64,000 nt of DNA. It comes from Candidatus Aenigmatarchaeota archaeon (GTDB taxonomy: Archaea; Aenigmatarchaeota; Aenigmatarchaeia; CG10238-14; SpSt-28). Position numbers and translations under genes: made by a program. The notes beneath the pieces are model-generated. The model did no database searches. It had not been told where the DNA came from and worked only from the letters and a program-made list of their open reading frames with translations. The stretch covers positions 44,159 to 108,158 of the forward strand of contig JAWAZZ010000001.1 of NCBI GenBank assembly GCA_038997305.1. Reading direction: 5' to 3'. This document shows positions 1 through 64,000 of this stretch, piece after piece (the first letter of the stretch is position 1; each line of letters opens with the position of its first letter).

Positions 1-199
1 TTATTTGCGCATCCTTTACGTATCTCTTTCTTACTATGTTTGCTACATCTACTGCCCTACTTATTGCCCTGCCTCTTGCTCTTATTTTTACTTCTTTTTG
101 TCCTGCTCCGAACTGAGTTATTACTGCTAGGATATAGCTCATTATAGGCTTCTTTCCTATTAGTATTACATTGTCTTCTTTCTTTACTTCTGCTACCAT
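1..199 (-). CDS. albA: DNA/RNA-binding protein Alba (partial; 3' end of gene runs off window start)
   Basis: Minus-strand translation from the ATG at 197-199 gives [66 protein letters not shown] with no stop before position 1. This matches the Alba core (VVLIGKKPVMNYV...KARGRAISKAVDV). It is absent from the ORF track because it touches the window edge. Confidence 0.7.
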
Positions 200-231
200 T
201 CTAAATAAATGCAATTAAAAAATATAAATTT

Positions 232-591
232 ATGGTTGATTTTCAAAGCGTTTTATATGGGTTTGTATTACCCTTTTTTCTATTTTTTCTAATAATTTTT
301 GCATTATTAAGAAGGACTAAAATTTTTGGTGAATATAATATAGAATTTGGAATATCTTTTATAATAGCCTTTTTAGGAACATACTGGCTTTATAATAACA
401 ATCTGTCTCAAGTTTTAATATCTTCTACAGGAATATTAATAGTAGTTCTTTTTGTAGCTGCTATAATACTTTCTATTGCATACAAATCTTATTCTAAAGT
501 TAAAGAAGAAGAGTTAGAGGCTAAAAAAAGAATTCAAAAAGCAAGACAAGAATTACAACAAATACAAGAAAACAAGAAAAATAATAAATGA
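232..591 (+). CDS. hypothetical small membrane protein (3 predicted TM helices, charged Lys/Glu-rich C-terminal tail)
   Basis: ATG start. It has hydrophobic helices and a KEEELEAKKRIQKARQELQQ tail. It is a paralog of the next ORF. Confidence 0.5.
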   Translation: MVDFQSVLYGFVLPFFLFFLIIFALLRRTKIFGEYNIEFGISFIIAFLGTYWLYNNNLSQVLISSTGILIVVLFVAAIILSIAYKSYSKVKEEELEAKKRIQKARQELQQIQENKKNNK

Positions 592-869
592 CGGACTTAA
601 TAATAGCTTTAGCATTCTTTTTTCTTGTTTATTTGTTGGTTTTTGGGATCTTAAGAAGATTAAATATTTTTTCTAGGTGGATTAATTTTATAATATCTTT
701 TTCGGTTGCCTTTTATTCTTTTTTACTTTTTAACTATTATGATCTCTTTTCTAAGTTTTTAGCTTTTATGTTTTTTGTCTTACTATTCTTTTTATTTGCT
801 ATATTAGTATATTCATCTTTAGTACTGACAAGAAGAGAGTGGAAAGAAGAAAAAGAAGAAAATAAATAA
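588..869 (+). CDS. hypothetical small membrane protein, paralog of 232..591
   Basis: It overlaps the upstream stop codon. It shares the ILRR..IF..ISF..AF pattern and an EEKEE tail with its neighbour. Confidence 0.5.
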   Translation: MTDLIIALAFFFLVYLLVFGILRRLNIFSRWINFIISFSVAFYSFLLFNYYDLFSKFLAFMFFVLLFFLFAILVYSSLVLTRREWKEEKEENK

Positions 870-894
870 TTATAAAAGCAAAATATAATATATT

Positions 895-1545
895 ATGCCT
901 ACTTTAAGGAGTGGTGCAGTTATAGTTGGAGCATATGCGACAAAAATAAGAAAAACTTTGTTTGCTCAGCTAAGAGATAAAGTAAAGTCTAAAGAGATGA
1001 GTGGACAAGAAGTAGCTAGAGCTGCAGGAGAAATTAATAAAATGTTATATGTTCTTTTTGTAGAGAAATTAAGATTAGATAAAGGGGATGTTGTTAGAGT
1101 AACAATAGATTATGATGTAACTCCAGAGAATCAAATTGTCTGGAATTATCAAACTTTAAAAGTAGAAGCTTATCGAAAAGTTCCTGAAGATGAAGTTAAT
1201 AGATATTTAAATGAAATATTAGAAGGGATTCAAAAAGTTTCTCAACTAAATGTTGAAGAATATGTAATAGAAAAAGTGAGAGAAACAAAATTAGGCGATA
1301 TTATTTTTGATATTAAAAGAGATAAAAAAATAGTTGGAATATTAATCGCTACTAATATAGATGATGAAGTTATAGTTAGGGGCGCAATAAAAAACCCACC
1401 ATTTTTAATTAAAAAACAAAAAATAAAATTCGAAGAGAGTATCGAAAATTCTGTTGCTAAAAACTTCCATAATTTGTTAAGAGGAGCAATTCCAACTAGC
1501 GAAGAAGAGGCAGAAAAAACAATAAAAGAAATTAGAGAACTTTAA
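895..1545 (+). CDS. conserved hypothetical protein (soluble, 216 aa)
   Basis: Clean ATG ORF with a 1-nt overlap (TAATG) with endonuclease V downstream. I recognise no family. Confidence 0.5.
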   Translation: MPTLRSGAVIVGAYATKIRKTLFAQLRDKVKSKEMSGQEVARAAGEINKMLYVLFVEKLRLDKGDVVRVTIDYDVTPENQIVWNYQTLKVEAYRKVPEDEVNRYLNEILEGIQKVSQLNVEEYVIEKVRETKLGDIIFDIKRDKKIVGILIATNIDDEVIVRGAIKNPPFLIKKQKIKFEESIENSVAKNFHNLLRGAIPTSEEEAEKTIKEIREL

Positions 1546-2153
1546 TGAATTCTCTCTTAAAATTTTTCTATCACTTTCAAAATCTTATAGCTAAAAATGT
1601 AAAGATAGAATATTTGAATTTTAATTTTGTTGATAAAATTGCTTTTCTAGATTGTGGATATAAAAAAGATAAAATAAAATGTGTTTGTGTAATTTTTAGC
1701 AAAAAAGAAAATAAAATCGAAAGTGTTGATGAAATAATAGATACGCCAGCATTTCCTTATATTCCAACTTTTTTGTTTTTAAGAGAAGCTCCATTTATGT
1801 TAGAACTAATAGAAAGAAATAAAGCAGATCTGTATGTAATAGATGGCCATGGATTGTCCCATCCAAGAAAAGCTGGAATAGCAACTGTAGTAGGAGTTTT
1901 AAAAGATATTTCATGTATAGGTATTGCCAAAAAATTTTTGTTTGGAGAAATAAGAGAAGATAAAATCTTTGTAGAAAATGAGATTGTTGGTCTAAAATTT
2001 AAAAAATATTACATAAGCATCGGAAACAAAGTTGATATAAATACTTTAAGAGAGTTTCTGGAATTTTTTGGTTACGAATATCCTTGGCCAATGGAGTTAG
2101 CAGATAAGATTTCTAAAGATTTTTCTACTTCTCCAAGTAAGAAATTAGAATAA
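1545..2153 (+). CDS. nfi: endonuclease V
   Basis: Motif YVIDGHGLSHPRKAGIATVVGV matches the Endo V signature DG.G..HPR..G.A.H.G. The length is about 200 aa. Confidence 0.75.
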   Translation: MNSLLKFFYHFQNLIAKNVKIEYLNFNFVDKIAFLDCGYKKDKIKCVCVIFSKKENKIESVDEIIDTPAFPYIPTFLFLREAPFMLELIERNKADLYVIDGHGLSHPRKAGIATVVGVLKDISCIGIAKKFLFGEIREDKIFVENEIVGLKFKKYYISIGNKVDINTLREFLEFFGYEYPWPMELADKISKDFSTSPSKKLE

Positions 2154-3388
2154 ACTTCTTTTACTTTCACTTCTACAAATTTTCCAAATTCTGCATTTTT
2201 TAAGAATATAGGTTTATAATAAATATTTCTTGCAATAAACCCATTATCAACCTTTTCATCTACTAATGCAACTCCTTTCCAATCTTTCCATTTTTTATTG
2301 TTTTCTAATGAAATTTCTCTGATTAAACTATGTAATATCTTCGATCTTTCATCAACTATTTTTGAATGTAATTGCTTTAATGTTGCTGCATATGTATTTG
2401 GCCTTGGAGAAAATTTTGATAGATTTACAACATCTGGTCTTAAATTTTTCAGTAATTCTATAGTTTGTTCAAAATCTTTTTCTGTTTCTGTTGGATATCC
2501 AACTATTATATCTGTCGCGATTGTTATGTTTTTTACTTTTCTCCTAAAAATATTAACCCAATCCATAAACTCTTCGATAGTATATCCTCTTCTCATATGC
2601 TTTAAAACTTCATTAGAACCACTTTGAACTGGAACATGTAAAAATTTGAATATTTTTTCATCATTAAATAACTCAGCCAGTTTTTCAACTTCTAATTTTT
2701 TAAAGTGTAAAGGGTTCATCATCCCAACTCTTATCCAAAACTTTCCTTCAATTTCTATTAAACTTTCTAATAAATCTATGAGAGTTACTCCTATATCTCT
2801 TCCATACGCAGAATTATCTTGTGAGGTTATCCATATTTCTTTTGCTCCGTTTTTGACTGCATTAATTACTTTTTCTTTTATATCGCTTATCCTATAGCTA
2901 GTTAAGTTTCCTTTTGCCAATTTCGTTTCGCAAAATGTGCAGAAAGATAAACAACCAGATGCAATCTGAATTATTTCTATTATAGGATTGAATCTTATAG
3001 AAGGTAATTTTGCTTTGTTAGCATTTCCATTAAGTTCAACTCTTTTTATTCCTCTTAATGTATCTATTGTAACTTCAACAATCTTATCTATAGAATTTGG
3101 AGAAATTATACTTGCATTAGGATTTAATTTTTCTATTCTTTCTTTTTCTGCCTTTGCCATACAACCAGCAACTATTAATGGCTTTTTTAAAGAAGATAAA
3201 AATCTTATTCTTGATATCATTCTGCTTGCTGTTGCTTGTTTTACAACGCAAGTATTTATAATGTTTACATCAGCATTTTTTGGATTATCAACTATTTCAA
3301 AATTCGCATTTTTTAATAGAGCTAACATTATTTCGCTATCGTTCTTATTTGCGGCACATCCATATGTTTCTAAATAAACCTTTGGCAT
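2072..3388 (-). CDS. MiaB/RimO-family radical SAM methylthiotransferase (archaeal MtaB/CDKAL1-like, t6A37 methylthiotransferase)
   Basis: N-terminal MTTase domain VYLETYGCAANKNDSE. A radical SAM cysteine cluster CLSFCTFC and a TRAM-like C-terminus are present. Length 438 aa. Confidence 0.8.
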   Translation of the reverse strand: MPKVYLETYGCAANKNDSEIMLALLKNANFEIVDNPKNADVNIINTCVVKQATASRMISRIRFLSSLKKPLIVAGCMAKAEKERIEKLNPNASIISPNSIDKIVEVTIDTLRGIKRVELNGNANKAKLPSIRFNPIIEIIQIASGCLSFCTFCETKLAKGNLTSYRISDIKEKVINAVKNGAKEIWITSQDNSAYGRDIGVTLIDLLESLIEIEGKFWIRVGMMNPLHFKKLEVEKLAELFNDEKIFKFLHVPVQSGSNEVLKHMRRGYTIEEFMDWVNIFRRKVKNITIATDIIVGYPTETEKDFEQTIELLKNLRPDVVNLSKFSPRPNTYAATLKQLHSKIVDERSKILHSLIREISLENNKKWKDWKGVALVDEKVDNGFIARNIYYKPIFLKNAEFGKFVEVKVKEVYSNFLLGEVEKSLEILSANSIGQGYS

Positions 3389-3392
3389 AAAA

Positions 3393-4460
3393 TTATTTGG
3401 AAGAAATTTCTTTTTTAGGTATAATCCATCTATTTACGTACCTCTCTTTATTTTGTAATACAACTATTCTAGATCTTTCATCTTCATCCATATATTCGAA
3501 GTTTGGTAAGTATTTTAATAATTCGAAAGCCCATTCTTTTACTTCTTCATGTTTTAGCATATCTTCTCTCTTTAATCTTTTAGTCGATAAACCTAAATGC
3601 ATATAAGATTTTATTTCAATGAAATGTGGATTTCCTTTTTTGATTAATTCAGCCCATAACGGAATCTTTGATTTATCATAGTTCAAACTTCTTATTAATG
3701 TTATTCTTATTACAGTTCTACAACTTGCTCTAGATAAAAATTCTAAACTTTTGTTCCATCTTTCCCAAGCATCTTTATATAATGGCACATTAACTCTTTT
3801 GAAAGTTTCAGCATCTGCTGCGTTCATAGATAAATAGAGTTGAGTAGGTAATGCATCTTCTTTTTGTAATTTTTCCAACATTTCTGGTTCTTGGCCATTG
3901 GTTACTAAAAAAACAGATTTTGTTGATGGTAGGCTTTTTAAAAACTTTATTAGTTTCGGTAATTTTGGATACATTGTTGGTTCACCACTTAATGATATTG
4001 CATAATGAGAAGGATAGTTATTGAAGACATACTCAAAAACTTTTCTGTTTACTTTTGGATTTCCACCAAAACCTGTAAGTAATCTTTTCCATTCTTTTAA
4101 TAAATTTTCGAATATTTCTTCTGGCTCATCTACTTTGTTTTCATCTAATTTTAATGTTTTGTAAAATTCTGTTGGTCTCCAACAATATACACATCTATTT
4201 TGGCAAAACATTCCAGAAGGACTAAATTGCATACATCTTAAGGCTTCTATTCCATAGAACTTTACTTTATAACAGCCCATTTCTCCTTCTAACGCTTTTT
4301 CTTGCCAATGACAAATTTCTATAGTAGAATGATTATAAACTCCATATCCAGCTTTTCTTAATCTTTTTTCAGTTTCTTTATCAATTTTTATTCTTCCATC
4401 TACTTCTGGTTCTTTTTCCAAATCTTCTTCGCTATAATCTTCGCATTTTTCAATGCTCAT
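3393..4460 (-). CDS. taw1: tRNA 4-demethylwyosine synthase Taw1/TYW1 (radical SAM)
   Basis: Contains MQFSPSGMFCQNRCVYCWRP with the CxxxCxxC motif. Overall similarity to archaeal Taw1, about 340 aa. Confidence 0.8.
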   Translation of the reverse strand: MSIEKCEDYSEEDLEKEPEVDGRIKIDKETEKRLRKAGYGVYNHSTIEICHWQEKALEGEMGCYKVKFYGIEALRCMQFSPSGMFCQNRCVYCWRPTEFYKTLKLDENKVDEPEEIFENLLKEWKRLLTGFGGNPKVNRKVFEYVFNNYPSHYAISLSGEPTMYPKLPKLIKFLKSLPSTKSVFLVTNGQEPEMLEKLQKEDALPTQLYLSMNAADAETFKRVNVPLYKDAWERWNKSLEFLSRASCRTVIRITLIRSLNYDKSKIPLWAELIKKGNPHFIEIKSYMHLGLSTKRLKREDMLKHEEVKEWAFELLKYLPNFEYMDEDERSRIVVLQNKERYVNRWIIPKKEISSK

Positions 4461-4507
4461 AAATATAACAATGTTATATCTATAAATATTGGAACAATAA
4501 TTTTATT

Positions 4508-4843
4508 ATGAAACTTTTATGTGAAATAATGAGTAACGAATTTTTGCCCATAGTTAGGGCTATGATTTCAAAAATACTAATAGAAAAATATGGATATACT
4601 CAATCTGAAGTTGCAGAGGTCTTAGGAGTAAGTCAACCATTAATTTCTTTTTATCTTTCTGGATTGAGAGCCAAAAACGTAAAAAAATTTTTAGAAACAA
4701 AAAAAGAAATTTTAGAAAAAATAGAAGATCTATGCAGAGATATTGTTTACAAAAATATAAAGGACGAAGAATTAGCAAGCAAAATTATTGAAATAGCAAA
4801 GGATATTTATAAAGATAGTGATATAATAATTCCTTGTAAATGA
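4508..4843 (+). CDS. small helix-turn-helix protein, putative transcriptional regulator
   Basis: The GYTQSEVAEVLGVSQPLISFYLSG segment is a typical HTH. Length 111 aa. Confidence 0.45.
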   Translation: MKLLCEIMSNEFLPIVRAMISKILIEKYGYTQSEVAEVLGVSQPLISFYLSGLRAKNVKKFLETKKEILEKIEDLCRDIVYKNIKDEELASKIIEIAKDIYKDSDIIIPCK

Positions 4844-6088
4844 TCATTCGTATCTTAATGCTTCTATTGCCTCCAAGTTTGCTGCTCTTCTTGCTGGGAA
4901 ATATCCAGCTATAATTCCAGACAAAAATCCTATTATTAAACTTATTAGGATTGATATAGGCTCTATAATAATTATTGTCTCTAAATTTCTTCTAGAAAAA
5001 CTTTCTAACATATATACTTGCATGGTTGATTGGATTCCTACAGAAAGTAAGATTCCTATCAAACAACCTATTATAGAACCTATTAATCCTATTATTGCTG
5101 ATTCAAATAGAAATAATTTTAGTATGTCACTCTTCTTCGCACCTATAGCTTTTAGAATTCCTATTTCTTTTGTTCTCTCTAAAACAGAAGTAAACATCGT
5201 GTTTGAAATACCTATGCTACCAACTATTATAGACACAGCAGCTATAGCTAGCATGAAAAAAGAAATCGTACTAACAGTTTCAGAAACAATATTTCTGTAA
5301 AATGCTGGAGTTATTACTGAGAAAGTTTCTTTTCCTTCTTCTTCCTTTCTTAATTTTAATAAAAGATTGTAAATTTTATTTCCAACATCTTCAATATCAT
5401 ATCCCTCTTTAACTTTTACAACTATAGTAGTTATTTGATTAGATATATTGGTAATTTTTTCTAAATCACTAAAGGATATAAAAATCGCTCTATCAATAGA
5501 GCTCAAAAGACCTCCAGCTTCGTTAAATATGCCTACAACCTTAAAAGTTTTATTTGCTATTTCTATTTTATCACCAACCTTTATTTCTTTTTTAAAGAAT
5601 TCCTTAGATGCTCTATATCCAATAACAGCTTCATAAGAAGATGTTATAAATCTTCCATCATACAAACCTATTCTTTCTATCTCTATTTTTTGCCAATCCT
5701 TCAAACCATATACACCATAAACGTTTAATCTATATGTTTCTCTTTCAAAACTTACTGGTAAAGTTGACGTATAAACTCCATACGCACTATCTACACCTTC
5801 AATCTTCTTAATCTTTTCAATATCATCTGTTGAAAAAAGAACGTTCGTTCTAACAACTCCACCAAACTGAGCTCTTCGTCCCATTTGAATTGGCAATATA
5901 GTTATTATATCTGAACCTAAATTTCTTTGAAGATTATATGTGATTGTTTCTTGCATAGCCTTTCCTAGATTGAAAATAGCAATAAAAATCGCTGTACCTA
6001 TTATAATTCCTAAAATTGTTAAAAAACTTCTTAATTTCCTTCTTTGAATATTTCTAAGAATTATCTTAAGAATTTCTAGAAAGTTCAT
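4844..6088 (-). CDS. ABC transporter permease, FtsX/MacB-like
   Basis: N-terminal TM RKLRSFLTILGIIIGTA, a large extracytoplasmic loop, then three C-terminal TMs. This matches FtsX-family topology. Confidence 0.75.
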   Translation of the reverse strand: MNFLEILKIILRNIQRRKLRSFLTILGIIIGTAIFIAIFNLGKAMQETITYNLQRNLGSDIITILPIQMGRRAQFGGVVRTNVLFSTDDIEKIKKIEGVDSAYGVYTSTLPVSFERETYRLNVYGVYGLKDWQKIEIERIGLYDGRFITSSYEAVIGYRASKEFFKKEIKVGDKIEIANKTFKVVGIFNEAGGLLSSIDRAIFISFSDLEKITNISNQITTIVVKVKEGYDIEDVGNKIYNLLLKLRKEEEGKETFSVITPAFYRNIVSETVSTISFFMLAIAAVSIIVGSIGISNTMFTSVLERTKEIGILKAIGAKKSDILKLFLFESAIIGLIGSIIGCLIGILLSVGIQSTMQVYMLESFSRRNLETIIIIEPISILISLIIGFLSGIIAGYFPARRAANLEAIEALRYE

Positions 6089-6090
6089 TT

Positions 6091-7245
6091 CTATTTCTTT
6101 TTTCTTTTAAGATATTTTCTATAAATTAGGAAAAAGATAATTAAAACGATAAATATTCCTACAAATATGAAAATTGTTTGATTATTAAAGGCATTAGAAG
6201 TTATATTATTTTGTTGTCTTGGGAAAGCTCTCTGAATATTTCTGGGTATTGAAATGTTATAAGGTTCTATTTCTGATAGAGTGATATTTTTGGAGAATGT
6301 GCGTTTTTCGTTAAAAGTATCAAAATATTCTACTTTAATTCTAATAAAGTTAGTATTAGAGGTTAAATCTATGCTTTCATCTTCTCCAGCATCTAACTTA
6401 TCTATAATATAAGTTTTTTCATTTGCATGTATCATTAAATTCTTTGCTTTAGATAGACCAATATTAATTATTCTTAGAGTAACTATATTTCCACTAATAT
6501 CATCAATATAAACATCTATTTTTGGCTCACTAAAAACTTTTATCGAAAAAAGCTTACTTTCGTTAAAAATTTTTGGAAAATCTTCATTAAAATAGGTTAA
6601 AATCAATTGTACATAATAATATGCTGGAGGGATTTCTGGCATCGAAGAAATAGTAAAGGTTGTTACAAAACTTTCACCTACTCTAATTTCTTTAACATAT
6701 ATCTCGTCTGATGAAACGATTAAAGATGCTTGTGGAATTATTTTTATTTTTAAATCTTTTGCTGAAGAATATCCAGCATTATAAACCTCTAGAGAAACAT
6801 TTATACTTTTTCCTATTTCTAAATAATCTTGAGAAAAGTTAATGTTTCTAACGATCAATATAGGATTTCTCAATATTTTTATAGGGATGAATATAACAAA
6901 ATCTTTTTTTTCTGAATCAGAATAATAAGATATGTATGCTCTTATGTTAGAAGTTTTAGCATTGGAGCCAATTTTTATTAAAAAACTTTGAGAAAATTGA
7001 GAATTAGCAGCTAAGCTTTCTAATTCAAATTCTTTAGGAATAATTTCAATGTTTTTATCTTCACTTTCGAAAATTATCGATATGCTTCTTATTTCATTTT
7101 TTGTCGGATTTTGTAAATTTAAAATAAGAGTTGCAAAAGAATTTGGATAGATCTCTTTTTCTAATATTTGATAATTTACGTTTAGCTCACTTAAAGATAC
7201 AGACGCCACGAACAAGAATGCTATTAAAAATATGTAATTTTTCAT
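6091..7245 (-). CDS. secreted protein with C-terminal TM anchor, between the ABC permease and ATPase
   Basis: Signal peptide MKNYIFLIAFLFVASVSL and a C-terminal TM IFIFVGIFIVLIIFFLIYRKYLKRKKK. It appears co-oriented and operonic with the ABC genes. Confidence 0.5.
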   Translation of the reverse strand: MKNYIFLIAFLFVASVSLSELNVNYQILEKEIYPNSFATLILNLQNPTKNEIRSISIIFESEDKNIEIIPKEFELESLAANSQFSQSFLIKIGSNAKTSNIRAYISYYSDSEKKDFVIFIPIKILRNPILIVRNINFSQDYLEIGKSINVSLEVYNAGYSSAKDLKIKIIPQASLIVSSDEIYVKEIRVGESFVTTFTISSMPEIPPAYYYVQLILTYFNEDFPKIFNESKLFSIKVFSEPKIDVYIDDISGNIVTLRIINIGLSKAKNLMIHANEKTYIIDKLDAGEDESIDLTSNTNFIRIKVEYFDTFNEKRTFSKNITLSEIEPYNISIPRNIQRAFPRQQNNITSNAFNNQTIFIFVGIFIVLIIFFLIYRKYLKRKKK

Positions 7246-7925
7246 GTTTCTTCTAGCAGTTTTCCATCTTTTATTCTTATAACTCTATTCGAGTATTTTG
7301 TTAGTTCTATGTTATGAGTTACCATAATAATGGTTGTGCCATCTCTATTTATCTTTTTGAATATATTCATAACTTCTTCTGCAGATTTTGAATCCAAATT
7401 TCCTGTAGGTTCATCTGCCAACAAAATTTTTGGATTGTTTGCCAAAGCTCTAGCTATTGCAACTTTTTGTTGTTGTCCACCAGATAATTGATTTGGCTTA
7501 TTATAAAATCTGCTTTTTTCTAATCCAACCTTTTCTAATAATTCTTTTGCTCTTTCTTCGGCCTCTCTTTTCGATTTCCCAGCTAATAACATAGGTAACA
7601 TAACATTTTCTATCGCATTTAGATATGGAAATAAAAAGTAGAACTGAAAAACAAAACCTATTTTTTCTCTTCTTAATAGAGCTAATTCATTATCGTTTAA
7701 TTTGGAAACGTCTTTTCCATCTATTATGACTTTTCCCTTTGTTGGTTTATCTAAACAGCCAATAATATGTAAGAGAGTTGACTTTCCTGAACCAGAAGGA
7801 CCTAATAAACTTATAAATTCACCTTCCTTAACTTTTAAGTTTATACCCTTCAATACTGTAATTTCACTGTCTCCAATTTTATAACTTTTCCAAACATCTA
7901 TAAGCTTGATAATATCTTTTTTCAT
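7242..7925 (-). CDS. ABC transporter ATP-binding protein (MacB/LolD-like)
   Basis: Walker A GPSGSGKST, signature LSGGQQQKVAIARAL, Walker B LLADEPT. Start moved to the internal ATG (MKKDIIKLIDVWKSYK) because homologues begin there. Confidence 0.85.
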   Translation of the reverse strand: MKKDIIKLIDVWKSYKIGDSEITVLKGINLKVKEGEFISLLGPSGSGKSTLLHIIGCLDKPTKGKVIIDGKDVSKLNDNELALLRREKIGFVFQFYFLFPYLNAIENVMLPMLLAGKSKREAEERAKELLEKVGLEKSRFYNKPNQLSGGQQQKVAIARALANNPKILLADEPTGNLDSKSAEEVMNIFKKINRDGTTIIMVTHNIELTKYSNRVIRIKDGKLLEET

Positions 7926-7955
7926 AAATAATAGCAGCAATAATTTATTTATTTT

Positions 7956-8399
7956 ATGAAAATACTTTCTTTGCCTCCAGTAATTAAACATTTCGAAGCT
8001 TTTGGGGTTTTTGCTGATAAAAGATTTAAAAAAATCGATGAAGAAAATTATGAAGTAATTTCTTCAGATAATTCGAAAATTTATAGAGTTTATGTTAAGA
8101 GAAAAAATGAAAAAGAATTTTTTGTTTTTAGTAATGATAATGGAACAATTTTAAAAAACTATATTGGATATCCTATTTTAGTTGTTTTAATAGATATGAA
8201 AATTTTAAAGCTTGCAGACAATTATGAAAAACTCAAAGGAATTAAGTGGAAAGAACTTAATGAGAAATATAAAAACTATTCAAAAGTATTAGAAATAATA
8301 AAAAAAGATATTGGAGAAAGAGATTTTGAATTTTTAATGAAGATTGCAACAGAAAACCAAAACACTTTAAGAAATTTTATTTTCTATTTGAAAGGATGA
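7956..8399 (+). CDS. hypothetical protein
   Basis: ATG ORF of 147 aa with no recognisable motif. Confidence 0.4.
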   Translation: MKILSLPPVIKHFEAFGVFADKRFKKIDEENYEVISSDNSKIYRVYVKRKNEKEFFVFSNDNGTILKNYIGYPILVVLIDMKILKLADNYEKLKGIKWKELNEKYKNYSKVLEIIKKDIGERDFEFLMKIATENQNTLRNFIFYLKG

Positions 8400-9195
8400 A
8401 TTTTAGTTTTTTTAAGAATTGGAAAGCTATGCTCATCAAATTTATAGCATCCTCTTTTCTATTAATTAGAAATTCTGTAAAATCTAGTGCAATAAAATTT
8501 TTGATTTCTAATTCATTTATTAATTGATAGACTTCAAACATATTTAGTCCAAAAGCTTCTGGATAGTTTGAAGATATTAAATAATTTTCCATTACATCCA
8601 CATCAAAACTAACATAAACGTTCTCAAAAGAACTTAAAAAATCGTTAATCTTTTTTACGGAATCTTTAATGTTTTCTTTTATTTCAAAAGATGTCAAAAA
8701 ATTTATTTTTTCTTCTTTCAGAAAATTTTTTTCATCCTCATCTAAACTTCTTATTCCAATCAAAAAAATTCTATCTGAATCTATTAGTTCTACTAATCTT
8801 CTTAACCAAGTCGCTCTCGAATAATTACTTTCATAAAAATCCTTTACATCTGCATGAGCATCAAAAACTAAAATAGAAGAGTTTTCATCACAAATTCCTA
8901 CAGAAAATAAGGTTGTTAGATGATTACAAGAAAATATTATAGGAATTTTCTTATCTTGCTTTATTTTTAAAACTTTTTCATAGATTTCATCGAAATCTTT
9001 AAATTTCACATTTCCTAAGTCGCAAATATTTAAGTTTTCTAGGATATTTTCAAAACTTTTTGGATCTATTGGCTCAATATCTCCAAATTCTCTCAATTTT
9101 TCTAAATTTTTTCTTTCTTCGTCGTTTTGAAAAAAAGAAATTATACAGATTTTTGAGTCCTTATAGTTTGAAATTGCAAATTTGAATTTTTTCAT
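8377..9195 (-). CDS. arginase/agmatinase-family protein (divergent)
   Basis: DAHAD motif and SFDVDVM motif (SxDxDxxDP-like) are present. The first GGDHS-type motif is degenerate (SCNHL). Confidence 0.5.
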   Translation of the reverse strand: MKKFKFAISNYKDSKICIISFFQNDEERKNLEKLREFGDIEPIDPKSFENILENLNICDLGNVKFKDFDEIYEKVLKIKQDKKIPIIFSCNHLTTLFSVGICDENSSILVFDAHADVKDFYESNYSRATWLRRLVELIDSDRIFLIGIRSLDEDEKNFLKEEKINFLTSFEIKENIKDSVKKINDFLSSFENVYVSFDVDVMENYLISSNYPEAFGLNMFEVYQLINELEIKNFIALDFTEFLINRKEDAINLMSIAFQFLKKLKFILSNRK

Positions 9196-10277
9196 TTCTT
9201 AAATATTTCTATTAAACTTTTAAAATCTTTTGTTCTTATCGATTTTGAATCTAAATAGCTTTTGCTTGCTTTAATACCTATTTCATTTAAAGATTTAATC
9301 AAAATTTCAATGCTTTTAACATTTGTTTTCAAATTTTTTGCAATTAAATGCGTATTAAAGGTAGTTGGTGGTAATGAATAATCTTCTGCAAAATCATTCA
9401 AACTTTTTTCAAATATTTTCTTTACATCGGAATGTTCAACACTCTTTATAGCTTTTGATAAAAATTTTTCATCAAATAACTTTCCTAAATATGTTGGGCC
9501 AATAATCTTCATTTTAGAGCCGCAATATTTGCATTCTTTTTCTATTTCTAAAGTTTTATATAGACATTGAGGGCAATAGCTGATGAAACCAATGTTATCT
9601 TTAAGCTTTTTTTGAACTTTCTTTTTTGAAGTTTTCCTTAACAATATATAAGTTTTTGCAAAGTGTTTTTCAGAATAGCTAAAAATAATTTCAAAAGAGA
9701 AACCAAAAGAAGAAAAATATCTTATCGAGTAAGAAATTAAATTTCTTAGAGCAATTTCATTTTTCATATCGTTTTCTGCACAAAAAATTCCATATCTAGC
9801 TAAACAAGCATCTGAGTATTTTCCTGATAATGTTCCTAAATCCGTTGCTGTTAAAGAAAGAAGAGTTTCTTTAGATAAAAAATCTATTACATATGGAAAG
9901 AATTTAATTGGAGAACCAAAAGGATCGATATCTATTATGTTGAATTTCTCCATTAATTTACATTTTAGATTCTTCGCATTCTCATTAAATACATTTATTT
10001 TTACTTCGTTAATTTTTGTATTCTCCTTCAATAAATTGATAGCATCTTTACTTACATCATTGGAATAAACTTCTAAAAAGGGTAAAGATTTTTTAACTCT
10101 TATTGAATTAGCTCCAATGGAAGCTAAAAGATCTAAAAATTTATATCCTTCTCTTGCATAATTCTTATAAATTTCTATATTGAGATTTCTGACTATTTTC
10201 ATTTGGGGATTATAAAAGGCTTTTTTATATAGAGGTTTTTCAATTAAAAGTTTCACATTTTCCTCAATAATTTCCAT
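9192..10277 (-). CDS. trm1: tRNA (guanine26-N2)-dimethyltransferase Trm1
   Basis: IDIDPFGSP motif and zinc-finger CPQC...CKYCGS. The track start is TTG, so I moved the start to the ATG of MEIIEENVKLL, which matches the start of Trm1 homologues. Confidence 0.8.
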   Translation of the reverse strand: MEIIEENVKLLIEKPLYKKAFYNPQMKIVRNLNIEIYKNYAREGYKFLDLLASIGANSIRVKKSLPFLEVYSNDVSKDAINLLKENTKINEVKINVFNENAKNLKCKLMEKFNIIDIDPFGSPIKFFPYVIDFLSKETLLSLTATDLGTLSGKYSDACLARYGIFCAENDMKNEIALRNLISYSIRYFSSFGFSFEIIFSYSEKHFAKTYILLRKTSKKKVQKKLKDNIGFISYCPQCLYKTLEIEKECKYCGSKMKIIGPTYLGKLFDEKFLSKAIKSVEHSDVKKIFEKSLNDFAEDYSLPPTTFNTHLIAKNLKTNVKSIEILIKSLNEIGIKASKSYLDSKSIRTKDFKSLIEIFKK

Positions 10278-10289
10278 ATTTTTCAAACA

Positions 10290-10312
10290 AACGAAAAAAA
10301 TATATAATTAAA
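10290..10312 (+). promoter_or_regulatory. putative archaeal BRE/TATA promoter for the 23S rRNA transcript
   Basis: cgaaaaaaatatataattaa, a purine-rich BRE-like stretch followed by a TATATAAT box about 150 nt upstream of the rRNA processing stem. Confidence 0.35.
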
Positions 10313-10454
10313 AGAAGTAGTTTAATAATATTGGCCGATGAGGATATTTTTTGTATAGAAAGCTGATAGAAGTGGGCACCTCCCGAGGCTAAAATGCAAC
10401 CCTTAGCTGTTATATGCTAAGGGTGAAGTTTGAAAGCGATGATACGAGCTTAAT

Positions 10455-10470
10455 GAGAGGGGATATAGGA
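10455..10470 (+). other. 5' half of pre-rRNA processing stem (pairs with 13513..13528)
   Basis: gagaggggatatagga is the exact reverse complement of tcctatatcccctctc on the 3' side of the 23S. Confidence 0.6.
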
Positions 10471-10477
10471 TAATATT

Positions 10478-13505
<3,028 letters not shown>

Positions 13506-13512
13506 ATTAAAA

Positions 13513-13528
13513 TCCTATATCCCCTCTC
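13513..13528 (+). other. 3' half of pre-rRNA processing stem
   Basis: Reverse complement of 10455..10470. Confidence 0.6.
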
Positions 13529-13542
13529 AAAAATAACTTTAA

Positions 13543-13558
13543 TTTTTTGTTTTTGATG
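13543..13558 (+). terminator. T-rich putative archaeal terminator after the 23S rRNA
   Basis: aattttttgtttttga oligo-T runs lie immediately downstream of the processing stem. Confidence 0.3.
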
Positions 13559-13571
13559 AAGTATTTATTTT

Positions 13572-13903
13572 ATGAAACTTATTTCATCAATCTTTCTAAA
13601 CTTAATTCTAGCAACTCTAATAGCTATTAGCACTATACTAATAATTTACTTCACTCAATTTTATCAAACAAAATATGTAGAAGAATTAGAAAGAATTAGA
13701 TTTAATCAGCAAGTTTATGATTTAGCAAAAAAATTAGCAAATTGCTTAGGATTTGAATATGAAAAAACTTATTACTTAGATTATAAAAAAATTGAAGAGT
13801 TTAGTAAAATTTATAATGATATAGAACCAAGATGTGCAATTGCAAAAGATTTTGATTATAATGTTAAAATAATACAATTTGAAAAAGAAGTTAGAAATTA
13901 TCC
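13572..13903 (+). repeat. 332-nt coding module, apparently identical to 16008..16339
   Basis: Read base by base, both copies run from the ATG through ...gaagttagaaattatcc and then diverge. Confidence 0.8.
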
Positions 13904-14963
13904 TTTTCCAATCTTTGAAGAAAAACCAAAAGGGAAAGGTATAGCAGAAGATATCTTAAATAGGATAGATGGAAAAAAGGTAATTTTTGTATTGGATGTT
14001 AGTGGTTCTATGGGAGCTGCAGATACTCCACCATGTAATGGAAAAGAATTTAATAGCGGAGATAATACTAGAATATGTTGCTTAAAAAAGTTTGTTATTC
14101 ATTTTCTAGATAAACTTTCTAACGATACTGAAATTGGAATTAATTTTTTTGGTGTTGGAAATTGCAATTATAATTGGGCTGTAAAACCATATTCAAATAT
14201 TTCTGTAATTTATGAAGTTGCAAAAAAACAAACTCTTTCTCAAACTCCTCAAGATGGCACTCCAATATTAATTTCTTTGTATGATGCAGCTATAAACGCA
14301 GAAAATAATTCTTACGTAGTTCTTCTTACAGATGGTGGAGAAAATTGTGGAGGAGTTAGTTTATCTGAAGTAATTAATTTAATTAAATCAAAAAATTTAA
14401 CTCTACTATCTATAGGTTTTGGAAAAGGTGCTGATGTAGGATTTTTGAAATATTTAAAATCTCAGGTCGGTGGAGAAGTTTATGAAGCTATGAATTGTGA
14501 AGAATTAATAGAAAAGAAGGAAGAGTTTAAACAAAAAATTCTAAAAGTCGAAAGAAAAGAATTTTCTTTTGGTATGTTAGAAAAAGAACTCGCAGGAATA
14601 AGATCTTTTGGTCCAAAAATAAACTTACAAACTTCAATTTCAATCCCAATTTTAATTAAGTACAACGAAACTTTTATAGTTGAAGGATTAATGATAATTA
14701 ATGCATATAAAGGATTTTTAGAAGAATTTTATAGTTTCTTAGACGATATTTGTTCAAAAGATTTTGATAATTTTGAAATTACAAAACAGTTTTATTTTGA
14801 TTATAATGTTAAAATTTTAAAAGAAAATGATTATTATAAAATTTGTAGCGAAAATGTTTGTAAAAAATTAGTTTGTAAGTATGAGATTGAAGAAAAAGAA
14901 TTTGATAAGGGAGATAATGTAATAAATGTGAAAATAGAAAATAAAAAAATTATTATTAGGTGA
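13572..14963 (+). CDS. membrane-anchored von Willebrand factor A (vWA) domain protein; shares identical N- and C-terminal modules with 16008..17798
   Basis: N-terminal TM MKLISSIFLNLILATLIAISTILIIYF. The MIDAS motif VLDVSGSMG and downstream QDGTP and LTDGGEN complete a vWA fold. Confidence 0.7.
   Translation: MKLISSIFLNLILATLIAISTILIIYFTQFYQTKYVEELERIRFNQQVYDLAKKLANCLGFEYEKTYYLDYKKIEEFSKIYNDIEPRCAIAKDFDYNVKIIQFEKEVRNYPFPIFEEKPKGKGIAEDILNRIDGKKVIFVLDVSGSMGAADTPPCNGKEFNSGDNTRICCLKKFVIHFLDKLSNDTEIGINFFGVGNCNYNWAVKPYSNISVIYEVAKKQTLSQTPQDGTPILISLYDAAINAENNSYVVLLTDGGENCGGVSLSEVINLIKSKNLTLLSIGFGKGADVGFLKYLKSQVGGEVYEAMNCEELIEKKEEFKQKILKVERKEFSFGMLEKELAGIRSFGPKINLQTSISIPILIKYNETFIVEGLMIINAYKGFLEEFYSFLDDICSKDFDNFEITKQFYFDYNVKILKENDYYKICSENVCKKLVCKYEIEEKEFDKGDNVINVKIENKKIIIR
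14533..14931 (+). repeat. 399-nt coding module, apparently identical to 17368..17766
   Basis: Both copies run from aaaaaattctaaaagtcgaaag through ...gataatgtaataaatgtga and then diverge. Confidence 0.8.
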
Positions 14964-15004
14964 TACAAAAAGTATTTATATTTTTTTGTACATAAATTAA
15001 TACC

Positions 15005-15196
15005 ATGATAATTCCAGTTAGATGTTTTACATGTGGAAAGGTAATTGGACATTTATGGGAAGAATATGAGAGAAGAGTTAAGAATGGCGAAGAACCAAAG
15101 AAAGTTTTAGACGAGTTAGGATTAAAGAAGTATTGTTGTAGACAGATATTTATAACACATAGAGAATTAATTAAGGAAATCGCAAAATTTAAATAA
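15005..15196 (+). CDS. rpoN: DNA-directed RNA polymerase subunit N (Rpb10 homologue)
   Basis: [15 protein letters not shown]...CCRQ zinc-binding signature. Length 63 aa. Confidence 0.85.
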
Positions 15197-15444
15197 TGTA
15201 TCCTAGAGATAGGTTAACAAGATTTGAAGTAGCTAGAATTATCTCAGCAAGAGCATTACAAATAGAATACGGAGCACCTTGTTTTGTTGATATTAAAGGT
15301 AATTCTATTCAAAAAGCGAAGGAAGAATTTAAAAGAAAGTTAATTCCTTTAACAGTGAGAAGAAGATTACCTAATGGGGAAGTAGTAGAAGTAGACATAG
15401 ATAAAGCGATAGATAATTGGCTTAAGGAGCACGGTGACGTTTAA
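15196..15444 (+). CDS. rpoK: DNA-directed RNA polymerase subunit K (Rpb6 homologue)
   Basis: LTRFEVARIISARALQIEYGAP matches the RpoK/Rpb6 core. It overlaps the rpoN stop (TAATG). Confidence 0.8.
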   Translation: MYPRDRLTRFEVARIISARALQIEYGAPCFVDIKGNSIQKAKEEFKRKLIPLTVRRRLPNGEVVEVDIDKAIDNWLKEHGDV

Positions 15445-15994
15445 TTAATTTTAAAATAATAAAGATAATTACAATTAGAAATGTTAAGAAAATGATGATT
15501 GCTAAATGGTTAGGGTAAGAGTATTTTCTTTCTTCTTTTATTTTTTCTCCTGGAGTTTCTGTACTTTCGTTTTCTAAAACTTTTAAAGTTTGATTTAGTA
15601 AAACTAGTTTAGCTTTTTCTTTATCGCTAATAAAAATTTTTATTAAAGTAGTGTTTTCCGGAAATTTAAAAACTAAGCTTTTTATTATATAATCTTTTTC
15701 TATTATTTCTTTTCCTCTTTTAATGCTAAAAACTTCTTGAAAAAAATCTTCTTTAGAGTAGTTTAGGTAGACAATTTTTAAAACATTGTTTGAAGGATCA
15801 TAGCAAACAACTTTAATATTTCCGCTATTTAAATAATTTTCGTTTGCGAAATCTAAAAAGTAATTTGCAGTAATTTTAACATCTTCGTTTTTACTTATAA
15901 GAATTTCTAAATAAAGAAACTTATCTGAAGAATAAGAATAATGTATTAAAGTGCTTAAGATTAATAAGGGTATTAATATTAATATTTTTTTCAT
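15422..15994 (-). CDS. secreted hypothetical protein with C-terminal TM anchor
   Basis: Signal peptide MKKILILIPLLILSTLIHYSYS and C-terminal TM LAIIIFLTFLIVIIFIILKLIKR. Start placed at the ATG giving MKKIL, 13 nt from the divergent start at 16008. Confidence 0.5.
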   Translation of the reverse strand: MKKILILIPLLILSTLIHYSYSSDKFLYLEILISKNEDVKITANYFLDFANENYLNSGNIKVVCYDPSNNVLKIVYLNYSKEDFFQEVFSIKRGKEIIEKDYIIKSLVFKFPENTTLIKIFISDKEKAKLVLLNQTLKVLENESTETPGEKIKEERKYSYPNHLAIIIFLTFLIVIIFIILKLIKRHRAP

Positions 15995-16007
15995 AAAATA
16001 TATTCTT

Positions 16008-16339
16008 ATGAAACTTATTTCATCAATCTTTCTAAACTTAATTCTAGCAACTCTAATAGCTATTAGCACTATACTAATAATTTACTTCACTCAATTTTAT
16101 CAAACAAAATATGTAGAAGAATTAGAAAGAATTAGATTTAATCAGCAAGTTTATGATTTAGCAAAAAAATTAGCAAATTGCTTAGGATTTGAATATGAAA
16201 AAACTTATTACTTAGATTATAAAAAAATTGAAGAGTTTAGTAAAATTTATAATGATATAGAACCAAGATGTGCAATTGCAAAAGATTTTGATTATAATGT
16301 TAAAATAATACAATTTGAAAAAGAAGTTAGAAATTATCC
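16008..16339 (+). repeat. second copy of the 332-nt module
   Basis: See 13572..13903. Confidence 0.8.
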
Positions 16340-17798
16340 AATACAAATTGGTGGTGGTTGTGGATGGGCATGGGTTGTTAATAGTGGTTCTGGAGGAATG
16401 CATAGTTCAATCTCCTTAGTTACTTCTGAAGGCTCTGAGTTAAGAAGACATTATACTCATCCAAATAAAGCGGGTAATCCATCTAGAACTGCTGTAGATA
16501 TCGAAGGAAATGTTTGGGTTGGAAATAGAGCAGATGGTACTTTAGTTAAAATCACATTTGACAAAAATAAATGTAAAGGAGCTACTTCTGAAGATAAAGA
16601 TGGTAATGGAAAAATTGATTATAATGAAATGCTTGATTTTTCTTCTGATGGATGTATAGAGATAAAGTTAGATTTAAAATGCAGTTATGTTGGTGTCAGA
16701 GCAGTTTGTATAGATAATGAATCAAAATACGTATATGCCGGTTGTTATAATGATAGGAAATTATTTAAAATTTCTAATAAAGATGGTAGCATAGAAAAAG
16801 TCTGGAATTTACCAGCAACTCCTTATGGATGTGTTGTTGGTAATGATGGAAATGTTTGGATTTCAACAGCTTCATCTATTTTAATAAAGTTAAATCCAAA
16901 TACTGATGAAATTAAAACATTTAGTGTTCCTTTCATATATGGCATTTGGAGATGTTATAATTTAGATTGTGTTGTTTTTTCTGAGTGGACTTTAAATAGA
17001 ATTGCACTATTTAATACGACATCTGAAAAAATAATATGGGAAAGATCTAGCGGAATAAATACAAGAGGAGTTTTTGTCGACGAAAATAATTACATTTATG
17101 CAGTAGGAAGTTCTAGTAATGATATATACAAGTATGATATAAATGGAAATTTAATAAAAGTCGCAAAGACTTGTGGAATACCTACAGGAGTTGCTCAAGA
17201 TGCTTGCGGTTATTTGTGGGTGCAATGTATGGATGGTTATGTTTACATTTTTGATAAAGACTTAAATTTAATAAATTTCTTTTCAATATCTGGAATTCAT
17301 TATACTTATTCAGACTTTACAGGATTTTTATCTAATGCAAAAGTTAGTGTGCCACTAAAAATTGAGGAAAAAATTCTAAAAGTCGAAAGAAAAGAATTTT
17401 CTTTTGGTATGTTAGAAAAAGAACTCGCAGGAATAAGATCTTTTGGTCCAAAAATAAACTTACAAACTTCAATTTCAATCCCAATTTTAATTAAGTACAA
17501 CGAAACTTTTATAGTTGAAGGATTAATGATAATTAATGCATATAAAGGATTTTTAGAAGAATTTTATAGTTTCTTAGACGATATTTGTTCAAAAGATTTT
17601 GATAATTTTGAAATTACAAAACAGTTTTATTTTGATTATAATGTTAAAATTTTAAAAGAAAATGATTATTATAAAATTTGTAGCGAAAATGTTTGTAAAA
17701 AATTAGTTTGTAAGTATGAGATTGAAGAAAAAGAATTTGATAAGGGAGATAATGTAATAAATGTGAGAGTAAGTGAAAGAAAATTAATAATTTCATAA
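16008..17798 (+). CDS. membrane-anchored beta-propeller-like protein with EF-hand-type Ca-binding loop; shares N- and C-terminal modules with 13572..14963
   Basis: The first 110 aa and last 133 aa are identical to the vWA paralog. The middle (GNVWVGNRADGTLVKI, DKDGNGKIDYNEM, repeated NVWIS/YVYA blades) is homologous to the N-terminal half of 38418..40652. The true start is ATG at 16008; the track start is upstream. Confidence 0.7.
   Translation: MKLISSIFLNLILATLIAISTILIIYFTQFYQTKYVEELERIRFNQQVYDLAKKLANCLGFEYEKTYYLDYKKIEEFSKIYNDIEPRCAIAKDFDYNVKIIQFEKEVRNYPIQIGGGCGWAWVVNSGSGGMHSSISLVTSEGSELRRHYTHPNKAGNPSRTAVDIEGNVWVGNRADGTLVKITFDKNKCKGATSEDKDGNGKIDYNEMLDFSSDGCIEIKLDLKCSYVGVRAVCIDNESKYVYAGCYNDRKLFKISNKDGSIEKVWNLPATPYGCVVGNDGNVWISTASSILIKLNPNTDEIKTFSVPFIYGIWRCYNLDCVVFSEWTLNRIALFNTTSEKIIWERSSGINTRGVFVDENNYIYAVGSSSNDIYKYDINGNLIKVAKTCGIPTGVAQDACGYLWVQCMDGYVYIFDKDLNLINFFSISGIHYTYSDFTGFLSNAKVSVPLKIEEKILKVERKEFSFGMLEKELAGIRSFGPKINLQTSISIPILIKYNETFIVEGLMIINAYKGFLEEFYSFLDDICSKDFDNFEITKQFYFDYNVKILKENDYYKICSENVCKKLVCKYEIEEKEFDKGDNVINVRVSERKLIIS
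17368..17766 (+). repeat. second copy of the 399-nt module
   Basis: See 14533..14931. Confidence 0.8.
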
Positions 17799-18476
17799 TT
17801 GCGTTTTCTTATATAATTTGACTTTGTTAATTCTTTTGGTATACATAATGAAGGTAATTATAGCTATTGCTATAATTAGAAGTATAAAAATTGAAATTGG
17901 CGGTATATAATATTCTTTGCAATCTGGATCTTCTGGGCAATTCGGTTCGCAATAATTATCTTTTAAATTTGGACAAATTTTTAATTTACAATCATTGCAA
18001 TTAATTTCATTTTCACCAAGCTTTTTTTCACATACTGAATTTTCATTACATATTTTTGTTTCTAGTATTTTTTGATCAAAATTGAACATTTCAATTTTAC
18101 TTAAATCTTTAAGATATGGAAATCTAAAATATTTTTCTAAACATTCGAATTCTACTTCTTCTCCCTTCATCTCTCCAGTAATAGGATCTATTATTTCTCT
18201 ATGAGTTTTAAAAGATTGTGAAAAATTATATTGCAGCAAAACAGAATTATTAGTAGAGTAGAGAAGTATGGTATAATTTCCAAAACCAATTTTATTTGAT
18301 TCTACATATTCTGGATTTTCAATTATTCCATAATCTATCAAAAAAACAGAATTATTTTTACATATATTTATTAGCAAATAAAATGTTTTATCACTTATTA
18401 TTTTTTCTTGGAAAGAAATTTCTAAGTAAATAGATATTATAAATAAAATTAATTGAGATAATAGTTTGATCTTCAT
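17793..18476 (-). CDS. secreted Cys-rich protein with C-terminal TM anchor
   Basis: Signal peptide MKIKLLSQLILFIISIYL, a CNDCKLKICPNLKDNYCEPNCPEDPDC cluster, and C-terminal TM FILLIIAIAIITFIMY. Confidence 0.5.
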   Translation of the reverse strand: MKIKLLSQLILFIISIYLEISFQEKIISDKTFYLLINICKNNSVFLIDYGIIENPEYVESNKIGFGNYTILLYSTNNSVLLQYNFSQSFKTHREIIDPITGEMKGEEVEFECLEKYFRFPYLKDLSKIEMFNFDQKILETKICNENSVCEKKLGENEINCNDCKLKICPNLKDNYCEPNCPEDPDCKEYYIPPISIFILLIIAIAIITFIMYTKRINKVKLYKKTQL

Positions 18477-18489
18477 AATATAAACTTAT

Positions 18490-19872
18490 TTATCTTATAC
18501 AATATTTCATCCATCTACCTAGGCCAGCAGAATAAGGAGGATTTCCCATAAATCCTTCAGATAAAAACTTATAGGCTGCCGGACCGAATTTTTCCATAGG
18601 TAAACAATAATCCATTATAAATTTAGAAACTTCTGGATGATTGCAATCTGGGCAATTAGGTGCAGGTCCACCAAAAAATGGATAATATAGGCATGCATGA
18701 CAATCTACATTACAATTAACATGACCCAAACCCAATTGATGTCCTAATTCATGAGTAGGTACACAAACACGTTTACTACAGCTATGAGCTATACTTGATG
18801 AGCCATCAGAAGGGATTCCTTGTGCGCATCCACCAGCCCAACCGCCACCAGTTGTTAATGCAACAAATTTATCATAATTAACTCCAAATTTATTCTCCAT
18901 TTTTCTTGCGCATTCTCTTGCTATGTCTATACAATCAGAACAATGGTCATAGCAATCTTTATTAGCAGATTCCGGACAATCTGAAATATTAATTATCCAA
19001 AACCTAACTATATCATCTTTATTCTTACATTCTCTAAATGGAGATACCTCAAGAAAATGCTCAATGAAAGATGTTGCAGCAGATAAATACAAGTTCTCAT
19101 CAGTAATATCTACAGGAACTATAAAGACGTCAAAAGTATCTAAATTTATGCAATCTTTTCCATTCCAAGATTTTCCTGGAGGACAACACGCTTTTCCAGA
19201 TTTGTATGATGTAAAATCTTTTGTAACAGGATTGCAAGTTAAGCCGCTAGAGCATTGATTATTGCAATAACATTCTTCACCTTCTTTTAAATTGTATCTT
19301 TTCGTATTTCCAGTTTCATCTGAGCTTGGATCTTCTGGACAGCATACCGCATCACTTTTAATACAATCATTAGAGTTTTTGCAATTTTCTCTTATGTCAA
19401 CATTGCAATAACCATCGTTTATGCATTGAGGATTTGGACCATAACAATCTTGAGAAGAAGTCCTACATTCTATTGGAGTACAAACATTATCGATTAAATA
19501 ATCTATTTTTCTGCAATCTAAAATTCTAATGACACTCTTTTCTTTTATAATACAATATTTGCCAGTATTATATATTTCTATATCTTGAGTTTTAAAAGGT
19601 AAATAATAAGAATATTCATAATCTTTGTAAAAAACTTTCAATTTATTGTCTTTTATTGTTAAGTTACTATATAAAAATTGGTATTCGTAATAAAAGTATT
19701 CGCTTTTTAATTTTGAAATTCTTTCTATTGTGGAAATGAATTTTTCAATTTCTTCGTTGAATTTTTGTTTTTCTAAACTTTTAGAAAAATTAAATAGAAA
19801 AATCTGAAATGCAGTAAAAAACAAAATTCCAATTACTATTGAAATCGTTATTAAGGAAAAAATATTTGTCAT
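18490..19872 (-). CDS. membrane-anchored metzincin-type zinc metalloprotease with Cys-rich module
   Basis: Exact HExxHxxGxxH motif (HELGHQLGLGH) with a downstream Met-turn candidate FIMDY. N-terminal TM. The Cys module GEECYCNNQCSSGLTCNPV...ACCPPGKSWNGKDC recurs in 38418..40652. Confidence 0.7.
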   Translation of the reverse strand: MTNIFSLITISIVIGILFFTAFQIFLFNFSKSLEKQKFNEEIEKFISTIERISKLKSEYFYYEYQFLYSNLTIKDNKLKVFYKDYEYSYYLPFKTQDIEIYNTGKYCIIKEKSVIRILDCRKIDYLIDNVCTPIECRTSSQDCYGPNPQCINDGYCNVDIRENCKNSNDCIKSDAVCCPEDPSSDETGNTKRYNLKEGEECYCNNQCSSGLTCNPVTKDFTSYKSGKACCPPGKSWNGKDCINLDTFDVFIVPVDITDENLYLSAATSFIEHFLEVSPFRECKNKDDIVRFWIINISDCPESANKDCYDHCSDCIDIARECARKMENKFGVNYDKFVALTTGGGWAGGCAQGIPSDGSSSIAHSCSKRVCVPTHELGHQLGLGHVNCNVDCHACLYYPFFGGPAPNCPDCNHPEVSKFIMDYCLPMEKFGPAAYKFLSEGFMGNPPYSAGLGRWMKYCIR

Positions 19873-20390
19873 GAAATTCTTAATATTAGGTAACCAATTT
19901 CCTCATCTGGCATAGGTATTGGCAAAACATAACTTTTTATCGTTTCTGAAGGTTTTAAATTATAACCATAGATTTCGTATAAGCTTTGGTTTTTATATAT
20001 AACTAGCTGCCATCTTTCTTTACCAATCATATTATCTAACATAGGATAAAGCAAATCTGAAGAATTATATGCTCCTAAAGCCATTCCATAATAAACAATT
20101 TTTCCTAAACCAAGATCTTCTTTAACTTTTTCTCTTTCACTTTCTTTCCATTTATTTAGAGTTAGTAGCGCATCTATCGATGTTTGTAAATAAGTTTTTT
20201 CTAATGTAGGTAATTTGGCTGTATAAACTGAAGCTAATGTTTTTAATGCTAAATCATCTATAACAGAAAATCTATGAAAATATTGGGATTTTGTTGAGAG
20301 TTGTGAAATGTAATACAATGTAATTACTATAACAATAGATGAAATTATTAAAATAATACCAATCCATATAATTTCACTTTGAAGTTTCAT
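19869..20390 (-). CDS. small protein with N-terminal TM helix (possible pilin-like or minor filament subunit)
   Basis: MKLQSEIIWIGIILIISSIVIVITLYY followed by a soluble ~140-aa domain. Co-oriented and overlapping the metzincin gene. Confidence 0.4.
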   Translation of the reverse strand: MKLQSEIIWIGIILIISSIVIVITLYYISQLSTKSQYFHRFSVIDDLALKTLASVYTAKLPTLEKTYLQTSIDALLTLNKWKESEREKVKEDLGLGKIVYYGMALGAYNSSDLLYPMLDNMIGKERWQLVIYKNQSLYEIYGYNLKPSETIKSYVLPIPMPDEEIGYLILRIS

Positions 20391-20419
20391 AAAATTAAAA
20401 TTAGTAAGGATATAATATT

Positions 20420-21748
20420 ATGTTAAAGTTACAAGTAGCACAATTTGCTTTTATAATATTTGCTATACTTTTTTTTCTTTTAAGTTTATATTTGTCATAT
20501 TTTCAATTTGGAAAAAGAATAGAAGAAATTAGCAATATAAGAACTATTGACATTTTTGAAAATTTGAAACATATTATAGATGGGTATGCGAAATTAGCAC
20601 TTTATTATGCTACAACTCAAAATTTTAGAGAAGAAAGTCATGTATGGATTCAAAATGGATTCAATCCGCTAGAGTTTGAACTTTTAAAAGAATGCAAAGA
20701 AAATTACACTACATTTTTCTTTAATCAATATCTTTCAAAATTTAATGTTAATTTACCAGTTAATATAGAAATTAAAAAAGTAAACAGATGCTTTTTTGAT
20801 TTAAAAGAAGAAAATGTTTTTAGTGGCTTGAACGATGAGGGAAATTTTTCTGTTTTTTGCAATTCTACTAACGTAAAAATTTATATAAATGAAACATTTC
20901 TTTTAGACTTTATTAATTCTTCTAACTTTATAACTAACAACAGGTATTGGTATCTTTATAGAAAGTTTTATGAATGGGCTAAAGAAAATGCAGATAAATT
21001 TGTGGCTTGTGTCTGTTCATTAGTAAAATCTTGTGCAACCTGTAATGCAATAGAAACATGTTATAAAGGCTTATTAGAAAGTTTGAGAAATAAGTTTAAA
21101 GATGATAAATATGTTGAATGTAATACAGATCCTACTCCTTGTTGCTATCAAGAATATGGCGATTTATGTAAATTACCAGATGTTTGTCAAGCATGGCAAA
21201 ATAGATGTTATGTTGCAGATAAGTTGGATTGTCCTATACTAGAAGAATCAGATGAGAAAAAAACACACGGCTATAAAAATCATAACGAAAACAACTACTT
21301 AATAGAATTTTCTAAAAATGTAGTTCTTTCTAATCCTCAAAATTATGTTACCGAATTTTATTGTGAAAGTTGTATATGGCAAGAGAATAGAATAGAAACT
21401 CATAGAAGATATTATTGTATAGATTATAAGTACTATGAATCAAGTCCTTCTGGTCCAAAACCAATAGAATTTACTGCGATAGTTTATGCTGGCTTAAAGA
21501 ACTATGTTTCTTGCATTTCTAAAGTCAAAAATAAGTGCGAAAGTATAACCACAGAATGTGAAAATTGTAATGATGTTGGAGGTAAAACTATATGTGATAA
21601 ATGTATTTTAAAAAACTGTGAAAAAAAGGGATGTAAAGAATGTTGGTTAGAGTGCGAAGAATGTGAAGTTAAGAAATTAAATGGAGAATTCGAAGTTATC
21701 CAGTGTAAAAAATGTAAGAATAAGCCAGATGATGTCTGTCCAAAATGA
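20420..21748 (+). CDS. membrane-anchored Cys-rich protein
   Basis: N-terminal TM with more than 35 Cys. C-terminal CENCNDVGGKTICDKCILKNCEKKGCKECWLECEECE cluster. Confidence 0.5.
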   Translation: MLKLQVAQFAFIIFAILFFLLSLYLSYFQFGKRIEEISNIRTIDIFENLKHIIDGYAKLALYYATTQNFREESHVWIQNGFNPLEFELLKECKENYTTFFFNQYLSKFNVNLPVNIEIKKVNRCFFDLKEENVFSGLNDEGNFSVFCNSTNVKIYINETFLLDFINSSNFITNNRYWYLYRKFYEWAKENADKFVACVCSLVKSCATCNAIETCYKGLLESLRNKFKDDKYVECNTDPTPCCYQEYGDLCKLPDVCQAWQNRCYVADKLDCPILEESDEKKTHGYKNHNENNYLIEFSKNVVLSNPQNYVTEFYCESCIWQENRIETHRRYYCIDYKYYESSPSGPKPIEFTAIVYAGLKNYVSCISKVKNKCESITTECENCNDVGGKTICDKCILKNCEKKGCKECWLECEECEVKKLNGEFEVIQCKKCKNKPDDVCPK

Positions 21749-22131
21749 AAACAATAGAAATAATATTAGTTTTAATTTTTTCAGTTTTTGGATTAGTACT
21801 TCTATTAAATTATATCTTTGGAATAAAATTTATTAAATTTGAAAGCGAAGAATTGACATTTCTAAAAAAAGAGGATTTTTTGTTTAAGATTAATGAGTTA
21901 GTTTCTAATTGTTTAAATAAAAAGACTAACAAAAGAGAAATTTGCTATTACGTCTATTACAAAGGTTTGCAAGATGTTTCTTCTGAAGAAATACTTTCAA
22001 AAATAATTCCTGAAAACAGAAATAAAATTAAAATAACTTTCGAAAAATTGATTAGCAACGAAAAAATTATAATAATTTATGTTCCTTTTGATTTGGTTGA
22101 AATTGTAAAATATTCTGAAATATCAAAATAA
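21745..22131 (+). CDS. small protein with N-terminal TM helix (pilin-like candidate)
   Basis: MKTIEIILVLIFSVFGLVLLLNYIFG plus a ~100-aa domain. Start overlaps the upstream stop (ATGA). Confidence 0.4.
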   Translation: MKTIEIILVLIFSVFGLVLLLNYIFGIKFIKFESEELTFLKKEDFLFKINELVSNCLNKKTNKREICYYVYYKGLQDVSSEEILSKIIPENRNKIKITFEKLISNEKIIIIYVPFDLVEIVKYSEISK

Positions 22132-22135
22132 TTTT

Positions 22136-24193
22136 ATGATAAGTGAACAAAAATTAGAACAATTAAAAAAAGAGTTTTCGACATATTATTTGGAATTTTA
22201 TTTAAAAGAAATAGAAAAATCTGCAAGAAGAAACTGGTATGAAAAACTTTGTGCAATTTCTTCAAAAATTTTACCTATAAAGGCATATCCTAAAAAACTT
22301 TCAGAAACCATAATTTTTTCTAATTTGAATGTTTTACCGAATGAAGTTGTAAGTTTAACAATACTTTCTTTTTTAATTCTTTTTGGAGTTTCTTTAATTC
22401 TATATTTCATTTTTACTGATTTGGGAATTTTTGTTTTTGCTTTGCCAATAGGCATTTCATACATTCTATATACTTATCCAGATTTTAAGGCAAAAGTAAA
22501 TAGAATTCAAACAAATTCAGAAGCAATAAAAATAATTACTTATCTTGTTTTATATTTAGAAACAATTCCAAATTTTGAAGGAGCAATAGATTTTGCAGCA
22601 AGAAGAGTTAAAGGAATTATTAGCGATGATATGAAAAAAATTTCTTGGGATATTAGAACTGGAAAGTTTTCGACATTAAAAGAAGCATTAGAGCATTATA
22701 TTCCAAAATGGTTAAAATGGAATGAAAATTTTGTGAGAGCTTTAATTTTGTTATCAAATATATCTTATGTAACTTCTAGTGAAGAAAGAAAAACATTATT
22801 AAGAAAAACATTAGATTTTATTTTGGCAAAAAACTTAGAGGAAACGAAAATTTATGTAGAAAAAGTCAGAGGTCCTATAACTATTTTGTTTCTTTTTGGA
22901 TTATTGATGCCATCTATAGGTTTAATAATGTTTCCTATGATTTCTGTATTTTTGCATTTTAGCGTAAAACCATCTTACATAATTTTTGGATATTTGGTTG
23001 TATTACCTCTTATGAACTATTACTTAATAACTAGAGTAATTTCTTTAAGACCAGGAGCTTTTCTTATAGTAGATATATCTAAGCATCCAAAATTGCCTCC
23101 AGAGAATTATTTTTATTATGGAAATGTTTTAATACCCATAATACCTCTATCAATTTTAGTTTTTGCATTGGTTAGTTTTTATGGAATAAATCATATAGGA
23201 AATTTTTATATCGAGTTTAATAGGCAGCTAGAAATAAATCCTAAAAAAGCAGAGGAAATGCTAAGAGCCGAAAATAATATTCAAAACTATGCTGGCTTAG
23301 CTGCTAGCTTTTCCATAACATTAGGTTTTGGTCTAGCCGCTTTTTTATACTTTTATCTAAACTCTTTTCAAAAGGTAAGAATTAGAAAAGAAGTTAAGGA
23401 TATTGAAGAAGATCTACCAAACTTGTTAATTACTAGTGGAAATTTCTTAGAAGCTGGGTATCCTTTTGAAAAAACGATAGAAAAAACTTTGGAGGAATAT
23501 GAAAGATTAGGAATGAAAGAAAAAGCTGGTTATAAATTTTATTCTTTGTTAAAGGAGAGAATTGTAAAGTTTGGAGAAAACATATATGAAGCAATCTTTG
23601 GAAGTAATGGTTTGATTTTTTATTTTCCATCCGTTTTATTGGAAGAAGTCTTTAGAATAATAACTGAAACTTCTAAAAAAAGTGTTAGAAGCGCTGGAAC
23701 TATTGCTAAAACAATTTCTAGATATTTAGAAAATATTTGGCAAACAGAATTTAGATTGAAAGAATTATTGGCAGATGTTAGAGGAAATTTAAAAATGCAA
23801 GCTCAATTTTTAATTCCTATAATTACAGGAGTTATTAGTGCTACTGGAATTTTTATAATAAGTTTATTATCTTTCTTAGCAGATTACTTAAGTAGGTTTG
23901 AAAAAAGTTTCGGAATAACTTCAGGAATTTCTGAGGTTATTAATGTTATGGTCGGAGATTTTAAAAGAGTAATACCAATGCCTTTATTACAAGCCGTTGT
24001 TGGATGTTATACTGTAATAGCAATAATATTGATGTCTTACTTGCTTAGTGGAGTTGAAAATGGATTTGATAGAGTTGCTAGAGATGATGAAATTTCTCAA
24101 AACCTAAAGTTTGGTTTGATAATATACTTTATAATAGGAATAGCATCTCTAATAGTTTTTGCAAATATAATATCTTCTTTACAATTAACATAA
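22136..24193 (+). CDS. polytopic membrane protein, TadC/FlaJ/GspF-like platform protein candidate
   Basis: 685 aa built as (helical cytoplasmic domain + ~3 TM) x2, resembling type II/IV secretion F-domain platform proteins. Flanked by small N-terminal-TM proteins. The assignment is by architecture only. Confidence 0.4.
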   Translation: MISEQKLEQLKKEFSTYYLEFYLKEIEKSARRNWYEKLCAISSKILPIKAYPKKLSETIIFSNLNVLPNEVVSLTILSFLILFGVSLILYFIFTDLGIFVFALPIGISYILYTYPDFKAKVNRIQTNSEAIKIITYLVLYLETIPNFEGAIDFAARRVKGIISDDMKKISWDIRTGKFSTLKEALEHYIPKWLKWNENFVRALILLSNISYVTSSEERKTLLRKTLDFILAKNLEETKIYVEKVRGPITILFLFGLLMPSIGLIMFPMISVFLHFSVKPSYIIFGYLVVLPLMNYYLITRVISLRPGAFLIVDISKHPKLPPENYFYYGNVLIPIIPLSILVFALVSFYGINHIGNFYIEFNRQLEINPKKAEEMLRAENNIQNYAGLAASFSITLGFGLAAFLYFYLNSFQKVRIRKEVKDIEEDLPNLLITSGNFLEAGYPFEKTIEKTLEEYERLGMKEKAGYKFYSLLKERIVKFGENIYEAIFGSNGLIFYFPSVLLEEVFRIITETSKKSVRSAGTIAKTISRYLENIWQTEFRLKELLADVRGNLKMQAQFLIPIITGVISATGIFIISLLSFLADYLSRFEKSFGITSGISEVINVMVGDFKRVIPMPLLQAVVGCYTVIAIILMSYLLSGVENGFDRVARDDEISQNLKFGLIIYFIIGIASLIVFANIISSLQLT

Positions 24194-24194
24194 T

Positions 24195-24554
24195 ATGCTA
24201 GCATTAGATACTGTTTTTTTGGTTTTGATTGGTATAGTAACTATAATAGCTGTTTCTAGTTTAATACTTGCTTATAAGGATAAAGTTATTGATTTTTTCT
24301 ACAGATTTTTTTCTAAAGAAGAAAATATAAACTATTGCTATACAACATACTACGAAGGAATCGAAGATGTTAGTAATTTATGTAGAATTTGCTTGAATTT
24401 GGGAAAGAAGTTAAAGAATAATTGCTATTGTTTTGTCATTTATTCTAACAATGTTTATTCTGATTTATGTGAAAATAGATGTTCTATTTCAGATAATAAA
24501 ATTTGGCTAATAAAGTATGATGTTTCTAAAAATAAAGTTTTTATTGAGTGCTAA
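24195..24554 (+). CDS. small protein with N-terminal TM helix and Cys-containing domain (pilin-like candidate)
   Basis: MLALDTVFLVLIGIVTIIAVSSLILAY followed by a ~90-aa domain with 6 Cys. Confidence 0.4.
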   Translation: MLALDTVFLVLIGIVTIIAVSSLILAYKDKVIDFFYRFFSKEENINYCYTTYYEGIEDVSNLCRICLNLGKKLKNNCYCFVIYSNNVYSDLCENRCSISDNKIWLIKYDVSKNKVFIEC

Positions 24555-25020
24555 CATTGTTAGAATATCTTATTAAATCAAAATATATACTATATTCGTT
24601 TATGCCGAAGAAATCTCTTTTAATGACTTTTGTCTCATCGTAATAAACTATAGGTATAGAAATATTACAAGAAAGTCTTTCACAATAAACTCTTTTGTCT
24701 TTCATCCATAAGCATAAGAAATTTCCTACTGTCAAATTCTTATTGTTAATGTATTCTTCTATTAAATCTCTAGAAATTTTTTCTATATCATCTATTGCGA
24801 ATATTGCAAAAAGATTTTGATTCACTATTAATTTCTCTTTTGTTTGAGTATATGGAAAACTCCAGCAAAGGTTTTGAACTTGATTATAAAATATTTTGAA
24901 TTGCTCTTCGACTTTTTTGTTGCTTTCGTTTTTAAAATGCAAAGATAATATATAAAAGATTGAAGATAAAAGTATTGAAAGAATTATTACTGCAAATATT
25001 ATTTGAAATGGGATTTCCAT
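24541..25020 (-). CDS. small protein with N-terminal TM helix (pilin-like candidate)
   Basis: MEIPFQIIFAVIILSILLSSIFYILSL plus a soluble domain. Confidence 0.45.
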   Translation of the reverse strand: MEIPFQIIFAVIILSILLSSIFYILSLHFKNESNKKVEEQFKIFYNQVQNLCWSFPYTQTKEKLIVNQNLFAIFAIDDIEKISRDLIEEYINNKNLTVGNFLCLWMKDKRVYCERLSCNISIPIVYYDETKVIKRDFFGINEYSIYFDLIRYSNNVSTQ

Positions 25021-25023
25021 AAT

Positions 25024-25458
25024 TTAATAATTGATTACAAGTACACTTTCTTTTTTGCAATTAAAGATTATTAGTGCATTACTTAAATAAGGATTAAAGA
25101 GATTGGCATCAACATAATACAGTTTTCCTTTATATTCTATAGGAAAAAATTTTGGTAAAGAGGCTTGGGATAAATCCCCATCTGTAACTATAAAATAGCA
25201 AGTAACATAACCATTTTTACAATTATAGTTTTCAACGCTTTCTCTTATGCAAGAATTTATTAATTCCAAAAAAACCTCGCTAGTTGGTTCTTTTTTAAAA
25301 TGTAGATACGTTACTTCTTTGAATTTTTTTGATTGGTTAATTTCACTAAAATATGACATTACAAAAGATTGTATAGCTAAATATATCATTAGAATTACTA
25401 TTGTTGCTATCATACTTATAAGCATTACAAAAACAACGTTTATGGCAAGTAATTTCAT
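25024..25458 (-). CDS. small protein with N-terminal TM helix (pilin-like candidate)
   Basis: MKLLAINVVFVMLISMIATIVILMIYLAI. The track start is TTG, so I moved it to the ATG. Confidence 0.45.
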   Translation of the reverse strand: MKLLAINVVFVMLISMIATIVILMIYLAIQSFVMSYFSEINQSKKFKEVTYLHFKKEPTSEVFLELINSCIRESVENYNCKNGYVTCYFIVTDGDLSQASLPKFFPIEYKGKLYYVDANLFNPYLSNALIIFNCKKESVLVINY

Positions 25459-25459
25459 A

Positions 25460-25993
25460 TTATGCAATAACTTCTATAGCATCTATATTGTGATTATATT
25501 TTATTATAACTATAGAATCTTTTGATATTTCATAATCTTTTACTTTCCAAACTACATCATCTCTATATCCACAATCAAAAGTTTTCATTTGTAAACTTTT
25601 ACAACCATCGTATTGTTTAATAAACATAGAAACATTTTCTGGAAAAATTTTTATATTTTCTTGCATGGGTGAGAAATCTATTTCATAGCAGGTATAATCT
25701 CTATCATAAACTTTATATCGTTGAATTGTTTGTATGCATTCGAAAAGGTATGAAGTAAATTTAGAGATTGCCTCTTCTTCATTATTAGCATAAAACTTAA
25801 TTCTTTCAGTTATTAAATTTTGAGATTTACAATATTCTGGAATAGTTTCTTTAGGAAAGATTTTGAGATAAACATTGCAATATAAATAATTTTGAATCCT
25901 TTCTCTTAAAGCTATTAAAATTGAAATTGAAATAACTATTGCAGCTATTATTATTATAAAAAACCAAGTTGTTTCTATTGCAATTAGCTTCAT
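25460..25993 (-). CDS. small protein with N-terminal TM helix (pilin-like candidate; MK|LIAIE resembles a prepilin cleavage motif with Glu at +5)
   Basis: [29 protein letters not shown] plus a ~140-aa domain. Confidence 0.45.
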
Positions 25994-26035
25994 AATGTAT
26001 TTAAATTTTTGAATAGAAATATTTTATCTAATTTT

Positions 26036-26401
26036 ATGGTTCAACCAAAATCTAAAAAGCCTAGAAAACAAAGAAAATTTTTGTATAATGCGCCTTTGCA
26101 TTTAAGAAGAAAAATGTTAGCTGCACATTTAAGTAAAGAATTAAGAGAGCAATTAAAAAGAAGAAGCTTGCCAGTTAGAAGTGGTGATGAAGTTAAAGTT
26201 ATGAGAGGAAAGTTTAGAGGCAAAGTAGGTAAAGTGGTAAAAGTAGATTATAAAAAGTATAGGATTTATGTTGAAGGTTGTACTGTAAAAACTGCTAGAG
26301 GAGAAGAAAAATTAGTTCCTATACATCCGTCTAAAGTAATGATAGTAAAATTAAACTTAGAGGATAAATGGAGAAAAGAAGCTTTAGGAATTAAAGCATA
26401 A
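26036..26401 (+). CDS. rpl24: 50S ribosomal protein L24 (uL24)
   Basis: [37 protein letters not shown] plus KOW motif [16 protein letters not shown]. Start set to the ATG at 26036; the track start at 26009 is TTG. Confidence 0.85.
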
Positions 26402-26425
26402 TTTTTATAATAATTTTTTTGCAAT
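26402..26425 (+). terminator. T-rich putative terminator downstream of rpl24
   Basis: tttttataataatttttttgc lies directly after the stop codon. Confidence 0.3.
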
Positions 26426-26509
26426 AGTTCGAGGTTTTATAATATTTTTACAGGTTTGTAGCTTATGATTGTTAAAAAATATATATTTGAAACTTAATAA
26501 TAATATTTT

Positions 26510-26881
26510 ATGTCATTGGTAAACAAAATAGGTAAAAAATTAAATTTATCTATATTTAAAAAAATTTCTGCGCTTTTTTTGATTTCTTTGCTATTGTTAT
26601 CGACATTTAAAATAATAATTGAGGACAAGTTAGTACCTAAAATAAAACTTTCTGACATTTCTTTATCTGATGACAACTTAAAAAGAAGTGGTATATTTTA
26701 TTGTAGTAATGGAAATCCTGTAACTTATAATGGTCAAAAAGGATTTTTAATGGTTATAAGTAACCCCAATGGATTAAACCTAAAGTTTAGAATTTATCTC
26801 TACGATGACGTCAATTATCAGAGCTACGATCCAGATCCTAAAGTCATATCTATGGAATATGGTATGGAAAGTCTTTTATAG
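26510..26881 (+). CDS. signal-peptide-bearing ORF; probably the 5' part of the downstream giant gene, separated by a single-base frameshift
   Basis: N-terminal KK-hydrophobic signal/anchor. The frame of 27004..30588 stays open upstream to 26842 with no ATG. One extra T in the TTTT run at 26874..26877 would fuse the two frames (...EYGMESLFIATGTNFGRE...). Confidence 0.4.
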   Translation: MSLVNKIGKKLNLSIFKKISALFLISLLLLSTFKIIIEDKLVPKIKLSDISLSDDNLKRSGIFYCSNGNPVTYNGQKGFLMVISNPNGLNLKFRIYLYDDVNYQSYDPDPKVISMEYGMESLL

Positions 26882-27003
26882 CTACAGGAACTAACTTCGG
26901 TAGAGAAATTATTACAGACGCGAGTTATGCAATAGTTTTTTTACCTTTACCATTTTCTGATCGTGCCGCCGATATTTCTTTAGTTTTCTCTAATGTTCAA
27001 GAT

Positions 27004-30000
27004 TTGGAAAAGAAAGGATTCCAATTTAACTCTATCAACGATTGTCAAAAATTAGCAGATTTATTATATACTTCATTTTTACTTTCTTATGCTGATCTTG
27101 GAAACAAGCTCTTATCAGATATTATAAATTTTCAATTAACATTATCTTCAGCAATTTTAGAGGGTATTTTAAGGTATGCACAAGGCACAGCAGTTTTAGC
27201 TGGCACACAAACTAACACTAAGATATATTTGTTTAACGATATACATCAAAACGCAAGAAATTTTATATATGAGGTTGTTGAAATCTTAAAGGAAAATGGT
27301 TTGGAACCTGGAAAAGATTTTTGGATTGTGGAGAAAAAATTCAATGATTACGAGTACTATACTTTAGAATTCTCTAGTAATGCAAAAAATAAGATTAATA
27401 AGAACATTAAAATAATATTTGCTGGAGATGTTTTTGATAAGAGAGAAGGAGATATGGAAATGGACGAATTTAAAGAAAAACTCGATAAAAGAGTGTTAGA
27501 AAAACTCGATGAAAATGCTAAAAGTAATTTTTTCAAAAATCTAAATGTTTTAGGGGAGAAGAGGGAGGATATAGGTAAGAATTCGAGGATACTTTCTCAC
27601 ACAATTTTATCGATAATGGACAGTTTAGAAGAATTGTTAGGTAGTGACAATGTAATAAGATTATTAGGTAATCACGATGTTTATCAATACTATATAGTAG
27701 ATAGTGAGAGAGTGAAGAAACTTACGGTAACTATGTCTCATTCTATTCCTTTCACGAGGGGAAAAGATCTTGTTGAATATTACTGGAATAAAGGAAGGTT
27801 GATTTATGTTTATTATGAAGATGGAATTGTAAATATTTATACTAATTCCCAATCAGGATTTTTAATTAAGGAATTTTTAGAAAGATTAGCTAAGAGTTTA
27901 GAAGGCAAAAATTTAAACGAATTGAGTGAAAATGAGTTAAAAAGAATAATCAAAGAGGTTAGTGAAGAATTTGATAGAAATGCAAAATTTATTGCAGGTG
28001 AAAATAGTGAAGTTGGTATTGTGAAATATACATATGAAAGATTTATGAATTTTGAGGATGATGTGAACAAACAAACTACTGATGTGAATGATAATTTGAA
28101 TAAACTAAGTGAAATTATAAAAAAGAAATTTGGGAATAGGTTTAAATTTGTAATAATAACTGGACATACACCAGTCAGTTCGTTGAATTATTATTATTCC
28201 TCTCCGAATATTGATTTATTTATAACTGATAATCCAGAAAAGAGAGCTTCCAGGTCTCTGATAATTTTCGATAAAGAGAAAATTAGTGTGCGTGTTATTC
28301 CTCATGGCGTGGATTATTTTGTTAGTATTCAGAAACCCAAATTAAATGTGGGTGGAGGAGGTTTATCTTCTGAGGATGTTAAAAAAATTAAGAATACTAA
28401 AAGTCAAATAGATGTTGCTAGAGAGATAAATGGGGAAATTTCTAAGGCCGAAGAAGAAGTTGAAAAGGCTAAAACTATATCTGAGAGATTAGATGTACTT
28501 AAAAGAGTGTTTTCGAGACTTAAGGATTTCTTTTCTAAAAAATCACAAGAAGTTGATAGAGTTTTTATTGATCCCGAACCTACGCAAACTAGACCTATAA
28601 AGCAAGCATTAGATGCAAGCATACAAAAGTCAGAGGAAGGATTACGGGCAGTACAAAGTGGTAATTTAGAAGAGGCAAATAAGAAGTTTGATGAGATAAG
28701 GAAAGAATTTAAACAACTAGCAGAAAATATATTAAAAAATGCAGGTGATAGAATTCAAGAAGTATATCAAAAACTTCAGGGAAATTCTCAAGCGGAACAA
28801 AGTTTAAATAAAAATATTGAGGAATCCATACGAAATCAGCAATCTGAATTATCAAAACAAGGAGAGAATATCCAAAGAACAGCTGCATCGACAGATGTTG
28901 CAAAGAGCGTAACAGAAAGTACAGAAAAACTCGCTAGTTCTCAACTTTCTCAACAGGGGAGAAGTCTTTTACAAAAATTAAAAACATCTGTGAGCGCTTT
29001 TAAAACTTTTTCAACTACAATTAATAATTTAGCATCTAAAATCTCACCCCTTTTAATATTCGTACCTATGATAGAAATAGGCAGAAATTTAGAACTATAT
29101 GAAATCCCATATGGAGAAGAAGTTTCTTTGGCATTAACTCTTGGTGGTATAATTGGATTGACTTTGCAAACCATATTGGCAATTAAAATTGCATTGGAGG
29201 CAGGAATTCGCGTCGCATTAGCTGTTGTTATTACTGGACCTTTTGGTTGGTTAAGTCTACTTGTTTTAGCCGCAATAATAGTTGCTATTGGTGCATTTAT
29301 GTGTTTTATCTATGTTACTCAAAGAGGTGGCGGTGATTTTGGACAGTGTTTACTGTATGGTATATCTTTCGGTACTGCAAAATATTGCGACCTATACGCG
29401 GCAAAATACTATTTTAGAGATATTAATGATTTTGACAAAAAAACTGAAAAACAAAAACCATCTGAATATACTTACTTTACAGTTTTGTATCCAGACTATA
29501 GGGAAATAAAATTATATGCTGAAGGAATACCTAGGATAGGTACTGAAAAATGTCCTGCAGATAATTATCTTGGTCCTATAAAGGTTTATGAAGGTCATAA
29601 TTACTTTATCAGAATAAAGCATTTGGGTAGTAATATGGAAAGATATGATTTAACAAAGTTCATAGTAGAAAAGGATGGAAGTGGGAGAAGCGAGGGGACA
29701 TTTTGTTTAACTTCTAAATCAAGTTGTAGCAAAGATGCAACGGACTTTCCATTCGAAGTTGGAAAACAATATTTAGTCATAATAGATGAAAGAGGATGGT
29801 ATATTGTAGAACCCTTAGGTAGCGGAATTAAGAAGAGCGTTCCTGTTGGTGTTCTATACATTTATGAAAACAAAAATGCATGTAGTAATCTTGGCGGAAA
29901 ATGTGTAGATGTAAGTAAGGCACAAGATCCTAAGCAAATAATATATCACGGCGTTTGTAAGGCTGGTGAGATATGCATTAAAGAATGTAAGAGCGATTCA

Positions 30001-30588
30001 GATTGTAGTAGTGGATATTTCTGTGATGCTGGAATATGTAAATCGCGTATAGGAGAAGAAGTTAAAAAATGCAATTCGCAAGGAAAGGTTTATATTGGGC
30101 ACGAATCAGAAAACAACAAATGTTGTGAGAGAGAAAAAGTAAATGTTATGATATGTGAAGGTAGTGATTGTCCTACTTATTCTTTTAGAGCAGAAGAATG
30201 GATAACTCATAAAGATACTATTTTAGATTATTTGACAGGAAAGATAGATTATTCGCAATTCAGCAACTTAGTTAGTGCTGATGTAAGACTAAAGCTACTA
30301 CAATTACAATCTACAAAGAACATAATGTGCTGTGGAGATTGGAAAAAGTGTGTGTATAATGGAAAATGCTATAATGAAAATAGTGTAGAAAAAATTAATC
30401 AAAAAGATTTTGTTTGTAAATTAGGCAAATGGATACAAATAGACTCTTGTAAGATTAATAGGGCATACGTACAGAATAATAATTTAATTTTAGAAGTTTC
30501 TTTGGGTTGTGGCGGAATAATTTCTGGTAATCAAGTTAATGTAGGAATAGAATGTAAGAGGATTAATAAAGATGGCCAGTGTGTATAA
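27004..30588 (+). CDS. giant multidomain membrane protein: calcineurin-like metallophosphoesterase domain + ~300-aa coiled coil + TM hairpins + C-terminal Cys-rich domain
   Basis: Phosphoesterase motifs in canonical order: DIH, GDVFDKREG (GDxxDR), GNHD, GHTP. A long heptad-like Glu/Lys/Gln region follows. Hydrophobic block LTLGGIIGLTLQTILAIKIALEAGIRVALAVVITGPFGWLSLLVLAAIIVAIGAFMCFIYV. The C-terminal ~450 aa hold more than 45 Cys. The annotated start is TTG; see the frameshift note on the previous feature. Confidence 0.6.
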   Translation: MEKKGFQFNSINDCQKLADLLYTSFLLSYADLGNKLLSDIINFQLTLSSAILEGILRYAQGTAVLAGTQTNTKIYLFNDIHQNARNFIYEVVEILKENGLEPGKDFWIVEKKFNDYEYYTLEFSSNAKNKINKNIKIIFAGDVFDKREGDMEMDEFKEKLDKRVLEKLDENAKSNFFKNLNVLGEKREDIGKNSRILSHTILSIMDSLEELLGSDNVIRLLGNHDVYQYYIVDSERVKKLTVTMSHSIPFTRGKDLVEYYWNKGRLIYVYYEDGIVNIYTNSQSGFLIKEFLERLAKSLEGKNLNELSENELKRIIKEVSEEFDRNAKFIAGENSEVGIVKYTYERFMNFEDDVNKQTTDVNDNLNKLSEIIKKKFGNRFKFVIITGHTPVSSLNYYYSSPNIDLFITDNPEKRASRSLIIFDKEKISVRVIPHGVDYFVSIQKPKLNVGGGGLSSEDVKKIKNTKSQIDVAREINGEISKAEEEVEKAKTISERLDVLKRVFSRLKDFFSKKSQEVDRVFIDPEPTQTRPIKQALDASIQKSEEGLRAVQSGNLEEANKKFDEIRKEFKQLAENILKNAGDRIQEVYQKLQGNSQAEQSLNKNIEESIRNQQSELSKQGENIQRTAASTDVAKSVTESTEKLASSQLSQQGRSLLQKLKTSVSAFKTFSTTINNLASKISPLLIFVPMIEIGRNLELYEIPYGEEVSLALTLGGIIGLTLQTILAIKIALEAGIRVALAVVITGPFGWLSLLVLAAIIVAIGAFMCFIYVTQRGGGDFGQCLLYGISFGTAKYCDLYAAKYYFRDINDFDKKTEKQKPSEYTYFTVLYPDYREIKLYAEGIPRIGTEKCPADNYLGPIKVYEGHNYFIRIKHLGSNMERYDLTKFIVEKDGSGRSEGTFCLTSKSSCSKDATDFPFEVGKQYLVIIDERGWYIVEPLGSGIKKSVPVGVLYIYENKNACSNLGGKCVDVSKAQDPKQIIYHGVCKAGEICIKECKSDSDCSSGYFCDAGICKSRIGEEVKKCNSQGKVYIGHESENNKCCEREKVNVMICEGSDCPTYSFRAEEWITHKDTILDYLTGKIDYSQFSNLVSADVRLKLLQLQSTKNIMCCGDWKKCVYNGKCYNENSVEKINQKDFVCKLGKWIQIDSCKINRAYVQNNNLILEVSLGCGGIISGNQVNVGIECKRINKDGQCV

Positions 30589-31651
30589 CATTAGAAAAAT
30601 CAATATTGAAAAAGGTGGAAAAAACATAGCTTTAATTATTTTTATGTTTTTACTTTCCTTTACTTCTTTTGGTTTATCCCAGCAAAATATGTTAAAATGT
30701 ACTAATAATTATCTATTGGTTTCTTGTTTAGTAGATAATTGCTATTCTGGAGTGGTTATTGTCAATAATTCTTATGAAGTTTACACTATATCAATAGATA
30801 TAAATTCAAACTCATTTAATATTCAACCAAAAGGCAGTGAAATATTTTTTACGGTTATTTGTCAAGCTCCACAAAAAGTAGAAGAGTATAAGTATAAAAT
30901 AAATAATGTTATACTTTCGGATACATTCCAAAATGTTAATAACCAACTTATAGTTGGGAGAGGATGCTATAGCATAAGAACAGAAGTTAGTGGAAGCACT
31001 AGCTTTCTATATCTAGAAAAATATAGATATTCTGAAGGTGGATGTGAAGAAAGTCAAAAAGTTCAAACATTAAAAATTCCTTTGAAAAGCAAGGATGTGA
31101 TAATTCACGTAAATTGTAAATGCATAGAAAACAAAGGACTCTTATTGTCTATTGGAGATTTTGCTAGTGTAAACGAAGTAACATTAGCATCTTCAGATGA
31201 AGTAGTAATTTATTTGAAAAAAGGATGGAACATGATATCTAATCCGTCTGATAAGCCAATAACTTTAGAAGATTTTAGGAAAAGCGGATGTAATATTAGG
31301 TCTATTTGGAAATATGAAAACAAGAAATGGCAAAGACCTACTGAAATATCAAACGATGCAAAAGGTTATTTTGTTTATGCAACTAACGATTGTGTATTAA
31401 GAGTTAAAAAACCATCAAAATCGAATGTAATATTAACTAACGAACTTTCAATTACTTTACAAAAAGGATGGAATTTAATTAGAGGTATTGATGGGTTAAC
31501 TTGTGAAGATTTAGAGAGACTAGGATGTAAGTTATCATCAAAATCAAAAAACAAATGTTTTTGGATATATCAGAATAAGAAATGGGTAAGAACAAATGTG
31601 ACTGAGATGCTATATGGGTATTGGGTATATTGTAGAGAAATTGTTAAGTAA
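30572..31651 (+). CDS. secreted protein with N-terminal Cys-containing domain and two C-terminal ~62-aa aromatic GWN repeats
   Basis: Signal anchor ALIIFMFLLSFTSFGLS. C-terminal repeats LKKGWNMISNP...WKYENKKWQRP...KGYFVYATNDC and LQKGWNLIRG...WIYQNKKWVR...YGYWVYCRE. Confidence 0.6.
   Translation: MASVYNIRKINIEKGGKNIALIIFMFLLSFTSFGLSQQNMLKCTNNYLLVSCLVDNCYSGVVIVNNSYEVYTISIDINSNSFNIQPKGSEIFFTVICQAPQKVEEYKYKINNVILSDTFQNVNNQLIVGRGCYSIRTEVSGSTSFLYLEKYRYSEGGCEESQKVQTLKIPLKSKDVIIHVNCKCIENKGLLLSIGDFASVNEVTLASSDEVVIYLKKGWNMISNPSDKPITLEDFRKSGCNIRSIWKYENKKWQRPTEISNDAKGYFVYATNDCVLRVKKPSKSNVILTNELSITLQKGWNLIRGIDGLTCEDLERLGCKLSSKSKNKCFWIYQNKKWVRTNVTEMLYGYWVYCREIVK
31211..31640 (+). repeat. tandem pair of ~62-aa GWN(L)-W.YENGKW-GKGYW.Y modules (coding)
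   Basis: Protein-level repeat visible in the translation of 30572..31651. Confidence 0.6.
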
Positions 31652-31688
31652 TATGGATAAATATTTATTGTTAAACAAAATAATAATT

Positions 31689-34600
31689 ATGAATGGAAAA
31701 TTCTTAAATGTAATACTATTTTTAATTTTCTTTTTGAGTTTTGGTATAGTTTATTCTGAAAATTATGTTTTAAGTCTTAAAAAGGGATGGAACTTGATTT
31801 CGATACCCTTAGCTCCATCTAATATAGAGTCTGTAAAATGTGATATATCTTCTATTTGGTCATATGAAAACGGTAAATGGAAAAAATTGAGTAATATTAA
31901 TCAGTTAGTTCCTGGTAAAGGTTATTGGATATATGTTAGAAGTGCTACATGCGATATCGTTATCTATGGAGATAGAATAAATTATAATCCAATAGAAAAA
32001 TTAAGTAAAGGATGGAATTTAGTTGGTATTGGTTCTAATGAAATATATGTTAAAGATTTAAAAAATGTTTGTAAAAATATTACTAGAATTTGGAGTTATG
32101 AAAATGGCAGATGGATAAAATTAAATGATGATGATAAATTAATTCCTGGTAAAGGATATTGGATATATAGTAGAGATGAATGTGATTTAGGAAGAAGCAA
32201 GTTTGTAGGTTCTTCTAGTTGTCAATGTTATGATAATCTTAAAATAAATCCGGATAAAACTACATTTTCTCCTGGAGAAACTATAAATTTCGAAAGTGTT
32301 TGTGGTGATCAAGGAAATCTTATAACAATAGTTTTGAAAGATCCTAGTGGTAGTCAAAAAGCATCTGCATATTCTACTTGTCCTAGTCCAACTAGTAAAG
32401 CAAGCGGTAGTTATACATTTAAATCTACTGATCCTGCAGGAACTTGGAAATTAATAATGGATGTGAGTGGAGTTACTTGTGAGCATTGTGAAAAAGAAAT
32501 AACATTGCAAGGAACACAACAACAATGTAGTGTATCAGTATCTAATATAAATATTCAACAAACAAATACACCTACTTGTGGTCAATCAGCAACACTTTCA
32601 GTATCTATATCTGGTACAGCAACAAATTGCCAATCTTTAAAAGCAGAAATTTATGAAGATCAAACTTTATTAAAAACAATATCATGTAGCATTTCGAATA
32701 ATAATTTACAATGTTCTGACACATTAACTTTAACAGTCTCTTCTAATAATCAAGAAGCAGACTTTGATATAGTAATTAAAGATAGTAATAACAATGAAAA
32801 GGCTAGAAGTCCTAAGAGAATTACATTACAATGTCAATCACAACAACAATGTCAAGTAACTTTAAATTCGTTATCTCTAAATCCATCATCCACGAACCAA
32901 TGTGGTCAATTAATTCCATTAACTATAACTGTTAGTTATTCAGCTAGTGGAAATTGTCAAAACAAATATATTACAGTTTATGATCATGATAATAATGTTT
33001 TAGGTTATATTCCAATAGATACTTCTAAAACAAGTGGCTCATTAAATTTAAATACTTACAACGTTCCTTCAAAAAGTGATAAATATTTAATTTGGGCCTT
33101 AGCAGAAGGTTCCTCACAACAAGTTTCTGCATATTTAGATGTTCAATGTCAATCACAACAACAATGTCAAGTAACTCTTAATTCATTATCTCTAAGTGAA
33201 TCAACAGCACAATGCAATCAACAAATTTCATCATTAACAGCAACTGTTAGTTATTCAGCTAGTGGAAATTGTCAAAATCAAAACATAATAGTTTATAAAC
33301 CAGATGGAAGTGTTTTGTGCAATATTCCAATAGATACTTCCAAAAATAGCAATTCATGTTCAGCTAGTTATACTGCTCCATCGCAAAGTGGTATACATAC
33401 ATTCAAAGCTGTTTATGGAACTCAAGAAAAAACAGCAAGTTTAAATGTTCAATGTCAAAGTCAAGAAACTAAAATAGAAGTTTCTATAACTGCAGATAAA
33501 ACAACTTCTTATGTTAGAGACAAAATTAAAATAAGAGCAACTGCAAGATTCACCAATCTAAAAGAAACAGGAACATATGAGTTGTGGATATGTAGAGAAG
33601 GGTTATCATATTGTTTAGCATCTGCTGCAAAGGTTTGCACAGATTCAAATTGTCTTAGAGAATTAGAGCAAAACGGTCTAACAAAAGAATATGAAGCTAC
33701 TTCAGATTGTAGCGGAAGTTATAAATATTATGCAAAAGTTTATTTAGGAACTGATAAAGAACTTGCCAAGAGTAATCCAATAGAAGTTAATTTTAAGCTT
33801 CATGAAGGTTTAAAGATAGATGAATTAAAAGTTGAACCTCCAAAAGCAGATTCAGAGCAAAAAATAATAATAACTTTAAACCCAGATACATATAGAATAC
33901 TAAATGAATATTATTGTGAAGGATGTAAAGGTTTTAATACAGGTGATTATTTTGTATCAGTACCAGAATATTATGATCCTAATGGAAATAAAGTACAACT
34001 TTTGATACCAGCTTGTAACGAAAATGATATAAGACAAAACAATGGTAAGTGTGTAATAGATAAGTATTTTAGTGGTAGTCCACTTAAACTGTTTAATAAA
34101 CCAGGAACATATAAAGTAAGGGCAGTTTTAATGAGAGAGTGTGTAAGAGATGCTACTACTACAGAAAAGTTGACCGAAGGTTGGTTTACTGTAACAATTT
34201 CTTCACAAAATTGTGTTGTTAACATCTCTGAGGTTAAAGTTGAAAAAGTAGATTCTAATATACCAAATTGTGGCCAAACTATAAATTTGAAATTCACGGT
34301 TAATGGAAAGCATACTTCTTGTTCTAGTAGCGATATCGCTGCAATAATTTACGAAGGTTCTAGTGAGATTGGAAAATTACAATGTAATGTAAATAATGAT
34401 GGTACATTTAGATGCGAAGGACAACTTCAATATAAGATAATAGTTTCAGGAACCAAAACATTCAAAGCAAAAGTTCTTGATAAAGAAAAAGAGAGTAATC
34501 AAATAGATTTATCTTGTCAACAACAGCAACAACAATGTACATCTGGTCAAACAAAATGCGAAAATAACAAATTATACGAATGTGTTAATGGACAATGGCA

Positions 34601-35339
34601 AGACAAAACTCCTTCGTGTCCACAGGGTCAACAGTTTGTATGTGTAGATCAAACGCGTGGAGAATGTAGACAACAGCAACAACAATGTCAATTAAAATCT
34701 GTAAATATAGAAAGTGTTAGACAATTAACAAAATGTGATGGGACAAAAGTTAGATACGAAGTAACTGTTTTTACAGATTATGAAAATTGCGAACAAATGC
34801 CTAAGGTAACTCTAGAATATGGAAGAAAAGATCAATTAAGACCTTCTAAAACACAACAACCAAAATCTGTTAGTAATGATGGAAAGAGAGCTATTTTTGA
34901 GGTAGAAATTAGTGGAGTTAGACATGGAACGCAGGTTTTCTTTAGAGCAACTGCTGAAATTTCTGGTCAACAGAAATCTACTGTCGATGAAGAAAGAACT
35001 GTAAATTGTTATGTAGAAGAAGATACATATAAATGTATTGTCGATAACAACAGGGTAAAAATAGTAGCTTCTAACAACCAAGTTATATGGGAAAAAGAAA
35101 ATACACAGACCATTTCATACTATTGTAAAAAAGAGAGTATAAGTGCTAGAAAAGGTATAACATCTAGTGATGGTGATTTTGAAGATTTCTTGAATGCTTT
35201 AGTTGGAGCAAGAAAAGTTTTTACTTGCAGTTTTTCAAACGGAAGGATAGAATGTAATATTGGTAATTTAAATGTGAGAGGTAGCACTGTTTGTATTCTA
35301 GTAGACAATAATAATGCTATATGTAAAACAGTTAGTTAA
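31689..35339 (+). CDS. giant secreted Cys-rich modular surface protein (2 GWN repeats, four ~104-aa Ig-like tandem repeats, Gln-runs, Cys6 knot repeat)
   Basis: Signal peptide MNGKFLNVILFLIFFLSFGIVYS with start at ATG 31689 (31653 is also possible). It contains the modules listed separately below. Confidence 0.65.
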   Translation: MNGKFLNVILFLIFFLSFGIVYSENYVLSLKKGWNLISIPLAPSNIESVKCDISSIWSYENGKWKKLSNINQLVPGKGYWIYVRSATCDIVIYGDRINYNPIEKLSKGWNLVGIGSNEIYVKDLKNVCKNITRIWSYENGRWIKLNDDDKLIPGKGYWIYSRDECDLGRSKFVGSSSCQCYDNLKINPDKTTFSPGETINFESVCGDQGNLITIVLKDPSGSQKASAYSTCPSPTSKASGSYTFKSTDPAGTWKLIMDVSGVTCEHCEKEITLQGTQQQCSVSVSNINIQQTNTPTCGQSATLSVSISGTATNCQSLKAEIYEDQTLLKTISCSISNNNLQCSDTLTLTVSSNNQEADFDIVIKDSNNNEKARSPKRITLQCQSQQQCQVTLNSLSLNPSSTNQCGQLIPLTITVSYSASGNCQNKYITVYDHDNNVLGYIPIDTSKTSGSLNLNTYNVPSKSDKYLIWALAEGSSQQVSAYLDVQCQSQQQCQVTLNSLSLSESTAQCNQQISSLTATVSYSASGNCQNQNIIVYKPDGSVLCNIPIDTSKNSNSCSASYTAPSQSGIHTFKAVYGTQEKTASLNVQCQSQETKIEVSITADKTTSYVRDKIKIRATARFTNLKETGTYELWICREGLSYCLASAAKVCTDSNCLRELEQNGLTKEYEATSDCSGSYKYYAKVYLGTDKELAKSNPIEVNFKLHEGLKIDELKVEPPKADSEQKIIITLNPDTYRILNEYYCEGCKGFNTGDYFVSVPEYYDPNGNKVQLLIPACNENDIRQNNGKCVIDKYFSGSPLKLFNKPGTYKVRAVLMRECVRDATTTEKLTEGWFTVTISSQNCVVNISEVKVEKVDSNIPNCGQTINLKFTVNGKHTSCSSSDIAAIIYEGSSEIGKLQCNVNNDGTFRCEGQLQYKIIVSGTKTFKAKVLDKEKESNQIDLSCQQQQQQCTSGQTKCENNKLYECVNGQWQDKTPSCPQGQQFVCVDQTRGECRQQQQQCQLKSVNIESVRQLTKCDGTKVRYEVTVFTDYENCEQMPKVTLEYGRKDQLRPSKTQQPKSVSNDGKRAIFEVEISGVRHGTQVFFRATAEISGQQKSTVDEERTVNCYVEEDTYKCIVDNNRVKIVASNNQVIWEKENTQTISYYCKKESISARKGITSSDGDFEDFLNALVGARKVFTCSFSNGRIECNIGNLNVRGSTVCILVDNNNAICKTVS
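31775..32195 (+). repeat. tandem pair of ~62-aa GWNL-W.YENGKW-GKGYW.Y modules (coding); about 95% nt-identical to 41530..41862 over ~335 nt
   Basis: LKKGWNLISIPLAP...IWSYENGKWKKL...GKGYWIYVRSATCDI and LSKGWNLVGIG...IWSYENGRWIKL...GKGYWIYSRDECDL. The nucleotide comparison was done by eye. Confidence 0.7.
32510..33760 (+). repeat. four tandem ~310-nt (~104-aa) coding repeats, each beginning QCQSQQQCQV / QQQCSV
   Basis: Repeat starts near 32516, 32829, 33144 and 33449, with conserved ends and variable middles. The TVSYSASGNCQN core recurs. Confidence 0.6.
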
Positions 35340-35379
35340 TCAAAAAATATATATGAGGTATAAGATATTATAATTTATT

Positions 35380-36087
35380 ATGTTGAACATCAGAGGCTTA
35401 AAAGGTTTTACTGCGATAGAAATTGTCTTTCTAATTTTTATTTTAATAGTTGTCGTGTTAGTTGTAATTCAAATGATTACTAGATATGTTAATCCAGGAA
35501 AAATTAATCCTTATATTGAAAATATAGAAGAATTAGCGAAAAAGGATTATATGAGGCAATATTGTGATAATTTGTGCAATTCTATTAAAACTGCTACTAG
35601 TGAAAGAGAAAGATTGTTTGCAATGGCAAGATGGTGTATGGAAAATATAAAAGACAGAGGAAAAGATTATATAGATATAATTGAAGATGGAGTAAAAGGA
35701 TTTTATGTTATTGGTGGTTTACCTTATTGTGAAGCTGGCACATATTGTTTTCATTTCTTCTCTTGCGATGTAGGAATAACTTTGGATTTAAAGGAATGTA
35801 GGAGAATTCTTTGCGAATATTATACTCAACAATTGGGAGATACAAAAAAGGCTAGCGAGGCTATAGTAAATATCATAAACTGGGGAAAATGTAATGTCAA
35901 CAAAGAACAATTATCTGGTAAACCATTGCTTTACTCAAGCGCTAGATGGTGGTATGATAAATATTTTAACATAACAGATGAAAATGGCGAACTCAAAGAT
36001 TTTTGTAGCGTTCTCATAGCTGGTGGAGATATAGAGGGAATAGTTAGCGAAGGTGAAGAGGAAGGCTCTCCTCCAATGCCATCATAA
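35380..36087 (+). CDS. type IV pilin-like protein (class III signal peptide) with Cys-rich globular domain
   Basis: MLNIRGLKG|FTAIEIVFLIFILIVVVLVVIQ has the canonical prepilin cleavage motif (Gly-1, Phe+1, Glu+5, then a ~20-aa hydrophobic helix). A ~190-aa domain with about 10 Cys follows. Confidence 0.55.
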   Translation: MLNIRGLKGFTAIEIVFLIFILIVVVLVVIQMITRYVNPGKINPYIENIEELAKKDYMRQYCDNLCNSIKTATSERERLFAMARWCMENIKDRGKDYIDIIEDGVKGFYVIGGLPYCEAGTYCFHFFSCDVGITLDLKECRRILCEYYTQQLGDTKKASEAIVNIINWGKCNVNKEQLSGKPLLYSSARWWYDKYFNITDENGELKDFCSVLIAGGDIEGIVSEGEEEGSPPMPS

Positions 36088-36154
36088 TCATAGAAGAAAA
36101 AATGAAACCTTTTAATGAATTTATTTATTATTTTCTAAATATAATTATTTTAAA

Positions 36155-38380
36155 ATGGTGAAATTAATAAACTTACAAAAATCAAAAATATTTTTCCTTC
36201 TTACCATTCTAATATTTAATCTGTTTGTTTTCTCTTATTCTTTTTCTCAAGAAGGTTTAACTATAACATTGAAAAAAGGATGGAATCTAATTTCTTTACC
36301 AGCTGAAGATATAAAAATTAAAAATACAAATTGTGACATTAGGTCGATATGGGCATATGAAAACGGCAAATGGAATAAGTTATCTTCTTTGGAAAATTTG
36401 AGAGTTGGAAAAGGTTATTGGGTATATGTAAGAAACGATTGTGAAATTAATTTTGAAGGAAGTTTTGTAATTGGAACAACATTAGAAAACATAACAAAAG
36501 GATGGAATTTAGTTGGTGTTAATTCTGAAATCTTTGTAAGTAGATTAAAAGAGATATGTCCTACAGTAAGAACTGTATGGTCATATGAAAATGGTAAATG
36601 GATAAAATTAAAAGATGATGATAAATTAGTTCCTAATAAGGGATATTGGGTATATTCAAACGGATATTGTGATGTTAGAAAATCTTCCTTAGAAAAAATT
36701 ACAAGGGAGGTTTCTCCCAAATTATCTCAAGTCGTTATGCAGGATCTACAGAATACAAATAAAATTGCTTCTATTCCAGCTATTCTTTTGTTGGTTCCTG
36801 ATGTTGTGGATCAGCTTAATACAGAAGTCTCAGTAGTATTAATATCTAGAATGATTTTCAAAATACCTTATGATGCATTTCCTTTAACACTTAAAGTCAA
36901 AAATTATAGAGGTTTTGATATTTGTGAAAGAAATATAAGAAGCTTTGATGAACTTTTTAGAATTTTTGGCTTAGATATAATAAATGTTTGTTCTTTCATA
37001 GTAAAAGATCAATCATATGAAGGTGCTTATGAATTGTTTGTATTTGATAGGAGCAACAACTTAATATTTAATGTAAAGTCTATTTCAGAACTAAAAATAG
37101 GTAAAGAAACAACTTATCCAACAGAAGAATGTAAGATATCTTATTTTGTAGTGAATTCAACAACTATCGATTGTAAGAGTGATAAACATCCTATAATTAT
37201 TAAATTTAATGCTAGCAAGGAATGCGTAGGAAAGGAAGTTAGAATACAGATCATACCAGAAGCAAGACTAATAGGTCCATTGTCAAAAGGTGTTATTATT
37301 AGGAGTTTTAATAAATCATTTGAAGTTTGCAAATTTAAGATAGAAAAAGTTGGAGAAAATACGGTAAGATGTGAAATTAATGTTTCTGCTTTGAAAGAGC
37401 ATCTAAAAGGAGAGATAGATGAAAAAATGTTAGGAGAGGCATATGTACTAGTAAGGGCAGATTATGAAGGATTAGGTAATTACAGATATATAGGAAGGGT
37501 AGGTATATTACCTGAATGTTTCAAAACAAGTAATTGTGAGGTATCTATAAAGGGAAAGGTTGTAAATGCAGATGTGAGAAATTGTGGTGATTTGACTAAA
37601 TTGGACTTTTATGTAGATATGTCTGTGAGATATAAACAGGGGGAGCGAGACTCTTGCCCAAACAAATATGAAATTTATATATTAGATTCGGGTGAAGTTT
37701 GGAATAATGTTGGTAAAGGTGAAATAGATCTTGGAGATTTGCAGCCAACTCCACCACTAGAAGAAAATGGTTATGAAAGTCTGTTCGGAAGTCTAACTAT
37801 ACCTGCTAAGACTATTGTAACATACAATGGTCAGAAAAAAGAATTTATGATAGTGGTTGTTGGAGTCTTTGAAAATGAAAGAGGAATGCCAAAGAAAGTC
37901 ATATTGGCTAACACAACATTAACGTATTTTGCTGAATGTTTAAAATGTAGAGTAAAAGAAGCAAAATTAAGTTTAGATCCAAGTGAAATAACAACTTGTC
38001 CATTTAAAGTAAAAGCTAAAATTGAGGCAGAAGTTGAGAATTGTTGGAAAGATTCAGTGATTGTTGCAAGAGTATATAAACTTGACAAATTTATGCATTC
38101 AATAGATGATAAATTAGAGGTTTGTAAAGCGACAAAAACATTGTCAGATCTCGAATCAAATCCACCATCATTACCAGAAGATAAGACACCACCTTCTGTG
38201 AGTGGAAAAGTAACACTATCTTGCGAATTTTATGTTAAGACAGAAGCAGATAGTGGATATTATTTTGCCATAACAGGTAATGGAGTATCTAATTTAGCAT
38301 TCTTAAATGTAACCTGTGAAAACATAAGAAGAAGACCAATAGTTCCAGAACCTCTTTCTACAGTATTGAATATAAGATAG
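36155..38380 (+). CDS. large secreted surface protein with two N-terminal GWNL repeats
   Basis: Signal peptide MVKLINLQKSKIFFLLTILIFNLFVFSYSFS. Repeats LKKGWNLISLPAED...IWAYENGKWNKL...GKGYWVYVRNDCEI and ITKGWNLVGVN...VWSYENGKWIKL...NKGYWVYSNGYCDV. Confidence 0.6.
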   Translation: MVKLINLQKSKIFFLLTILIFNLFVFSYSFSQEGLTITLKKGWNLISLPAEDIKIKNTNCDIRSIWAYENGKWNKLSSLENLRVGKGYWVYVRNDCEINFEGSFVIGTTLENITKGWNLVGVNSEIFVSRLKEICPTVRTVWSYENGKWIKLKDDDKLVPNKGYWVYSNGYCDVRKSSLEKITREVSPKLSQVVMQDLQNTNKIASIPAILLLVPDVVDQLNTEVSVVLISRMIFKIPYDAFPLTLKVKNYRGFDICERNIRSFDELFRIFGLDIINVCSFIVKDQSYEGAYELFVFDRSNNLIFNVKSISELKIGKETTYPTEECKISYFVVNSTTIDCKSDKHPIIIKFNASKECVGKEVRIQIIPEARLIGPLSKGVIIRSFNKSFEVCKFKIEKVGENTVRCEINVSALKEHLKGEIDEKMLGEAYVLVRADYEGLGNYRYIGRVGILPECFKTSNCEVSIKGKVVNADVRNCGDLTKLDFYVDMSVRYKQGERDSCPNKYEIYILDSGEVWNNVGKGEIDLGDLQPTPPLEENGYESLFGSLTIPAKTIVTYNGQKKEFMIVVVGVFENERGMPKKVILANTTLTYFAECLKCRVKEAKLSLDPSEITTCPFKVKAKIEAEVENCWKDSVIVARVYKLDKFMHSIDDKLEVCKATKTLSDLESNPPSLPEDKTPPSVSGKVTLSCEFYVKTEADSGYYFAITGNGVSNLAFLNVTCENIRRRPIVPEPLSTVLNIR
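36265..36680 (+). repeat. tandem pair of GWNL aromatic repeat modules (coding)
   Basis: See the 36155..38380 translation. Confidence 0.65.
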
Positions 38381-38417
38381 ATAAAATCGAATTTAATATA
38401 CACACAAAATAATATTT

Positions 38418-40652
38418 ATGAGGAGAGTATTTTTTGTTTTTTTAGCTTTATTTTTAGTATTTTCATTATCAAATTTTTCTTATTCTTCGGAATGCGCAGC
38501 ATACTTGCTTAATTCTTGTGAATTTTCAGATAGGTATGAGTGCAGTTCTGTAAGTTTAGTCAGCGAAAGCGGCTTAGAATATAGAAGACATTACATAAGT
38601 GATAAAGATATAGCCCCTATTTCAATTGCTATAGATAGATATGGAAATGCTTGGATAGGAACAAAGGAAAATGAAATAGTTAAAATAAATTTTGATTGCA
38701 AAAATAATATAGATTCTGACGGTGATGGAAAAGTGAGTATTAGTGAAATGAATGACATAAAAGACGATAAGTGTATAGAGCTAAGATTAAAACTTCCTTG
38801 TAAAAAAATTAATTCTGTTTGCATCGATTTTATTAATGATTTTTTGTATGCTGGATGTTATGATTCAAAACTATTTTATAGAATATCTTTAGATGGCGAA
38901 ATTTTAAAAAGTTGGAAATTAGATTATGGACCTTTTAATTGTGTTGTAGACGATGCATCTAATGTTTGGATTTCTACATTGTCAAAAAACTTAATAGAAA
39001 TAAACTTTGAATCAGATAAACCAGAATATTATAAAGTTAGTGACAAAACATATAGTATTTCTAAATGTAAAGATAAAGATTGTCTAATAATAACTTCTGA
39101 AGAAAGTGGCAAAGTATTAATATTTAACACATCATCTAAAAAGGTAACTTTAGAGAGGAAAATTTCTTCTTATGCAATTTCTTCCATTTCTGATGATAAT
39201 TTTATTTATTTGTTGGATAGCAAAGAGGGGAAAATATACAGGCTCGATTTTAATTTAAACATATTGAATAATTTAGATATATGTAAATGGCCAATATCTG
39301 TTTCTATTGATTCTTGTAATAATGTTTGGATTATTTGTAGCGAGGAGTTATTAATATTATCTAAAGATTTTTCGAAAATAAACAAATATTCTATATCTTC
39401 TTCCAGGTTTTTTATTTCTGATTTTACTGGGTATTATTCTAATGCAAATATAAGAATAGAGCAAAAAAGTTTGCAAAAATTCAGAGATAACGATGGCAAA
39501 TGCGAAATAGATAAGGGAGAAAATTGTGCAACATCTCCTAATGATTGTAGTTGCGGAAATGGTAAAATTTGTTGTATTAACGATCCAAAAAAAGATGAAA
39601 GGGGTTGTACAAACAGAAAAGCTAAAGAAGGAGAAGAATGTTATTGTAGCTCTCAATGTTTAGATAATCTGAATTGCAATCCGGTAGCTCCAAATTTCAA
39701 TAAATATAGTAGAGCTTGTTGCCCTGCCGGAAAAGTTTGGAATGGAACACATTGCACAGAAAGCGATTTACTTAGTTTTTGTCCTAAAGATACTAACTGT
39801 AAATCTTTTTGGCCGAACAAGCAAGGAAAATTATTATCTATAAACGAAGAAAATTATGCTTGTGATTTATTTGAAGTTTGTCATCCATATGTTCAAAGTA
39901 TAGCAAGAGAAGCCTTTGAATGTTGTTCAAAGGAGTGCAATTCTAATTGTCACTCTTATTGTAAAGAAGCTTTAGAATATTCTGGTTATAACAAAGAAAA
40001 AACTTATGAAAGATTAAAGTTTTGTATGGGACTATACATAACTTCTGGATTTGGCCCAGCAAAAAGATTTATGATAGGTTATAATGATGCTGAAATTTGT
40101 TGTGGAGCGAAATATTTTCCAGATAATAATATTAGAGATGTTTTAGAAGGTGTTTGTAAATCTGCTTATGGGGATAGTTTTATTGGCAAATGCGAACCTA
40201 AAATAGAAAATACTGGTCTAAAAGATTTAGAATGTAAAGAAGCAGTAAGTAAATATCCTTTGGGATGGAAAAGCGATAATAATATGAAAGAAAATAGCTG
40301 TATATTCTCTGATTTGCCTGCTCATGTTACTCTAAACTTTATAAAAACTGGAATATGTGTAGATTATTCTGTTGCGTTAACTTCTGCATTAAGAGCTGCT
40401 GGGTATTCTTCGAATGAAGTTTATACTGTTGTGGCACCTGGACATGCTTATAATTTAGTTCTATTTCCTCTAAATGAAAAATATACTATAGTAGATACTA
40501 CTGCCAATTATCCAAATAATTGGCGTCCGGGTCAGCAGCCAGGAAAGTATAACTTTGGAAATATTATGAAAAGTAGATGTGAATACGAGCAATGTATGAA
40601 TGATAATGGTATATTAACTTGTCCACCCAAAAATTTAGTTTATGGTTGCTAA
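38418..40652 (+). CDS. secreted beta-propeller-like + Cys-rich + C-terminal transglutaminase-like (Cys-His-Asp) domain protein
   Basis: Signal peptide MRRVFFVFLALFLVFSLSNFSYS. The N-terminal half is homologous to the middle of 16008..17798, including the EF-hand loop DSDGDGKVSISEM. The Cys module GEECYCSSQCLDNLNCNPV...ACCPAGKVWNGTHC is shared with the metzincin. The C-terminal triad is GICVDYS ... GHAYNLV ... IVDTT. Confidence 0.65.
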   Translation: MRRVFFVFLALFLVFSLSNFSYSSECAAYLLNSCEFSDRYECSSVSLVSESGLEYRRHYISDKDIAPISIAIDRYGNAWIGTKENEIVKINFDCKNNIDSDGDGKVSISEMNDIKDDKCIELRLKLPCKKINSVCIDFINDFLYAGCYDSKLFYRISLDGEILKSWKLDYGPFNCVVDDASNVWISTLSKNLIEINFESDKPEYYKVSDKTYSISKCKDKDCLIITSEESGKVLIFNTSSKKVTLERKISSYAISSISDDNFIYLLDSKEGKIYRLDFNLNILNNLDICKWPISVSIDSCNNVWIICSEELLILSKDFSKINKYSISSSRFFISDFTGYYSNANIRIEQKSLQKFRDNDGKCEIDKGENCATSPNDCSCGNGKICCINDPKKDERGCTNRKAKEGEECYCSSQCLDNLNCNPVAPNFNKYSRACCPAGKVWNGTHCTESDLLSFCPKDTNCKSFWPNKQGKLLSINEENYACDLFEVCHPYVQSIAREAFECCSKECNSNCHSYCKEALEYSGYNKEKTYERLKFCMGLYITSGFGPAKRFMIGYNDAEICCGAKYFPDNNIRDVLEGVCKSAYGDSFIGKCEPKIENTGLKDLECKEAVSKYPLGWKSDNNMKENSCIFSDLPAHVTLNFIKTGICVDYSVALTSALRAAGYSSNEVYTVVAPGHAYNLVLFPLNEKYTIVDTTANYPNNWRPGQQPGKYNFGNIMKSRCEYEQCMNDNGILTCPPKNLVYGC

Positions 40653-41322
40653 AACGTTTTTATTTATCTTTTTGCTATTGATTTTTTCTAGCTTTGTTTA
40701 TTCTTGTATAAATGTTAATAAGACTTCTAATGTAACTATAGCAAAAACTAACGAAGCAATTGAAATTAAAATATTTATAGAAAACAAATGTGAAAAAGAT
40801 AAAGAGATTACAATTGTTGAGGACGTTTTTGGTGACGTTATTTATCCTAGAGAAAATTTAGTCTTTTACAATACTTCCGAAAAAGTTTTTATTTGGAGAT
40901 CTCCTCAATTGATTTGGAAAAATATTAACTTGGAGGCAAATCAGAAAATAAGCATTAGCTACGTAATTTATTTTGATACAGTAGATAAATTTGTAATTCC
41001 TCCTACAAAGGTTTTAGATGAAAGCGGTAATGTTTATAACTCTAATTCCATTGAAATAAAAATTGAATGTAATAGGAATGGGATGTGTGAAAAAATGTAT
41101 GCAGAGAATTATGTAAATTGTCCAGAGGATTGTAAAGTAAGTAGTGAAGATGGTATTTGTAGTGGGTATGTTAATGATCCTGACTGTAAGACTCAAATAA
41201 AAACAGAAGAGAAAAAGGAAGAAAATTTTTTATTCTACGTTTTCGTAATATCTTTAATTGTTTTATCTGTTTTGCTTGTGTTATACAGATTTGTTATAAG
41301 AAAAACTTTAACTAAATCTTAA
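40642..41322 (+). CDS. secreted protein with C-terminal TM anchor
   Basis: Signal peptide MVAKTFLFIFLLLIFSSFVYS and C-terminal TM FLFYVFVISLIVLSVLLVLYRFVI. Overlaps the upstream gene by 11 nt. Confidence 0.5.
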   Translation: MVAKTFLFIFLLLIFSSFVYSCINVNKTSNVTIAKTNEAIEIKIFIENKCEKDKEITIVEDVFGDVIYPRENLVFYNTSEKVFIWRSPQLIWKNINLEANQKISISYVIYFDTVDKFVIPPTKVLDESGNVYNSNSIEIKIECNRNGMCEKMYAENYVNCPEDCKVSSEDGICSGYVNDPDCKTQIKTEEKKEENFLFYVFVISLIVLSVLLVLYRFVIRKTLTKS

Positions 41323-41357
41323 AATTTTAATAATCGGGTTTTTATAAATTATTATTT

Positions 41358-43775
41358 ATGGCGAGAAAAATTCATTACTTCTTATTCCTTATTTATTTTC
41401 TATTTTTAATTACTAGTGTTGGATTATCAGATAGTTACTCTTTAGAGCTTAAAAAAGGATGGAACCTAATTTCTTTACCACTAAAAAATATAAAAGTTGA
41501 AAACGTGGAGTGTGAAATTAAATCTATTTGGTCATATGAAAACGGCAAATGGAAAAAATTGAGTAATATTAATCAGTTAGTTTCTGGTAAAGGATATTGG
41601 ATTTATGTTAGAAGTGCTACATGTGATATTGTTATCTATGGAGATAAAATAAATTATAATCCAATAGAAAAATTAAGTAAAGGATGGAATTTAGTTGGAA
41701 TAGGTTCTAATGAAATATATGTTAAAGACTTAAAAAATGTTTGTAAAAATATTACTAGAATTTGGGGTTATGAAAACGGCAAATGGATAAAATTAAATGA
41801 TGAAGATAAATTAGTTCCTGGTAAAGGATATTGGATATATAGTAGAGATGAATGTGATTTGCAGCAAACATCTCAAAATGAAAAATTATGTAAAATAGAG
41901 TCTGTTTCTACAAGTATAAATGAGATAAATGATTGCGATAAAGAGCAGAATATAAGACTCGTAGTTAAATTAAGTGGAGATTGTAGCAATAATATAGTTA
42001 AAATTAAAGAAATAAATCAAAATATCGAATGCAAAATTGATAAAGATGAATGTAATATAGTAATAAATAATCCTAAACAATATGATGGCAAAACTTTGAA
42101 TTTTAGGGTTTATCTTGATGATAAAGATCTGAATACAGAAATAAAAATAACTGTAAAATGTAATAAGGAGTCTCAAGTTTGTAAATCTGGTCAAACAAAA
42201 TGTGAAAATAACAAATTGTACGAATGTGTTAATGGACAATGGCAAGATAAAACTCCTTCATGTCCACAAGATCAACAGTTTGTATGTCTAGATCAAGCTC
42301 GCGGAGAATGTAAAGCCTGTGAGTTTGGTCAAACAAAATGTGAAAATAATAAGATGTATGTTTGTGTAGATGGCAAATGGAAAGAAATATCTCCACCTTG
42401 TACAATTGGAGAAAATTTTGTTTGTATAAATGATAAGCAAGGTGAATGCAAACCTATAGAAACATGTCAGTCTGGACAAATAAAATGTGAAGGTAACAAA
42501 TTCCTCATTTGTATTGATAATAAGTGGATGGGTACATATGTTCCACCATGTCCAGTTTATACTAATATTGAAGTTCCTAGATTCGAGTGTGTAAATAATA
42601 TGACGGGAGTCTGTAAACCTTCAGAATCATCTTATAGAGTTACTGATTTTGAGGTCAAATGTATAAAAGAAATAAATAAGATTTTTTTGGTTAGAAAAGA
42701 TAATGGAGCTTATATAGAGATTTATCCTCAATGTCCAAGTGGTTATTCATTTGTTTGTATTAATGATAGAGATGGAAAATGTGTTCTAAGCGATGCTTCC
42801 CAAATATGTAAAAATAGTGAAACAAAATGTGAAAATGATGAACTTTTCGTTTGTGCTGGAAATAGATGGACTAAGGTAACATTTCCTTGTGATGAATGCG
42901 AATATTTTGTTTGCAAAAACGATAAAACAGGAACTTGTGCTAAGCTAACTACTAAATGTCTTAACAATAAGAATATTTTGTTGAAATGTGTAGGAGGAGA
43001 AAAATATTGGTGGGAAAAAGTCAATATAACATGCGAAAACAATCAGAAATTTGTTTGTACAAATTATACTAGTGGAGAATGCCTTAAGATGAAGGACACC
43101 AAAATAACTATAGAAGTTTTAGATAATGGTGGAGATCCATATTATGGTATTTTAAGGATTGTTGTTAATAAATTGTTAACTCCGAAAGAATTTTGGGAAA
43201 ATATTAGGAGAGAAGAAGATACATTTTTAGTTGGGAAAGGTGAAAAGATAGAGTTCGAAATTTCAGATTTTCTGAAATTCGCTGATATTGCTATAAATTC
43301 GGAACATACATGGACTATAAAAGTTACAGATCCTTTCGGAAACGTTAAAGTTTGTAAAGTTAATAAAGATTTGAGATGTAGAATAGGATATGAACCTGCT
43401 GATGAAATTATACTTGAAGTATTAGATGTAGAACTTCCAAAGGACTTGAAAAATGTAGATCCTTATTCTGTTAGAGAACAGTTTTACATATATCTGATAG
43501 ATGATTGGATTATAAATAAGTATAATACTAAATATGAAAGTTATCTTAAATGTATGACATCATATTTATCTAAGGGTGAAACTTATAGATGTAAGCTTTA
43601 TGGGAGTCCTTATTATGGTGTTAGAATAACTACGTATGCTGTTAGGTTAAACTGGGTAGTAAGAGTTACAGATCCTTTTGGAAACGTTAAAGTTTGTAAA
43701 ATAAATTATAAAAACAGTTGTGAAATAAATCTCAATCCTTTATATGAGATATTTAAAAATTTAAGAGAAAAATAG
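41358..43775 (+). CDS. giant secreted Cys-rich modular surface protein (2 GWNL repeats, about five ~45-aa Cys6 repeats, C-terminal duplicated VTDPFGNVKVCK module)
   Basis: Signal peptide MARKIHYFLFLIYFLFLITSVGLS. Repeats as listed below. The C-terminus carries WTIKVTDPFGNVKVCKVNKDLRC and VVRVTDPFGNVKVCKINYKNSC. Confidence 0.65.
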   Translation: MARKIHYFLFLIYFLFLITSVGLSDSYSLELKKGWNLISLPLKNIKVENVECEIKSIWSYENGKWKKLSNINQLVSGKGYWIYVRSATCDIVIYGDKINYNPIEKLSKGWNLVGIGSNEIYVKDLKNVCKNITRIWGYENGKWIKLNDEDKLVPGKGYWIYSRDECDLQQTSQNEKLCKIESVSTSINEINDCDKEQNIRLVVKLSGDCSNNIVKIKEINQNIECKIDKDECNIVINNPKQYDGKTLNFRVYLDDKDLNTEIKITVKCNKESQVCKSGQTKCENNKLYECVNGQWQDKTPSCPQDQQFVCLDQARGECKACEFGQTKCENNKMYVCVDGKWKEISPPCTIGENFVCINDKQGECKPIETCQSGQIKCEGNKFLICIDNKWMGTYVPPCPVYTNIEVPRFECVNNMTGVCKPSESSYRVTDFEVKCIKEINKIFLVRKDNGAYIEIYPQCPSGYSFVCINDRDGKCVLSDASQICKNSETKCENDELFVCAGNRWTKVTFPCDECEYFVCKNDKTGTCAKLTTKCLNNKNILLKCVGGEKYWWEKVNITCENNQKFVCTNYTSGECLKMKDTKITIEVLDNGGDPYYGILRIVVNKLLTPKEFWENIRREEDTFLVGKGEKIEFEISDFLKFADIAINSEHTWTIKVTDPFGNVKVCKVNKDLRCRIGYEPADEIILEVLDVELPKDLKNVDPYSVREQFYIYLIDDWIINKYNTKYESYLKCMTSYLSKGETYRCKLYGSPYYGVRITTYAVRLNWVVRVTDPFGNVKVCKINYKNSCEINLNPLYEIFKNLREK
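41445..41862 (+). repeat. tandem pair of GWNL aromatic repeat modules (coding)
   Basis: LKKGWNLISLPLKN...IWSYENGKWKKL...GKGYWIYVRSATCDI and LSKGWNLVGIG...IWGYENGKWIKL...GKGYWIYSRDECDL. Confidence 0.7.
42180..43090 (+). repeat. array of ~45-aa Cys6 repeats, C..GQTKCENNK.Y.C..G.W......C.....FVC......GEC (coding)
   Basis: About 5 copies. The first copy is about 92% nt-identical to 34537..34680 in the other giant gene, compared by eye. Confidence 0.6.
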
Positions 43776-43781
43776 CTAAAA

Positions 43782-44237
43782 TTATCTTTTACTTCTTTGT
43801 TTATGTCTTCTAGATCCTCTACTACTTGCACCTTTTCCACTAGAATGATGTGGCTCATTCATTCTATAATCTCTTTTTAATAACCAAGGATCGAAAGAGT
43901 GGAATAATTCTTCTAATTTTTTATTTCTTACTATTCTCAATAAGGCTTTGGCAATTGCTTGTCTAATTGCATCTGCTTGACTTACTAATCCACCACCCTT
44001 AACATTAACTTTTATTTCATATTTTGGTAATATGTCTTTTATATAATCTTCGCTAATCATAAAAACTTCTCTTATTCTCCATCTTAGAGTTTCTGTCCCC
44101 CAAACATTTAATGGGTATGAATTAATTCTAATTTTTAGTTCAGAATTCTCTCTCTCTTTTAACTTAAAAGTTACTCTTGCAACAGCTGTTTTTCTCTTCC
44201 CAACTTCATGAACTATTTTTGGTAATTTTGTTACCAT
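43782..44237 (-). CDS. rps9: 30S ribosomal protein S9 (uS9)
   Basis: VHEVGKRKTAVARV, KGGGLVSQADAIRQAIAKAL, and an Arg/Lys-rich tail ending SKR. Confidence 0.9.
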   Translation of the reverse strand: MVTKLPKIVHEVGKRKTAVARVTFKLKERENSELKIRINSYPLNVWGTETLRWRIREVFMISEDYIKDILPKYEIKVNVKGGGLVSQADAIRQAIAKALLRIVRNKKLEELFHSFDPWLLKRDYRMNEPHHSSGKGASSRGSRRHKQRSKR

Positions 44238-44659
44238 CTTTTCTTAGCTCCTATAGCTAATGCTATTTCTTCTAAAGTCATATATCCAACTTTAACTAAA
44301 TCATTAGCTGTTTTTACTTTTACATCCATAATTTTATCTTTATATTCTTCTGGTAAACCATAAAAAATTTTCAAATTTTTTAGTGCAACTTTTCCTCTAT
44401 ATGTTTTATATGGTAGCATTCCTCTAACCATTCTTCTAAAAATTTCATCCGGATATCTTGGATAGAAAGGACCTTTATATGGATCTCCCCTTTCTCTTCT
44501 CTTCTTAAATTCTTCTATAATATCTTCTCTATCTCCACTAATAACGGCCTTTTCTACATTAACAACGATAACCTTATTACCTTTCAACAATTCTTTAGCA
44601 ACAAAACTAGCTAATCTTCCAGCGATTTTATTAGTTGCGTCTATAACTATCTCTTTCAT
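44231..44659 (-). CDS. rpl13: 50S ribosomal protein L13 (uL13)
   Basis: VIDATNKIAGRLASFVAKELLKGNKVIVVNVEKAVISG. Confidence 0.9.
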   Translation of the reverse strand: MKEIVIDATNKIAGRLASFVAKELLKGNKVIVVNVEKAVISGDREDIIEEFKKRRERGDPYKGPFYPRYPDEIFRRMVRGMLPYKTYRGKVALKNLKIFYGLPEEYKDKIMDVKVKTANDLVKVGYMTLEEIALAIGAKKRW

Positions 44660-45021
44660 ATTATAATTCTTACATTACTTCCTTTAGGATTTTTTTCTAC
44701 TAACTCTTTTATGCTCATAATTTCTATACCAGATTTCTCTAATTTTAGTTTTGCTGCTTTTGAAAATCTCCATGCAGCTATTTTTATTTTTTTAGTTACA
44801 TTTCCAACACTCAAAACCTTTCCTGGAACCAAAACAATTTCTCCATCTTTAGCATATCTATCTATTTTATATAAATTAACTTCTACTCTTTTTCTTGTTG
44901 GTTTGCTTAATAGTTCAGCTACATATTTCCAAATCTTTGCTTTATTCTTTTTGCTAGCTTTTTCTAAGTAAACTATTAATTTCCTCAAGTATGGATTTGT
45001 AGGACCAGTAGGTTTTACCAT
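44656..45021 (-). CDS. rpl18e: 50S ribosomal protein L18e (eL18)
   Basis: PTNPYLRKLIVYL...IWKYVAELLSKPTRKRVEVNLYKI...VPGKVLSVG. This is the canonical L18e-L13-S9 gene order. Confidence 0.85.
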   Translation of the reverse strand: MVKPTGPTNPYLRKLIVYLEKASKKNKAKIWKYVAELLSKPTRKRVEVNLYKIDRYAKDGEIVLVPGKVLSVGNVTKKIKIAAWRFSKAAKLKLEKSGIEIMSIKELVEKNPKGSNVRIII

Positions 45022-45111
45022 AAATTTATTTCTAAAAAATATAAATTCAATTTGTTATATTAGATAAAAAAATTTAGAAAGGTATTTATATCTTGCTTGG
45101 GTAAATATATA

Positions 45112-46056
45112 ATGGTAAAGATAAAACTGGATATATGGAAGATATCCACTTTCGTTTTGTTAGTTGCGCTGATTATAACTCTGTACTATAGTAATTTTTC
45201 ATCTAGCTTAGGTTTTTTTGCATTAAAGAACAATCAAAATGCCAATGAAATAGGTAAAAAGGTTATAGATTATATTAATAAAAATTTAGTTCAACCTGGA
45301 ACATCAGCAAGTTTAAAGGATGTAAAGTTTGATTCTTCTTTGGGACTATATGTTGTTACCACAGAATATCAAGGCAATGAAATTCCTGTATATGTTTCTC
45401 CTAATGGAAACTTTTTAATTCTAGGTAGTGTATTAGATATGAGTAAGCAGTTAAATTTGGCTTCTCAATCTCAACAACAAATTCCAAAGTCTGATAGACC
45501 AAAAGTAGAACTATACATATTTTCATATTGTCCGTATGGAGTGCAGGCTCAATCTGCGTTTATAGAGGTAGCCAAAGCAATGAAGGATTATGCCGACTTT
45601 TATGTGAGATTCTTTAGTCATATGCATGGAGAGTTTGAAAGGCAACAAAACATGATTCAAGAGTGTATAATTAGAATGTATCCTCAGAAATATTGGGATT
45701 ATGCAAAAATCTTTGTCGAAGAGATTTATAATAAGTGCTATGGGAATGTGACGTGTGATAAAGAAGAAAGTATTAAAGCTATGCAAAGAGTAGGAATAAA
45801 TGCTACAGAAATATTAAATTGTGTACAAACAAAGGGTAGCGAATATTATAACGAAGATATTAAGCTTGCAGAAAATTTAGGATTAACTGGTTCACCATCA
45901 TTTGTAATAAATGGAGTATATGTTAGTAATGTTGTAAGAACCCCAGATGGGATTAAAAATGTAGTTTGTCAAGCATTTAATAATCCACCAGCAATTTGTA
46001 ATCAAACATTAGGTTCGAGTTCATCAGTTTCTACAGCACCAGCGGGAAGTTGTTAA
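45112..46056 (+). CDS. membrane-anchored thioredoxin-fold thiol:disulfide oxidoreductase (DsbA-like)
   Basis: N-terminal TM. CPYG active site in YIFSYCPYGVQAQSAF. C-terminal GLTGSPSFVINGVYV resembles the DsbA cis-Pro region. The track start is TTG, so I moved it to the ATG. Confidence 0.55.
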   Translation: MVKIKLDIWKISTFVLLVALIITLYYSNFSSSLGFFALKNNQNANEIGKKVIDYINKNLVQPGTSASLKDVKFDSSLGLYVVTTEYQGNEIPVYVSPNGNFLILGSVLDMSKQLNLASQSQQQIPKSDRPKVELYIFSYCPYGVQAQSAFIEVAKAMKDYADFYVRFFSHMHGEFERQQNMIQECIIRMYPQKYWDYAKIFVEEIYNKCYGNVTCDKEESIKAMQRVGINATEILNCVQTKGSEYYNEDIKLAENLGLTGSPSFVINGVYVSNVVRTPDGIKNVVCQAFNNPPAICNQTLGSSSSVSTAPAGSC

Positions 46057-46088
46057 TAATATTTGGTAAAAACTATAATATTTAAATT

Positions 46089-47156
46089 ATGAATAGTGAG
46101 TATTTAACACTTATTTATTTAATTCTTTCTACAATGATAGGTGCTGGAATTTTGGCTTTACCATATGCTTTTTATAATGCTGGAATTATTAACTCTTTGT
46201 TTTTATTCTTCTTTTCAATGTTAATAACTTACATTTCTGCAAAAATAATATTAAATGCTTCTCTAAAATATTATTCTAATCAACTTCCTGAAATAATTAA
46301 TAGATATTTGGGAAAGTTTTTTGGTACATTTTTCTTTATTAGTTTTCTTCTTTCGCTGTTTTTCGTTAATATAGCTTACTTGAATGTAATTAACTTTTCT
46401 GTTAAAACATTTTATTCGCAATCTGAATCAATAACTTTATTAATAGCAGCAATAGTAATGTCTATTTCTTTTGTTGGATTTTGGCTAATTGAAAAATCTG
46501 AAAAGCTTCTTTTTACAATAAAGACGTTAATTTATTTTGCATTTCTTTCATTCGTTATTTTTATTACTCCAAAATACGATTTAAGCTTAATCTCCTTTAA
46601 TTTAAAAGATAACTTAGATTTTTTACTAATATCGATTTTTGCATTTTCTTTTTATTCTATAATACCTTCTTTATTATTAGTTTCGAAAGATAAAAAAGTT
46701 TTGAGAAATTCTTTTATAATTTCCTTAGTTATAGCTTTTTCGTTCTACTTTTTATTTGCATTTATAGTTTCTTCTAGAGTTGGAAATAAAGAAATTGCAA
46801 CATTAAATTTTAACGAACTTTTTAACATTCTAACCTTATTCTTAGTAATTACTCCTTATATAATTCTTTCTTGGGTAATGAGTGAAACAATTGCTGAAAG
46901 TTTTGAAATTTCTAAAAGAGTTTCGCTACTTTTGTCATATACTTTACCATTTATATTCTTTCTTTTGTTTCCAAAAAGTTTTTTAAGTTATATCGAAATA
47001 ACTTCTGGATTTTTTATTTTATCTAATTACTTTATTTTTGGATATTTGGGTTATAAACTTAACAGAAGGATTGAAGTTAATAAATTAGAATCTATATTAT
47101 TAATGATTATTTCGATAATCTTAATATTTTATGAAGCAGTAAACTTAATTTTATGA
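46089..47156 (+). CDS. polytopic permease, amino-acid transporter-like (HAAAP/AAAP-like)
   Basis: MIGAGILALPYAFYNAGI N-terminal motif typical of Tyr/Trp-type permeases, with about 10 TM helices. Confidence 0.45.
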   Translation: MNSEYLTLIYLILSTMIGAGILALPYAFYNAGIINSLFLFFFSMLITYISAKIILNASLKYYSNQLPEIINRYLGKFFGTFFFISFLLSLFFVNIAYLNVINFSVKTFYSQSESITLLIAAIVMSISFVGFWLIEKSEKLLFTIKTLIYFAFLSFVIFITPKYDLSLISFNLKDNLDFLLISIFAFSFYSIIPSLLLVSKDKKVLRNSFIISLVIAFSFYFLFAFIVSSRVGNKEIATLNFNELFNILTLFLVITPYIILSWVMSETIAESFEISKRVSLLLSYTLPFIFFLLFPKSFLSYIEITSGFFILSNYFIFGYLGYKLNRRIEVNKLESILLMIISIILIFYEAVNLIL

Positions 47157-47953
47157 AACTTAATACTGAGCCATTAAAATTAGAATATAAAAACAAAAAA
47201 CTTTTTTTAAATGATATCGAACTTAGGCCAAGTGTAAGAACATTAAAGGAAATGAAAAAAGTTTTGTTAGACGAAAACTTTGTTAATGAATTTAATGAAA
47301 ATGAGATAACTTACTTAATGTTTAGAGACTTAAAAAGAGAAGAAGATAGAAAACTTTTCGAAGAAAAAAGATTAAGATATGATATTACAATAATCTTTTC
47401 AAAACTTTTAGGAAAAGAATTTAATAAGACATTTGGACATATACATCCTATTGTTGAAAGCAATTTAACTTATCCAGAAGTTTACGAAATTTTGAAAGGG
47501 AAAGCACTATTTATTTTGCAAGAATTTGAAAGTGAAAAAGTTAAAAAAGTTCTTTTAGTTTTTGCCAAGAAAGGAGAGAAAATTTTGATTCCTCCAAATT
47601 TTGGGCATGTAACTATAAACATAGGTAAAAGAGATTTGATTCTTTCAAACTTAGTTAGCAACAAATTTCATTCTAATTATGAAATATATGAAAAAAAGAG
47701 AGGTGCGGCAATTTATGTGGTTTCTGATGAACAGATTTATCCTTATGACAACGTTTTATCATCTTTATTATTGCCAATTAAAATGCCAATAAGGATATTT
47801 AAGAATCCTAATTATTCTGAAAATTTCGAAATAGAAGTTATAAAGCCAAAAAATCTTTTCGATTTTCCGAAAGAAAATCTTTACAAATCTTTTATAGAAA
47901 GTCCAGATTTTTACAATTTTCTCAATAAACCGTCTTTAATATGGCAAAAGTAA
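47153..47953 (+). CDS. cupin-type glucose-6-phosphate isomerase (archaeal cPGI) candidate
   Basis: FGHIHPIVESNLTYPEVYEILKG and ILIPPNFGHVTINIG match the two cupin metal-binding motifs of Pyrococcus-type PGI. Confidence 0.5.
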   Translation: MKLNTEPLKLEYKNKKLFLNDIELRPSVRTLKEMKKVLLDENFVNEFNENEITYLMFRDLKREEDRKLFEEKRLRYDITIIFSKLLGKEFNKTFGHIHPIVESNLTYPEVYEILKGKALFILQEFESEKVKKVLLVFAKKGEKILIPPNFGHVTINIGKRDLILSNLVSNKFHSNYEIYEKKRGAAIYVVSDEQIYPYDNVLSSLLLPIKMPIRIFKNPNYSENFEIEVIKPKNLFDFPKENLYKSFIESPDFYNFLNKPSLIWQK

Positions 47954-49371
47954 AAAAAGAAGTTCCTGAGCCAATAAGCTTGAAAAAATTCTTTTTTGGC
48001 CCAACTATAATACTTTTTGGTTTGGGATTAGGTGCTGGAGAATTAATTTTATGGCCACAAATAGCGGCAAATTATGGATTAATTTTTGTTTGGTTAGCAT
48101 TTTTTAGTTTATTGGTTCAAACTCTTTGGACTATAGAAATGGCAAAGATTAGTTTAGTTACTGGAGAACATTTTGTACTTTATATGACCAGAATTTTCGG
48201 ATTGATAAATTCTTTAATAGTTTTTGGAATATTTACTATACTAGCTGCTGGAGTACCTTCTTGGGCTATTAATAGTGCAGAAAGTTTATTAAGATTGTAC
48301 GATTTTTCACTAGATTATAAAACAGCTTTATTTATTTGGTCTTTAATTTCTTTTGGAATAATTATACTTGCTTTGACATTTGCAGATAAAATTTCTTCAT
48401 TTTTCGAAAGATTTTTTAAAATACTAACTTTGATAAGTTGGACATTTTTGATATTTTTAGTTATAAATCTCGAGTTGTATAAAAATATTGCTGAAGTTTT
48501 TATATCTTTATTCACAGATTTCGGAAGTTTAAGATTTGATATTTCTATGTATACGTTAGCTAGCGCAGTTGCATTTGTAGGTGCTGGAGGAATATTTAAT
48601 ATTTGGTATACATATTGGCTAAGAGATATTGGTTGGGGAATGGGAAAATATGTAGGAAGCATTAAAGGGATAAGAAAAAAACAGGAAAAAATTTTAATAG
48701 AGCCAATATTTCCAAAAGAAGATAGTGAAAACTTAGAAAGATTAAGTTTATGGATAAAGAATTTTAAAATAGGATTCTTTTCTATCTACTTCATTTTAAA
48801 CTTTTTAACTTTGACTATTTTCATATCTTTAGGTTATTTTTTATACGGTAGCAATTTAGAAATAAAGAGTGCACCTATTGCCATATCTAATTATATCTCT
48901 CAAAGATTAGGAGAAATATTCGGAATTATTTATTTATTTATTGTTGCTCTTCAACTTTTTTCAACACAATTTTCAATTACTGAAGGTTTAATAAGGCAAA
49001 TATCAGATAGTATATACATTTACTTTTTGAAATATAGAAAGAAGGAAATAAAAATAAACAAACTATATTTCGTTTTACTTCTAATTTTCAGCTTGTATGG
49101 TTTATTATGGATTTATATAACAAAAATTTCAGGGTATTTGAATCCAGACTTTTTAATTAAGTTATCTGCAAACATTGCTCTAATTTTTCAAACATTTTCT
49201 ATTCCCTTAGTACTATATTATAATTACGTTGTTGCAAGAAGATTTTTGAGTTTTAAGGTTTATCAACTTATAAAACCAAATTTAGTTGTTTTTATAATTC
49301 TTATGCTAGGATTTTTACTTTATCTTCTTCTTTCTATAATGGCTTGGAGTGAATTTTTCGCTAAAATGTAA
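47941..49371 (+). CDS. Nramp-like polytopic membrane transporter (divergent)
   Basis: FGPTIILFGLGLGAGE...AANYGLIFVWLAFFSLLVQTLWTIEMAKISLVTGEHF parallels the Nramp N-terminus (GPG...DPGN / AGA.YGY.LLW...Q...RLG.VTG). DPGN is replaced by GAGE. Confidence 0.4.
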   Translation: MAKVKKEVPEPISLKKFFFGPTIILFGLGLGAGELILWPQIAANYGLIFVWLAFFSLLVQTLWTIEMAKISLVTGEHFVLYMTRIFGLINSLIVFGIFTILAAGVPSWAINSAESLLRLYDFSLDYKTALFIWSLISFGIIILALTFADKISSFFERFFKILTLISWTFLIFLVINLELYKNIAEVFISLFTDFGSLRFDISMYTLASAVAFVGAGGIFNIWYTYWLRDIGWGMGKYVGSIKGIRKKQEKILIEPIFPKEDSENLERLSLWIKNFKIGFFSIYFILNFLTLTIFISLGYFLYGSNLEIKSAPIAISNYISQRLGEIFGIIYLFIVALQLFSTQFSITEGLIRQISDSIYIYFLKYRKKEIKINKLYFVLLLIFSLYGLLWIYITKISGYLNPDFLIKLSANIALIFQTFSIPLVLYYNYVVARRFLSFKVYQLIKPNLVVFIILMLGFLLYLLLSIMAWSEFFAKM

Positions 49372-50226
49372 AATAATGGGTATTGAAATTAATGTTAATA
49401 AAATAAAGATTGTAATATTACTAGGTATTTCTATTTTGAAAACTTTTAGTAGAGATTCGAATGCAAGGTAAAACATATATATACCCAAAAAAATTCTAAG
49501 TTTTTCAATTCTATTAGCAGCGTCTTCCAAAAGAAAGTATAATGGTTTTAAACCAATAACAGCTAAAAGAGTAACTGTTATGAGCGATAGTAAATCTGAA
49601 GTAATTACTAATATAGAGAATGTGTTATCAAGAGAAAATATAAAGTTTACTATTCCTAATAAAATAGAGAGGATTGCGATATGAGAGGTTGACAAATAAA
49701 TTATCGGTAATCTTTGATTGTCGTTTTGTGGAAGAGATTTTTTAAATTTTGATATAATCGATAAACATTTATTTATGAATGTTGTTTTTTCATTAATCAT
49801 TGAGTATCCAAATAAAACTAAAACCACTGAAATTATTAAATAAGAAAGATTGAGAAAAGTATTAACTAATATAACACCCAGGAAAATTAGAGCAATTCTG
49901 AAAAGCATTGATAAATAGAGACCAAAAGATAGAATTTTTAGTTTTTGTCTAATGTTTATTTTTGCTATTGAAAATATAAGAAGAAAAATTGATAAGTTGT
50001 TTATAGAAAATATTTTTTCTGTTAAATAAATTGCCATCAAAGTGTATAAATCATTAATTTTAAAACTTTCTGCCGCTAAGATTATGAATACTATGGAAGT
50101 AAATATCCATATAAAACTCCAAATTATTGCATTTTTGAATGTTATTATTCTTTCTTTTCTGCTATAAAGTATATCGATTGCTAATATTATCGAAAAGAAG
50201 ATTACCGAAAAAGTCACAAAATCCAT
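49315..50226 (-). CDS. polytopic membrane protein, function unknown
   Basis: 303 aa with about 8 hydrophobic helices. Confidence 0.4.
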   Translation of the reverse strand: MDFVTFSVIFFSIILAIDILYSRKERIITFKNAIIWSFIWIFTSIVFIILAAESFKINDLYTLMAIYLTEKIFSINNLSIFLLIFSIAKINIRQKLKILSFGLYLSMLFRIALIFLGVILVNTFLNLSYLIISVVLVLFGYSMINEKTTFINKCLSIISKFKKSLPQNDNQRLPIIYLSTSHIAILSILLGIVNFIFSLDNTFSILVITSDLLSLITVTLLAVIGLKPLYFLLEDAANRIEKLRIFLGIYMFYLAFESLLKVFKIEIPSNITIFILLTLISIPIILHFSEKFTPSHYRKKKIK

Positions 50227-50257
50227 AAGAATAATATTTATTATGCCCTTAATATAA

Positions 50258-50329
50258 GCGCCGGTAGTCTAGGGGCAGGACACTGGCTTCCCAAGCCAGT
50301 AGCCCGGGTTCAAATCCCGGCCGGCGCAA
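50258..50329 (+). tRNA. tRNA-Gly (anticodon CCC)
   Basis: GCGCCGG acceptor stem, anticodon loop uuCCCaa, T-arm GGGTTCAAATCCCGG, discriminator A. No intron and no encoded CCA. Confidence 0.85.
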
Positions 50330-50349
50330 TCAATTTAAATTTAAAAATA

Positions 50350-50598
50350 TTATACTTCAGAAGGAAAAGGAGGCACTTCTTCTTCCTCTAAAGTAGAGAG
50401 ATTTTCCTCTGGAGGTAATCCATTATTGGGCATTGATAGAGATTCAGATTCTCCTGCTTGAGTTGATACATTAATTAGTATTAAAATGAAAGTCAAAAGT
50501 ATTAAGAAAATTGCAACAAGCAAAATGATATTTATTTTCATTTCTCGTCTCAAATAATTTCTCCTTGCTTTTAGGATTCTTTCTTCTAAAGAATTCAT
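50350..50598 (-). CDS. small membrane protein
   Basis: One TM (IILLVAIFLILLTFILILI) and an acidic tail. Confidence 0.35.
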   Translation of the reverse strand: MNSLEERILKARRNYLRREMKINIILLVAIFLILLTFILILINVSTQAGESESLSMPNNGLPPEENLSTLEEEEVPPFPSEV

Positions 50599-50629
50599 AA
50601 ATATTTAATATTTAAGACAAATATATAGC

Positions 50630-50824
50630 TTATTCCTTTATCTCTATGGCACCAGTTGGACAAGCTTCTGCTGCTTCTTTTGCTTTTTCAACAAGTTTTT
50701 TATCGTTTGTCTCTGAAATTTTTGCAACAGAAAAACCGTCTTTATTAAATTCGAATATTTCTGGTGCTATTGCAACACAAGCACCACAACCAATGCATTT
50801 TTCGTTAACTCTTATTTTAACCAT
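50630..50824 (-). CDS. fdx: 4Fe-4S ferredoxin
   Basis: MVKIRVNEKCIGCGACVAIAP...ACPTGAIE. The track start is TTG, so I moved it to the ATG. Confidence 0.75.
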   Translation of the reverse strand: MVKIRVNEKCIGCGACVAIAPEIFEFNKDGFSVAKISETNDKKLVEKAKEAAEACPTGAIEIKE

Positions 50825-50870
50825 TATAAATACTAACCACAAAATATATTAATTTTAATTTACAAAATTT

Positions 50871-51260
50871 ATGGAAACGACAAGAAAAGCTATAAAAGAA
50901 TTAAAAGAAGGAGATTTAGTATTGATAGAAGGAGTTCCATGCAAAGTTGAAAGCGTTTCTACTAGCGTTACTGGTAAGCACGGTTCTGCAAAAACAAGAG
51001 TAGAAGCAATAGGATTGTTTGATGGTAGAAGAAGAAGCATTGTTCAACCAGCTGATGAAGATGTAGAAATACCGATAATAAAGAGGAAAAAAGCACAAGT
51101 TTTAGCTATTATAGGAGACAGAGTTCAATTAATGGATTTAGAAACTTACGAAAATTTTGAACTAGAAATTCCTGAGGAAAAAAGAGGAAAATTAAAAGAA
51201 GGAGAGGAAACTTGGTATTATGAGATAATGGGTATAAGGACATTAAAAGATTTGAAGTGA
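50871..51260 (+). CDS. eif5a: translation initiation factor 5A (aIF-5A)
   Basis: GDLVLIEGVPCKVESVSTSVTGKHGSAKTRVEAIGLFDG carries the hypusine-loop TGKHGSAK. Confidence 0.85.
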   Translation: METTRKAIKELKEGDLVLIEGVPCKVESVSTSVTGKHGSAKTRVEAIGLFDGRRRSIVQPADEDVEIPIIKRKKAQVLAIIGDRVQLMDLETYENFELEIPEEKRGKLKEGEETWYYEIMGIRTLKDLK

Positions 51261-52081
51261 GATTAGCAAGTTTTGCAGGAAGTTTTTATCCTTATGAAAA
51301 GGAAGAAATAATAGATTTTATTCAAAAAAATGAAAAAGATATATCTAAGCTTAAAGAAAAGATTGTTGCATCTATAGTTCCTCATGCTGGCTGGGTTTAT
51401 AGTGGAAAATGTGCTTTATATACGTATAAGAATTTAGAGAATTTCAATATCGAGAATATAATAATAATCTCTACAAATCATTCTTCTATAGGAAAAGTTA
51501 TATTATCATTAGAAGACGTTAAAACACCTTTAGGAAAGGTAAAAATAAACAAAAGTTTAGTAAAAAAGTTTTTAGAGTTAGAGTTTTCGGAAATAAATGA
51601 AGAAATTCATGCAGAAGAACATTCTATAGAAGTTCAATTACCTTTCTTGCAATATTATTTGAAAGATTTTTCAATCGTACCAATTTTGGTTAGTAATCTA
51701 AATGTTAGAGAAATTGAAGAACTGGTTAAAAAACTAAAGGAAGCTTATAGCAATAAAACATTCTTTTTATTCAGCGGAGATTTTATTCATCATGGAAAGA
51801 TTTATGGTTTCGAAATATTTAAAGAAAATAAAAAAGAAAATGTTAGAAATGCCGATATGAAGTTTATAGAATGTATATTGAACAAGGATTTGAGATCTTT
51901 CGTTTTATATGCCAAAAAATTCTATACTATTTGTGGATATTATTCATTTCAAGTTTTTATAGAATTTTCAAGAGAAATGAATTTAAAAAATAAACTTCTA
52001 TGCTACTATAATTCTGCAGATATAACTAATGATGAAGAGATTATTGTTGGTTATGCTTCAATAGCAGCTATCCAAAGTTAA
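51257..52081 (+). CDS. Memo1-family protein (AmmeMemoRadiSam system protein B)
   Basis: VPHAGWVYSGKCA motif. GTG start overlapping the aIF5A stop (GTGA). Confidence 0.7.
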   Translation: MRLASFAGSFYPYEKEEIIDFIQKNEKDISKLKEKIVASIVPHAGWVYSGKCALYTYKNLENFNIENIIIISTNHSSIGKVILSLEDVKTPLGKVKINKSLVKKFLELEFSEINEEIHAEEHSIEVQLPFLQYYLKDFSIVPILVSNLNVREIEELVKKLKEAYSNKTFFLFSGDFIHHGKIYGFEIFKENKKENVRNADMKFIECILNKDLRSFVLYAKKFYTICGYYSFQVFIEFSREMNLKNKLLCYYNSADITNDEEIIVGYASIAAIQS

Positions 52082-53165
52082 CTCTTACATATTTTTTGTT
52101 AGAAATTTCTGGAACAACTATTGGTAAAGATATTAAAGATTTGCACACTTTTCCTACTATTGGCAACTTATAATTACAAAAATTACATCTATTACTTTCG
52201 TCTAAATAAAATTCTAAAATTTCGAATCCATACCTTTTTATTATCAAATTTCCACAATTAGGGCAATAGGTATTTTCTAGTTCATGTCCCCAAACATTTC
52301 CAATATAAACATACTTTATTCCTTCCTCTTTTGCAATTTTTGCGTGTTCTTCTAAAATTTCTATTGGTGTAGATGGAAAGTCTTGCATTTTATACATGGG
52401 AAAGAATCTTAAAAAATGAATCATTGACTTTTCTCCTAAAACATCATAAATCTTTTTGCACAATTTTCTACAATCTTCTAAATTATCTCCAACCTTAGGA
52501 ATAACTAAATCAGTTATTTCTAGATGAATTTTTTTCTTACTTAGTTCTTCTAAAGTTTGAAATACTCTTTCGTATGAAGGTATTGAAATGAATTTTCTTC
52601 CAAATTCAGAATTTCCATTACCTTTAAAATCAATTGTTATTGCATCAGAAAACTTAGAAAAGAAGTCTATGGCTTCATCACTTAAATATCCGTTAGTTAT
52701 GAAAATTATTTTGAAATCTTCTTTTTTAGCTAATTTCGCAACATCGTAAATATATTCTGCATATATTGTTGGTTCATTATAAGTAAAGCAAATAGATGAT
52801 ATGTTTAACTTCTCTTTGTATTTTTTTGCAACTTCTAAAATCTCTTCTGGCATAAATTCAAAACCTTCTATCTTTCTTCTTTGAGAAATATCAAAATTGC
52901 AACAATATTTACAAGCCCAATTACATCCAAAGGTTCCCATGCTTAGTGCTACACTTCCAGGATAGAAATGAAAAAAAGGTTTTTTCTCTATAGGATCGAA
53001 ATTTAGAGCAGAAAGTAATCCATAGTTTGCAAGATATAACTTTCCATCCTTATTTATTCTTATACCACAAAATCCAATTTGATTTGGTAAGAGCTTGCAA
53101 TATCTTGCACAAGCAGTGCAAACAACTCTATCGTTTTCAACTCTATATAAAACTGCTTCTCTCAT
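52068..53165 (-). CDS. AmmeMemoRadiSam-system radical SAM enzyme
   Basis: N-terminal CTACARYCKL...FCGIRIN and radical SAM cluster CNWACKYC. About 365 aa. Convergent with the Memo gene and overlapping it by 14 nt. Confidence 0.75.
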   Translation of the reverse strand: MREAVLYRVENDRVVCTACARYCKLLPNQIGFCGIRINKDGKLYLANYGLLSALNFDPIEKKPFFHFYPGSVALSMGTFGCNWACKYCCNFDISQRRKIEGFEFMPEEILEVAKKYKEKLNISSICFTYNEPTIYAEYIYDVAKLAKKEDFKIIFITNGYLSDEAIDFFSKFSDAITIDFKGNGNSEFGRKFISIPSYERVFQTLEELSKKKIHLEITDLVIPKVGDNLEDCRKLCKKIYDVLGEKSMIHFLRFFPMYKMQDFPSTPIEILEEHAKIAKEEGIKYVYIGNVWGHELENTYCPNCGNLIIKRYGFEILEFYLDESNRCNFCNYKLPIVGKVCKSLISLPIVVPEISNKKYVRVNFG

Positions 53166-53195
53166 AATTTAAATTTTGTAGTTAGAAGTGATATT

Positions 53196-53438
53196 ATGAG
53201 AAGGAAAGAAAAAATAAGAGAAGTTATATTACCGAAATGGGTTTTTTGGATAAACTTGGCTATAATTCTTTTAATATTGGTGTTCATTTTGTATATTAAT
53301 TCCATTGTTCCTGAAGACGAAAAACTGGATTTAGTTGCATTAATTTTTATGGTGGTGTTATTTTTGATTATTATAATAATGCTTTATTTATCCGCTTATA
53401 GAGGATTGCCATTATACTACCTAAAAGAGAAAAAATAA
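53196..53438 (+). CDS. small membrane protein
   Basis: Two hydrophobic helices. Length 80 aa. Confidence 0.35.
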   Translation: MRRKEKIREVILPKWVFWINLAIILLILVFILYINSIVPEDEKLDLVALIFMVVLFLIIIIMLYLSAYRGLPLYYLKEKK

Positions 53439-53469
53439 AGATTTTTAAAGCCTAAAATAAAAGTATATC

Positions 53470-53973
53470 ATGGCAGTAGGACTTTTTGTTGCTAGGTTTC
53501 AACCTTTGCACAAAGGTCATGAAAGAGCTATAAAGAAGGCACTAAAGCTCTATGAAAAAGTAATAGTAGCGATAGGAAGTGCTGACAAAGCTAGGAGTGA
53601 AAATAATCCTTTTACAGCAGAAGAAAGAAAGCTGATGCTAGAAGCTGTTTTTTCAAAAGAAATAAATGATGGAAAGCTACAAATAATAACGATAGAAGAT
53701 AAAGGTAGTGATGAAGAATGGGCAAATGAGTTAATACAAAAGGCAAATTTCGATGAAGTATACACAGCAAGCGACTGGGTAGCAAAAAGTTTTGAAGGAA
53801 AAAAACCACTAAAAAAGTTCAAACCGTTTAAGTATGATACAATAAATGGAACAAATATAAGAAGATTAATGAAAGAGGGAAACGAAGAATGGAAAAAATA
53901 CGTAAACAAAAAGGTTATTGAAATAATTAACAGAATTGCTGTTAAGGAGTTCTTCAATAAACTTTCTCCTTAA
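53470..53973 (+). CDS. nadM: nicotinamide-nucleotide adenylyltransferase (archaeal NMNAT)
   Basis: GLFVARFQPLHKGHERAI...VIVAIGSA...NPFTAEER, the nucleotidyltransferase (H/T)xGH-type motif in archaeal NMNAT context. Confidence 0.8.
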   Translation: MAVGLFVARFQPLHKGHERAIKKALKLYEKVIVAIGSADKARSENNPFTAEERKLMLEAVFSKEINDGKLQIITIEDKGSDEEWANELIQKANFDEVYTASDWVAKSFEGKKPLKKFKPFKYDTINGTNIRRLMKEGNEEWKKYVNKKVIEIINRIAVKEFFNKLSP

Positions 53974-54008
53974 TTTTTAATTTTTTGAGTTTTTATTTCG
54001 AGAAATTT

Positions 54009-54083
54009 TAGCGGGGCCCGGATTTGAACCGGGGACCTCCGGGTTATGAGCCCGGCGGGCACTCCAGGCTGCCCTACCCCGCT
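54009..54083 (-). tRNA. initiator tRNA-Met (anticodon CAT)
   Basis: The reverse complement is AGCGGGGTAGGGCAGCCTGGAGTGCCCGCCGGGCTCATAACCCGGAGGTCCCCGGTTCAAATCCGGGCCCCGCTA. It shows an A1:U72 pair, three consecutive G:C pairs at the base of the anticodon stem, and A73. These are hallmarks of the archaeal initiator. Confidence 0.85.
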
Positions 54084-54141
54084 TTACTATATAATTTAAA
54101 AATATACAAAAATCAAAATAAATTATTCCTTCCAAATATTT

Positions 54142-55560
54142 ATGGAAGAAAAATATAGAGAAGTTATAAAAGAAGCATTAAAACTTTCAATTCCTTCTAA
54201 AGCAGAATATGAATACATGGAGGAAATAAAAGAAAAAGTTCTTAATATTGCTAATCAACATGCGAGAGTTTATAATGCTGAAGTTATGCTTTGTGGAAGC
54301 TTTGCAAAAAACACATGGCTACCAAAAAAATATGAGATGGATGTTTTTATTCTATTTTCTCCGAAAATAGATAGAGACAGATTAGAAGAGCTTGGATTAT
54401 TAATTGGGAGAAGAATTGCTGAAGACTTAAATGCTGAATACATTATAGAATACGCTGAACATCCATATGTAAGAATTAAATATAGAGAAGTTCAAATAGA
54501 TGTAGTTCCTGCATATAAGGTTGAAAAGGCTAGCGAAAGGATTAGTGCAGTAGACAGAACACCATTTCATACTGTTTATGTTAGGGAAAAAATAAAAAAT
54601 ATTCTTAATGATGAGGTTAGATTGTTAAAGAAATTCATGCTTGCAAATGAAATTTATGGCGCGGATGCAAAGGTTAATGGATTTAGCGGATATGTTTGTG
54701 AGTTGTTGATAATCCACTATGGAAGTTTTTTAAACGTTATAAAAGCAGCTGCAAATTGGAAACCTATAACAATAATAGATATAGAAAATTATTATTCAGA
54801 AAAAGAAAAGGAGTTTTTACCAAAAATTTTTAAAAACCAACCTTTAATAATAATAGATCCTGTAGATAAAGATAGAAATGCTGCAGCAGCCGTAAGTGTG
54901 GAAAATTATTTTAAATTTATAAATTTAGCAAGAAAATTTTTAGAAAATCCTTCGATTAACTTTTTCCAAACAAAAGAGTATGAAGCGGTAAAATATGAAG
55001 AATTAATAAAATATCAAATGGACAGAAGAACAGAACTAATAGTTTTAAGATTTTTTAGACCAAAAGTAGTTGATGATATTATTTATCCTCAAATGAGAAA
55101 ATTTGCAAATAGAGTTGAAAATATTTTGATAAAGTATAATTTTAGAGTTTTAAACAAAGATGTTTTTTGTAATGAAAGGTATTGCTATTTAGTTTTAGAA
55201 ATGGAAATTTCAAAGTTGCCAAAAATTGAAAAGAAAATAGGTCCAATATTTTTCGATTTAGAAAATACTAAAAGATTTTTGGAAAAATACAAAGATTACT
55301 TAACTTATGTAGAAAAAGATAGGTGGGTTGCAGAAGTTCCTAGAAAGTTTGTTAGAGCAATAGATAAAATTATTGATAGTTTAAGTAAAGATGAAAAAAC
55401 CTTAAGAGATAAAGGAATTCCGAGCTTTGTTGCTTCTTCAATATCAAAACATTTTGATATAACAAACGAAACTTCAAAAATAACGAGTTTTATAAGAGAA
55501 GATGAAAGTTTTGGAAAGTTTCTTAGAAAATTCATATTTAAAGAAAAGTTAGTATTATGA
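54142..55560 (+). CDS. cca: CCA-adding enzyme (archaeal class I tRNA nucleotidyltransferase)
   Basis: LCGSFAKNTWLPKKYEMDVF matches GS.A.GT.L....D.D.F. Length 472 aa. Confidence 0.85.
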   Translation: MEEKYREVIKEALKLSIPSKAEYEYMEEIKEKVLNIANQHARVYNAEVMLCGSFAKNTWLPKKYEMDVFILFSPKIDRDRLEELGLLIGRRIAEDLNAEYIIEYAEHPYVRIKYREVQIDVVPAYKVEKASERISAVDRTPFHTVYVREKIKNILNDEVRLLKKFMLANEIYGADAKVNGFSGYVCELLIIHYGSFLNVIKAAANWKPITIIDIENYYSEKEKEFLPKIFKNQPLIIIDPVDKDRNAAAAVSVENYFKFINLARKFLENPSINFFQTKEYEAVKYEELIKYQMDRRTELIVLRFFRPKVVDDIIYPQMRKFANRVENILIKYNFRVLNKDVFCNERYCYLVLEMEISKLPKIEKKIGPIFFDLENTKRFLEKYKDYLTYVEKDRWVAEVPRKFVRAIDKIIDSLSKDEKTLRDKGIPSFVASSISKHFDITNETSKITSFIREDESFGKFLRKFIFKEKLVL

Positions 55561-56303
55561 GGATAATAGCTGTAACAAGTGGAAAGGGTGGTGCTGGAAA
55601 AACTTTTTTTTCAGTAAATTTAGCTTATGCATTAGCAAAATTGAATAAAAGTGTAACATTAATAGATGCAAATTTCACAACTCCTAACACCGCATTACTA
55701 AGTGGATATTTAACATATTTTAATACTATTCACGATTTCTTAAGCGAAAAAGTTAATGATGCAAACAAAATAATTTTTAGAACTCCTTATGGTTTTAAGA
55801 TAGTTGCAGGTAGTATAGATTTAGATTCTATGATTAATGCAAGAATTGAAAACTTTAAAATGTTTTTAGAGAAGATAAAGGATGAATTTATAATTTTGGA
55901 TACTGCTGCAGGTATTGGAAGAGAAGCTTTGAGTTCTTTAATTAATTCTAATGAAATAATAATAGTTGTAAATCCAGAAATTTCGAGTATAATAGATGCT
56001 AAAAGAGTTTTGGATGTATGCAAAAGAATAGATAAAAAAATTGTTGCTATTGTAGCTAACAGAGTTAACAATAAAAAAGAGGTGGATAAAATTGAAGATT
56101 ATTTAAATAGGGAAGTTAATGTTATATTGCCTGAGGATAAAAGAGTTAGAATTTCTGTTGAAAAAAGAATTCCCTTTATAGAGCTTTATCCAAATTCTTT
56201 TATATCTTCTCAAATTTTAACCTTTGCAAGTTATTTGAGTGGAGAGTTAATAGAGTTCAAACCTAGCATTTTAGAAATGTTTAGATTTAGAGGCTTTCTA
56301 TGA
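55557..56303 (+). CDS. MinD/ParA-family P-loop ATPase
   Basis: Deviant Walker A IAVTSGKGGAGKT. Confidence 0.75.
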   Translation: MRIIAVTSGKGGAGKTFFSVNLAYALAKLNKSVTLIDANFTTPNTALLSGYLTYFNTIHDFLSEKVNDANKIIFRTPYGFKIVAGSIDLDSMINARIENFKMFLEKIKDEFIILDTAAGIGREALSSLINSNEIIIVVNPEISSIIDAKRVLDVCKRIDKKIVAIVANRVNNKKEVDKIEDYLNREVNVILPEDKRVRISVEKRIPFIELYPNSFISSQILTFASYLSGELIEFKPSILEMFRFRGFL

Positions 56304-56836
56304 ACGTTTTTGAGGCAATACAAAAGAGAAAAAGCATTAGGAAATATAAAAGGATTAAACCAGATTTAAAATATATACTTGCTTCTTTAGATCTTGCAAT
56401 ATTAGCTCCTTCAGCAGGAAATACTCAAGAGTGGAGATTTATTTTAGTTGAGGATGAAAAAATAAAAGAGAAACTTGCCGAATATGCATATAATCAAGAG
56501 TTTATCAAAGAAGCCCCCTATGTATTAGTTGTTTGTGCCGACGAGGATGAAATATATAATGCATATGGAAAAAGAGGAAAGGAGAGATATATGTATATGG
56601 ATTGTTCGTTTGCCGCAGCCAATTTTATTTTAAGTTTAACTGCATTAGGCTTGGCTAGTTGTATTGTTGCTGCTTTTGACGATAAAAAAGTTAGCGAACT
56701 ACTAAAGCTTCCTGAAAATATAAAACCAATATTTATAATTCCCATAGGATATGCAGACGAAGATCCAATAAGGCCAGAAAGAAAGCCTTTAGAAGCAATA
56801 TTGTTTTATAATGAATATGGAAAAAAACTTATATAA
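56300..56836 (+). CDS. nitroreductase-family protein
   Basis: AILAPSAGNTQEWRFILV. About 178 aa. Confidence 0.75.
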   Translation: MNVFEAIQKRKSIRKYKRIKPDLKYILASLDLAILAPSAGNTQEWRFILVEDEKIKEKLAEYAYNQEFIKEAPYVLVVCADEDEIYNAYGKRGKERYMYMDCSFAAANFILSLTALGLASCIVAAFDDKKVSELLKLPENIKPIFIIPIGYADEDPIRPERKPLEAILFYNEYGKKLI

Positions 56837-56843
56837 TTTTAAA

Positions 56844-58214
56844 ATGAAAATAAATATGATGAAAAGAGGTATAATATCATTAATTTTAATAATTTTTGTA
56901 TTTAACCTATTGATAGTAAAATCTTTAGATTCTTCTTCTGTTTTTGTGGATGTACAAAGATATGTGAGAGCTGTTGCTGGAGATACATTAAAAATACCTA
57001 TAAAAATTACAAATCCTTTAAACTCTGATGTAAAAGTTTTTCTAAGTCTTTTTCCACCATATTTTGAAGGTATATCTGCTTATATAGAGAACAATGAAAT
57101 ATTGGTAAAGGCAAATTCTCAAGCTTCCACAAATTTAATAATAAAAATACCAATAACTTCTAAAGAAAGAATAGTAACTTATAAAATATTTGTAGAGTAT
57201 TATCATCCAGTATTTGGAAAAACTTTGGATATATATGAATTTTCTTTAGAAGTTTCGATAAAAAATGAAATAATTGTTGAAGATTTCGGAATTAATAATC
57301 AGATTTTAAAACCAGGTGACGAACTAAACATTTATGTAAAGTTTAGAAATTTGAAGGATTATGCATCAAATGTTAAGGTTGTTTTGCAAAAATTATATGA
57401 ATCAAAAACTTTAGTCAGTGAAAAAGAATATAGTATAAATGTTCTTTCTTTTTCTACAGAAACATTTACATATAATGAAGATATAACTCTTTATACAGTT
57501 CCTGGAAAATATTCTTATGTGATAAACTCTTATGATGAAGCTAATAAACTTATTTCGAAATTAGTTTTTGACGTAGAGGTAAAAGAGGTTAGAAATGTTA
57601 CTAAAGTAGTTAATACAGAACAAACATTTTGGGAGTATAAGATTACTGTTCAACTAAAAAACAATGGAAATGTTGAGGAAAGTATTAAATTAGAGGAGAA
57701 AATACCGACAATTTTAAGATATTTTACTGTTTTTAAAGATTTACAACCAGAAATAAGTGGAGATATTGCAATATGGAACATTAATTTAAAACCTGGAGAA
57801 GAAGTAAAGTTTTCATATTCAATCCTTTATTGGATACCAATTTCAGTAATCTCTTTAATAGCATTACTTGTTTTTATGTTTTTCTTTTTCTTCTATTTAG
57901 TTCCAATATATACTAAAAAGGTTGAGAAACAAGAGGAAATGTATAAGATTAAGTTGGTAATTAAAAATAGAAAGAACAAAAAGATGAAAAATATAGAGAT
58001 TAAAGATTTTGTACCATCTTTATTTTCTATAGTTTCTTTTGAAACTTTAAAGCCAATTATTAAGAAAACTAAAGATGGGTACGAACTAACATGGAAGATT
58101 AGAGAGTTAAAACCAAGAGAGGAAATAATAATTTCTTATACTGTTAAGCCTCTTGTTGAAATTATTGGAGAAGTAAAGTTTTCAAAACCAAAAATAAAGT
58201 ATGTATTAAGATAA
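56844..58214 (+). CDS. secreted protein with membrane anchor near the C-terminus (cell-surface, function unknown)
   Basis: Signal peptide MKINMMKRGIISLILIIFVFNLLIV and TM WIPISVISLIALLVFMFFFFFYLVP. Start moved to an ATG downstream of the nitroreductase stop. Confidence 0.5.
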   Translation: MKINMMKRGIISLILIIFVFNLLIVKSLDSSSVFVDVQRYVRAVAGDTLKIPIKITNPLNSDVKVFLSLFPPYFEGISAYIENNEILVKANSQASTNLIIKIPITSKERIVTYKIFVEYYHPVFGKTLDIYEFSLEVSIKNEIIVEDFGINNQILKPGDELNIYVKFRNLKDYASNVKVVLQKLYESKTLVSEKEYSINVLSFSTETFTYNEDITLYTVPGKYSYVINSYDEANKLISKLVFDVEVKEVRNVTKVVNTEQTFWEYKITVQLKNNGNVEESIKLEEKIPTILRYFTVFKDLQPEISGDIAIWNINLKPGEEVKFSYSILYWIPISVISLIALLVFMFFFFFYLVPIYTKKVEKQEEMYKIKLVIKNRKNKKMKNIEIKDFVPSLFSIVSFETLKPIIKKTKDGYELTWKIRELKPREEIIISYTVKPLVEIIGEVKFSKPKIKYVLR

Positions 58215-58229
58215 TAAATAATTATTTTT

Positions 58230-59435
58230 ATGCTTGAAAACATATTTTTTATTTTGGTTGACGGTCTAGCTGATTTAAAAAGAAAAGACACACCATTAAA
58301 ACTAGCAATTAAGCCTAATATTTCATCTATATTATCAAAGTCTATAGTTACAAAGTTTTGGCCATTAACTGAAAAAACATGGCCTAAAAGTGGATATGCG
58401 AGTGTTAGTCAGTATGCAAATTTCAGTATTTTAGGATATAATGTTTCGAAACTATATATTAAAAGAGGTGTTATTGAAGCAATCGGTAGCGATTTAGAAT
58501 ACAAAAATGGATGGTTAGCAATTAGAGTAGATTTTGGAAGTGTAGATGAAAATTTAATAGTGAAAGATAGAAGAGTTGGTAGGAATGTTTATGGTTTAGA
58601 TAAGTTAGTAGAAGATTTTAACAAAATAGATTTTGAAGTTCCATTTATCTTAAAGAGAACTTATGGACATAGAGGAGTTTTAATATTTAAAGAAAAGTTG
58701 AGTGATGAAATAACTAATAGTGATCCATTAGAAAATGGAAAAAGAGTAAACTTTGTATTACCAACGTCTAAAAAACTTTCAGCAAAAAAATCTGCTCAGA
58801 TTGTTCAAAAACTTTTGGAAAAGTTTTATGTTTTTGCTAAAAACCATCCAATAAACAAAAAAAGAAAAGAGCTTGGATTATTAGAGGCAAACTATTTATT
58901 AACTAGAGAAGCTGGAAATAAATTACCTAAAATACCTAATTTCTTTAAAAAATGGAAATTTAGGAATGGAGTAGTCATTGCAGAAAATGGAGTTATAAAA
59001 GGTAGCTGCAAAGTTGCCGGTTTTGATGCTATAAATGTTGAAGAAATGGATTTAGAAAATCAGTTCGATTTTATATTTAAAAAAGCTTTGGAGCTAAGAA
59101 AGAAATATCAAATAATTTACATGCATATTAAAGGTGCAGATGAAGCTGCGCATGATAAAGATTGCAAAAGAAAAAAGGAAGTTATAGAAATGCTTGATAA
59201 GTATGTAGGATATTTGTTAAATAATGCAAACTTTGAAAATAGCGCATTAGTAATTACTGGCGATCATATTACAGATTGCAATAGCGGAAAGCATGAGTTT
59301 GGTTTTGTGCCTATATTAATTTATAGTGAAAAAATCAAGGGAAATAACATGAAGAATTTTAGCGAAATAGATGCCTCGAAATCAAAAAAAGAATTTTATC
59401 CAAAAGATTTATGGAGCTTTCTTAAAAAACTATGA
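58230..59435 (+). CDS. apgM: 2,3-bisphosphoglycerate-independent phosphoglycerate mutase, archaeal type
   Basis: FFILVDGLADL N-terminus and VITGDHITDCNSGKHEFGFVPILIY. Confidence 0.8.
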   Translation: MLENIFFILVDGLADLKRKDTPLKLAIKPNISSILSKSIVTKFWPLTEKTWPKSGYASVSQYANFSILGYNVSKLYIKRGVIEAIGSDLEYKNGWLAIRVDFGSVDENLIVKDRRVGRNVYGLDKLVEDFNKIDFEVPFILKRTYGHRGVLIFKEKLSDEITNSDPLENGKRVNFVLPTSKKLSAKKSAQIVQKLLEKFYVFAKNHPINKKRKELGLLEANYLLTREAGNKLPKIPNFFKKWKFRNGVVIAENGVIKGSCKVAGFDAINVEEMDLENQFDFIFKKALELRKKYQIIYMHIKGADEAAHDKDCKRKKEVIEMLDKYVGYLLNNANFENSALVITGDHITDCNSGKHEFGFVPILIYSEKIKGNNMKNFSEIDASKSKKEFYPKDLWSFLKKL

Positions 59436-60607
59436 TAGTAAGAAATATTAACATTAGAGAAATTTTTTCTCATAATTTGAAAAGTACTATAGAGGTTGAA
59501 GTAGAAATTTCAAAAGGAAAGGTTAGTGCGAGCGTTCCGATAGGTACTAGCAAAAGTAAGTATGAAGTCGTTAATTTATCTACAGAAAAAGTTATTGAAA
59601 ACTTTCTGAAAATAAAAGATGAATTCAAAATGAAAGAATTTAAAACTTTTGAAGAAGTAGAGGAAGTAATTAAAAAGTATGACAATACTCCAAACTTAGA
59701 AAAAATTGGTGGAAATCTAGCATTGGGTATTTCTTTAGCAATGATTAAAGCTTTTGCTTTGCATGAAGATTTAGAGGTTTTTGAATATGTTTCTGATCAT
59801 TTTGGAGAAAAGCCAAAGATTCCTAAACCAGTTTGCAATGTTATTGGTGGTGGAAAACATTTTGGAGGTAGCGATTTCCAGGAATTTTTATTAATTGCGA
59901 AATCTCCTTACTTTAAGGAAGAAATAAAAAAAATTATAAATGCATATTTTAAGATTGCAGAGACTCTTAAAAAAGAAGATGCTAGCTTTAATTTTGGAAG
60001 AAACATAGAATCTGCTTGGGTAACTAACTTATCTACCAAAAAAATTTTAGAAATTCTTAATAGATTTTCGGATGAGCTTTTTTTGGGAATAGATGTCGCG
60101 GCATCTTCTTTCTATAGTCCAGAAAAAAATTTGTATGTTTTAGAAAAAGAAGGTTTAGAAATGAATAGAATTGAATATTTAGCTTATTTATTTGATTTAG
60201 TAAACGAATCTAAAATATTTTATATAGAAGATCCTTTTCATGAAGACGATTTTGTAAGTTTCTCTACTTTCTATTCTCATTTCTCTCAAAAATTAATAGT
60301 TGGTGATGATTTAATAGCTACGAACATAGAAAGATTAAAAAAAGCAGCGGAATTAAAATCTGTTAATGCCGTAATAGTTAAGCCAAATCAAGTTGGATTA
60401 ATTTCAAAGGTTGCTGAATTAGTAAGATTTGCAAAGAAGAATGATATTAAACTAGTTTTTTCTCATAGGAGTGGAGAAACAGAAGATGCAATTATTTGTC
60501 ATTTAGCAACTGGCTTTGGTGCTGATTATATTAAATTAGGAATTGCTGGAGAAAGAACTGTAAAAATTAATGAGATGTTAAGAATAGAGGAAAAGTTATT
60601 AGGGTAA
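59432..60607 (+). CDS. eno: enolase
   Basis: C-terminal SHRSGETEDAIICHLATGFGADYIKLG with N-terminal barrel-cap similarity. Adjacent to apgM. Confidence 0.8.
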   Translation: MIVRNINIREIFSHNLKSTIEVEVEISKGKVSASVPIGTSKSKYEVVNLSTEKVIENFLKIKDEFKMKEFKTFEEVEEVIKKYDNTPNLEKIGGNLALGISLAMIKAFALHEDLEVFEYVSDHFGEKPKIPKPVCNVIGGGKHFGGSDFQEFLLIAKSPYFKEEIKKIINAYFKIAETLKKEDASFNFGRNIESAWVTNLSTKKILEILNRFSDELFLGIDVAASSFYSPEKNLYVLEKEGLEMNRIEYLAYLFDLVNESKIFYIEDPFHEDDFVSFSTFYSHFSQKLIVGDDLIATNIERLKKAAELKSVNAVIVKPNQVGLISKVAELVRFAKKNDIKLVFSHRSGETEDAIICHLATGFGADYIKLGIAGERTVKINEMLRIEEKLLG

Positions 60608-61870
60608 GATATAGGTGTTGTTTTCATATGTTGGAACTATTGCATTAATGTTTCTTTCTTTTAATTCTTTTTCAAAGTTTTCTAAATTTTCTCCATGAAC
60701 TAAGAAAACAACTTTAGGGTTTACTTTTTCTATAAACTCTAATATTTCTTCTCTATCTGCATGAGCAGAAAATTCGAAAAGCTTATATTTACACTTAACT
60801 TTTTTGTTGAAACCATCTTTAGTTATTAATCTTCCTGTTTCTAATAACGTTCTTCCTACAGTTTTTTCTACTTGATAACAAGTTAAAAATATCGCAGAAT
60901 TTTCATCTTCTACAACATATCTTGCATAATAATCGGCAGGACCCCCTTCTAACATTCCAGAACCAGCAATAATGATTTTTGGCCCTTTTCTTTTAATAAT
61001 TTCTTTTCTTTGTGCTCTTCTTTTCACTTTTTTAACTTCTTTTATTGCTTTAATGAAATTTTTTCTGTCGTTAAGATAGTTTTCAAATTGTGAATATATT
61101 TTGTTAACTTCTATTATCATTCCATCCACATATATTTCGACCTGCTTGTGAAAATTATATTTTGCCAAGATCGATAAAATTTCTTGCGCTCTTCCAACAG
61201 CTAATGATGGTAATAATACTGTGCCATCTTTATCTAACACTTCTTTTATATCATTTACAAATTCTTTTTCTAATTTATTTCTGTCTGGCAAAACTCTGTA
61301 CCAATAAGTGCTTTCAGTGATTAATATGTCTGGATCTTTTTCTGGTAAAGAAGCACCAAATGTAAGGTTTGTTTCCTTTAGTTTGTAATCTCCGGTATAA
61401 ACTATTCTTTTTTCACCAACAATCATTTCTATCATGCTTGCGCCTAATATATGGCCGGCATCTATCAACTTAAAACTAAAGGTTTTTTTATCTAAAACCT
61501 TTTCATATGTTAAATTTCTAAATCTAGAAATTATTTTTTCGATATCGTTTTCATTAAAATATGTAATTATTCCCTTTCTTTTCAAAACTTTTAAGTTATC
61601 TTTTAACAAAATTTTTGTAATTTCTTTTGTAGGCCTTAGTGCATATATTTTTGGTCTGTTGTTTAAAAGTAAAGGCAATGAGCCACTATGATCTAGATGA
61701 GAATGTGAAAGAATTACATAGTCAACACTATTAACTTTTAGAGGTGGTTTTGGTGGGTTTTCAAAAACCTTTAATCCATAATCTAAAATTATTTTTTCTT
61801 TTTCTGTTTCTATTAGTATTCCACTATTTCCAATTTCGTTTAAAGCACCTAAAAACTTTATTTTTATCAT
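60599..61870 (-). CDS. metallo-beta-lactamase/beta-CASP family ribonuclease (aCPSF2-like)
   Basis: VDYVILSHSHLDHSGSLP (HxHxDH). Length 423 aa. Confidence 0.7.
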   Translation of the reverse strand: MIKIKFLGALNEIGNSGILIETEKEKIILDYGLKVFENPPKPPLKVNSVDYVILSHSHLDHSGSLPLLLNNRPKIYALRPTKEITKILLKDNLKVLKRKGIITYFNENDIEKIISRFRNLTYEKVLDKKTFSFKLIDAGHILGASMIEMIVGEKRIVYTGDYKLKETNLTFGASLPEKDPDILITESTYWYRVLPDRNKLEKEFVNDIKEVLDKDGTVLLPSLAVGRAQEILSILAKYNFHKQVEIYVDGMIIEVNKIYSQFENYLNDRKNFIKAIKEVKKVKRRAQRKEIIKRKGPKIIIAGSGMLEGGPADYYARYVVEDENSAIFLTCYQVEKTVGRTLLETGRLITKDGFNKKVKCKYKLFEFSAHADREEILEFIEKVNPKVVFLVHGENLENFEKELKERNINAIVPTYENNTYILP

Positions 61871-61882
61871 TCTAATATAATT

Positions 61883-62467
61883 ATGAACAACCTTAATAAA
61901 TTATTTATTTTTGTAATATTCTTAGCGATATTTTTTAGTTTTTATACATTTTCACATACTTTTTTGCCATATAGCTTTTCTACTAGAATTCCTCAAACTT
62001 TAAACACTAAATTAAATGAAGAGGTTATTTTCTATATAAATGTTAAGAACTTAGGGTTTTTAGGTGATGTATATAATATAACAATTAGCTCAAATAGCTT
62101 AGATATATATGTTAGTCCAACTAACTATTCAATATCGTTAGAGGCAAATCAAGAAGGTACTATACCTATAAGATTAATTTCTTATAGTAGTTTTCAAGGC
62201 AGAAGAATTGAGATTAAGGTTTGCAGTAATGGCTTGACTAATAACTATGGAGAAAAAATACAAGATTGTTCTAAAGAGGAATGTTATTTGCAAGAAGGCT
62301 ATACATGTATAAGAGGTTATTTGAGTTTTTTAGTTTCTTCTTTTTCTTTGGGAAGCTTTTCTAACGAAATGTTTATAATATCTCTTCTATTTTTTGCAAT
62401 ATTTGTGATTTTGTTAAACTTTCTTTTAAATAGGCACCAGAAGCCTTTTTATGGCCGCCACCATTAA
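61883..62467 (+). CDS. secreted protein with C-terminal TM anchor
   Basis: Signal anchor FIFVIFLAIFFSFYTF and C-terminal MFIISLLFFAIFVILLNFLL. Confidence 0.45.
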   Translation: MNNLNKLFIFVIFLAIFFSFYTFSHTFLPYSFSTRIPQTLNTKLNEEVIFYINVKNLGFLGDVYNITISSNSLDIYVSPTNYSISLEANQEGTIPIRLISYSSFQGRRIEIKVCSNGLTNNYGEKIQDCSKEECYLQEGYTCIRGYLSFLVSSFSLGSFSNEMFIISLLFFAIFVILLNFLLNRHQKPFYGRHH

Positions 62468-63269
62468 AGAAAGACGCAATTTTTTGAACGTCAACATCTT
62501 TAAAGCTTCTTAGCTCTAATTTTGTGCCTTTCAAACCTCTATATATTATTAGAAGCATGTCAGCATCATACTTCGAATTTACATGTTCGTAAATTATATA
62601 TGGTGGAATGTTTTCTTTAATTTCTATTACAGCAATTTTTATGTTTTTAACTTGCTTTATCTCTAGTGAATTTTCAACGGTTTGTATGAAGTTTCCTTTT
62701 AAATTTTCGAATTCTAATATATAACTCTTTATTTCTTCGCTATTTATAAAATCACTAGGATTAACATCCAAAATTTTACTAACCTTTATTGATAAAATTC
62801 TATTATAAAGTTTACCATACTTTATTCTTAAGTAAGAAAAATAATCCCTTATTATTTTTGATGTTTCCGTTTTACAGTTGTTAGTATCGACTTCATTTAC
62901 TACATTAATCCAATCCGAATAAAAATTAAAATATTGGGCAACTAATTTTGCAGCGCTCTCTGAAGAACTATCTATTATTATTTCTGAGTTTTGAAAGTTT
63001 AAAATGTTGTTGTTTACATGATGATCTATCCAAACGACTTTTTTAAATAAAGTTGCAGAAACTTTTAATATTTCTTGCCTTATACTAAAATCAAAAAAAT
63101 AGATATTTTCATAGTTATCAATTTTGGATAAAGCTTTAAAAAACAAAGATTTTAAAGAGGTATTCGAAGAAAAATATATCTTTGATTTTCCATCTAAACT
63201 TTTTAAAGCTATAGCAGCACTTATTAATCCATCTAAATCGTTATGCGAAAATATTATGTTATTATACAT
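62373..63269 (-). CDS. DHH-family phosphoesterase (NrnA-like)
   Basis: FSHNDLDGLISAAIAL, WIDHHVNN (DHH) and GGGHKKASGA (GGGH) motifs. Confidence 0.7.
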   Translation of the reverse strand: MYNNIIFSHNDLDGLISAAIALKSLDGKSKIYFSSNTSLKSLFFKALSKIDNYENIYFFDFSIRQEILKVSATLFKKVVWIDHHVNNNILNFQNSEIIIDSSSESAAKLVAQYFNFYSDWINVVNEVDTNNCKTETSKIIRDYFSYLRIKYGKLYNRILSIKVSKILDVNPSDFINSEEIKSYILEFENLKGNFIQTVENSLEIKQVKNIKIAVIEIKENIPPYIIYEHVNSKYDADMLLIIYRGLKGTKLELRSFKDVDVQKIASFFNGGGHKKASGAYLKESLTKSQILQKIEEIL

Positions 63270-63276
63270 TAATAAA

Positions 63277-64000
63277 TTAAAACAATAATAAATAAACTTC
63301 TATAATAGCACCTATTAACAAGAGAAACACTCCAAATAAATAAAGCCTTATAGCATCGTTAAGTATGTATTTCGATTTAAATTTTTCTTTCATGAAATAC
63401 GAAGAAAGTATTAATCCTGAAAAACCTCCTATAAAATATGCTATAAACTCGAAGATTCCATGTGGCAAATAAGTTAAAAATCCCATTGGCAATGCAAAAA
63501 TTCCGAAACTTTCTTTTAACATTCCTATCGCAGAAGCTAAAACTGTAATATTCCAAACCAAAACTATTAAAAATCCACCATAAACAAAAGACAAAATAAA
63601 TGATAAAGTCAAAACAGAAAAATTATTTAAAAATATTTTTAAAAAAATGTCATTAACGAGAAAATTTCCCCTTATCTTATTTATGGTTTCTATTTGTTGT
63701 TTAAATATTTTTTCGGAAACATCTTTCGGAAGAATATAAAAGATAGATGTCAACCCAAAAACTAATCCAAAAAATATTATTAAAAAAGATTTTATGGTTT
63801 CATAGTGTCTTTCAAAAAAGCTCTTTCTAAATCTATATATTTCCTTTTTCATTTGAGATAATATAAGAGTTTTGAAGATTGGTGTAATTGCTACAGAAAT
63901 AAAAATTGCTATAAAAATTCCAGCATATTCTGTAAAAACGACATAAGAAATGTAAACGCTTATTATTGATATTATTGCAGAATAAAAAAATGCAATCCAA
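63277..64000 (-). CDS. polytopic membrane protein (partial; N-terminus beyond window end)
   Basis: The reading frame stays open upstream of the annotated ATG at 63852, right to the window edge (...WIAFFYSAIISIISVYISYVVFTEYAGIFIAIFISVAITPIFKTLILSQMKKEIYRF...). Confidence 0.5.
   Translation of the reverse strand, partial: WIAFFYSAIISIISVYISYVVFTEYAGIFIAIFISVAITPIFKTLILSQMKKEIYRFRKSFFERHYETIKSFLIIFFGLVFGLTSIFYILPKDVSEKIFKQQIETINKIRGNFLVNDIFLKIFLNNFSVLTLSFILSFVYGGFLIVLVWNITVLASAIGMLKESFGIFALPMGFLTYLPHGIFEFIAYFIGGFSGLILSSYFMKEKFKSKYILNDAIRLYLFGVFLLLIGAIIEVYLLLF

Follow-up and report, generated by a model that had tools for sequence, protein, structure and literature searches.

The two adjacent reading frames annotated as QW197_00405 and QW197_00410 in a Candidatus Aenigmatarchaeota MAG together make up one gene (26510..30588, + strand), which has a 1357-aa product in intact relatives and is interrupted in the window, that is, in the whole 64,000-nucleotide stretch of DNA analysed here. 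It is probable that the interrupted copy is a recent, real and strain-specific loss-of-function allele of a fast-evolving and dispensable envelope-protein gene. A preliminary description of this DNA had proposed a single frameshift-broken gene and had offered three possible causes; the best fit among the three is a recent pseudogenising mutation. The actual lesion consists of five extra bases, TATGG (26858..26862, + strand), in tandem with 26863-26867.

The upstream frame, ORF1 (26510..26881, + strand; 123 aa), encodes residues 1-118 of the true protein, followed by five out-of-frame residues (MESLL) and a premature stop codon that is a product of the frameshift (TAG, 26879..26881, + strand). 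The downstream frame is open from 26842 to 30588 (+ strand) and encodes true residues 117-1357 from position 26863 onward. Its first possible start is a TTG at 27004, which corresponds to residue 164 of the true protein, and its first ATG is at 27454. As the preliminary description had noted, this frame continues open upstream of 27004 for 54 codons, back to 26842, and ORF1 terminates within the open region; ATG, GTG and TTG are all absent between the preceding stop codon (26839-41) and the TTG. Both frames are open in the interval 26842..26878 (+ strand), where any frame-restoring change has to be located. With a GC content of 29.3%, stop codons make up about 8% of random codons (calculated from base composition), and an open run of 54 codons would therefore occur by chance about 1% of the time. 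Among the 56 other ORFs of at least 120 aa that are fully contained in the window, start-less extensions reach at most 24 codons. The junction extension is thus the only one of its size in 64 kb, which indicates that the assembly is not full of frameshifts.

Comparison with close relatives establishes that the two frames belong together. ORF1 and the downstream ORF fall into the same 90% identity cluster as the intact 1357-aa products P0001, P0005 and P0007, and align with them end to end at 98-99% identity; they are colinear with one unbroken orthologue, as is characteristic of a frameshift-disrupted gene. Five same-species assemblies (99.1-99.8% DNA identity) have one unbroken coding frame across the junction, and the complete 1357-codon gene is present in three of these five near-identical assemblies. 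The junction peptide in the five is MEYGKSFIATG. The intact relatives begin at the equivalent of 26510, and not at the equivalent of 27004 as the preliminary description had allowed for, and they read through the junction as ...VISMEYGKSFIATG....

The same comparison locates the lesion. The sequence at 26851..26869 (+ strand) has the arrangement TATGGAA-TATGG-TATGGAA, compared with TATGGAA-TATGGAA in the intact relatives; the duplicated form in the window is TATGGTATGG, and the undoubled form has a single TATGG. These five bases are the only junction difference from the intact relatives, and no other gap occurs in the 14,144 bases over which the window aligns with assembly L001. The length of the insertion is not a multiple of three and its position is inside 26842..26878, both of which are properties of a frameshift-disrupted gene. 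None of the four other haplotypes has the duplication, not even the closest, and the duplicated form is therefore the derived state. Tandem Repeats Finder (TRF) detected no repeat array at the site, and TATGG has simply gone from one copy to two beside one imperfect copy.

The preliminary description had placed the lesion elsewhere, as a single T missing from the TTTT at 26874..26877 (+ strand). A slip in this tract is ruled out, since intact alleles have exactly the same tract: every assembly reads T4 here, whether its gene is intact or broken, and none of the six related assemblies shows a change. Adding one T there does produce a single ORF, as had been claimed; however, the product has 1359 aa rather than about 1370. 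Because the site was misplaced, the repaired protein contains GMESLF in place of the true GKSF and is two residues too long.

The intact gene is predicted to encode a lineage-restricted membrane or envelope protein that begins with an N-terminal signal anchor, continues with a domain some 800 residues long in which metallophosphoesterase-like motifs are combined with a probable coiled coil, and ends with a transmembrane cluster followed by a Cys-rich C-terminal domain. The signal anchor, which had been assigned to ORF1 in the preliminary description, is indeed supplied by that frame: a K-rich start is followed by a hydrophobic stretch, with a Kyte-Doolittle peak of 2.41 found within residues 17-42 and a helix at about residues 19-37 (26564..26620, + strand). 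Further downstream, motifs resembling those of the calcineurin-like metallophosphoesterases (PF00149) are tentatively assigned to 27235..28173 (+ strand). DxH, GDxxDR, GNH[DE] and GH are all present, in the canonical order of that family (D-x-H, G-D-x-x-D-x-R, G-N-H-D, G-H), as NDIH (27235-46, residue 241), GDVFDKR (27424-44, residue 304), GNHD (27667-78, residue 385) and TGHTP (28159-73, residue 549). This is a motif match; in contrast to the PF00149 family, the motifs are separated by large insertions, and the Pfam score is below the gathering threshold (17.7 bits versus a cut-off of 21.5, E 0.005). Members of the family fold as a four-layer alpha/beta sandwich; AlphaFold2, run on residues 216-640 as a single sequence without an alignment, gave an unusable model (pLDDT 36.7). 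Residues 620-845 (28372..29049, + strand) are charged and Cys-free, with weak matches to helical proteins, and probably form a coiled coil. Two or three transmembrane helices are predicted for residues 868-937 (29116..29325, + strand). The C-terminal domain (29335..30585, + strand) has 27 Cys in 417 residues, with weak knottin-like and Cys-repeat matches, and is presumed to be extracellular. The protein would probably be located at the surface.

The protein appears to be lineage-restricted, in that relatives are detectable only inside its own cluster. A word-indexed search of 5.8 billion proteins matched that cluster alone, and an exhaustive HMMER search of 1.84 billion representatives with residues 117-995 recovered the cluster together with a spurious 30-residue repeat match (P0011). 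A search with the C-terminal domain gave no matches; this negative is weak, because even the protein's own cluster was missed. There was no homologue among the GTDB species representatives or the viral contigs searched, no match to the junction pattern in a scan of JGI metagenomes, and no paralogue within the 64-kb window. Pfam and NCBIfam gave sub-threshold matches only, and PDB sequence searches gave no relevant match to solved structures. In the literature, our search found no paper that connects Aenigmatarchaeota with frameshifts and none that names the run or assembly accessions.

The duplication shifts the frame at codons 117-118, and translation from the ATG at 26510 runs into TAG 26879-81 after five further codons. 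The 1239 codons that remain have no signal anchor and no ATG, GTG or TTG before the TTG at 27004, and for these reasons the allele is most likely null, or at best gives a mislocalised truncated product. Such a product may be made from TTG 27004, and low-level ribosomal -1 slippage may occur at CUU UUA UAG, with a hairpin downstream.

The duplication is probably one of several independent inactivating mutations in an island of rapidly evolving genes for secreted proteins. The closest haplotype, found in the identical sequences L002 and L003, differs from the window by four substitutions in 5768 bases. This sister population lacks the TATGG duplication, and carries instead a T6 in place of the T7 tract at codons 22-24, within the signal anchor (26574..26580, + strand), so that the frame from the ATG reaches a TGA after 23 codons. 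With the T7 to T6 change the gene has a second frameshift allele, independent of the first. The sister population also has lesions in two neighbouring secreted-protein genes: a nonsense substitution, W82* (TGG to TAG at 31858), in the next large gene, and an A7 to A8 change at 39587 that splits a 744-aa gene. Within the gene itself, all of the polymorphic sites are nonsynonymous (13/13), against a neutral expectation of 78.6% (P = 0.044), and the nonsynonymous excess is also found relative to neighbouring genes (Fisher P = 4.6e-4). The former value is marginally above neutral and is compatible with either positive or relaxed selection. The loss may thus reflect relaxed constraint on a dispensable protein, or it may have been favoured, for example if the protein is a target in virus or host interactions; it is the recurrence of knockouts together with the nonsynonymous excess that would suggest selection for loss.

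A different interpretation of the same variation is that the gene is a contingency locus, in which repeats near the 5′ end (A7, T7 and TATGG(AA)) expand and contract through slipped-strand mispairing and so switch a surface protein reversibly ON and OFF within populations. We regard this as unlikely, and we are just as doubtful that the + strand island of large secreted Cys-rich proteins as a whole (26510 to ~43775) is a contingency region. Tract length does vary among populations (T7 or T6, one or two copies of TATGG), and two very close populations have independent frameshift alleles within the first 118 codons, one of them at the T7 homopolymer. In addition, the gene has five tracts of at least 7 bases, three of which are within its first 430 bases, and the duplication falls in a pre-existing repeat, giving a two-copy tandem that slippage could revert. 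There is also a known analogue in the 5′ poly(A) tract of inlA in Listeria monocytogenes, which is in frame as A7 and frameshifted as A6 (Orsi, Bowen and Wiedmann 2010, PMC2831843); the mutation rate of the tract is about 1000-fold above that of an average point mutation, and the frameshift, which leaves a very short product, has arisen at least twice independently among close strains (PMC2831843). The sister T7 to T6 change matches this example, in that both are one-base changes in a 7-base homopolymer near the 5′ end of a surface-protein gene. The window's own lesion, however, is a 5-base duplication rather than a homopolymer change, the organism belongs to the DPANN archaea and is uncultured, and its protein is unrelated to internalin.

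In tandem repeats with units of four or five bases, one added unit shifts the frame as it does in the window. The CTGG x3 site of E. coli lacI, a frameshift hot spot, has at least three pre-existing copies. The CTCTT repeats of the Neisseria opa genes number 7-28 pre-existing copies and are located in the signal-peptide region, which codes for a surface protein's N-terminal export signal. Both of these loci have documented high switching rates, whereas in the window a single copy of a 5-mer has been doubled, with the adjoining imperfect copy helping at most, and does not form a long hypermutable tract. Nor are the homopolymers unusual: tracts of at least 7 bases are common at 29% GC (78 in 64 kb), making T7 and A7 unremarkable, and the T7 of the sister allele is of borderline length for hypermutability. 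Each assembly contains a single allele. Finally, W82* in the sister population could be neither made nor reverted by repeats, and therefore points to a general loss of function. If the contingency interpretation were nevertheless true, genes of the island would be silenced repeatedly, and perhaps reversibly, via T7, A7 and TATGG under pressure from viruses or host cells; repeat-mediated ON/OFF variation of envelope proteins would then have its first natural example in DPANN archaea.

Still less likely is that the gene is intact in the organism and that the additional TATGG stems from the assembler or from misread bases within a local repeat, a cause that the preliminary description had also put forward. 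The lesion does fall within a short direct repeat, and MAG consensus sequences may hold errors. However, Logan contig L006, from a separate assembly of run SRR27215044, is identical to the window over 5768 bases (100%), duplication included, which argues against an assembly error; the NCBI MAG and the Logan contig are independent assemblies but probably derive from the same reads, and hence are not independent samples. The 19-base repeat context is also much shorter than assembler k-mers, short-read errors rarely give rise to 5-base duplications, and there is no second frameshift-like feature in the 64 kb.

Programmed recoding, in which the split layout would be the normal route to the full-length protein via a -1 shift in the overlap, is very improbable: a UUA-decoding tRNA slipping -1 onto UUU (26875-77) beside the TAG would restore the frame, and a stable hairpin is predicted to start about 4 nt downstream of that stop (26885..26959, + strand; -23 kcal/mol, z -3.04), but the hairpin is identical in all assemblies, including intact alleles where no shift is needed, all other haplotypes have one continuous frame across the junction, and direct reading of 26842..26878 reveals no X XXY YYZ heptamer. 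The intact alleles and the missing heptamer exclude programmed frameshifting as an evolved feature, leaving accidental leakiness at most.

We therefore return to a recent, strain-specific loss of function as the preferred explanation. Losses of this kind have precedents in strain-specific pseudogenes and in archaea that lose envelope and receptor genes under viral pressure, such as virus-resistant Sulfolobus mutants with disruptions in surface or pilus genes. The resemblance is that frameshifts and a nonsense codon have accumulated in secreted or envelope genes of close populations; unlike the Sulfolobus mutants, the present case has no virus, host or phenotype linked to it. By itself the window allele is an ordinary strain-specific knockout, to which the sister population's separate break of the same gene adds slight interest.

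In the annotation, QW197_00405 and QW197_00410 should become one entry marked as a single disrupted gene, whose true product has 1357 aa with GKSF at the junction. The biological case is modest and implies no new mechanism. What it offers is an example of natural populations of one uncultured Aenigmatarchaeota species, only a few substitutions per 6 kb apart, in which a single orphan gene for an envelope protein has been lost independently, and the gene provides a concrete locus for following allele dynamics in metagenomic time series. Because the knockouts are recurrent and amino-acid change has occurred without silent change, we suggest that the island is a candidate interface with viruses or host cells in an episymbiotic archaeon.

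The frame of the large ORF at 27004..30588 (forward strand) is open back to 26842, through 54 codons that include no ATG or GTG, as the preliminary description had it, and no TTG either. Also as described there, the short ORF that precedes it, 26510..26881, bears an N-terminal signal or anchor (MSLVNKIGKKLNLSIFKKISALFLISLLLLSTFKIII, lysine-rich and then a hydrophobic helix whose Kyte-Doolittle score peaks at 2.4) and ends inside this open zone, at TAG 26879-81, both frames being open at once across 26842..26878. At the base composition of the window (29.3% GC), stops make up about 8% of random codons, which gives 54 open codons a chance of about 1%, and the longest start-less extension among the remaining ORFs that are 120 aa or longer and lie fully inside the window is 24 codons. 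The extension is real and beyond chance.

In a search of 5.8 billion proteins, the repaired protein matched one cluster, whose representative, an intact protein of 1357 aa (P0001), is 99% identical to it over 100% coverage. Both ORFs of the window belong to the cluster (MEM5827959.1 and MEM5827960.1; locus tags QW197_00405 and QW197_00410; 'Candidatus Aenigmatarchaeota archaeon' MAG, on a 120,962-base contig), as do five longer proteins, 1331-1357 aa in length; two further MAGs and three Logan assemblies supply these, and each of the five has VISMEYGKSFIATGTNFG at the junction. A frameshift thus splits one gene, as had been proposed, but its site and kind are different. The Logan contig L001 aligns to 17737..31880 at 99.36% DNA identity with a sole gap of five bases, and positions 26851-26869 of the window read TATGGAA-TATGG-TATGGAA, where every relative has TATGGAA-TATGGAA. 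Because the relatives differ there by TATGG only and the T4 tract at 26874-77 is identical in all assemblies, the lesion, as read from these alignments, is a 5-base tandem duplication at codons 117-118, and the slip in the T4 tract that had been suggested is ruled out. Adding a T to that tract does join the ORFs, into 1359 aa rather than about 1370, but the junction becomes GMESLF where the true protein has GKSF. The duplication shifts the frame such that translation from 26510 would end after 123 codons, and the remainder of the gene has no start before TTG 27004 and no signal anchor. A recent, genuine loss-of-function allele is the best explanation, and we regard it as likely.

Five haplotypes, taken as populations of the same species, were resolved among the assemblies. 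Haplotype A (the window and L006) has the TATGG duplication; the gene is intact in haplotypes C (L004, GCA_038997915.1), D (L005, SRR17794511) and E (L001, SRR17794517). Haplotype B (L002, GCA_044343115.1, and L003, SRR27170998), the closest to A with 4 substitutions in 5768 bases, is without the duplication and has T6 in place of T7 at 26574-26580, in signal-anchor codons 22-24. Its ATG frame stops at TGA after 23 codons, and therefore gene callers resort to TTG, with products of 1334 or 1331 aa. Both B assemblies also carry a TGG to TAG change (W82*) at 31858 (codon 31857-31859), in the conserved SIWSYENGKW motif of an Ig-like-repeat secreted protein of 1241 aa, encoded by the neighbouring gene 31614..35339; TGG is found in the window and in the other populations. 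Finally, the A7 of the window at 39587-39593 is A8 in haplotype B (L002 15782; a single assembly covers the site), which splits a 744-aa cysteine-rich secreted protein (38418..40652) into 393 and 364 aa. The most parsimonious history has an intact ancestor and separate hits in A and B.

Thirteen nucleotide positions of the gene, spread over 12 codons (codons 109-907), vary between haplotypes, and codon 411 occurs in three forms (I, D and N). Every one of the 13 changes is nonsynonymous, with no synonymous change at all (78.6% nonsynonymous sites by Nei-Gojobori; P = 0.044 for 13 of 13), and hence purifying selection on the protein is not visible among these strains. Neighbouring genes have the reverse pattern, e.g., 100 synonymous and 17 nonsynonymous changes in 22136..24193 (Fisher P = 4.6e-4 for gene against neighbours, divergent tract left out). 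That tract, 22793-24554, has dense, mostly synonymous haplotype differences amid near-identity elsewhere, and looks like a recombination import. A 1357-codon open frame at 29% GC presumably needed selection until recently.

Of the alternative scenarios, switching of the gene by repeat length (phase variation) is improbable. The T7/T6 allele of haplotype B resembles the inlA A7/A6 tract (PMC2831843); however, the duplication in the window lies outside any hypermutable tract, tracts of the T7/A7 type are abundant throughout the genome, and neither heterogeneity nor reversion is seen, with one allele per assembly. Still less probable is a sequencing or assembly artefact, because the Logan contig L006 (run SRR27215044) matches the window at 100% over 5768 bases, duplication included, and no second frameshift-like split was found among window ORFs of at least 120 aa checked for start-less extensions; the two assemblers agree, though probably from the same reads. 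Programmed -1 frameshifting is excluded as an evolved feature by the single frame across the junction in relatives and is very remote in general, there being no slippery heptamer, and the stable predicted RNA hairpin at 26885-26959 (-23 kcal/mol, z -3.04), in coding sequence just past the premature stop, being identical in all haplotypes, intact alleles included.

The protein has a signal anchor at about residues 19-37, followed by NDIH, GDVFDKR, GNHD and TGHTP (residues 241, 304, 385 and 549), an order typical of calcineurin-like metallophosphoesterases, although the Pfam score of 17.7 bits is below the cut-off of 21.5. Residues 620-845 are charged, cysteine-free and a probable coiled coil, two or three transmembrane helices are predicted at 868-937, and 27 cysteines lie in 941-1357; the structure model was unusable (pLDDT 36.7). 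Searches detected no relatives of the protein beyond its own cluster, nor did the window yield a paralogue; when the C-terminal domain (29332-30585) was the query, a word-indexed protein search gave zero matches and missed even that cluster, a weak negative. The gene heads a plus-strand run (30572..43775) encoding signal-peptide-bearing, cysteine-rich proteins, and small proteins with pilin-like hydrophobic N-termini are encoded upstream. Because of these sequence features and this neighbourhood, the protein probably sits in the envelope.

Several secreted proteins of the run share a module, KKGWNLISLP...C.I.SIWSYENGKWKKL...GKGYW.YV (31680-31990, 36250-36650, 41430-41860 and the C-terminal part of 30572..31651), with about 95% DNA identity between paralogues, e.g., at 41523-41860; every Logan contig breaks off at 31904, for which this repeated module is the probable reason. 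In 31614..35339, overlapping BLAST segments indicate that L002 lacks one 315-base (105-aa) repeat unit present in the window within 32829-33345, an in-frame copy-number variation in the Ig-like repeats. The 235-aa protein of 35380..36087 begins MLNIRGLKGFTAIEIVFLIF, resembling a type IV prepilin (class III) signal; together with four small ORFs with hydrophobic N-termini (24195..25993) and the 685-aa polytopic membrane protein upstream of them (22136..24193), it may belong to a locus for a pilus-like surface structure, and none of these proteins has a Pfam or NCBIfam match. The window also holds a complete archaeal 23S rRNA gene (10479-13504, plus strand), in which the listed ORFs (11268..13125) are spurious, and no 16S or 5S gene. 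Homopolymers drop off sharply past 7 across the window (50 A7 vs 1 A8; 23 T7 vs 3 T8), which suggests that longer runs are selected against in this genome of 29% GC.

We regard the split as an ordinary strain-specific gene disruption whose pattern of recurrence is mildly interesting. Recurrent inactivation in A and B, arising independently and including a nonsense substitution for which repeats offer no explanation, points to an envelope protein that is dispensable or counter-selected and not to a dedicated switch.

Follow-up and report, generated by a model that had tools for sequence, protein, structure and literature searches.

A frameshifted archaeal gene for a modular membrane protein with a putative divergent PPP-type phosphoesterase module

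Gene Structure and Features of the Locus

The window, i.e., the whole stretch of 64,000 nucleotides that was analyzed, contains an open reading frame of 1,194 amino acids at 27004..30588 (+), as stated in the preliminary description. The start at 27004 given there is an artefact of ORF calling, and the frame is open further upstream. In near-identical contigs this ORF and ORF 26510..26881 are joined in one frame, and the protein P0001 (1,357 aa, 99% identical) covers both ORFs of the window. The intact alleles P0001 and P0007, 1,357 aa long and 99% identical, start at 26510; P0011 is a further intact allele. ORF 27004..30588 is the 3' 88% of one gene which extends over 26510..30588. The gene is broken into two ORFs in the window because a tandem duplication of TATGG shifts the reading frame. 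This duplication is the only indel in a 14,139-nt alignment of the window with L001 and is found neither in L001 nor in the corresponding loci L096, L097 and L098. In the NCBI annotation the two pieces are separate proteins, MEM5827959.1 and MEM5827960.1. The frameshift, the N-terminal export signal and the additional N-domain had all been overlooked before. The features of the gene are the following:

26510..26620 (+): true gene start as in P0001 and P0007, Lys-rich N-terminus followed by a predicted hydrophobic signal peptide or signal anchor (MSLVNKIGKKLNLSIFKKISALFLISLLLLSTFKIII)
26574..26580 (+): poly-T tract (T7) within the signal-peptide codons, T6 in two other assemblies
26627..27114 (+): beta-rich N-domain, P0001 residues ~40-200, conserved in P0002 and P0004
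26858..26862 (+): 5-bp tandem duplication TATGG, which splits the gene into ORF 26510..26881 (123 aa) and ORF 27004..30588
27211..28350 (+): putative divergent metallophosphoesterase domain of the PPP/lambda-phosphatase type, P0001 residues ~233-612, based on sub-threshold Pfam matches, hhalign and motifs
27238..27246 (+): motif I, D-x-H (DIH), ORF residue 79, after the strand-like segment KIYLFN
27424..27444 (+): motif II, G-D-x-x-D-x-R (GDVFDKR; GDVFDKREG from ORF residue 141), after IKIIFA
27667..27678 (+): motif III, GNHD, ORF residue 222, after NVIRLL
27844..27846 (+): motif IV position, Asn (AAT) in the window, His (CAT) elsewhere
28162..28173 (+): motif V, GHTP, ORF residue 387, after FKFVIIT
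28363..29064 (+): helical, coiled-coil-like stalk of ~230 aa, P0001 residues ~617-850, E/K/Q-rich and free of Cys
29119..29316 (+): hydrophobic membrane region by hydropathy, P0001 residues 869-934
29326..30588 (+): predicted C-terminal ectodomain with 27 Cys, a beta-sandwich followed by disulfide-rich modules

The poly-T tract is T7 in the window, L001 and L098 and T6 in L096 and L097, where the frame is shifted and the gene calls are 23-26 codons shorter. Of the six near-identical alleles, three carry a frameshift in the 5' end.

The Putative Phosphoesterase Domain

The preliminary description had proposed a metallophosphoesterase on the basis of the sequences DIH, GDVFDKREG, GNHD and GHTP, all of which are present in the canonical order. 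Five metallophosphoesterase motifs occur in this order in the intact alleles and in the homologue P0002, and a hydrophobic strand-like segment precedes each of them. At the aligned positions P0002 carries DLH (motif I), GDYGDSR (motif II), an identical GNHD (motif III) and IITGHTP (motif V). The motif IV His is present in P0002 and in five out of five other near-identical alleles examined (VNIYTHSQ/VNIFTHAQ). All 13 catalytic-motif residues are identical in P0001 and P0002 at a domain identity of 28-29% (hypergeometric P = 5.7e-8). The ordered motif set was recovered in none of 20,000 composition-preserving shuffles, with the lone His of motif IV outside the tested pattern, and GD..D followed by GNH[DE] appeared in only 1-2 of 20,000.

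Profile searches gave a weaker signal. The Pfam family PF00149 (Metallophos) was among the top sub-threshold matches of three sequences and scored 17.9 bits for the window ORF, 14.5 bits for P0001 and 19.1 bits for P0002 (E-values 0.002-0.05), all below the gathering threshold of 21.5 bits. NCBIfam profiles yielded no phosphoesterase match, sequence searches of the PDB found no phosphoesterase, and no profile search reached a curated threshold. The preliminary description had named failure of the motifs in a profile search as grounds for rejecting its reading, which at the Pfam threshold is formally the outcome. The metallophosphoesterase reading itself is supported by motif conservation, the sub-threshold Pfam matches and hhalign, although none of the profile searches passed its threshold. 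NCBI names P0002 a "metallophosphoesterase".

Comparison of alignment A2 with the lambda phosphatase/ApaH alignment A5 by hhalign gave a probability of 58% (E = 9.7e-5) over motifs II-III only, and 33% on a trimmed region, so that local probabilities ranged from 33 to 58%. At a relaxed threshold or in global mode (global probability 90%) all five motifs were aligned in order. Motif II was paired with GDLVDRG of lambda phosphatase, motif III with GNHE/GNHD of the PPP set, motif IV, at the relaxed threshold, with the invariant His139 of lambda phosphatase, and motif V with GHTP of lambda-type phosphatases. An AF2 model of the N-terminal half, built from a two-sequence alignment, was unusable (pLDDT 45.6).

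The spacings between motifs I and II (62 aa), II and III (81 aa) and IV and V (107 aa) are well beyond the typical values. Thus, insertions are required, and the domain of ~380 aa contains three large, mostly helical ones of roughly 30-100 aa. The order expected for the fold stands, and the spacing fits it only with these insertions. A PPP fold is able to tolerate a helical coiled-coil insertion, as seen in WipA (PMC5454105). We read the region as a putative domain of the PPP type that is highly divergent and contains these three insertions.

The window allele has Asn in place of the motif IV His, a change unique to this copy, which is also the frameshifted one. Because of the 5-bp frameshift and this unique replacement the window copy is probably inactive or switched off. 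Codon differences in this gene are 0 synonymous to 9 nonsynonymous, versus 51 to 18 in neighboring genes (Fisher P = 2.6e-5); this skew was counted towards inactivation.

Flanking Domains, Stalk and Membrane Region

The signal segment at the N-terminus has a Kyte-Doolittle (KD) hydropathy of 2.41, and N-terminal export signals are also present in P0002 and P0004. The N-domain that follows was matched by blastp in P0002 (E = 6e-10) and P0004 (E = 9e-8), the latter also by hhalign with a probability of 90%, and contains an invariant Cys pair, C65 and C177. A low-confidence AF2 model places strands at residues 61-174, with weak Foldseek matches to Ig-V-like folds. The composition score of the N-domain (+0.025 to +0.072) resembles that of exported proteins.

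A coiled coil of ~300 aa had been described behind the phosphoesterase motifs. The segment is indeed helix-compatible with extended heptad periodicity (3.5 residues, z = 3-6.5 in windows that cover P0001 residues 617-861) and thus coiled-coil-like; it measures ~230 aa and is interrupted by a Pro-rich kink near residues 687-694. Otherwise Pro and Gly are few, E, K and Q make up 30% of the residues, and NCBIfam searches with the stalk returned only coiled-coil-type noise matches. Of about three hydrophobic helices predicted next, at ORF residues ~706-771, two are clear transmembrane helices (P0001 residues 872-890 and 915-933), and the segment between them is marginal. A low-confidence AF2 model shows a two-helix hairpin at 871-906 and 911-937.

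The C-terminal region, with a predicted beta-sandwich at P0001 residues ~964-1118 and disulfide-rich modules at ~1120-1357, is Cys-rich as described before, and ~16 of its Cys are invariant across the family. The count of more than 45 Cys was too high; the whole protein has 29, of which 27-28 lie within the last 417-450 aa. Similarly, only one exact CxxGxC was found where EGF-like CxxGxC spacings had been reported. Profile matches of the C-domain stayed below threshold (Myxo_Cys_RPT at 17.9 bits and CarbpepA_inh at 16.7 bits), and knottins in the PDB gave E = 0.4-3.5. An assignment of the C-domain as EGF-like or cystine-knot is not supported by these matches.

Homologues and Gene Neighborhood

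An exhaustive phmmer search of 1.84 billion protein representatives yielded four related clusters, namely, the query's own (P0001) and P0002, P0004 and P0005, without a named relative among them. The earlier remark that the domain combination is unknown from characterized proteins therefore holds: the joining of a putative phosphoesterase to a helical stalk, to helices in the membrane and to an outer domain rich in disulfides is a new architecture. Clusters that carry a taxon label belong to hot-spring Aenigmatarchaeota (DPANN). For TYW1 the identity to hot-spring Aenigmatarchaeota MAGs is 81-84%, and the NCBI names of cluster members agree.

The conserved core of the family consists of the N-terminal domain, the membrane helices, the Cys-rich C-domain and an overlapping gene for a secreted partner. 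P0004 retains the rest of the architecture; its phosphoesterase motifs are absent and its middle region is without detectable similarity. Consequently, the family can do without the enzyme. In P0005 the phosphoesterase region is absent altogether. Downstream of the giant gene lie:

30572..31651 (+): partner gene for a secreted protein of 359 aa that is rich in Cys and contains two KGWN[LM]I modules, orthologues downstream in other loci
31614..35339 (+): secreted protein of 1,241 aa, rich in Cys, that combines Ig-like repeats and linkers of the QQQQ-Cys type with a KGWNL double module at the N-terminus
35380..36087 (+): type IV pilin-like protein that carries a class III signal (RGLKG/FTAIEIVF), is Cys-rich towards the C-terminus and is conserved in the cluster

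The start of the partner gene overlaps the stop of the giant gene, and partner orthologues are located directly downstream in every locus (L002, L003, L004/L005, L096, L097 and L098). The giant gene is taken to be translationally coupled to its secreted, KGWNL-module partner. The 1,241-aa protein shows weak Pfam matches to Big_3_5 and MG2, and in L002 P0002 is preceded by the C-terminal part of a similar protein. The pilin-like orthologue in L002 (6114-6986) starts with KSKLFTAIEVVF, and L096 has a 235-aa gene at the pilin-like position. Together, the giant gene, the partner, the second giant Cys-rich protein and the type IV pilin-like protein form a conserved cluster.

Membrane Topology

We lean slightly to a cytoplasmic location of the putative enzyme together with its stalk. 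This lean is based on the module being free of Cys over 750-900 aa in each of three homologues, on two additional TM-grade segments which flank the module exactly in P0002, and on a module composition at the cytoplasmic/exported boundary, with exported-like N- and C-domains. Exported proteins of the genome contain 2.6-7.4% Cys. Against the lean, the segments needed as membrane crossings in P0001 and P0004 are not TM-grade; on a Hessa-type scale their summed scores are ~7.3-8.8, which is the ~5th-25th percentile of soluble segments. Simple hydropathy of the window protein thus favors an all-outside topology.

In this second arrangement, which is a serious candidate though the less probable one, the signal anchor would export N-domain, enzyme and stalk, and the two-helix hairpin would anchor the protein with the C-domain outside as well. 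The stalked enzyme would hydrolyze external or host-derived phospho-compounds, e.g., for nucleotide or phosphate scavenging by a metabolically reduced symbiont. TM-grade segments in the window protein and in P0004 are limited to the signal segment and the two at P0001 872-890 and 915-933, and the low-confidence AF2 model contains the helical hairpin. An out-in-out path would agree with the acidic residues ahead of helix b and with K/R in the short loop between b and c, and the stalk of P0007 has an exported-like composition (+0.036). Extracytoplasmic metallophosphoesterases such as UshA and CpdB are well known, which also counts for an external enzyme. However, the long Cys-free module is difficult to reconcile with exported proteins that are here uniformly Cys-rich, the two flanking TM-grade segments of P0002 would become exposed hydrophobic helices, and in all homologues the enzyme module is less exported-like than the flanking domains.

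Proposed Function

The best overall explanation, to which we assign a probability of about 0.55, is a modular membrane protein in which a divergent PPP-type module is attached to a surface core and whose window copy is probably inactive. The predicted order of domains is a Sec-type signal or anchor, the beta-rich N-domain, the phosphoesterase, the ~230-aa stalk, 2-3 membrane helices and an ectodomain composed of the beta-sandwich and a disulfide-knotted part. Membrane helices, C-domain and partner would form the surface-exposed core, presumably for contact with a host or substrate, and the phosphoesterase would be an accessory catalytic module tethered to this core by the stalk. Its presumed metal-binding and catalytic set (D-x-H, GDxxDxR, GNHD, His and GHTP) appears complete in the intact alleles. 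By analogy to lambda phosphatase and ApaH the substrate may be a phospho-monoester or phospho-anhydride, for instance in a phosphoprotein or in a nucleotide of the Np(n)N type. Gene structure, frameshift, homologues and the conservation of motifs and cluster are observed; fold, catalysis, topology, substrate and biological role are inferred.

An unlikely alternative is a phosphoesterase-derived pseudo-enzyme or structural spacer, the function residing wholly in the core of membrane helices, C-domain and partner as adhesin or envelope scaffold. P0004, with the same architecture and no motifs, and P0005, which lacks the region, would agree with this, as would the tolerance of the His-to-Asn exchange in the window allele, the frameshifts in half of the alleles and the exclusively nonsynonymous differences between strains. 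But P0001-type and P0002-type proteins, only 29% identical, strictly share 13 out of 13 catalytic residues, a signature of selection on the active site, and the exchange is confined to a single allele, itself frameshifted as well. A chance occurrence of the motifs in an AT-biased ORFan of low complexity, unrelated to metallophosphoesterases, is very unlikely, since the profile scores below curated thresholds, unconfident AF2 model and atypical spacing that would suit such an ORFan are opposed by the shuffling results, by the motifs being conserved better than any other position in a homologue of 29% identity, by the strand-like segments ahead of them as in a real fold, by sub-threshold Pfam matches of three sequences to one family and by the placement of the motifs on matching PPP motifs by hhalign.

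Within the preferred reading of a PPP-type module on a surface core, a cytoplasmic enzyme between two exported domains would be a receptor-like arrangement, and the transmembrane signalling or processing enzyme suggested in the preliminary description is possible. A bolder version, which we consider improbable, is a receptor-type PPP phosphatase that acts as a phase-variable, contact-dependent signalling device of an archaeal (DPANN) symbiont. If so, two disulfide-bearing ectodomains, together with the secreted KGWNL partner and a pilin-linked surface cluster, would detect host contact and control a cytoplasmic lambda-phosphatase-like enzyme via the 230-aa helical stalk. Slippage in the T7 tract and small duplications at the 5' end would then switch expression on and off in the population.

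Comparison with Known Systems

Lambda phosphatase (NinI), ApaH and bacterial PPP enzymes share with the giant protein DxH, GDxxDR, GNH[DE], a single His behind a strand, and GHTP in the same order; the conserved Arg of motif II is present here as well, and hhalign, in relaxed or global mode, superposes all five motifs. These enzymes are soluble proteins of 220-280 aa, whereas the putative enzyme described here is a ~380-aa domain with three insertions that scores below the Pfam threshold and forms part of a membrane protein of 1,357 aa.

The Legionella effectors WipA and WipB (PDB 5y9o, 5nny) have a PPP fold into which a large helical hairpin or coiled coil is inserted (PMC5454105). They were the top PDB Foldseek matches of the low-confidence model of the N-terminal half, at a non-significant level (E = 0.014, TM-score 0.19). 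In contrast to the giant protein they are secreted bacterial effectors devoid of TM segments and Cys-rich domains.

In receptor-like membrane enzymes such as sensor kinases and SpoIIE-type PP2C phosphatases an extracellular domain is connected via TM helices and a helical stalk to a cytoplasmic catalytic domain. The giant protein resembles them in its exported, possibly ligand-binding domains, its TM helices, its extended helical linker and its putative catalytic module of phosphatase type. The putative topology differs in that the enzyme lies between two exported domains instead of at the C-terminus, the module is PPP-type and neither PP2C nor kinase, and no partner kinase or substrate of the giant protein was identified.

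Tetrabrachion of Staphylothermus marinus is a stalked archaeal surface protein which carries a bound protease. It has no sequence similarity or detected structural similarity to the giant protein, its enzyme is bound and not fused, and the second Cys-rich ectodomain after the anchor is specific to the protein described here. Common to both are the thermophilic archaeal origin, a long Cys-free helical stalk, membrane anchoring and an enzyme, here a putative one, as cargo.

Reconstruction of the Disrupted Gene

The giant protein had been assigned to an ORF at 27004..30588 on the forward strand, which indeed encodes 1,194 aa. The start at 27004 turned out to be an artefact, as the reading frame is longer upstream. 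A word-indexed homologue search with the whole ORF yielded nothing beyond a near-identical cluster, and the only close database relative was P0001, a protein of 1,357 aa with 99% identity. The contig of P0001, L001, was aligned with positions 17737..31880 of the window and showed 99.36% identity and only one indel, a 5-bp tandem duplication (TATGG) at 26858-26862 of the window. Without this duplication the two ORFs form a single reading frame which opens with a Lys-rich, strongly hydrophobic export signal. The genes discussed below are as follows.

26510..30588 (+), giant gene, split in the window into the ORFs 26510..26881 and 27004..30588
30572..31651 (+), partner gene, 359 aa
31614..35339, giant Cys-rich protein, 1,241 aa
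35380..36087, type IV pilin-like protein
36155..38380, giant Cys-rich protein, 741 aa
41358..43775, giant Cys-rich protein, 805 aa
45097..46056, DsbA/DsbC-like thioredoxin-fold protein

In the NCBI annotation, which derives from a Candidatus Aenigmatarchaeota MAG, the gene appears as two separate genes, MEM5827959.1 (123 aa) and MEM5827960.1 (1,194 aa). What is annotated as a 1,194-aa "protein" represents only a piece of a disrupted gene. Programmed frameshifting was rejected as the cause of the split, since the break comes from nothing more than a 5-bp tandem duplication, which none of the four other contigs examined carries.

Homologues and Conserved Core

An exhaustive phmmer search over 1.84 billion representative proteins gave five matches. 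One of these, P0003 (3,244 aa), was set aside as compositional because only query residues 44-75 were matched, nine repeats being involved. The giant-protein family thus comprises four related clusters in this collection. None of them is characterised, in agreement with the preliminary description, in which the domain combination was said not to be known from characterised proteins.

Members of the giant-protein family
Protein; length; source; match
P0001; 1,357 aa; Logan; essentially self
P0002; 1,489 aa; GCA_044343115.1; E = 9e-16
P0004; 1,424 aa; contig with 42% G+C; C-terminal region
P0005; 558 aa; JGI metagenome; membrane region and start of the C-domain

The alignment of P0001 with P0002 extends over their entire lengths, with blastp E values of 6e-10 (N-terminal 750 aa) and 2e-28 (C-terminal part). 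P0004 shares with P0001 signal, N-domain (hhalign 90%), stalk, membrane region and C-domain; in its enzyme region no similarity to P0001 was detectable and the motifs are absent. P0005 consists only of a short N-terminal helix followed by membrane region and C-domain. This helix was rejected as a clue to the location of the stalk, since detectable homology starts only at the first hydrophobic segment. Pattern scans with the family alignment A1 found no relatives in genome contigs or in metagenome contigs, and the only sequence returned by a scan with alignment A3 was L005, which is fragmentary and comes from an organism of the P0005 kind.

At every locus a gene for a secreted Cys-rich partner of ~340-360 aa overlaps the stop codon of the giant gene. 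Two other recurrent genes of the homologue loci encode a type IV pilin-like protein (RGLKG/FTAIEIVF) and a giant protein whose linkers are Q-rich. By this comparison the membrane helices, the C-domain and the partner are the conserved core of the family and the enzyme module is an accessory. The C-terminal half of the partner contains a tandem pair of KGWN[LM][IV] modules, ~75-80 aa apart. The same pair is found at the N-termini of the three giant Cys-rich proteins (31614..35339, 36155..38380 and 41358..43775). The module had no match in Pfam; the pair may represent a shared docking or anchoring module.

Probable Phosphoesterase Domain

The four motifs originally reported occur in canonical order in the window ORF, with DIH at residue 79, GDVFDKREG at 141, GNHD at 222 and GHTP at 387. 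The ordered motif set was obtained in 0 of 20,000 shuffles. P0001 and P0002 agree in all 13 motif residues (D242, H244, G304, D305, D308, R310, G385, N386, H387, D388, H444, G550 and H551 in P0001), at a domain identity of 29% (hypergeometric P = 5.7e-8). Furthermore, each motif is preceded by a hydrophobic strand-like segment, which matches the real fold. Motif order and conservation thus support the phosphoesterase domain that had been proposed, whereas the scores against Pfam Metallophos (17.9, 14.5 and 19.1 bits for the window ORF, P0001 and P0002, respectively) are all below the gathering score of 21.5. By the threshold of the curated profile, the domain formally falls outside the family.

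An NCBIfam search gave no phosphoesterase match for the giant protein; its matches to ZorA, ATP synthase subunit b and HofC were far under threshold and were discarded as coiled-coil noise. Sequence searches of the PDB, run with the N-terminal half both as a single sequence and as a profile, likewise returned no phosphoesterase; the only matches, to phosphomannomutase and cystatin, were regarded as chance. The HMM of the family domain gave only motif-level matches of 0.5-3 bits to lambda-PP and ApaH. A reference alignment of the lambda-phosphatase-type branch (PPP) was composed of lambda NinI, E. coli ApaH and eight phage NinI-like phosphatases. Comparison of the family with this alignment by hhalign resulted in a probability of 58% (E = 9.7e-5) over motifs II-III. 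With a relaxed threshold or in global mode all motifs I-V were aligned in order, with a global probability of 90%, and VNIYTHSQ was placed onto the invariant His139 of lambda phosphatase. An AF2 model of the N-terminal 612 aa from a two-sequence alignment reached a pLDDT of 45.6 and was not interpretable. The best Foldseek matches of this poor model in the PDB were the PPP-fold effectors WipB and WipA, at a nonsignificant E value of 0.014. NCBI has named P0002 "metallophosphoesterase". We consider the domain, with a probability of roughly three in four, to be a phosphoesterase of the PPP type that has diverged strongly, contains three large insertions and, as judged from its sequence, keeps its set of catalytic residues complete.

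C-Terminal Domain, Stalk and Membrane Topology

The segment previously described as a coiled coil of ~300 aa is indeed E/K/Q-rich and helical, but its length is ~230 aa. This stalk shows a strong 3.5-residue periodicity (P0001 residues 617-861) interrupted by a Pro-rich kink. The cysteines of the ORF had been overestimated: instead of more than 45 there are 29, with 27-28 in the last 417-450 residues, and the CxxGxC spacing that had suggested EGF-like modules occurs in exact form only once. Around 16 Cys are invariant in the C-domains of the four homologues. AF2 with a four-sequence alignment gave a pLDDT of 80-93 for P0001 residues ~1120-1320 and moderate confidence for a beta-sandwich ahead of residue ~1120. 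Cystine-knot-like and Cys-repeat matches were sub-threshold. Specific assignments (EGF, sushi, knottin) were rejected, since fold searches gave only generic Ig-like and helical matches. The C-domain is read as exported, disulfide-stabilised and of no known specific family.

For the enzyme module we lean slightly, at even odds, towards a receptor-like topology in which module and stalk are cytoplasmic. An arrangement with both outside the cell is somewhat less probable. It agrees with P0001 and P0004, where the signal segment and two helices are the only TM-grade segments, and with a low-confidence AF2 hairpin for the membrane region. However, in P0002 two additional segments (206-224 and 941-959) are TM-grade, and they exactly bracket the module. 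The module also lacks Cys altogether in the three long homologues (752, 868 and 905 residues). Cytoplasmic proteins here contain 0.73% Cys (P = 0.004 for zero Cys in 752 aa) and exported ones 2.6-7.4%. Finally, a Cys-blind composition classifier placed the module at the class boundary (-0.018 to +0.001) and gave exported-like scores to both the N- and the C-domain (+0.02 to +0.07).

Allelic Variation

Among the six near-identical alleles three are intact and three are frameshifted by two different lesions, all within the first 350 nt. The window allele carries the TATGG duplication and additionally a CAT-to-AAT exchange (His to Asn) at motif IV which is unique among the six; this copy is probably defective. 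In two other assemblies, L096 and L097, a poly-T tract within the signal-peptide codons (26574-26580 of the window) is T6 instead of T7, resulting in a frameshift. Between the window and L001 the giant gene differs in 0 synonymous and 9 nonsynonymous codons, compared with 51 synonymous and 18 nonsynonymous differences in all other genes together (Fisher P = 2.6e-5). When a divergent tract was left out, the other genes retained 8 synonymous and 3 nonsynonymous differences (P = 0.0014). Because of this excess and the allele lesions, the giant gene appears to be under relaxed or diversifying selection and recurrently disrupted. The frameshifted alleles could mean that a surface-system gene is switched on and off (phase variation) or repeatedly decays into a pseudogene, or they could be assembly errors. 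The recurrence of 5' frameshifts among near-identical natural alleles suggests that cells can do without the surface protein or that its expression is variable; variable expression would bear on the ways in which DPANN symbionts alter their surfaces.

Of the 86 substitutions that separate the window from L001, which is 99.4% identical, 66 fall into the stretch 22500-24600 (ORFs 22136..24193 and 24195..24554). In the 685-aa ORF of this stretch 34 synonymous changes stand against 7 nonsynonymous ones. Judged by these substitutions, the stretch looks as if a more divergent strain had contributed it by recombination.

The MAG GCA_044343115.1 contains a 99%-identical copy of the giant gene next to uL24 (L096, JAVZUT010000014.1) and also P0002, which is 28% identical and whose compact cluster adjoins uS9 (L002, JAVZUT010000028.1). 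These two versions are either true paralogues or the result of a bin mixing two related populations.

Organism and Surrounding Island

The window has a G+C content of ~27%, and its TYW1 shares 81-84% identity with hot-spring Candidatus Aenigmatarchaeota MAGs. An archaeal 23S rRNA gene (10479..13504, 53% G+C) is present in the 64-kb window, which holds no 16S or 5S gene; a lone G+C-rich 23S rRNA agrees with a thermophile whose rRNA genes are unlinked.

Between 13.5 and 43.8 kb, housekeeping genes enclose an island of exported ORFan proteins whose Cys content is 2.6-7.4%; a few of these proteins weakly match VWA, beta-propeller or Ig-like domains. The gene for the DsbA/DsbC-like protein (45097..46056) adjoins this island and fits extracytoplasmic disulfide formation in the archaeon of the window. 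The VWA-domain ORF 13572..14963 has at least its first 60 nt repeated at 16008, inside ORF 15951..17798; the translations of the repeat (13572..~13800 and 16008..~16240) were compared over ~60 residues and are identical. Here an N-terminal anchor module has recently been duplicated between two surface proteins.

The pilin-like protein (35380..36087) carries the class III signal RGLKG/FTAIEIVF, and in L002 its orthologue adjoins the partner gene of P0002. Three small minus-strand ORFs farther upstream (24541..25020, 25024..25467 and 25460..25993) have N-terminal hydrophobic segments resembling that of the pilin-like ORF. No pilus ATPase or platform gene was seen within the 64-kb window.

Proposed Function and Comparison with Known Systems

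DPANN archaea live attached to hosts. To our knowledge, the proteins for attachment or sensing are almost entirely unknown ORFans. The giant family looks like one that couples conserved exported domains to an apparently intact phosphatase active site. The exported C-domain and the secreted partner would form a conserved external unit, which the N-domain may also join; the KGWNL double module is common to the partner and the three neighbouring giant proteins. The membrane helices and the 230-aa stalk would couple this unit to a dimetal phosphoesterase whose substrates, by analogy with lambda-PP and ApaH, may be phosphoproteins or dinucleoside polyphosphates. With the enzyme module facing the cytoplasm, the giant protein would be a receptor-like signalling enzyme; with the module facing outside, a displayed scavenging or processing enzyme.

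A lineage-restricted membrane-protein family whose genes share a conserved cluster with those for pilin-like proteins and Cys-rich giants offers a concrete handle on the host interface. The giant protein is a worthwhile lead into DPANN surface biology, resting on few sequences and a sub-threshold domain assignment. If the domain is active, it would widen the known sequence diversity and the range of architectures of PPP-fold enzymes, as curated profiles miss it. New here are the architecture, the extent to which the sequence has diverged and the restriction to one lineage; the enzyme superfamily is already known. Within it, a PPP fold bearing a helical, coiled-coil insertion is documented for WipA (PMC5454105).

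Follow-up and report, generated by a model that had tools for sequence, protein, structure and literature searches.

Little is known about how DPANN archaea attach to the host cells on which they live. The Pfam family PF04021 (Class_IIIsignal) represents the archaeal QxSxExxxL class of signals, whose Methanococcus members are cut by the peptidase EppA. Glu at position +5 is missing from many, though not all, archaeal prepilin peptidase substrates (PMC3387779), and N-methylation by the archaeal peptidases has not been observed (PMC6098224). System 1 filaments have been reported in methanogens and in DPANN archaea; the primary Epd pilin (arCOG06620) has no C-terminal globular domain, and class III signals are also found widely in archaea on functional domains other than pilin heads (bioRxiv 10.64898/2026.04.22.720090). 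The Sulfolobus bindosome sugar-binding proteins and the 'functionalized TFF' combine in this way a pilin-type N-terminus with a non-pilin domain (Sivabalasarma and Albers 2026). The pilus loci of DPANN archaea, which belong to 'dark matter' islands, hold unannotated signal-peptide proteins that have been taken as diverse pilins (Makarova, Wolf and Koonin 2019, Fig. 2A; PMC6393860), and in Aenigmarchaeota type IV pili have been reported from thermal-habitat MAGs only (PMC8407114).

The window analysed here, a 64-kb stretch of DNA from a Candidatus Aenigmatarchaeota archaeon, contains a gene (35380..36087, + strand; the target) for a pilin-like protein of 235 aa that combines a class III signal with a Cys-rich head and is read here, with moderate confidence, as an archaeal type IV pilin-like protein that carries its head on a tether and works within a pilus-like system. 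The protein shares with the QxSxE class III proteins (PF04021; Methanococcus Epd, EppA; 'system 1 / clade 1' filaments) the K-G/K-A leader, a small residue at +3, Leu or Ile at +4, Glu at +5 and a hydrophobic helix of about 20 residues, but it stays below PF04021, has Phe instead of Gln at +1 and belongs to a close subfamily that is variable at −1; its head is a 160-residue α-rich domain with 10 Cys, whereas the primary Epd pilin has no such domain. As in the functionalized TFF, a non-pilin domain follows a pilin-type N-terminus and presumably sits exposed on a pilus-like scaffold, although, unlike in the bindosome proteins, this domain does not have a substrate-binding protein fold and the locus is that of a pilus and not of an ABC transporter. 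The resemblance to the DPANN islands lies in the TadC-like protein, the candidates for divergent pilins and the large surface proteins, so that the gene set agrees with these islands (PMC6393860) and with the pili of thermal habitats (PMC8407114). Makarova, Wolf and Koonin (2019) give a general reading of the islands, and the literature search turned up no account of this 10-Cys family. The target marks an unannotated family that is constant in the pilus-like gene set, from hot-spring Aenigmatarchaeota to high-GC relatives.

Target gene, class III signal and protein family

The ORF (235 aa from first start to stop) has exactly the coordinates given in the original prediction. Its translation begins with MLNIRGLKG↓FTAIEIVFLIFILIVVVLVVIQMIT (the arrow marks the predicted cut), in which R5 and K8 form the positive N-region, G9 occupies −1, F10 occupies +1 and E14 occupies +5. 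The sequence and the family columns delimit a putative leader peptide (aa 1–9, 35380..35406, + strand) with K at −2 and G at −1, followed by an N-terminal hydrophobic helix (aa 10–33, FTAIEIVFLIFILIVVVLVVIQMI, 35407..35478, + strand) that is supported by the AF2 model and by conservation and contains the Glu at +5. The K8-G9↓F10 site precedes 22 hydrophobic residues and matches a FlaFind-like pattern, that is, the charged residue at −2, the Gly or Ala at −1 and the hydrophobic segment of about 20 residues of a class III N-terminus. The N-terminal hydropathy is the highest among all window ORFs (KD 3.65), and only this one of the 127 window ORFs of at least 60 aa contains [KR]G[FMLIVQ]xxxE ahead of a hydrophobic segment. 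The motif is kept in 24 close homolog clusters and across a 107-sequence alignment of the family, and both the ORF and the motif that had been predicted are therefore real. Substrates of Sec and signal peptidase I have a short h-region (7–15 residues) and then a small-x-small site; inspected by eye, the h-region of the target has about 22 residues without an AxA-like site, and the stretch right after it (TRYVNPGK) offers no small-x-small site. With an h-region that is too long and without this site, the target does not look like a signal peptidase I substrate. An A/T-rich region, apparently the gene's own, lies upstream of it.

A word-indexed search returned the 24 close homolog clusters at 47–98% identity, and in their alignment FTAIE, the following helix and the Cys residues are almost invariant. 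A profile search of 1.84 billion representatives extended the family to 249 clusters at E ≤ 1e-3 (clusters at 50% identity), 118 of them at E ≤ 1e-10, so the target belongs to a family of at least 249 clusters that is unannotated in databases. Ten family clusters were looked up and none had a functional name except one Woesearchaeota protein, whose name refers to an extra cohesin domain; one close homolog is named ComGC by JGI. MAGs of Ca. Aenigmatarchaeota or Nanoarchaeales supplied the closest named homologs, every named relative is a DPANN archaeon, and a scan of species-representative genomes with the close alignment gave five loci only, all in hot-spring Ca. Aenigmatarchaeota MAGs. The consensus N-terminus of the family is [KR]-K-[G/A]↓x-x-[A/S]-[L/I]-E followed by the hydrophobic helix, with MKKG↓QMSLEMIIGLLILLVVA and MRKG↓INALELVF as typical examples. 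In the 107 aligned sequences, position −2 is K in 75, position −1 is G in 62 and A in 14 (76 together), and position +1 is Q in 34, E in 19, F in 12, I in 10 and L in 9; A (45), S (36) and P (18) occupy +3, L (74) and I (29) occupy +4, and +5 is E in 91 and Q in 10.

The Pfam family matched by most members is PF04021, with 13 of the 107 at E ≤ 0.1 (best E 4.8e-4), and the N-terminus alone of member P0078, at 25.0 bits, exceeds the gathering score (23.7). The target has no PF04021 match at E ≤ 10, either as a whole protein or as its N-terminus alone, and its class membership rests on homologs, not on the target itself, passing this model. The family motif, PF04021 and the pilus loci described below support the prepilin-type (class III) signal that had been proposed for a pilin-like protein.

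The same cannot be said of the label "bacterial-style" that was attached to this signal. It would imply a bacterial-type pilin or pseudopilin, processed by PilD, N-methylated and gained from bacteria, and the target does share with the bacterial type IVa pilins and pseudopilins (PF07963; PilA, ComGC/ComGE, GspG) the G at −1, the F at +1, the E at +5 and the α1-N helix, KG↓FTxIE being close to what these pilins contain. The related profile match of the target, to the ComGE N-terminal model, points the same way, although it is weak (E 0.0034) and below the cutoff, as does the ComGC name of one homolog; a TadF match of the N-terminus alone is at noise level. However, the Phe or Met conserved at +1 in bacterial pilins is not found across the family, where Phe is present in just the 12 sequences counted above, and N_methyl matches only 2 of the 107 members, at E about 0.05. 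The target is not one of the two: it has no N_methyl match at E ≤ 0.1 in Pfam and NCBIfam, and even at E ≤ 10 its N-terminus alone gives none. The best-matching signal model is the archaeal PF04021, every named homolog is a DPANN archaeon, the platform protein, pilins and ATPase that accompany the family are archaeal in type, and the head lacks the α1-C/β-sheet architecture and matches no bacterial pilin fold. Judged from the family columns, Gly at −1 and Glu at +5 are native to archaeal class III signals of this kind, and Phe at +1 is a peculiarity of the subfamily; since it is confined there, the bacterial label is unsupported, the likeness is resemblance rather than relationship, and a bacterial origin of the target is very improbable. 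This corrects a misreading, as KG↓FTxIE in an archaeon is no evidence for a bacterial-type pilin.

The −1 column behaves differently in the close subfamily, where Gly is present in just 12 of 24 sequences (that of the window included) and nine others together have Leu (5), Gln (2), Val or Met, a variability that clashes with the rule that prepilin peptidases need Gly or Ala there. The small pilin-like genes nearby vary in the same manner at this position (MK[L/G/C/S]IAIE). Both observations favour a reading in which the target serves the same pilus-like machinery as an accessory protein that is not cleaved and stays anchored in the membrane, with the helix as a signal anchor and the head at the base of the apparatus, comparable to FlaF/FlaG of the archaellum or to partners of the assembly platform. 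This seems unlikely, though far from negligible, and it is given that much weight mainly because the −1 residue varies. Against it, the canonical K-G/K-A site and the Glu at +5 are kept in the target and in most of the wider family, where they would be pointless for an anchor, and the strong conservation of the helix suits helix–helix packing better than lipid anchoring.

The cysteine-rich head and its tether

The AF2 model, built on the 107-sequence alignment, has a mean pLDDT of 89.3 and a pTM of 0.76. Its N-terminal helix comprises residues 12–36 and ends there, rather than running into the head as in classical pilins, and is followed by a lower-confidence, Pro-containing tether (aa 34–54, 35479..35541, + strand; residues 37–54 in the model; pLDDT about 72) that leads from helix to head. 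The globular head (aa 55–215, 35542..36024, + strand) is modelled at pLDDT ~95 as a compact, mostly α-helical domain with a small β-hairpin. The acidic C-terminal tail (aa 216–235, 36025..36084, + strand), which ends in PPxP, has low pLDDT and is modelled as disordered; an acidic run and then PP.P are present in most close homologs (alignment A1). The original prediction counted about 10 Cys in the globular part; there are exactly 10, at residues 62, 66, 86, 117, 123, 129, 140, 145, 171 and 209, and all ten are kept in 95–107 of the 107 family sequences. These conserved Cys, together with a syntenic DsbA/DsbC_N-like gene, suggest five extracytoplasmic disulfides, which the head probably contains if the Cys pattern is a guide.

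When the AF2 model was compared with solved folds, solved pilins included, no relative of the head was found, and a PDB sequence search with the family profile gave nothing significant. A pilin-type globular head, that is, a β-sheet or Ig-like domain on the C-terminal half of α1, is therefore not what the target carries. This α-helical head unlike solved pilins, and its connection to the helix by a tether, speak against the pilin-like reading, and a head that is on a tether and not packed against the helix would also suit the uncleaved anchor. On the other hand, pairwise identity among close homologs is 84% in the N-helix against 57% in the head, and family-wide it is 43% against 27%, with the tether as the least conserved segment (13%). 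A helix that is the most conserved part and a tether that is the least conserved one fit a packing-constrained helix and a head on a flexible stalk, and this excess of helix over head conservation fits what would be expected from packing in a filament core, not from a plain membrane anchor. As the head is confidently modelled and unlike any solved structure, it offers structural and localisation studies of symbiont–host contact a well-defined object.

The pilus-like gene set

The window contains a 685-aa TadC/FlaJ/PilC-like platform protein (22136..24193, + strand), assigned by homology to proteins of the related loci L001 and L017. It has no Pfam match itself, and it shares 64% identity along its whole length with the L001 protein (6122-8155), which passes the Pfam T2SSF gathering score (27.7 vs 25.2 bits); to the L017 platform-like protein it is 27% identical (E 2e-79). 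Four small pilin-like genes follow, at 24195-24554 (+ strand), 24541-25020, 25024-25467 and 25460-25993 (the last three on the − strand). None of their products has a Pfam match; all four have a short polar N-terminus and then a hydrophobic helix of about 20 residues, and that of 25024-25467 probably starts with MKLLAIN (MKLLAINVVF..). These four genes are syntenic with the target in L001–L004 and L006–L011. On the other side of the platform gene lie six genes whose products have a pilin-like N-terminal helix: a VWA protein (13572-14963; Pfam VWA, E 9e-8), a propeller-like protein (15951-17798; weak SGL match), a Cys-rich, metalloprotease-like (reprolysin-like) protein (18490-19872, − strand; weak Reprolysin_3 match) and three genes of the conserved set (19869-20390, − strand; 20420-21748; 21745-22131).

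The same kinds of genes surround the family elsewhere. The target homolog abuts the block of TadC-like and small pilin genes directly in L001, L003 and L004, and VWA, propeller-like and reprolysin-like genes accompany family members in L001, L003 and L017. The relative with 83% identity (L006, L007; also L008) has the gene between rpL24 and rpS9-L13-L18e, with a block coding for a TadC-like protein and small pilin-like proteins of about 120, 160, 140 and 177 aa just upstream and a DsbA-like gene just downstream. The distant member P0060 adjoins a T2SSE ATPase (E 1e-35), a T2SSF protein and canonical KG↓VSPL archaeal pilins, and a T2SSE ATPase stands beside family members in L014 and L017. [quoted passage not shown] The family is hence tied genomically to the platform protein and the secretion ATPase of type IV filaments, and the match between the gene kinds at 13572-22131 of the window and those of the relatives indicates that it is a constant component of one conserved type IV filament-like system of DPANN archaea.

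This context bears on a further reading, in which the target would have nothing to do with pili and would be a Cys-rich ectoprotein anchored in the membrane (a receptor, a redox protein or a factor that binds lipids or the host), its pilin-like N-terminus and its location being coincidental. A head fold without known relative, the position among ribosomal protein genes in several relatives and the upstream region that seems to be the gene's own would agree with it, but the class III motif is conserved family-wide and the family stands beside TadC-like, ATPase, VWA and pilin-like genes across lineages of 27% to 68% GC, which makes such a coincidence improbable.

A DsbA/DsbC_N-like thiol-disulfide oxidoreductase is encoded downstream (45097..46056, + strand; Pfam DSBA, E 6e-6; DsbC_N, E 6e-5). 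The DsbA-like gene keeps its syntenic place downstream of the target in L005, L006 and L007, and ORFs resembling it are also present in L009 and L011, so it is a plausible oxidant for the many extracytoplasmic Cys encoded here, a link suggested by its position.

Neither a Peptidase_A24 protein nor a T2SSE ATPase was found by Pfam in the 64-kb window (target, eight neighbours and 30 further ORFs), and the remaining unannotated window ORFs include no membrane protein with a peptidase-like GxGD motif; EppA was not seen in the window or in the related loci. Related loci of about 293 kb in total, a minority of each genome, yielded no prepilin peptidase, and Pfam scans of the unannotated multi-TM ORFs near the homologs gave no peptidase either. 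A GxGD plus multi-TM screen of the related loci returned only TadC-like proteins and one GYGD protein, which was read from its motif as a K+ channel and rejected as a candidate. No pilus machinery lies within about 10 kb past the left window end (in a related record) or about 4 kb past the right one (in a similar contig), and the supplements of the Aenigmarchaeota genome paper do not mention a prepilin peptidase. That no peptidase turned up in these sequences is another point for the uncleaved anchor, and there is a precedent in two nanoarchaeal genomes, which contain the secretion ATPase without the prepilin peptidase (Makarova et al. 2016, PMC4858521).

The pilin-like reading remains the preferred one, even though the target has no PF04021 or N_methyl match of its own, its close relatives vary at −1 and its peptidase was not found in the regions covered. 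According to it, the class III signal would direct insertion of the protein by Sec, and a PibD- or EppA-type archaeal prepilin peptidase would then cut after Gly9, making Phe10 the new N-terminus. The nearly invariant helix, with its Glu at +5, would pack into the core of a pilus or of a short pseudopilus, whose assembly would fall to the TadC/FlaJ-like platform protein nearby and to an ATPase presumably encoded elsewhere. The head (55–215) would be left outside the cell on its flexible, Pro-containing tether, probably locked by its five disulfides, which the nearby DsbA-like enzyme could make. The non-classical head, the single copy and the conservation among pilin-like genes suggest that the target is not the bulk subunit of the fibre but a minor or functional one, and the pilus-like system probably serves the attachment of the DPANN symbiont to its host or to a surface.

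Giant cysteine-rich neighbours

The target is flanked by a 1241-aa ORF (31614-35339) and a 741-aa ORF (36155-38380), so that it does lie, as had been noted, between giant genes, both coding for large Cys-rich secreted proteins. The start given for the upstream one, 31689, corresponds to an internal Met, which a Sec-type signal peptide follows; translation probably begins there. Two secreted Cys-rich proteins with tandem modules are encoded upstream of the target (30572-31651 and 31614/31689-35339, + strand), recognised by their Sec-type signal peptides and a module search; they contain 14 and 58 Cys, respectively, and have weak matches to Ig-like Pfam families. Downstream, the + strand encodes two further secreted Cys-rich proteins with tandem modules (36155-38380 and 41358-43775) and two secreted Cys-rich proteins at 38418-40652 and 40642-41322. 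The module has about 70 aa ('KGWNLIS...IWSYENGKW...GKGYWIY') and occurs as a tandem pair in four window proteins, whose genes start at 30572, 31614/31689, 36155 and 41358; it has no sequence relative in the PDB.

The original prediction also had the target present or anchor these giants. In L002, L005, L009, L010, L011 and L012, a Cys-rich or 'GWNLIS'-module gene adjoins the target homolog; this adjacent Cys-rich gene is large in most of the six lineages, and in L010 it codes for a 160-aa protein consisting of the module alone. However, the giant genes are absent from the locus of the 83%-identical relative and from L001 and L003. The pairing of target and giant genes is thus frequent and not obligatory: the recurrence of a Cys-rich neighbour in six lineages makes a role in anchoring or presenting them possible, and it hints faintly that the role of the target is tied to the flanking giants, whereas the lack of giant genes beside the copy of the 83%-identical relative tells against this tie. 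The target thus goes with the pilus-like gene set and not specifically with the giants. A bolder proposal, to which we would give a small chance, is that the 10-Cys head has a new fold and acts, in a pilus used by DPANN archaea for host attachment, as the conserved docking or tip subunit, on which interchangeable giant adhesins would dock through their tandem 'GWNLIS' modules; the sublineages with a bulky −1 residue would then have a peptidase of unusual specificity or no cleavage at all.

As for the genome itself, its G+C content is about 27% and that of the archaeal LSU rRNA of the window (10479-13504, Rfam) is 53%, a combination of AT-rich genome and G+C-richer rRNA that is typical of a thermophile. 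An exact copy of one window protein is present in GCA_044343115.1.

Leader and C-terminal tail of the pilin-like protein

The 235-aa protein encoded at 35380-36087 (+) carries an archaeal class III signal, in which the leader MLNIRGLKG is followed by FTAIE. In an alignment of this protein with its close homologs, FTAIE is invariant, as is a lysine or arginine at position -2, and the -1 residue can be G, L, Q, S, A, T, V or M. A variable -1 position beside an invariant K/R(-2) is an odd pattern for a prepilin peptidase site. The same alignment shows an acidic C-terminal stretch (36025-36084) that ends in PPxP and is kept in most close homologs, and no transmembrane segment at the C-terminus. 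P0024, a partial homolog at 55% identity, carries the name of Ignisphaera sp.; crenarchaea of this kind are hosts of DPANN symbionts, and the label may reflect either mis-binned symbiont DNA or a host link. A second ORF in the window (56811-58214), which has weak DUF11-like matches, also begins with a FlaFind-like N-terminus (a class III signal pattern), MKRG/IISLILIIFVFNLLIV.

A tandem module in secreted Cys-rich proteins

A module of about 70 aa, 'KGWNL[IV]S..C..IW.YENGKW...GKGYW[IV]Y..C', recurs as a tandem pair in secreted Cys-rich proteins. In the window, the pair is found at 30572-31651, 31614-35339, 36155-38380 and 41358-43775, the copies in the 31614 and 41358 genes being identical over long stretches, and the pair is also present in two related loci, L010 (9487-9969) and L011 (7212-9965 and 11801-12214). 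It has no convincing Pfam match, and a PDB sequence search gave no match. The module might serve in docking or anchoring.

Other neighbours of the pilin-like gene

The product of 38418-40652 is a secreted protein of 744 aa with 49 Cys, which shows two weak signals, one for a propeller and one for the transglutaminase core (E 0.011 for the latter). Clade 1 archaeal pili have been linked with transglutaminase-like surface peptidases (Makarova et al. 2016, PMC4858521). The gene at 27004-30588, which has no counterpart in the locus of the closest relative, codes for 1194 aa, with a weak calcineurin-like phosphoesterase match in the N-terminal region, followed by a long charged region (taken to be a coiled coil), hydrophobic segments and a C-terminal portion rich in Cys. 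A DsbA/DsbC_N-like protein (45097-46056), syntenic downstream of the pilin-like gene in several relatives, is in keeping with the very high Cys content of the secreted proteins encoded in this region.

A gene pair with shared ends and the LSU rRNA gene

The ORFs at 13572-14963 and 15951-17798 share an identical N-terminal block of 111 aa, which includes a pilin-like helix, and an identical C-terminal block of 132 aa; the domain between these blocks is VWA in the first ORF and β-propeller-like in the second. The pattern suggests recent duplication combined with a swap of cassettes. At the Rfam gathering threshold, an LSU rRNA gene (10479-13504) was the only rRNA gene in the whole window, and its G+C content is 53%, versus 27% for the genome.

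What the first reader, a model, noticed from the sequence alone, without database searches (positions are those of the whole stretch)
45112..46056. Membrane-anchored DsbA-like oxidoreductase immediately beside the Cys-rich island
Seen in sequence: a CPYG thioredoxin-fold active site and a DsbA-like C-terminal GSPSFVING segment behind an N-terminal TM helix. Established knowledge: archaea that oxidise extracytoplasmic cysteines use DsbA or VKOR-type catalysts. With hundreds of cysteines exported from the adjacent genes, a dedicated oxidase here is functionally coherent; that is inference.
Basis: partly seen in the sequence, partly recalled or inferred. Interest (0 to 1): 0.5.

Follow-up and report, generated by a model that had tools for sequence, protein, structure and literature searches.

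The report
DsbA/GILT-like ectoenzyme with split active site
The gene does encode a membrane-anchored DsbA-like protein facing outside the cell, but it has one active-site cysteine (CPYG, not CxxC) plus an invariant cysteine at the very end of a floppy tail, a layout shared by a large uncharacterised family in ultra-small archaea and bacteria.

Summary

Gly143 takes the place of the second cysteine and is invariant in about 250 relatives. Three cysteine pairs look structural (C185-C237, C209-C215, C286-C296). That leaves two invariant cysteines: C140, and C314 at the extreme C-terminus of a Ser/Gly/Ala/Thr-rich tail.

My best reading is a thiol-disulfide exchange catalyst whose redox pair is split between the active site and a swinging C-terminal arm. 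It is a core gene of DPANN archaea and Patescibacteria (at least 564 species genomes), not an enzyme dedicated to the Cys-rich island. Three ribosomal protein genes separate it from the island, and the linkage is lineage-specific.

No DsbB, VKOR or CcdA lies within about 78 kb. In relatives, a BdbC-type DsbB is adjacent in four loci and a glutaredoxin in eleven. Whether it acts as an oxidase or an isomerase is unresolved. Verdict: a new variant of a known kind, of moderate to high interest.

The parts
45112..46056 (+). Whole gene, 314 codons plus stop: membrane-anchored GILT/DsbA-fold protein
   Evidence: ORF list and sequence. Identical NCBI protein and 104 homologues at E<=1e-3. AF2 model mean pLDDT 89.2.
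45133..45207 (+). N-terminal transmembrane anchor (residues 8-32), N-terminus inside
   Evidence: Helix 8-32 in the AF2 model. Positive-inside bias in 90 of 99 homologues.
45241..45459 (+). DsbC_N-like alpha/beta domain (residues ~44-116), a probable dimerisation module
   Evidence: The isolated domain scores 26.6 bits against Pfam DsbC_N (cutoff 25), and 15 of 30 family members hit it. Weak PDB profile hits to a Helicobacter Dsb isomerase (8pxd) and H. influenzae DsbC. The same module is fused to canonical CPHC/CGYC thioredoxins in P0102 and P0105.
45493..46011 (+). Thioredoxin domain with four-helix insertion (residues ~128-300), GILT/DsbA/VSR-TRX type
45529..45540 (+). CPYG motif (C140-P141-Y142-G143): a single nucleophilic cysteine, with Gly in place of the resolving cysteine
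   Evidence: C, P and G are invariant in 82 aligned homologues and in about 250 family proteins as CP[YFA]G. The motif aligns to the CPHC of V. cholerae DsbA.
45625..45666 (+). GILT-signature-like segment H172-G173-x2-E176-x3-N180-x4-C185
   Evidence: Matches the published GILT signature CQHGX2ECX2NX4C in register (PMC7017176). Family conservation: H 99%, G 98%, E 100%, N 66%, C 87%.
45889..45915 (+). GSPSFVING: cis-proline loop (S261-P262) and following strand (N267)
   Evidence: S261, P262 and N267 are invariant. The segment aligns to the G-x-P-x-x-V-x-N segment of DsbA and BdbD.
45967..45999 (+). C286-x9-C296 C-terminal extension, a probable structural disulfide
   Evidence: Both cysteines are invariant. 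The segment aligns to the VSR1 segment CSGFQESTEPAIC, whose two cysteines (C393, C405) form a disulfide in the crystal structure.
46000..46053 (+). Flexible tail (residues 297-314) ending in the invariant terminal Cys314 (codon 46051-46053)
   Evidence: pLDDT is about 46-54 beyond residue 300. The tail is 14-30 residues long, 68% S/G/A/T, and ends [SAT]-[GA]-[SGQN]-C plus 0-2 residues. 242 of 249 family proteins carry both CPxG and a terminal Cys.

Best explanation
The gene encodes a membrane-anchored, probably dimeric protein that catalyses thiol-disulfide exchange on the outer face of the membrane. Its catalytic domain belongs to the GILT/DsbA branch of the thioredoxin fold.

Shown:
- Only one cysteine (Cys140, in CPYG) sits at the N-terminus of helix alpha-1, where DsbA has its exposed nucleophilic cysteine. 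The buried resolving cysteine is replaced by an invariant glycine.
- Six of the eight cysteines behave as three structural pairs.
- The remaining cysteine, Cys314, is invariant and always lies within the last three residues, at the end of a low-complexity tail of at least 14 residues that AlphaFold leaves disordered.

Inferred:
- Cys140 and Cys314 form the redox pair. Cys140 attacks substrate or partner disulfides, and the tail cysteine swings in to resolve the mixed disulfide, or carries a disulfide or electrons to and from a partner.
- The protein serves the whole exported cysteine-rich proteome as a disulfide donor or shuffler. It is not a dedicated enzyme for the neighbouring island.
- Where a BdbC-type DsbB is encoded next to it (in relatives), that DsbB probably recycles it. 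The partner in this genome is unknown.
For: - Fold and topology.
- C140/P141/G143, S261/P262 and C314 are invariant across a family with 1284 representatives (50%-identity clusters) at E<=1e-30.
- C140 aligns to the first cysteine and G143 to the second cysteine of the DsbA CPHC.
- C185 and C237 are lost together. C209 pairs with a nearby cysteine whose position shifts with it. C286-C296 matches the crystallographic C393-C405 disulfide of VSR1, and the paper's alpha1-alpha4 and alpha2-alpha3 disulfides match the other two pairs. This leaves C140 and C314 as the odd pair.
- The tail is never shorter than 14 residues and its end is disordered in two AF2 models.
- CPxG domains are fused to genuine CxxC thioredoxin or DsbA domains in multi-domain relatives.
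- A DsbB gene (PF02600, 48.9 bits) lies divergently adjacent, 90-137 nt away, in three Aenigmarchaeota genomes. It lies 456 nt away in a Pacearchaeota-like contig and 3.3 kb away in a Woesearchaeota contig.
- A glutaredoxin gene (PF00462) is adjacent in 11 of 83 loci, in both archaea and Patescibacteria.
Against: - No coordinates were available, so the C140-C314 distance was never measured. AlphaFold does not dock the tail end.
- In tandem proteins with two CPxG domains there is only one terminal cysteine (P0106). The terminal cysteine is therefore a per-protein feature, not a per-domain one.
- DsbB adjacency is rare. Of 79 DsbB loci, 4 have a CPxG gene adjacent, against 23 with a canonical CxxC DsbA.
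- No DsbB, VKOR, CcdA, glutaredoxin or thioredoxin reductase lies in the window plus about 14 kb of flank.
- The direction of catalysis is ambiguous. DsbB neighbours point to oxidation. The DsbC_N-like domain and the Grx/TrxR/CcdA-like neighbours point to isomerase or reductive feeding.
Confidence: 0.5

Rival explanations
1. One reading: a DsbA-type oxidase dedicated to the neighbouring Cys-rich island, recycled by a DsbB/VKOR partner elsewhere in the genome.
For: DsbA-like fold, outward-facing topology and 240 exported cysteines nearby. The same arrangement (island, ribosomal protein genes, this gene) occurs in the closest relative, L001. DsbB is adjacent in some relatives.
Against: There is no CxxC. 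In more distant relatives the gene lies between rpS7 and EF-2, beside EF1-beta/DUF655, or among unrelated genes with no Cys-rich neighbours. It occurs in at least 564 species genomes as a core gene. No partner lies within about 78 kb.
Confidence: 0.12
2. A DsbC/DsbG-like isomerase or thiol protector kept reduced from the cytoplasm. Cys140 shuffles wrong disulfides or reduces sulfenylated cysteines. Cys314 is the escape cysteine or the point of electron entry from a CcdA-like/exported thioredoxin relay.
For: DsbC_N-like N-terminal domain. CPYG is one residue from the CPYC of DsbG and glutaredoxins (from knowledge). A single N-terminal cysteine suffices for isomerisation in PDI CxxS mutants (from knowledge). 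Glutaredoxin is adjacent in 11 of 83 loci, thioredoxin reductase lies within 0.7-4.6 kb in 7, and an exported Trx(CPHC)+CcdA-like protein lies within 1.2-4.4 kb in 6.
Against: The adjacent glutaredoxin has no signal peptide and no shown route across the membrane. Trx and TrxR are housekeeping genes in small genomes, so proximity may be chance. DsbB adjacency in other lineages points the other way. Dimeric DsbG-like architectures can be oxidases (Helicobacter; from knowledge).
Confidence: 0.25
3. The terminal cysteine is an attachment point (a lipid, a cell-wall or S-layer link, or an intermolecular disulfide) rather than a redox partner. Cys140 works alone, for example by forming long-lived mixed disulfides for retention or quality control, as ERp44 does.
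For: There is one terminal cysteine per protein even when there are two CPxG domains. It is always within the last three residues and preceded by small residues. Lgt (PF01790) lies immediately downstream in 7 Patescibacteria loci.
Against: The protein already has an N-terminal anchor. There is no hydrophobic segment or known sorting signal at the C-terminus. Archaea are not known to have Lgt (from knowledge). The Lgt adjacency may be synteny within a single clade.
Confidence: 0.08
4. A non-catalytic binding module that merely keeps the fold, as has been suggested for the plant VSR1 TRX domain.
For: The best sequence-profile match among solved structures is the VSR1 TRX domain, whose catalytic status is unknown.
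Against: The catalytic-position cysteine, the following proline, the cis-proline loop and the terminal cysteine are strictly invariant over a very large, divergent family.
Confidence: 0.05

Closest known systems
Bacillus subtilis BdbD/BdbC (membrane-anchored DsbA-like oxidase with its DsbB-type partner)
   Different: BdbD has a CxxC; here the motif is CPxG plus a terminal cysteine. This protein also has an extra DsbC_N-like domain and a GILT-type signature. DsbB adjacency is the exception: 4 of 79 DsbB loci.
[quoted passage not shown]
   Different: GILT is a eukaryotic, soluble lysosomal protein with a CxxC. The window protein itself scores below the Pfam threshold (16.3 against 22.4 bits). 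Three of the eight signature positions differ, including two of its cysteines.
TRX domain of plant vacuolar sorting receptor VSR1 (PF25011; 8r4y, 9b1r)
   Same: Best sequence-profile hit among solved structures (E 5e-13), including the C-terminal C-x(9-11)-C extension. The placement of the helical-bundle disulfides is the same.
   Different: VSR1 has CxxxC at the active-site position and sits within a PA-TRX-EGF receptor. No catalytic activity has been shown for it.
DsbC/DsbG and dimeric Helicobacter-type Dsb proteins
   Same: An N-terminal DsbC_N-like domain followed by a linker and a thioredoxin domain with a helical insert.
   Different: Those proteins are soluble and carry a CxxC. Dimerisation of this protein was not tested.
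Enzymes with a redox-active cysteine on a flexible C-terminal arm: Deinococcus FrnE (a DsbA-like protein with a C-terminal CxxxxC tail), Erv2p (CGC tail), high-Mr thioredoxin reductase (GCUG end), typical 2-Cys peroxiredoxins
   Same: The concept of a mobile C-terminal cysteine that exchanges with a fixed active-site cysteine. FrnE also appears among the fold and sequence hits.
   Different: This is a resemblance by mechanism, recalled from knowledge, not homology of the tails. All of those enzymes keep a complete dithiol (or flavin) centre in the core, whereas here the core has only one cysteine.

Membership tests
Thioredoxin-fold, DsbA-like superfamily | beta-alpha-beta / beta-beta-alpha thioredoxin core with a helical domain inserted after beta-2 | tested here: met
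Thioredoxin-fold, DsbA-like superfamily | Conserved cis-proline loop facing the active site | tested here: met
   S261-P262 is invariant and aligns to the G-x-P of DsbA and BdbD. The cis conformation itself was not inspected.
DsbA/BdbD oxidases | CxxC redox-active disulfide at the N-terminus of helix alpha-1 | tested here: not met
   The motif is C-P-Y-G, and Gly143 is invariant in the family.
DsbA/BdbD oxidases | Pfam DSBA (PF01323) score above the gathering threshold | tested here: inconclusive
   26.6 bits against a cutoff of 25.6, covering only residues 198-271. Homologues score 31-36 bits.
DsbA/BdbD oxidases | A DsbB or VKOR recycling partner in the same genome | tested here: inconclusive
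   None in the window plus about 14 kb of flank. DsbB is adjacent in relatives L045, L087, L088 and L109.
DsbA/BdbD oxidases | Oxidase activity or a strongly oxidising redox potential | not testable with these tools
   Needs biochemistry.
GILT (PF03227) | Pfam GILT score above the gathering threshold | tested here: not met
   The window protein scores 16.3 bits against 22.4. Several homologues do pass (25.4-34.5 bits).
GILT (PF03227) | Signature CQHGX2ECX2NX4C | tested here: inconclusive
   Five of eight positions are kept in register (H172, G173, E176, N180, C185). The first two positions and the middle cysteine differ.
GILT (PF03227) | CxxC (or CxxS) active site | tested here: not met
   CPxG.
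GILT (PF03227) | GILT-like three-dimensional structure | tested here: met
DsbC/DsbG isomerases | N-terminal dimerisation domain (PF10411) | tested here: met
   The isolated domain scores 26.6 bits against a cutoff of 25, and 15 of 30 members hit it. The match is marginal, and actual dimerisation was not tested.
DsbC/DsbG isomerases | CxxC active site kept reduced by DsbD/CcdA | tested here: not met
   There is no CxxC and no CcdA/DsbD in the window. CcdA-like genes lie 1.2-4.4 kb away in 6 of 83 related loci.

The most novel reading that the evidence does not exclude
DPANN archaea and Patescibacteria, the ultra-small symbiotic lineages of both domains, share a previously undescribed class of oxidative-folding catalyst. 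It is a prokaryotic GILT/VSR-TRX relative in which the classical CxxC has been split into a fixed nucleophilic cysteine (CPxG) and a swinging C-terminal cysteine. The arm would let one protein both accept oxidising (or reducing) equivalents from different partners (DsbB, an exported thioredoxin, or possibly peroxide or oxygen through a sulfenic acid on Cys140) and resolve mixed disulfides with substrates that carry dozens of cysteines. The family would also be the prokaryotic root of eukaryotic GILT and of the plant VSR TRX domain.
Probability: 0.25. Interest if true: 0.8.

Novelty: new variant of a known kind. Interest (0 to 1): 0.6.

Why it matters
How DPANN archaea and Patescibacteria fold their large, cysteine-rich surface proteins is largely unexplored. 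Here eight neighbouring exported ORFs carry 240 cysteines. Six full-text searches of the held library found no paper on the CPxG motif, on this family, or on DsbA-type proteins in these lineages.

This gene gives a concrete and very widespread candidate, with an unusual and easily testable chemistry: one active-site cysteine plus one terminal cysteine. It also links eukaryotic GILT and the plant VSR TRX domain to a large prokaryotic family by sequence and by structure. That link bears on the origin of those eukaryotic proteins.

In practice, automatic annotation calls these proteins 'hypothetical', 'DsbA family', 'glutaredoxin' or 'protein-disulfide isomerase'. None of these labels captures the missing second cysteine.

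Tried and rejected
- I tested whether each CPxG domain has its own tail cysteine, which would have been strong support for pairing. It does not hold: tandem proteins such as P0106 have two CPxG domains and one terminal cysteine.
- I assumed that DPANN and CPR organisms lack DsbB. This was wrong: DsbB homologues are common there.
- I asked AlphaFold whether the tail docks. In the window protein the tail beyond residue 300 is disordered. In a long-tail homologue residues 301-310 are confident (pLDDT 93) but the last ten, with the cysteine, are below 50. No coordinates are returned, so no distances could be measured.
- The afdb50 fold library was not available.
- The sigma-70 promoter and terminator scan is uninformative for an archaeon.
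- A search for paralogues, for the N-terminal module, or for an exported CxxC thioredoxin in the window found none.
- tblastn of glutaredoxin, TrxR, CcdA-like and DsbB queries against the window and its two extensions found nothing.
- Pfam scans of the island ORFs gave no family above threshold.
- I considered selenocysteine at the fourth motif position and rejected it. The codon is GGA, and Gly is invariant.
- I considered a peroxiredoxin- or GPx-type active site and did not pursue it. The motif aligns to the DsbA CPHC, with the cysteine in the first position.
Full report
THE OBSERVATION

The window carries one long ORF at 45112-46056 on the + strand. It starts at an ATG; an in-frame TTG at 45097 would add five residues. 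The 314-aa product is 100% identical to an NCBI protein named 'MAG: hypothetical protein QW197_00465 [Candidatus Aenigmatarchaeota archaeon]'. It has 104 further homologues at E<=1e-3 in the 90%-clustered protein collection.

The window is archaeal and very AT-rich, about 27% G+C, with an archaeal 23S rRNA at 10479-13504.

CPYG is at residues 140-143 (nt 45529-45540) and GSPSFVING at residues 260-268 (nt 45889-45915). An N-terminal hydrophobic helix spans residues 8-32.

The neighbouring 'Cys-rich island' is also real. Eight ORFs between 27004 and 43775 begin with signal or anchor sequences and hold 29+14+58+10+22+49+8+50 = 240 cysteines. The ribosomal proteins and transporters around them have 0-1.

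Two details are off.
- The motif is C-P-Y-G, so there is one cysteine, not a CxxC.
- The gene is not immediately beside the island. Three minus-strand genes (43782-45021) lie between. In the syntenic locus L001 two of them hit Ribosomal_S9 and Ribosomal_L13.

WHAT THE PROTEIN IS

An AlphaFold2 model built on 82 homologues is confident (mean pLDDT 89.2). The exceptions are the first residues, the inter-domain linkers and the last ~14 residues.

Foldseek gives the same picture.

By sequence profile against PDB chains, the best hit is the VSR1 TRX domain (E 5e-13), followed by BdbD (2e-6) and V. cholerae DsbA (6e-6).

Pfam places the window protein only marginally in DSBA: 26.6 bits against a cutoff of 25.6, covering residues 198-271. 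Homologues pass the thresholds of VSR_TRX (43-47 bits), DSBA (31-36), GILT (25-34) and Thioredoxin_4.

Residues 172-185 (H-G-x2-E-x3-N-x4-C) match the published GILT signature CQHGX2ECX2NX4C in register (PMC7017176). In the family H is 99% conserved, G 98% and E 100%.

The segment between the anchor and the catalytic domain (residues ~44-116), scanned on its own, passes the Pfam DsbC_N threshold: 26.6 bits against 25. Fifteen of 30 family members hit that model. There are weak PDB hits to a Helicobacter Dsb isomerase and to H. influenzae DsbC. The same N-terminal module is fused to ordinary CPHC or CGYC thioredoxins in two other metagenomic proteins.

TOPOLOGY

Of 99 full-length homologues, 98 have an N-terminal hydrophobic segment. 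The 15 residues before it carry 3.6 Lys+Arg on average, against 1.1 after it. Ninety homologues follow the positive-inside rule and three go against it. The catalytic domain is therefore outside the cell.

THE UNUSUAL PART

In an alignment of 82 homologues the invariant residues are C140, P141, G143, E176, S261, P262, N267, R276, C286, C296 and C314.

Every one of about 250 family proteins retrieved has C-[PA]-x-G at the active-site position (CP[YFA]G in nearly all); none has CxxC. The profile alignment to V. cholerae DsbA puts C140 on the first (exposed, nucleophilic) cysteine and G143 on the second (buried, resolving) cysteine of CPHC.

The other cysteines sort into pairs.
- C185 and C237 are present or absent together.
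- C209 pairs with C215, or with a cysteine at a shifted nearby position.
- C286 and C296 are always present.

The VSR1 crystal structure has disulfides between helices alpha1-alpha4 and alpha2-alpha3 of the bundle, plus C393-C405 in the segment that aligns to C286-C296.

That leaves C140 and C314. C314 is the last residue. Across the family, 242 of 249 proteins carry both the CPxG motif and a cysteine within the final three residues. That cysteine is preceded by [SAT]-[GA]-[SGQN] and lies at the end of a tail that is 68% Ser/Gly/Ala/Thr with almost no charged residues. The distance from the penultimate cysteine is 14-30 residues, never shorter, with modes at 15 and at 25-30.

AlphaFold leaves the tail end disordered in both the window protein and a long-tail homologue.

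According to a survey of the thioredoxin fold class, 'Cxxc' sites are a minority, and the replacement for the second cysteine is usually Ser or Thr (PMC2757866). A Gly replacement combined with a terminal cysteine was not found in any of six literature searches.

DISTRIBUTION AND CONTEXT

A profile search of 1.84 billion representatives found 6868 proteins at E<=1e-3 and 1284 at E<=1e-30.

The best 80 carry 56 archaeal record titles and 24 bacterial ones.
- Archaeal: Aenigmat-, Pace-, Woese-, Nano-, Iain-, Micr- and Altiarchaeota, plus some Methanomicrobiales MAGs.
- Bacterial: mostly Patescibacteria, namely Parcubacteria, Saccharibacteria, Moranii-, Falkow- and Nealsonbacteria.

The neighbourhood is not conserved.
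- The closest relative (59% identity) has the same order: island, S9-L13-L18e, then this gene. Its island is much smaller.
- Another lineage has the gene between rpS7 and EF-2.
- Another has it beside EF1-beta and DUF655.
- Others have it among unrelated genes, none with Cys-rich neighbours.

The gene therefore behaves as a core housekeeping gene, not as part of the island.

THE SEARCH FOR A PARTNER

Within the window, no protein with four or more predicted TM segments has a CxxC or more than two cysteines. Pfam names those membrane proteins as permeases, TerC, SpoIIM and FtsX. tblastn with DsbB, CcdA-like, glutaredoxin and TrxR queries finds nothing in the window, nor in 9.1 kb and 4.6 kb of extra flank taken from related assemblies. 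The rest of the genome could not be read.

I clustered all ORFs from 83 related loci. The only neighbour shared across both domains is a small glutaredoxin (PF00462, 71-74 bits, CPYC or CPFC, no signal peptide). It is immediately adjacent on the same strand in 11 loci, upstream in archaea and downstream in Patescibacteria. Further neighbours:
- thioredoxin reductase lies within 0.7-4.6 kb in 7 loci;
- thioredoxin lies nearby in 6 loci;
- an exported Trx(CPHC) fused to, or next to, a CcdA-like membrane protein lies nearby in 6 loci.

A scan for membrane proteins with CxxC then turned up a BdbC-type DsbB (PF02600, 48.9 bits, 'PCNLCWYQRI', four invariant cysteines). It is divergently adjacent to the gene in L045. 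The same divergent pair, 90 nt apart, occurs in two further Aenigmarchaeota genomes whose DsbB proteins are 80% and 60% identical. There the neighbour is confirmed to have CPYG and a terminal GSC. A Pacearchaeota-like metagenome contig has the pair 456 nt apart. A Woesearchaeota locus has DsbB 3.3 kb away.

DsbB homologues are common in DPANN archaea and Patescibacteria.

The reciprocal test is sobering. Of 79 DsbB loci, the adjacent gene is:
- a canonical anchored CxxC DsbA in 23;
- a small exported CSHC thioredoxin in 9;
- a CPxG protein in 4.

Multi-domain relatives fuse CPxG domains to genuine CxxC thioredoxin or DsbA domains. This argues for functional coupling with dithiol redoxins.

HOW IT MOST LIKELY WORKS

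Shown:
- an outward-facing, anchored GILT/DsbA-fold domain;
- a single invariant cysteine in the nucleophile position;
- an invariant cis-proline loop;
- three probable structural disulfides;
- an invariant terminal cysteine on a flexible tail.

Inferred: Cys140 is the catalytic thiolate. It forms mixed disulfides with substrates or partners. Cys314 is its second cysteine, delivered by a swinging arm, possibly from the other subunit of a dimer. It resolves those intermediates or shuttles a disulfide or electrons to a partner such as DsbB or an exported thioredoxin.

The direction is not settled.
- DsbB adjacency in three DPANN phyla, the DsbA/BdbD similarity and the anchor favour an oxidase-type role.
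- The DsbC_N-like domain and the Grx/TrxR/CcdA-like neighbours favour an isomerase or reductively fed role.

I put about 0.5 on the split-pair catalyst as such. Within the full set of explanations I give about 0.25 to the isomerase/reductive version as a separate rival.

The main counter-evidence to pairing is that tandem proteins have two CPxG domains but one terminal cysteine. This keeps alive the idea that the terminal cysteine is an attachment or interaction point. Lgt lying immediately downstream in seven Patescibacteria loci is noted, but it may be synteny within a single clade.

COMPARISON WITH WHAT IS KNOWN

It works most like a DsbA/BdbD or DsbC-type catalyst. Structurally it is closest to GILT and to the VSR TRX domain.

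It is not a member of the DsbA, GILT or DsbC families as functionally defined, because the defining CxxC was tested and is absent. It is a member of the DsbA-like thioredoxin superfamily by fold.

The swinging-arm idea has precedents in FrnE, Erv2p, thioredoxin reductase and 2-Cys peroxiredoxins. These are recalled from knowledge and are analogies of mechanism only.

VERDICT

The gene is an ordinary-looking DsbA-like ORF. On inspection it belongs to a very large, uncharacterised and chemically unusual family shared by DPANN archaea and Patescibacteria. Novelty: a new variant of a known kind. Interest: 0.6.

Noticed in passing
window 27004-43775: Eight exported Cys-rich ORFs, none with a Pfam family. 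The ORFs at 31614, 36155 and 41358 share an N-terminal 'LKKGWNLISLP' motif, and 31851-32188 is 95.6% identical to 41523-41860. The ORF at 35380-36087 starts 'MLNIRGLKGFTAIEIVF', which looks like a class III (type IV pilin-like) signal peptide. The same genomic slot in relative L001 holds a 1271-aa protein with 64 cysteines and a pilin-like 229-aa protein.
   Followed up: partly
window 10479-13504: A complete archaeal 23S rRNA with no 16S rRNA gene anywhere in the window, so the rRNA genes are unlinked. Its G+C is about 0.53 against about 0.27 for the rest of the window, a contrast typical of thermophiles with AT-rich genomes.
   Followed up: no
window 13550-13903 / 15987-16339 and 14533-14931 / 17368-17766: Two long near-identical direct repeats (98.3% and 100%) connect the ORFs 13572-14963 and 15951-17798. 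These are recently duplicated or recombining paralogous genes. The second is a 615-aa exported protein with 18 cysteines and weak beta-propeller hits.
   Followed up: no
L019:117-3176, L033:78-3071, L002:7326-10447: Several Aenigmarchaeota carry a compact cluster 3-4 kb from the CPxG gene: a LUD-domain/4Fe-4S protein, an exported thioredoxin (CPHC) with a CcdA-like membrane protein ('NPC'/'IPC' motifs), and a CCG-domain (HdrB/LutA-like) protein. It looks like a transmembrane thiol-redox relay wired to a heterodisulfide-reductase-like module. It is not present in the window.
   Followed up: partly
L023:5648-5905, L033:5655-5912, L056:4762-4998, L073:5115-5342 and seven more loci: A small glutaredoxin gene (75-91 aa, CPYC or CPFC, no signal peptide) is immediately adjacent to the CPxG gene on the same strand in 11 of 83 loci. 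It lies upstream in archaea and downstream in Patescibacteria. How a cytoplasmic redoxin would connect to an extracytoplasmic enzyme is unexplained.
   Followed up: partly
L036, L038, L039, L061, L068, L081 (and L008): Prolipoprotein diacylglyceryl transferase (Lgt, PF01790, 249 bits), an enzyme that modifies cysteine thiols, lies immediately downstream of the CPxG gene in seven loci. This may be synteny within a single clade, or a hint about the fate of the terminal cysteine.
   Followed up: no
P0141, P0193, P0210-P0213, P0228, P0233, P0248 (proteins): Multi-domain relatives have the order: CPxG domain, a small 4-6-cysteine knot, a thioredoxin-like CxxC domain ('NDKxCxxCDTS'), a second CPxG domain, then the tail cysteine. 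A GILT-like domain followed by a small Cys knot parallels the TRX-EGF order of plant vacuolar sorting receptors.
   Followed up: no
L092-L171 (DsbB loci from metagenomes): BdbC-type DsbB genes of uncultured lineages are most often next to an anchored canonical DsbA ('FQCPYC', 23 of 79 loci) or a small exported 'CSHC' thioredoxin-like protein (9 of 79). DsbB is much more common in DPANN archaea and Patescibacteria than I had assumed.
   Followed up: partly
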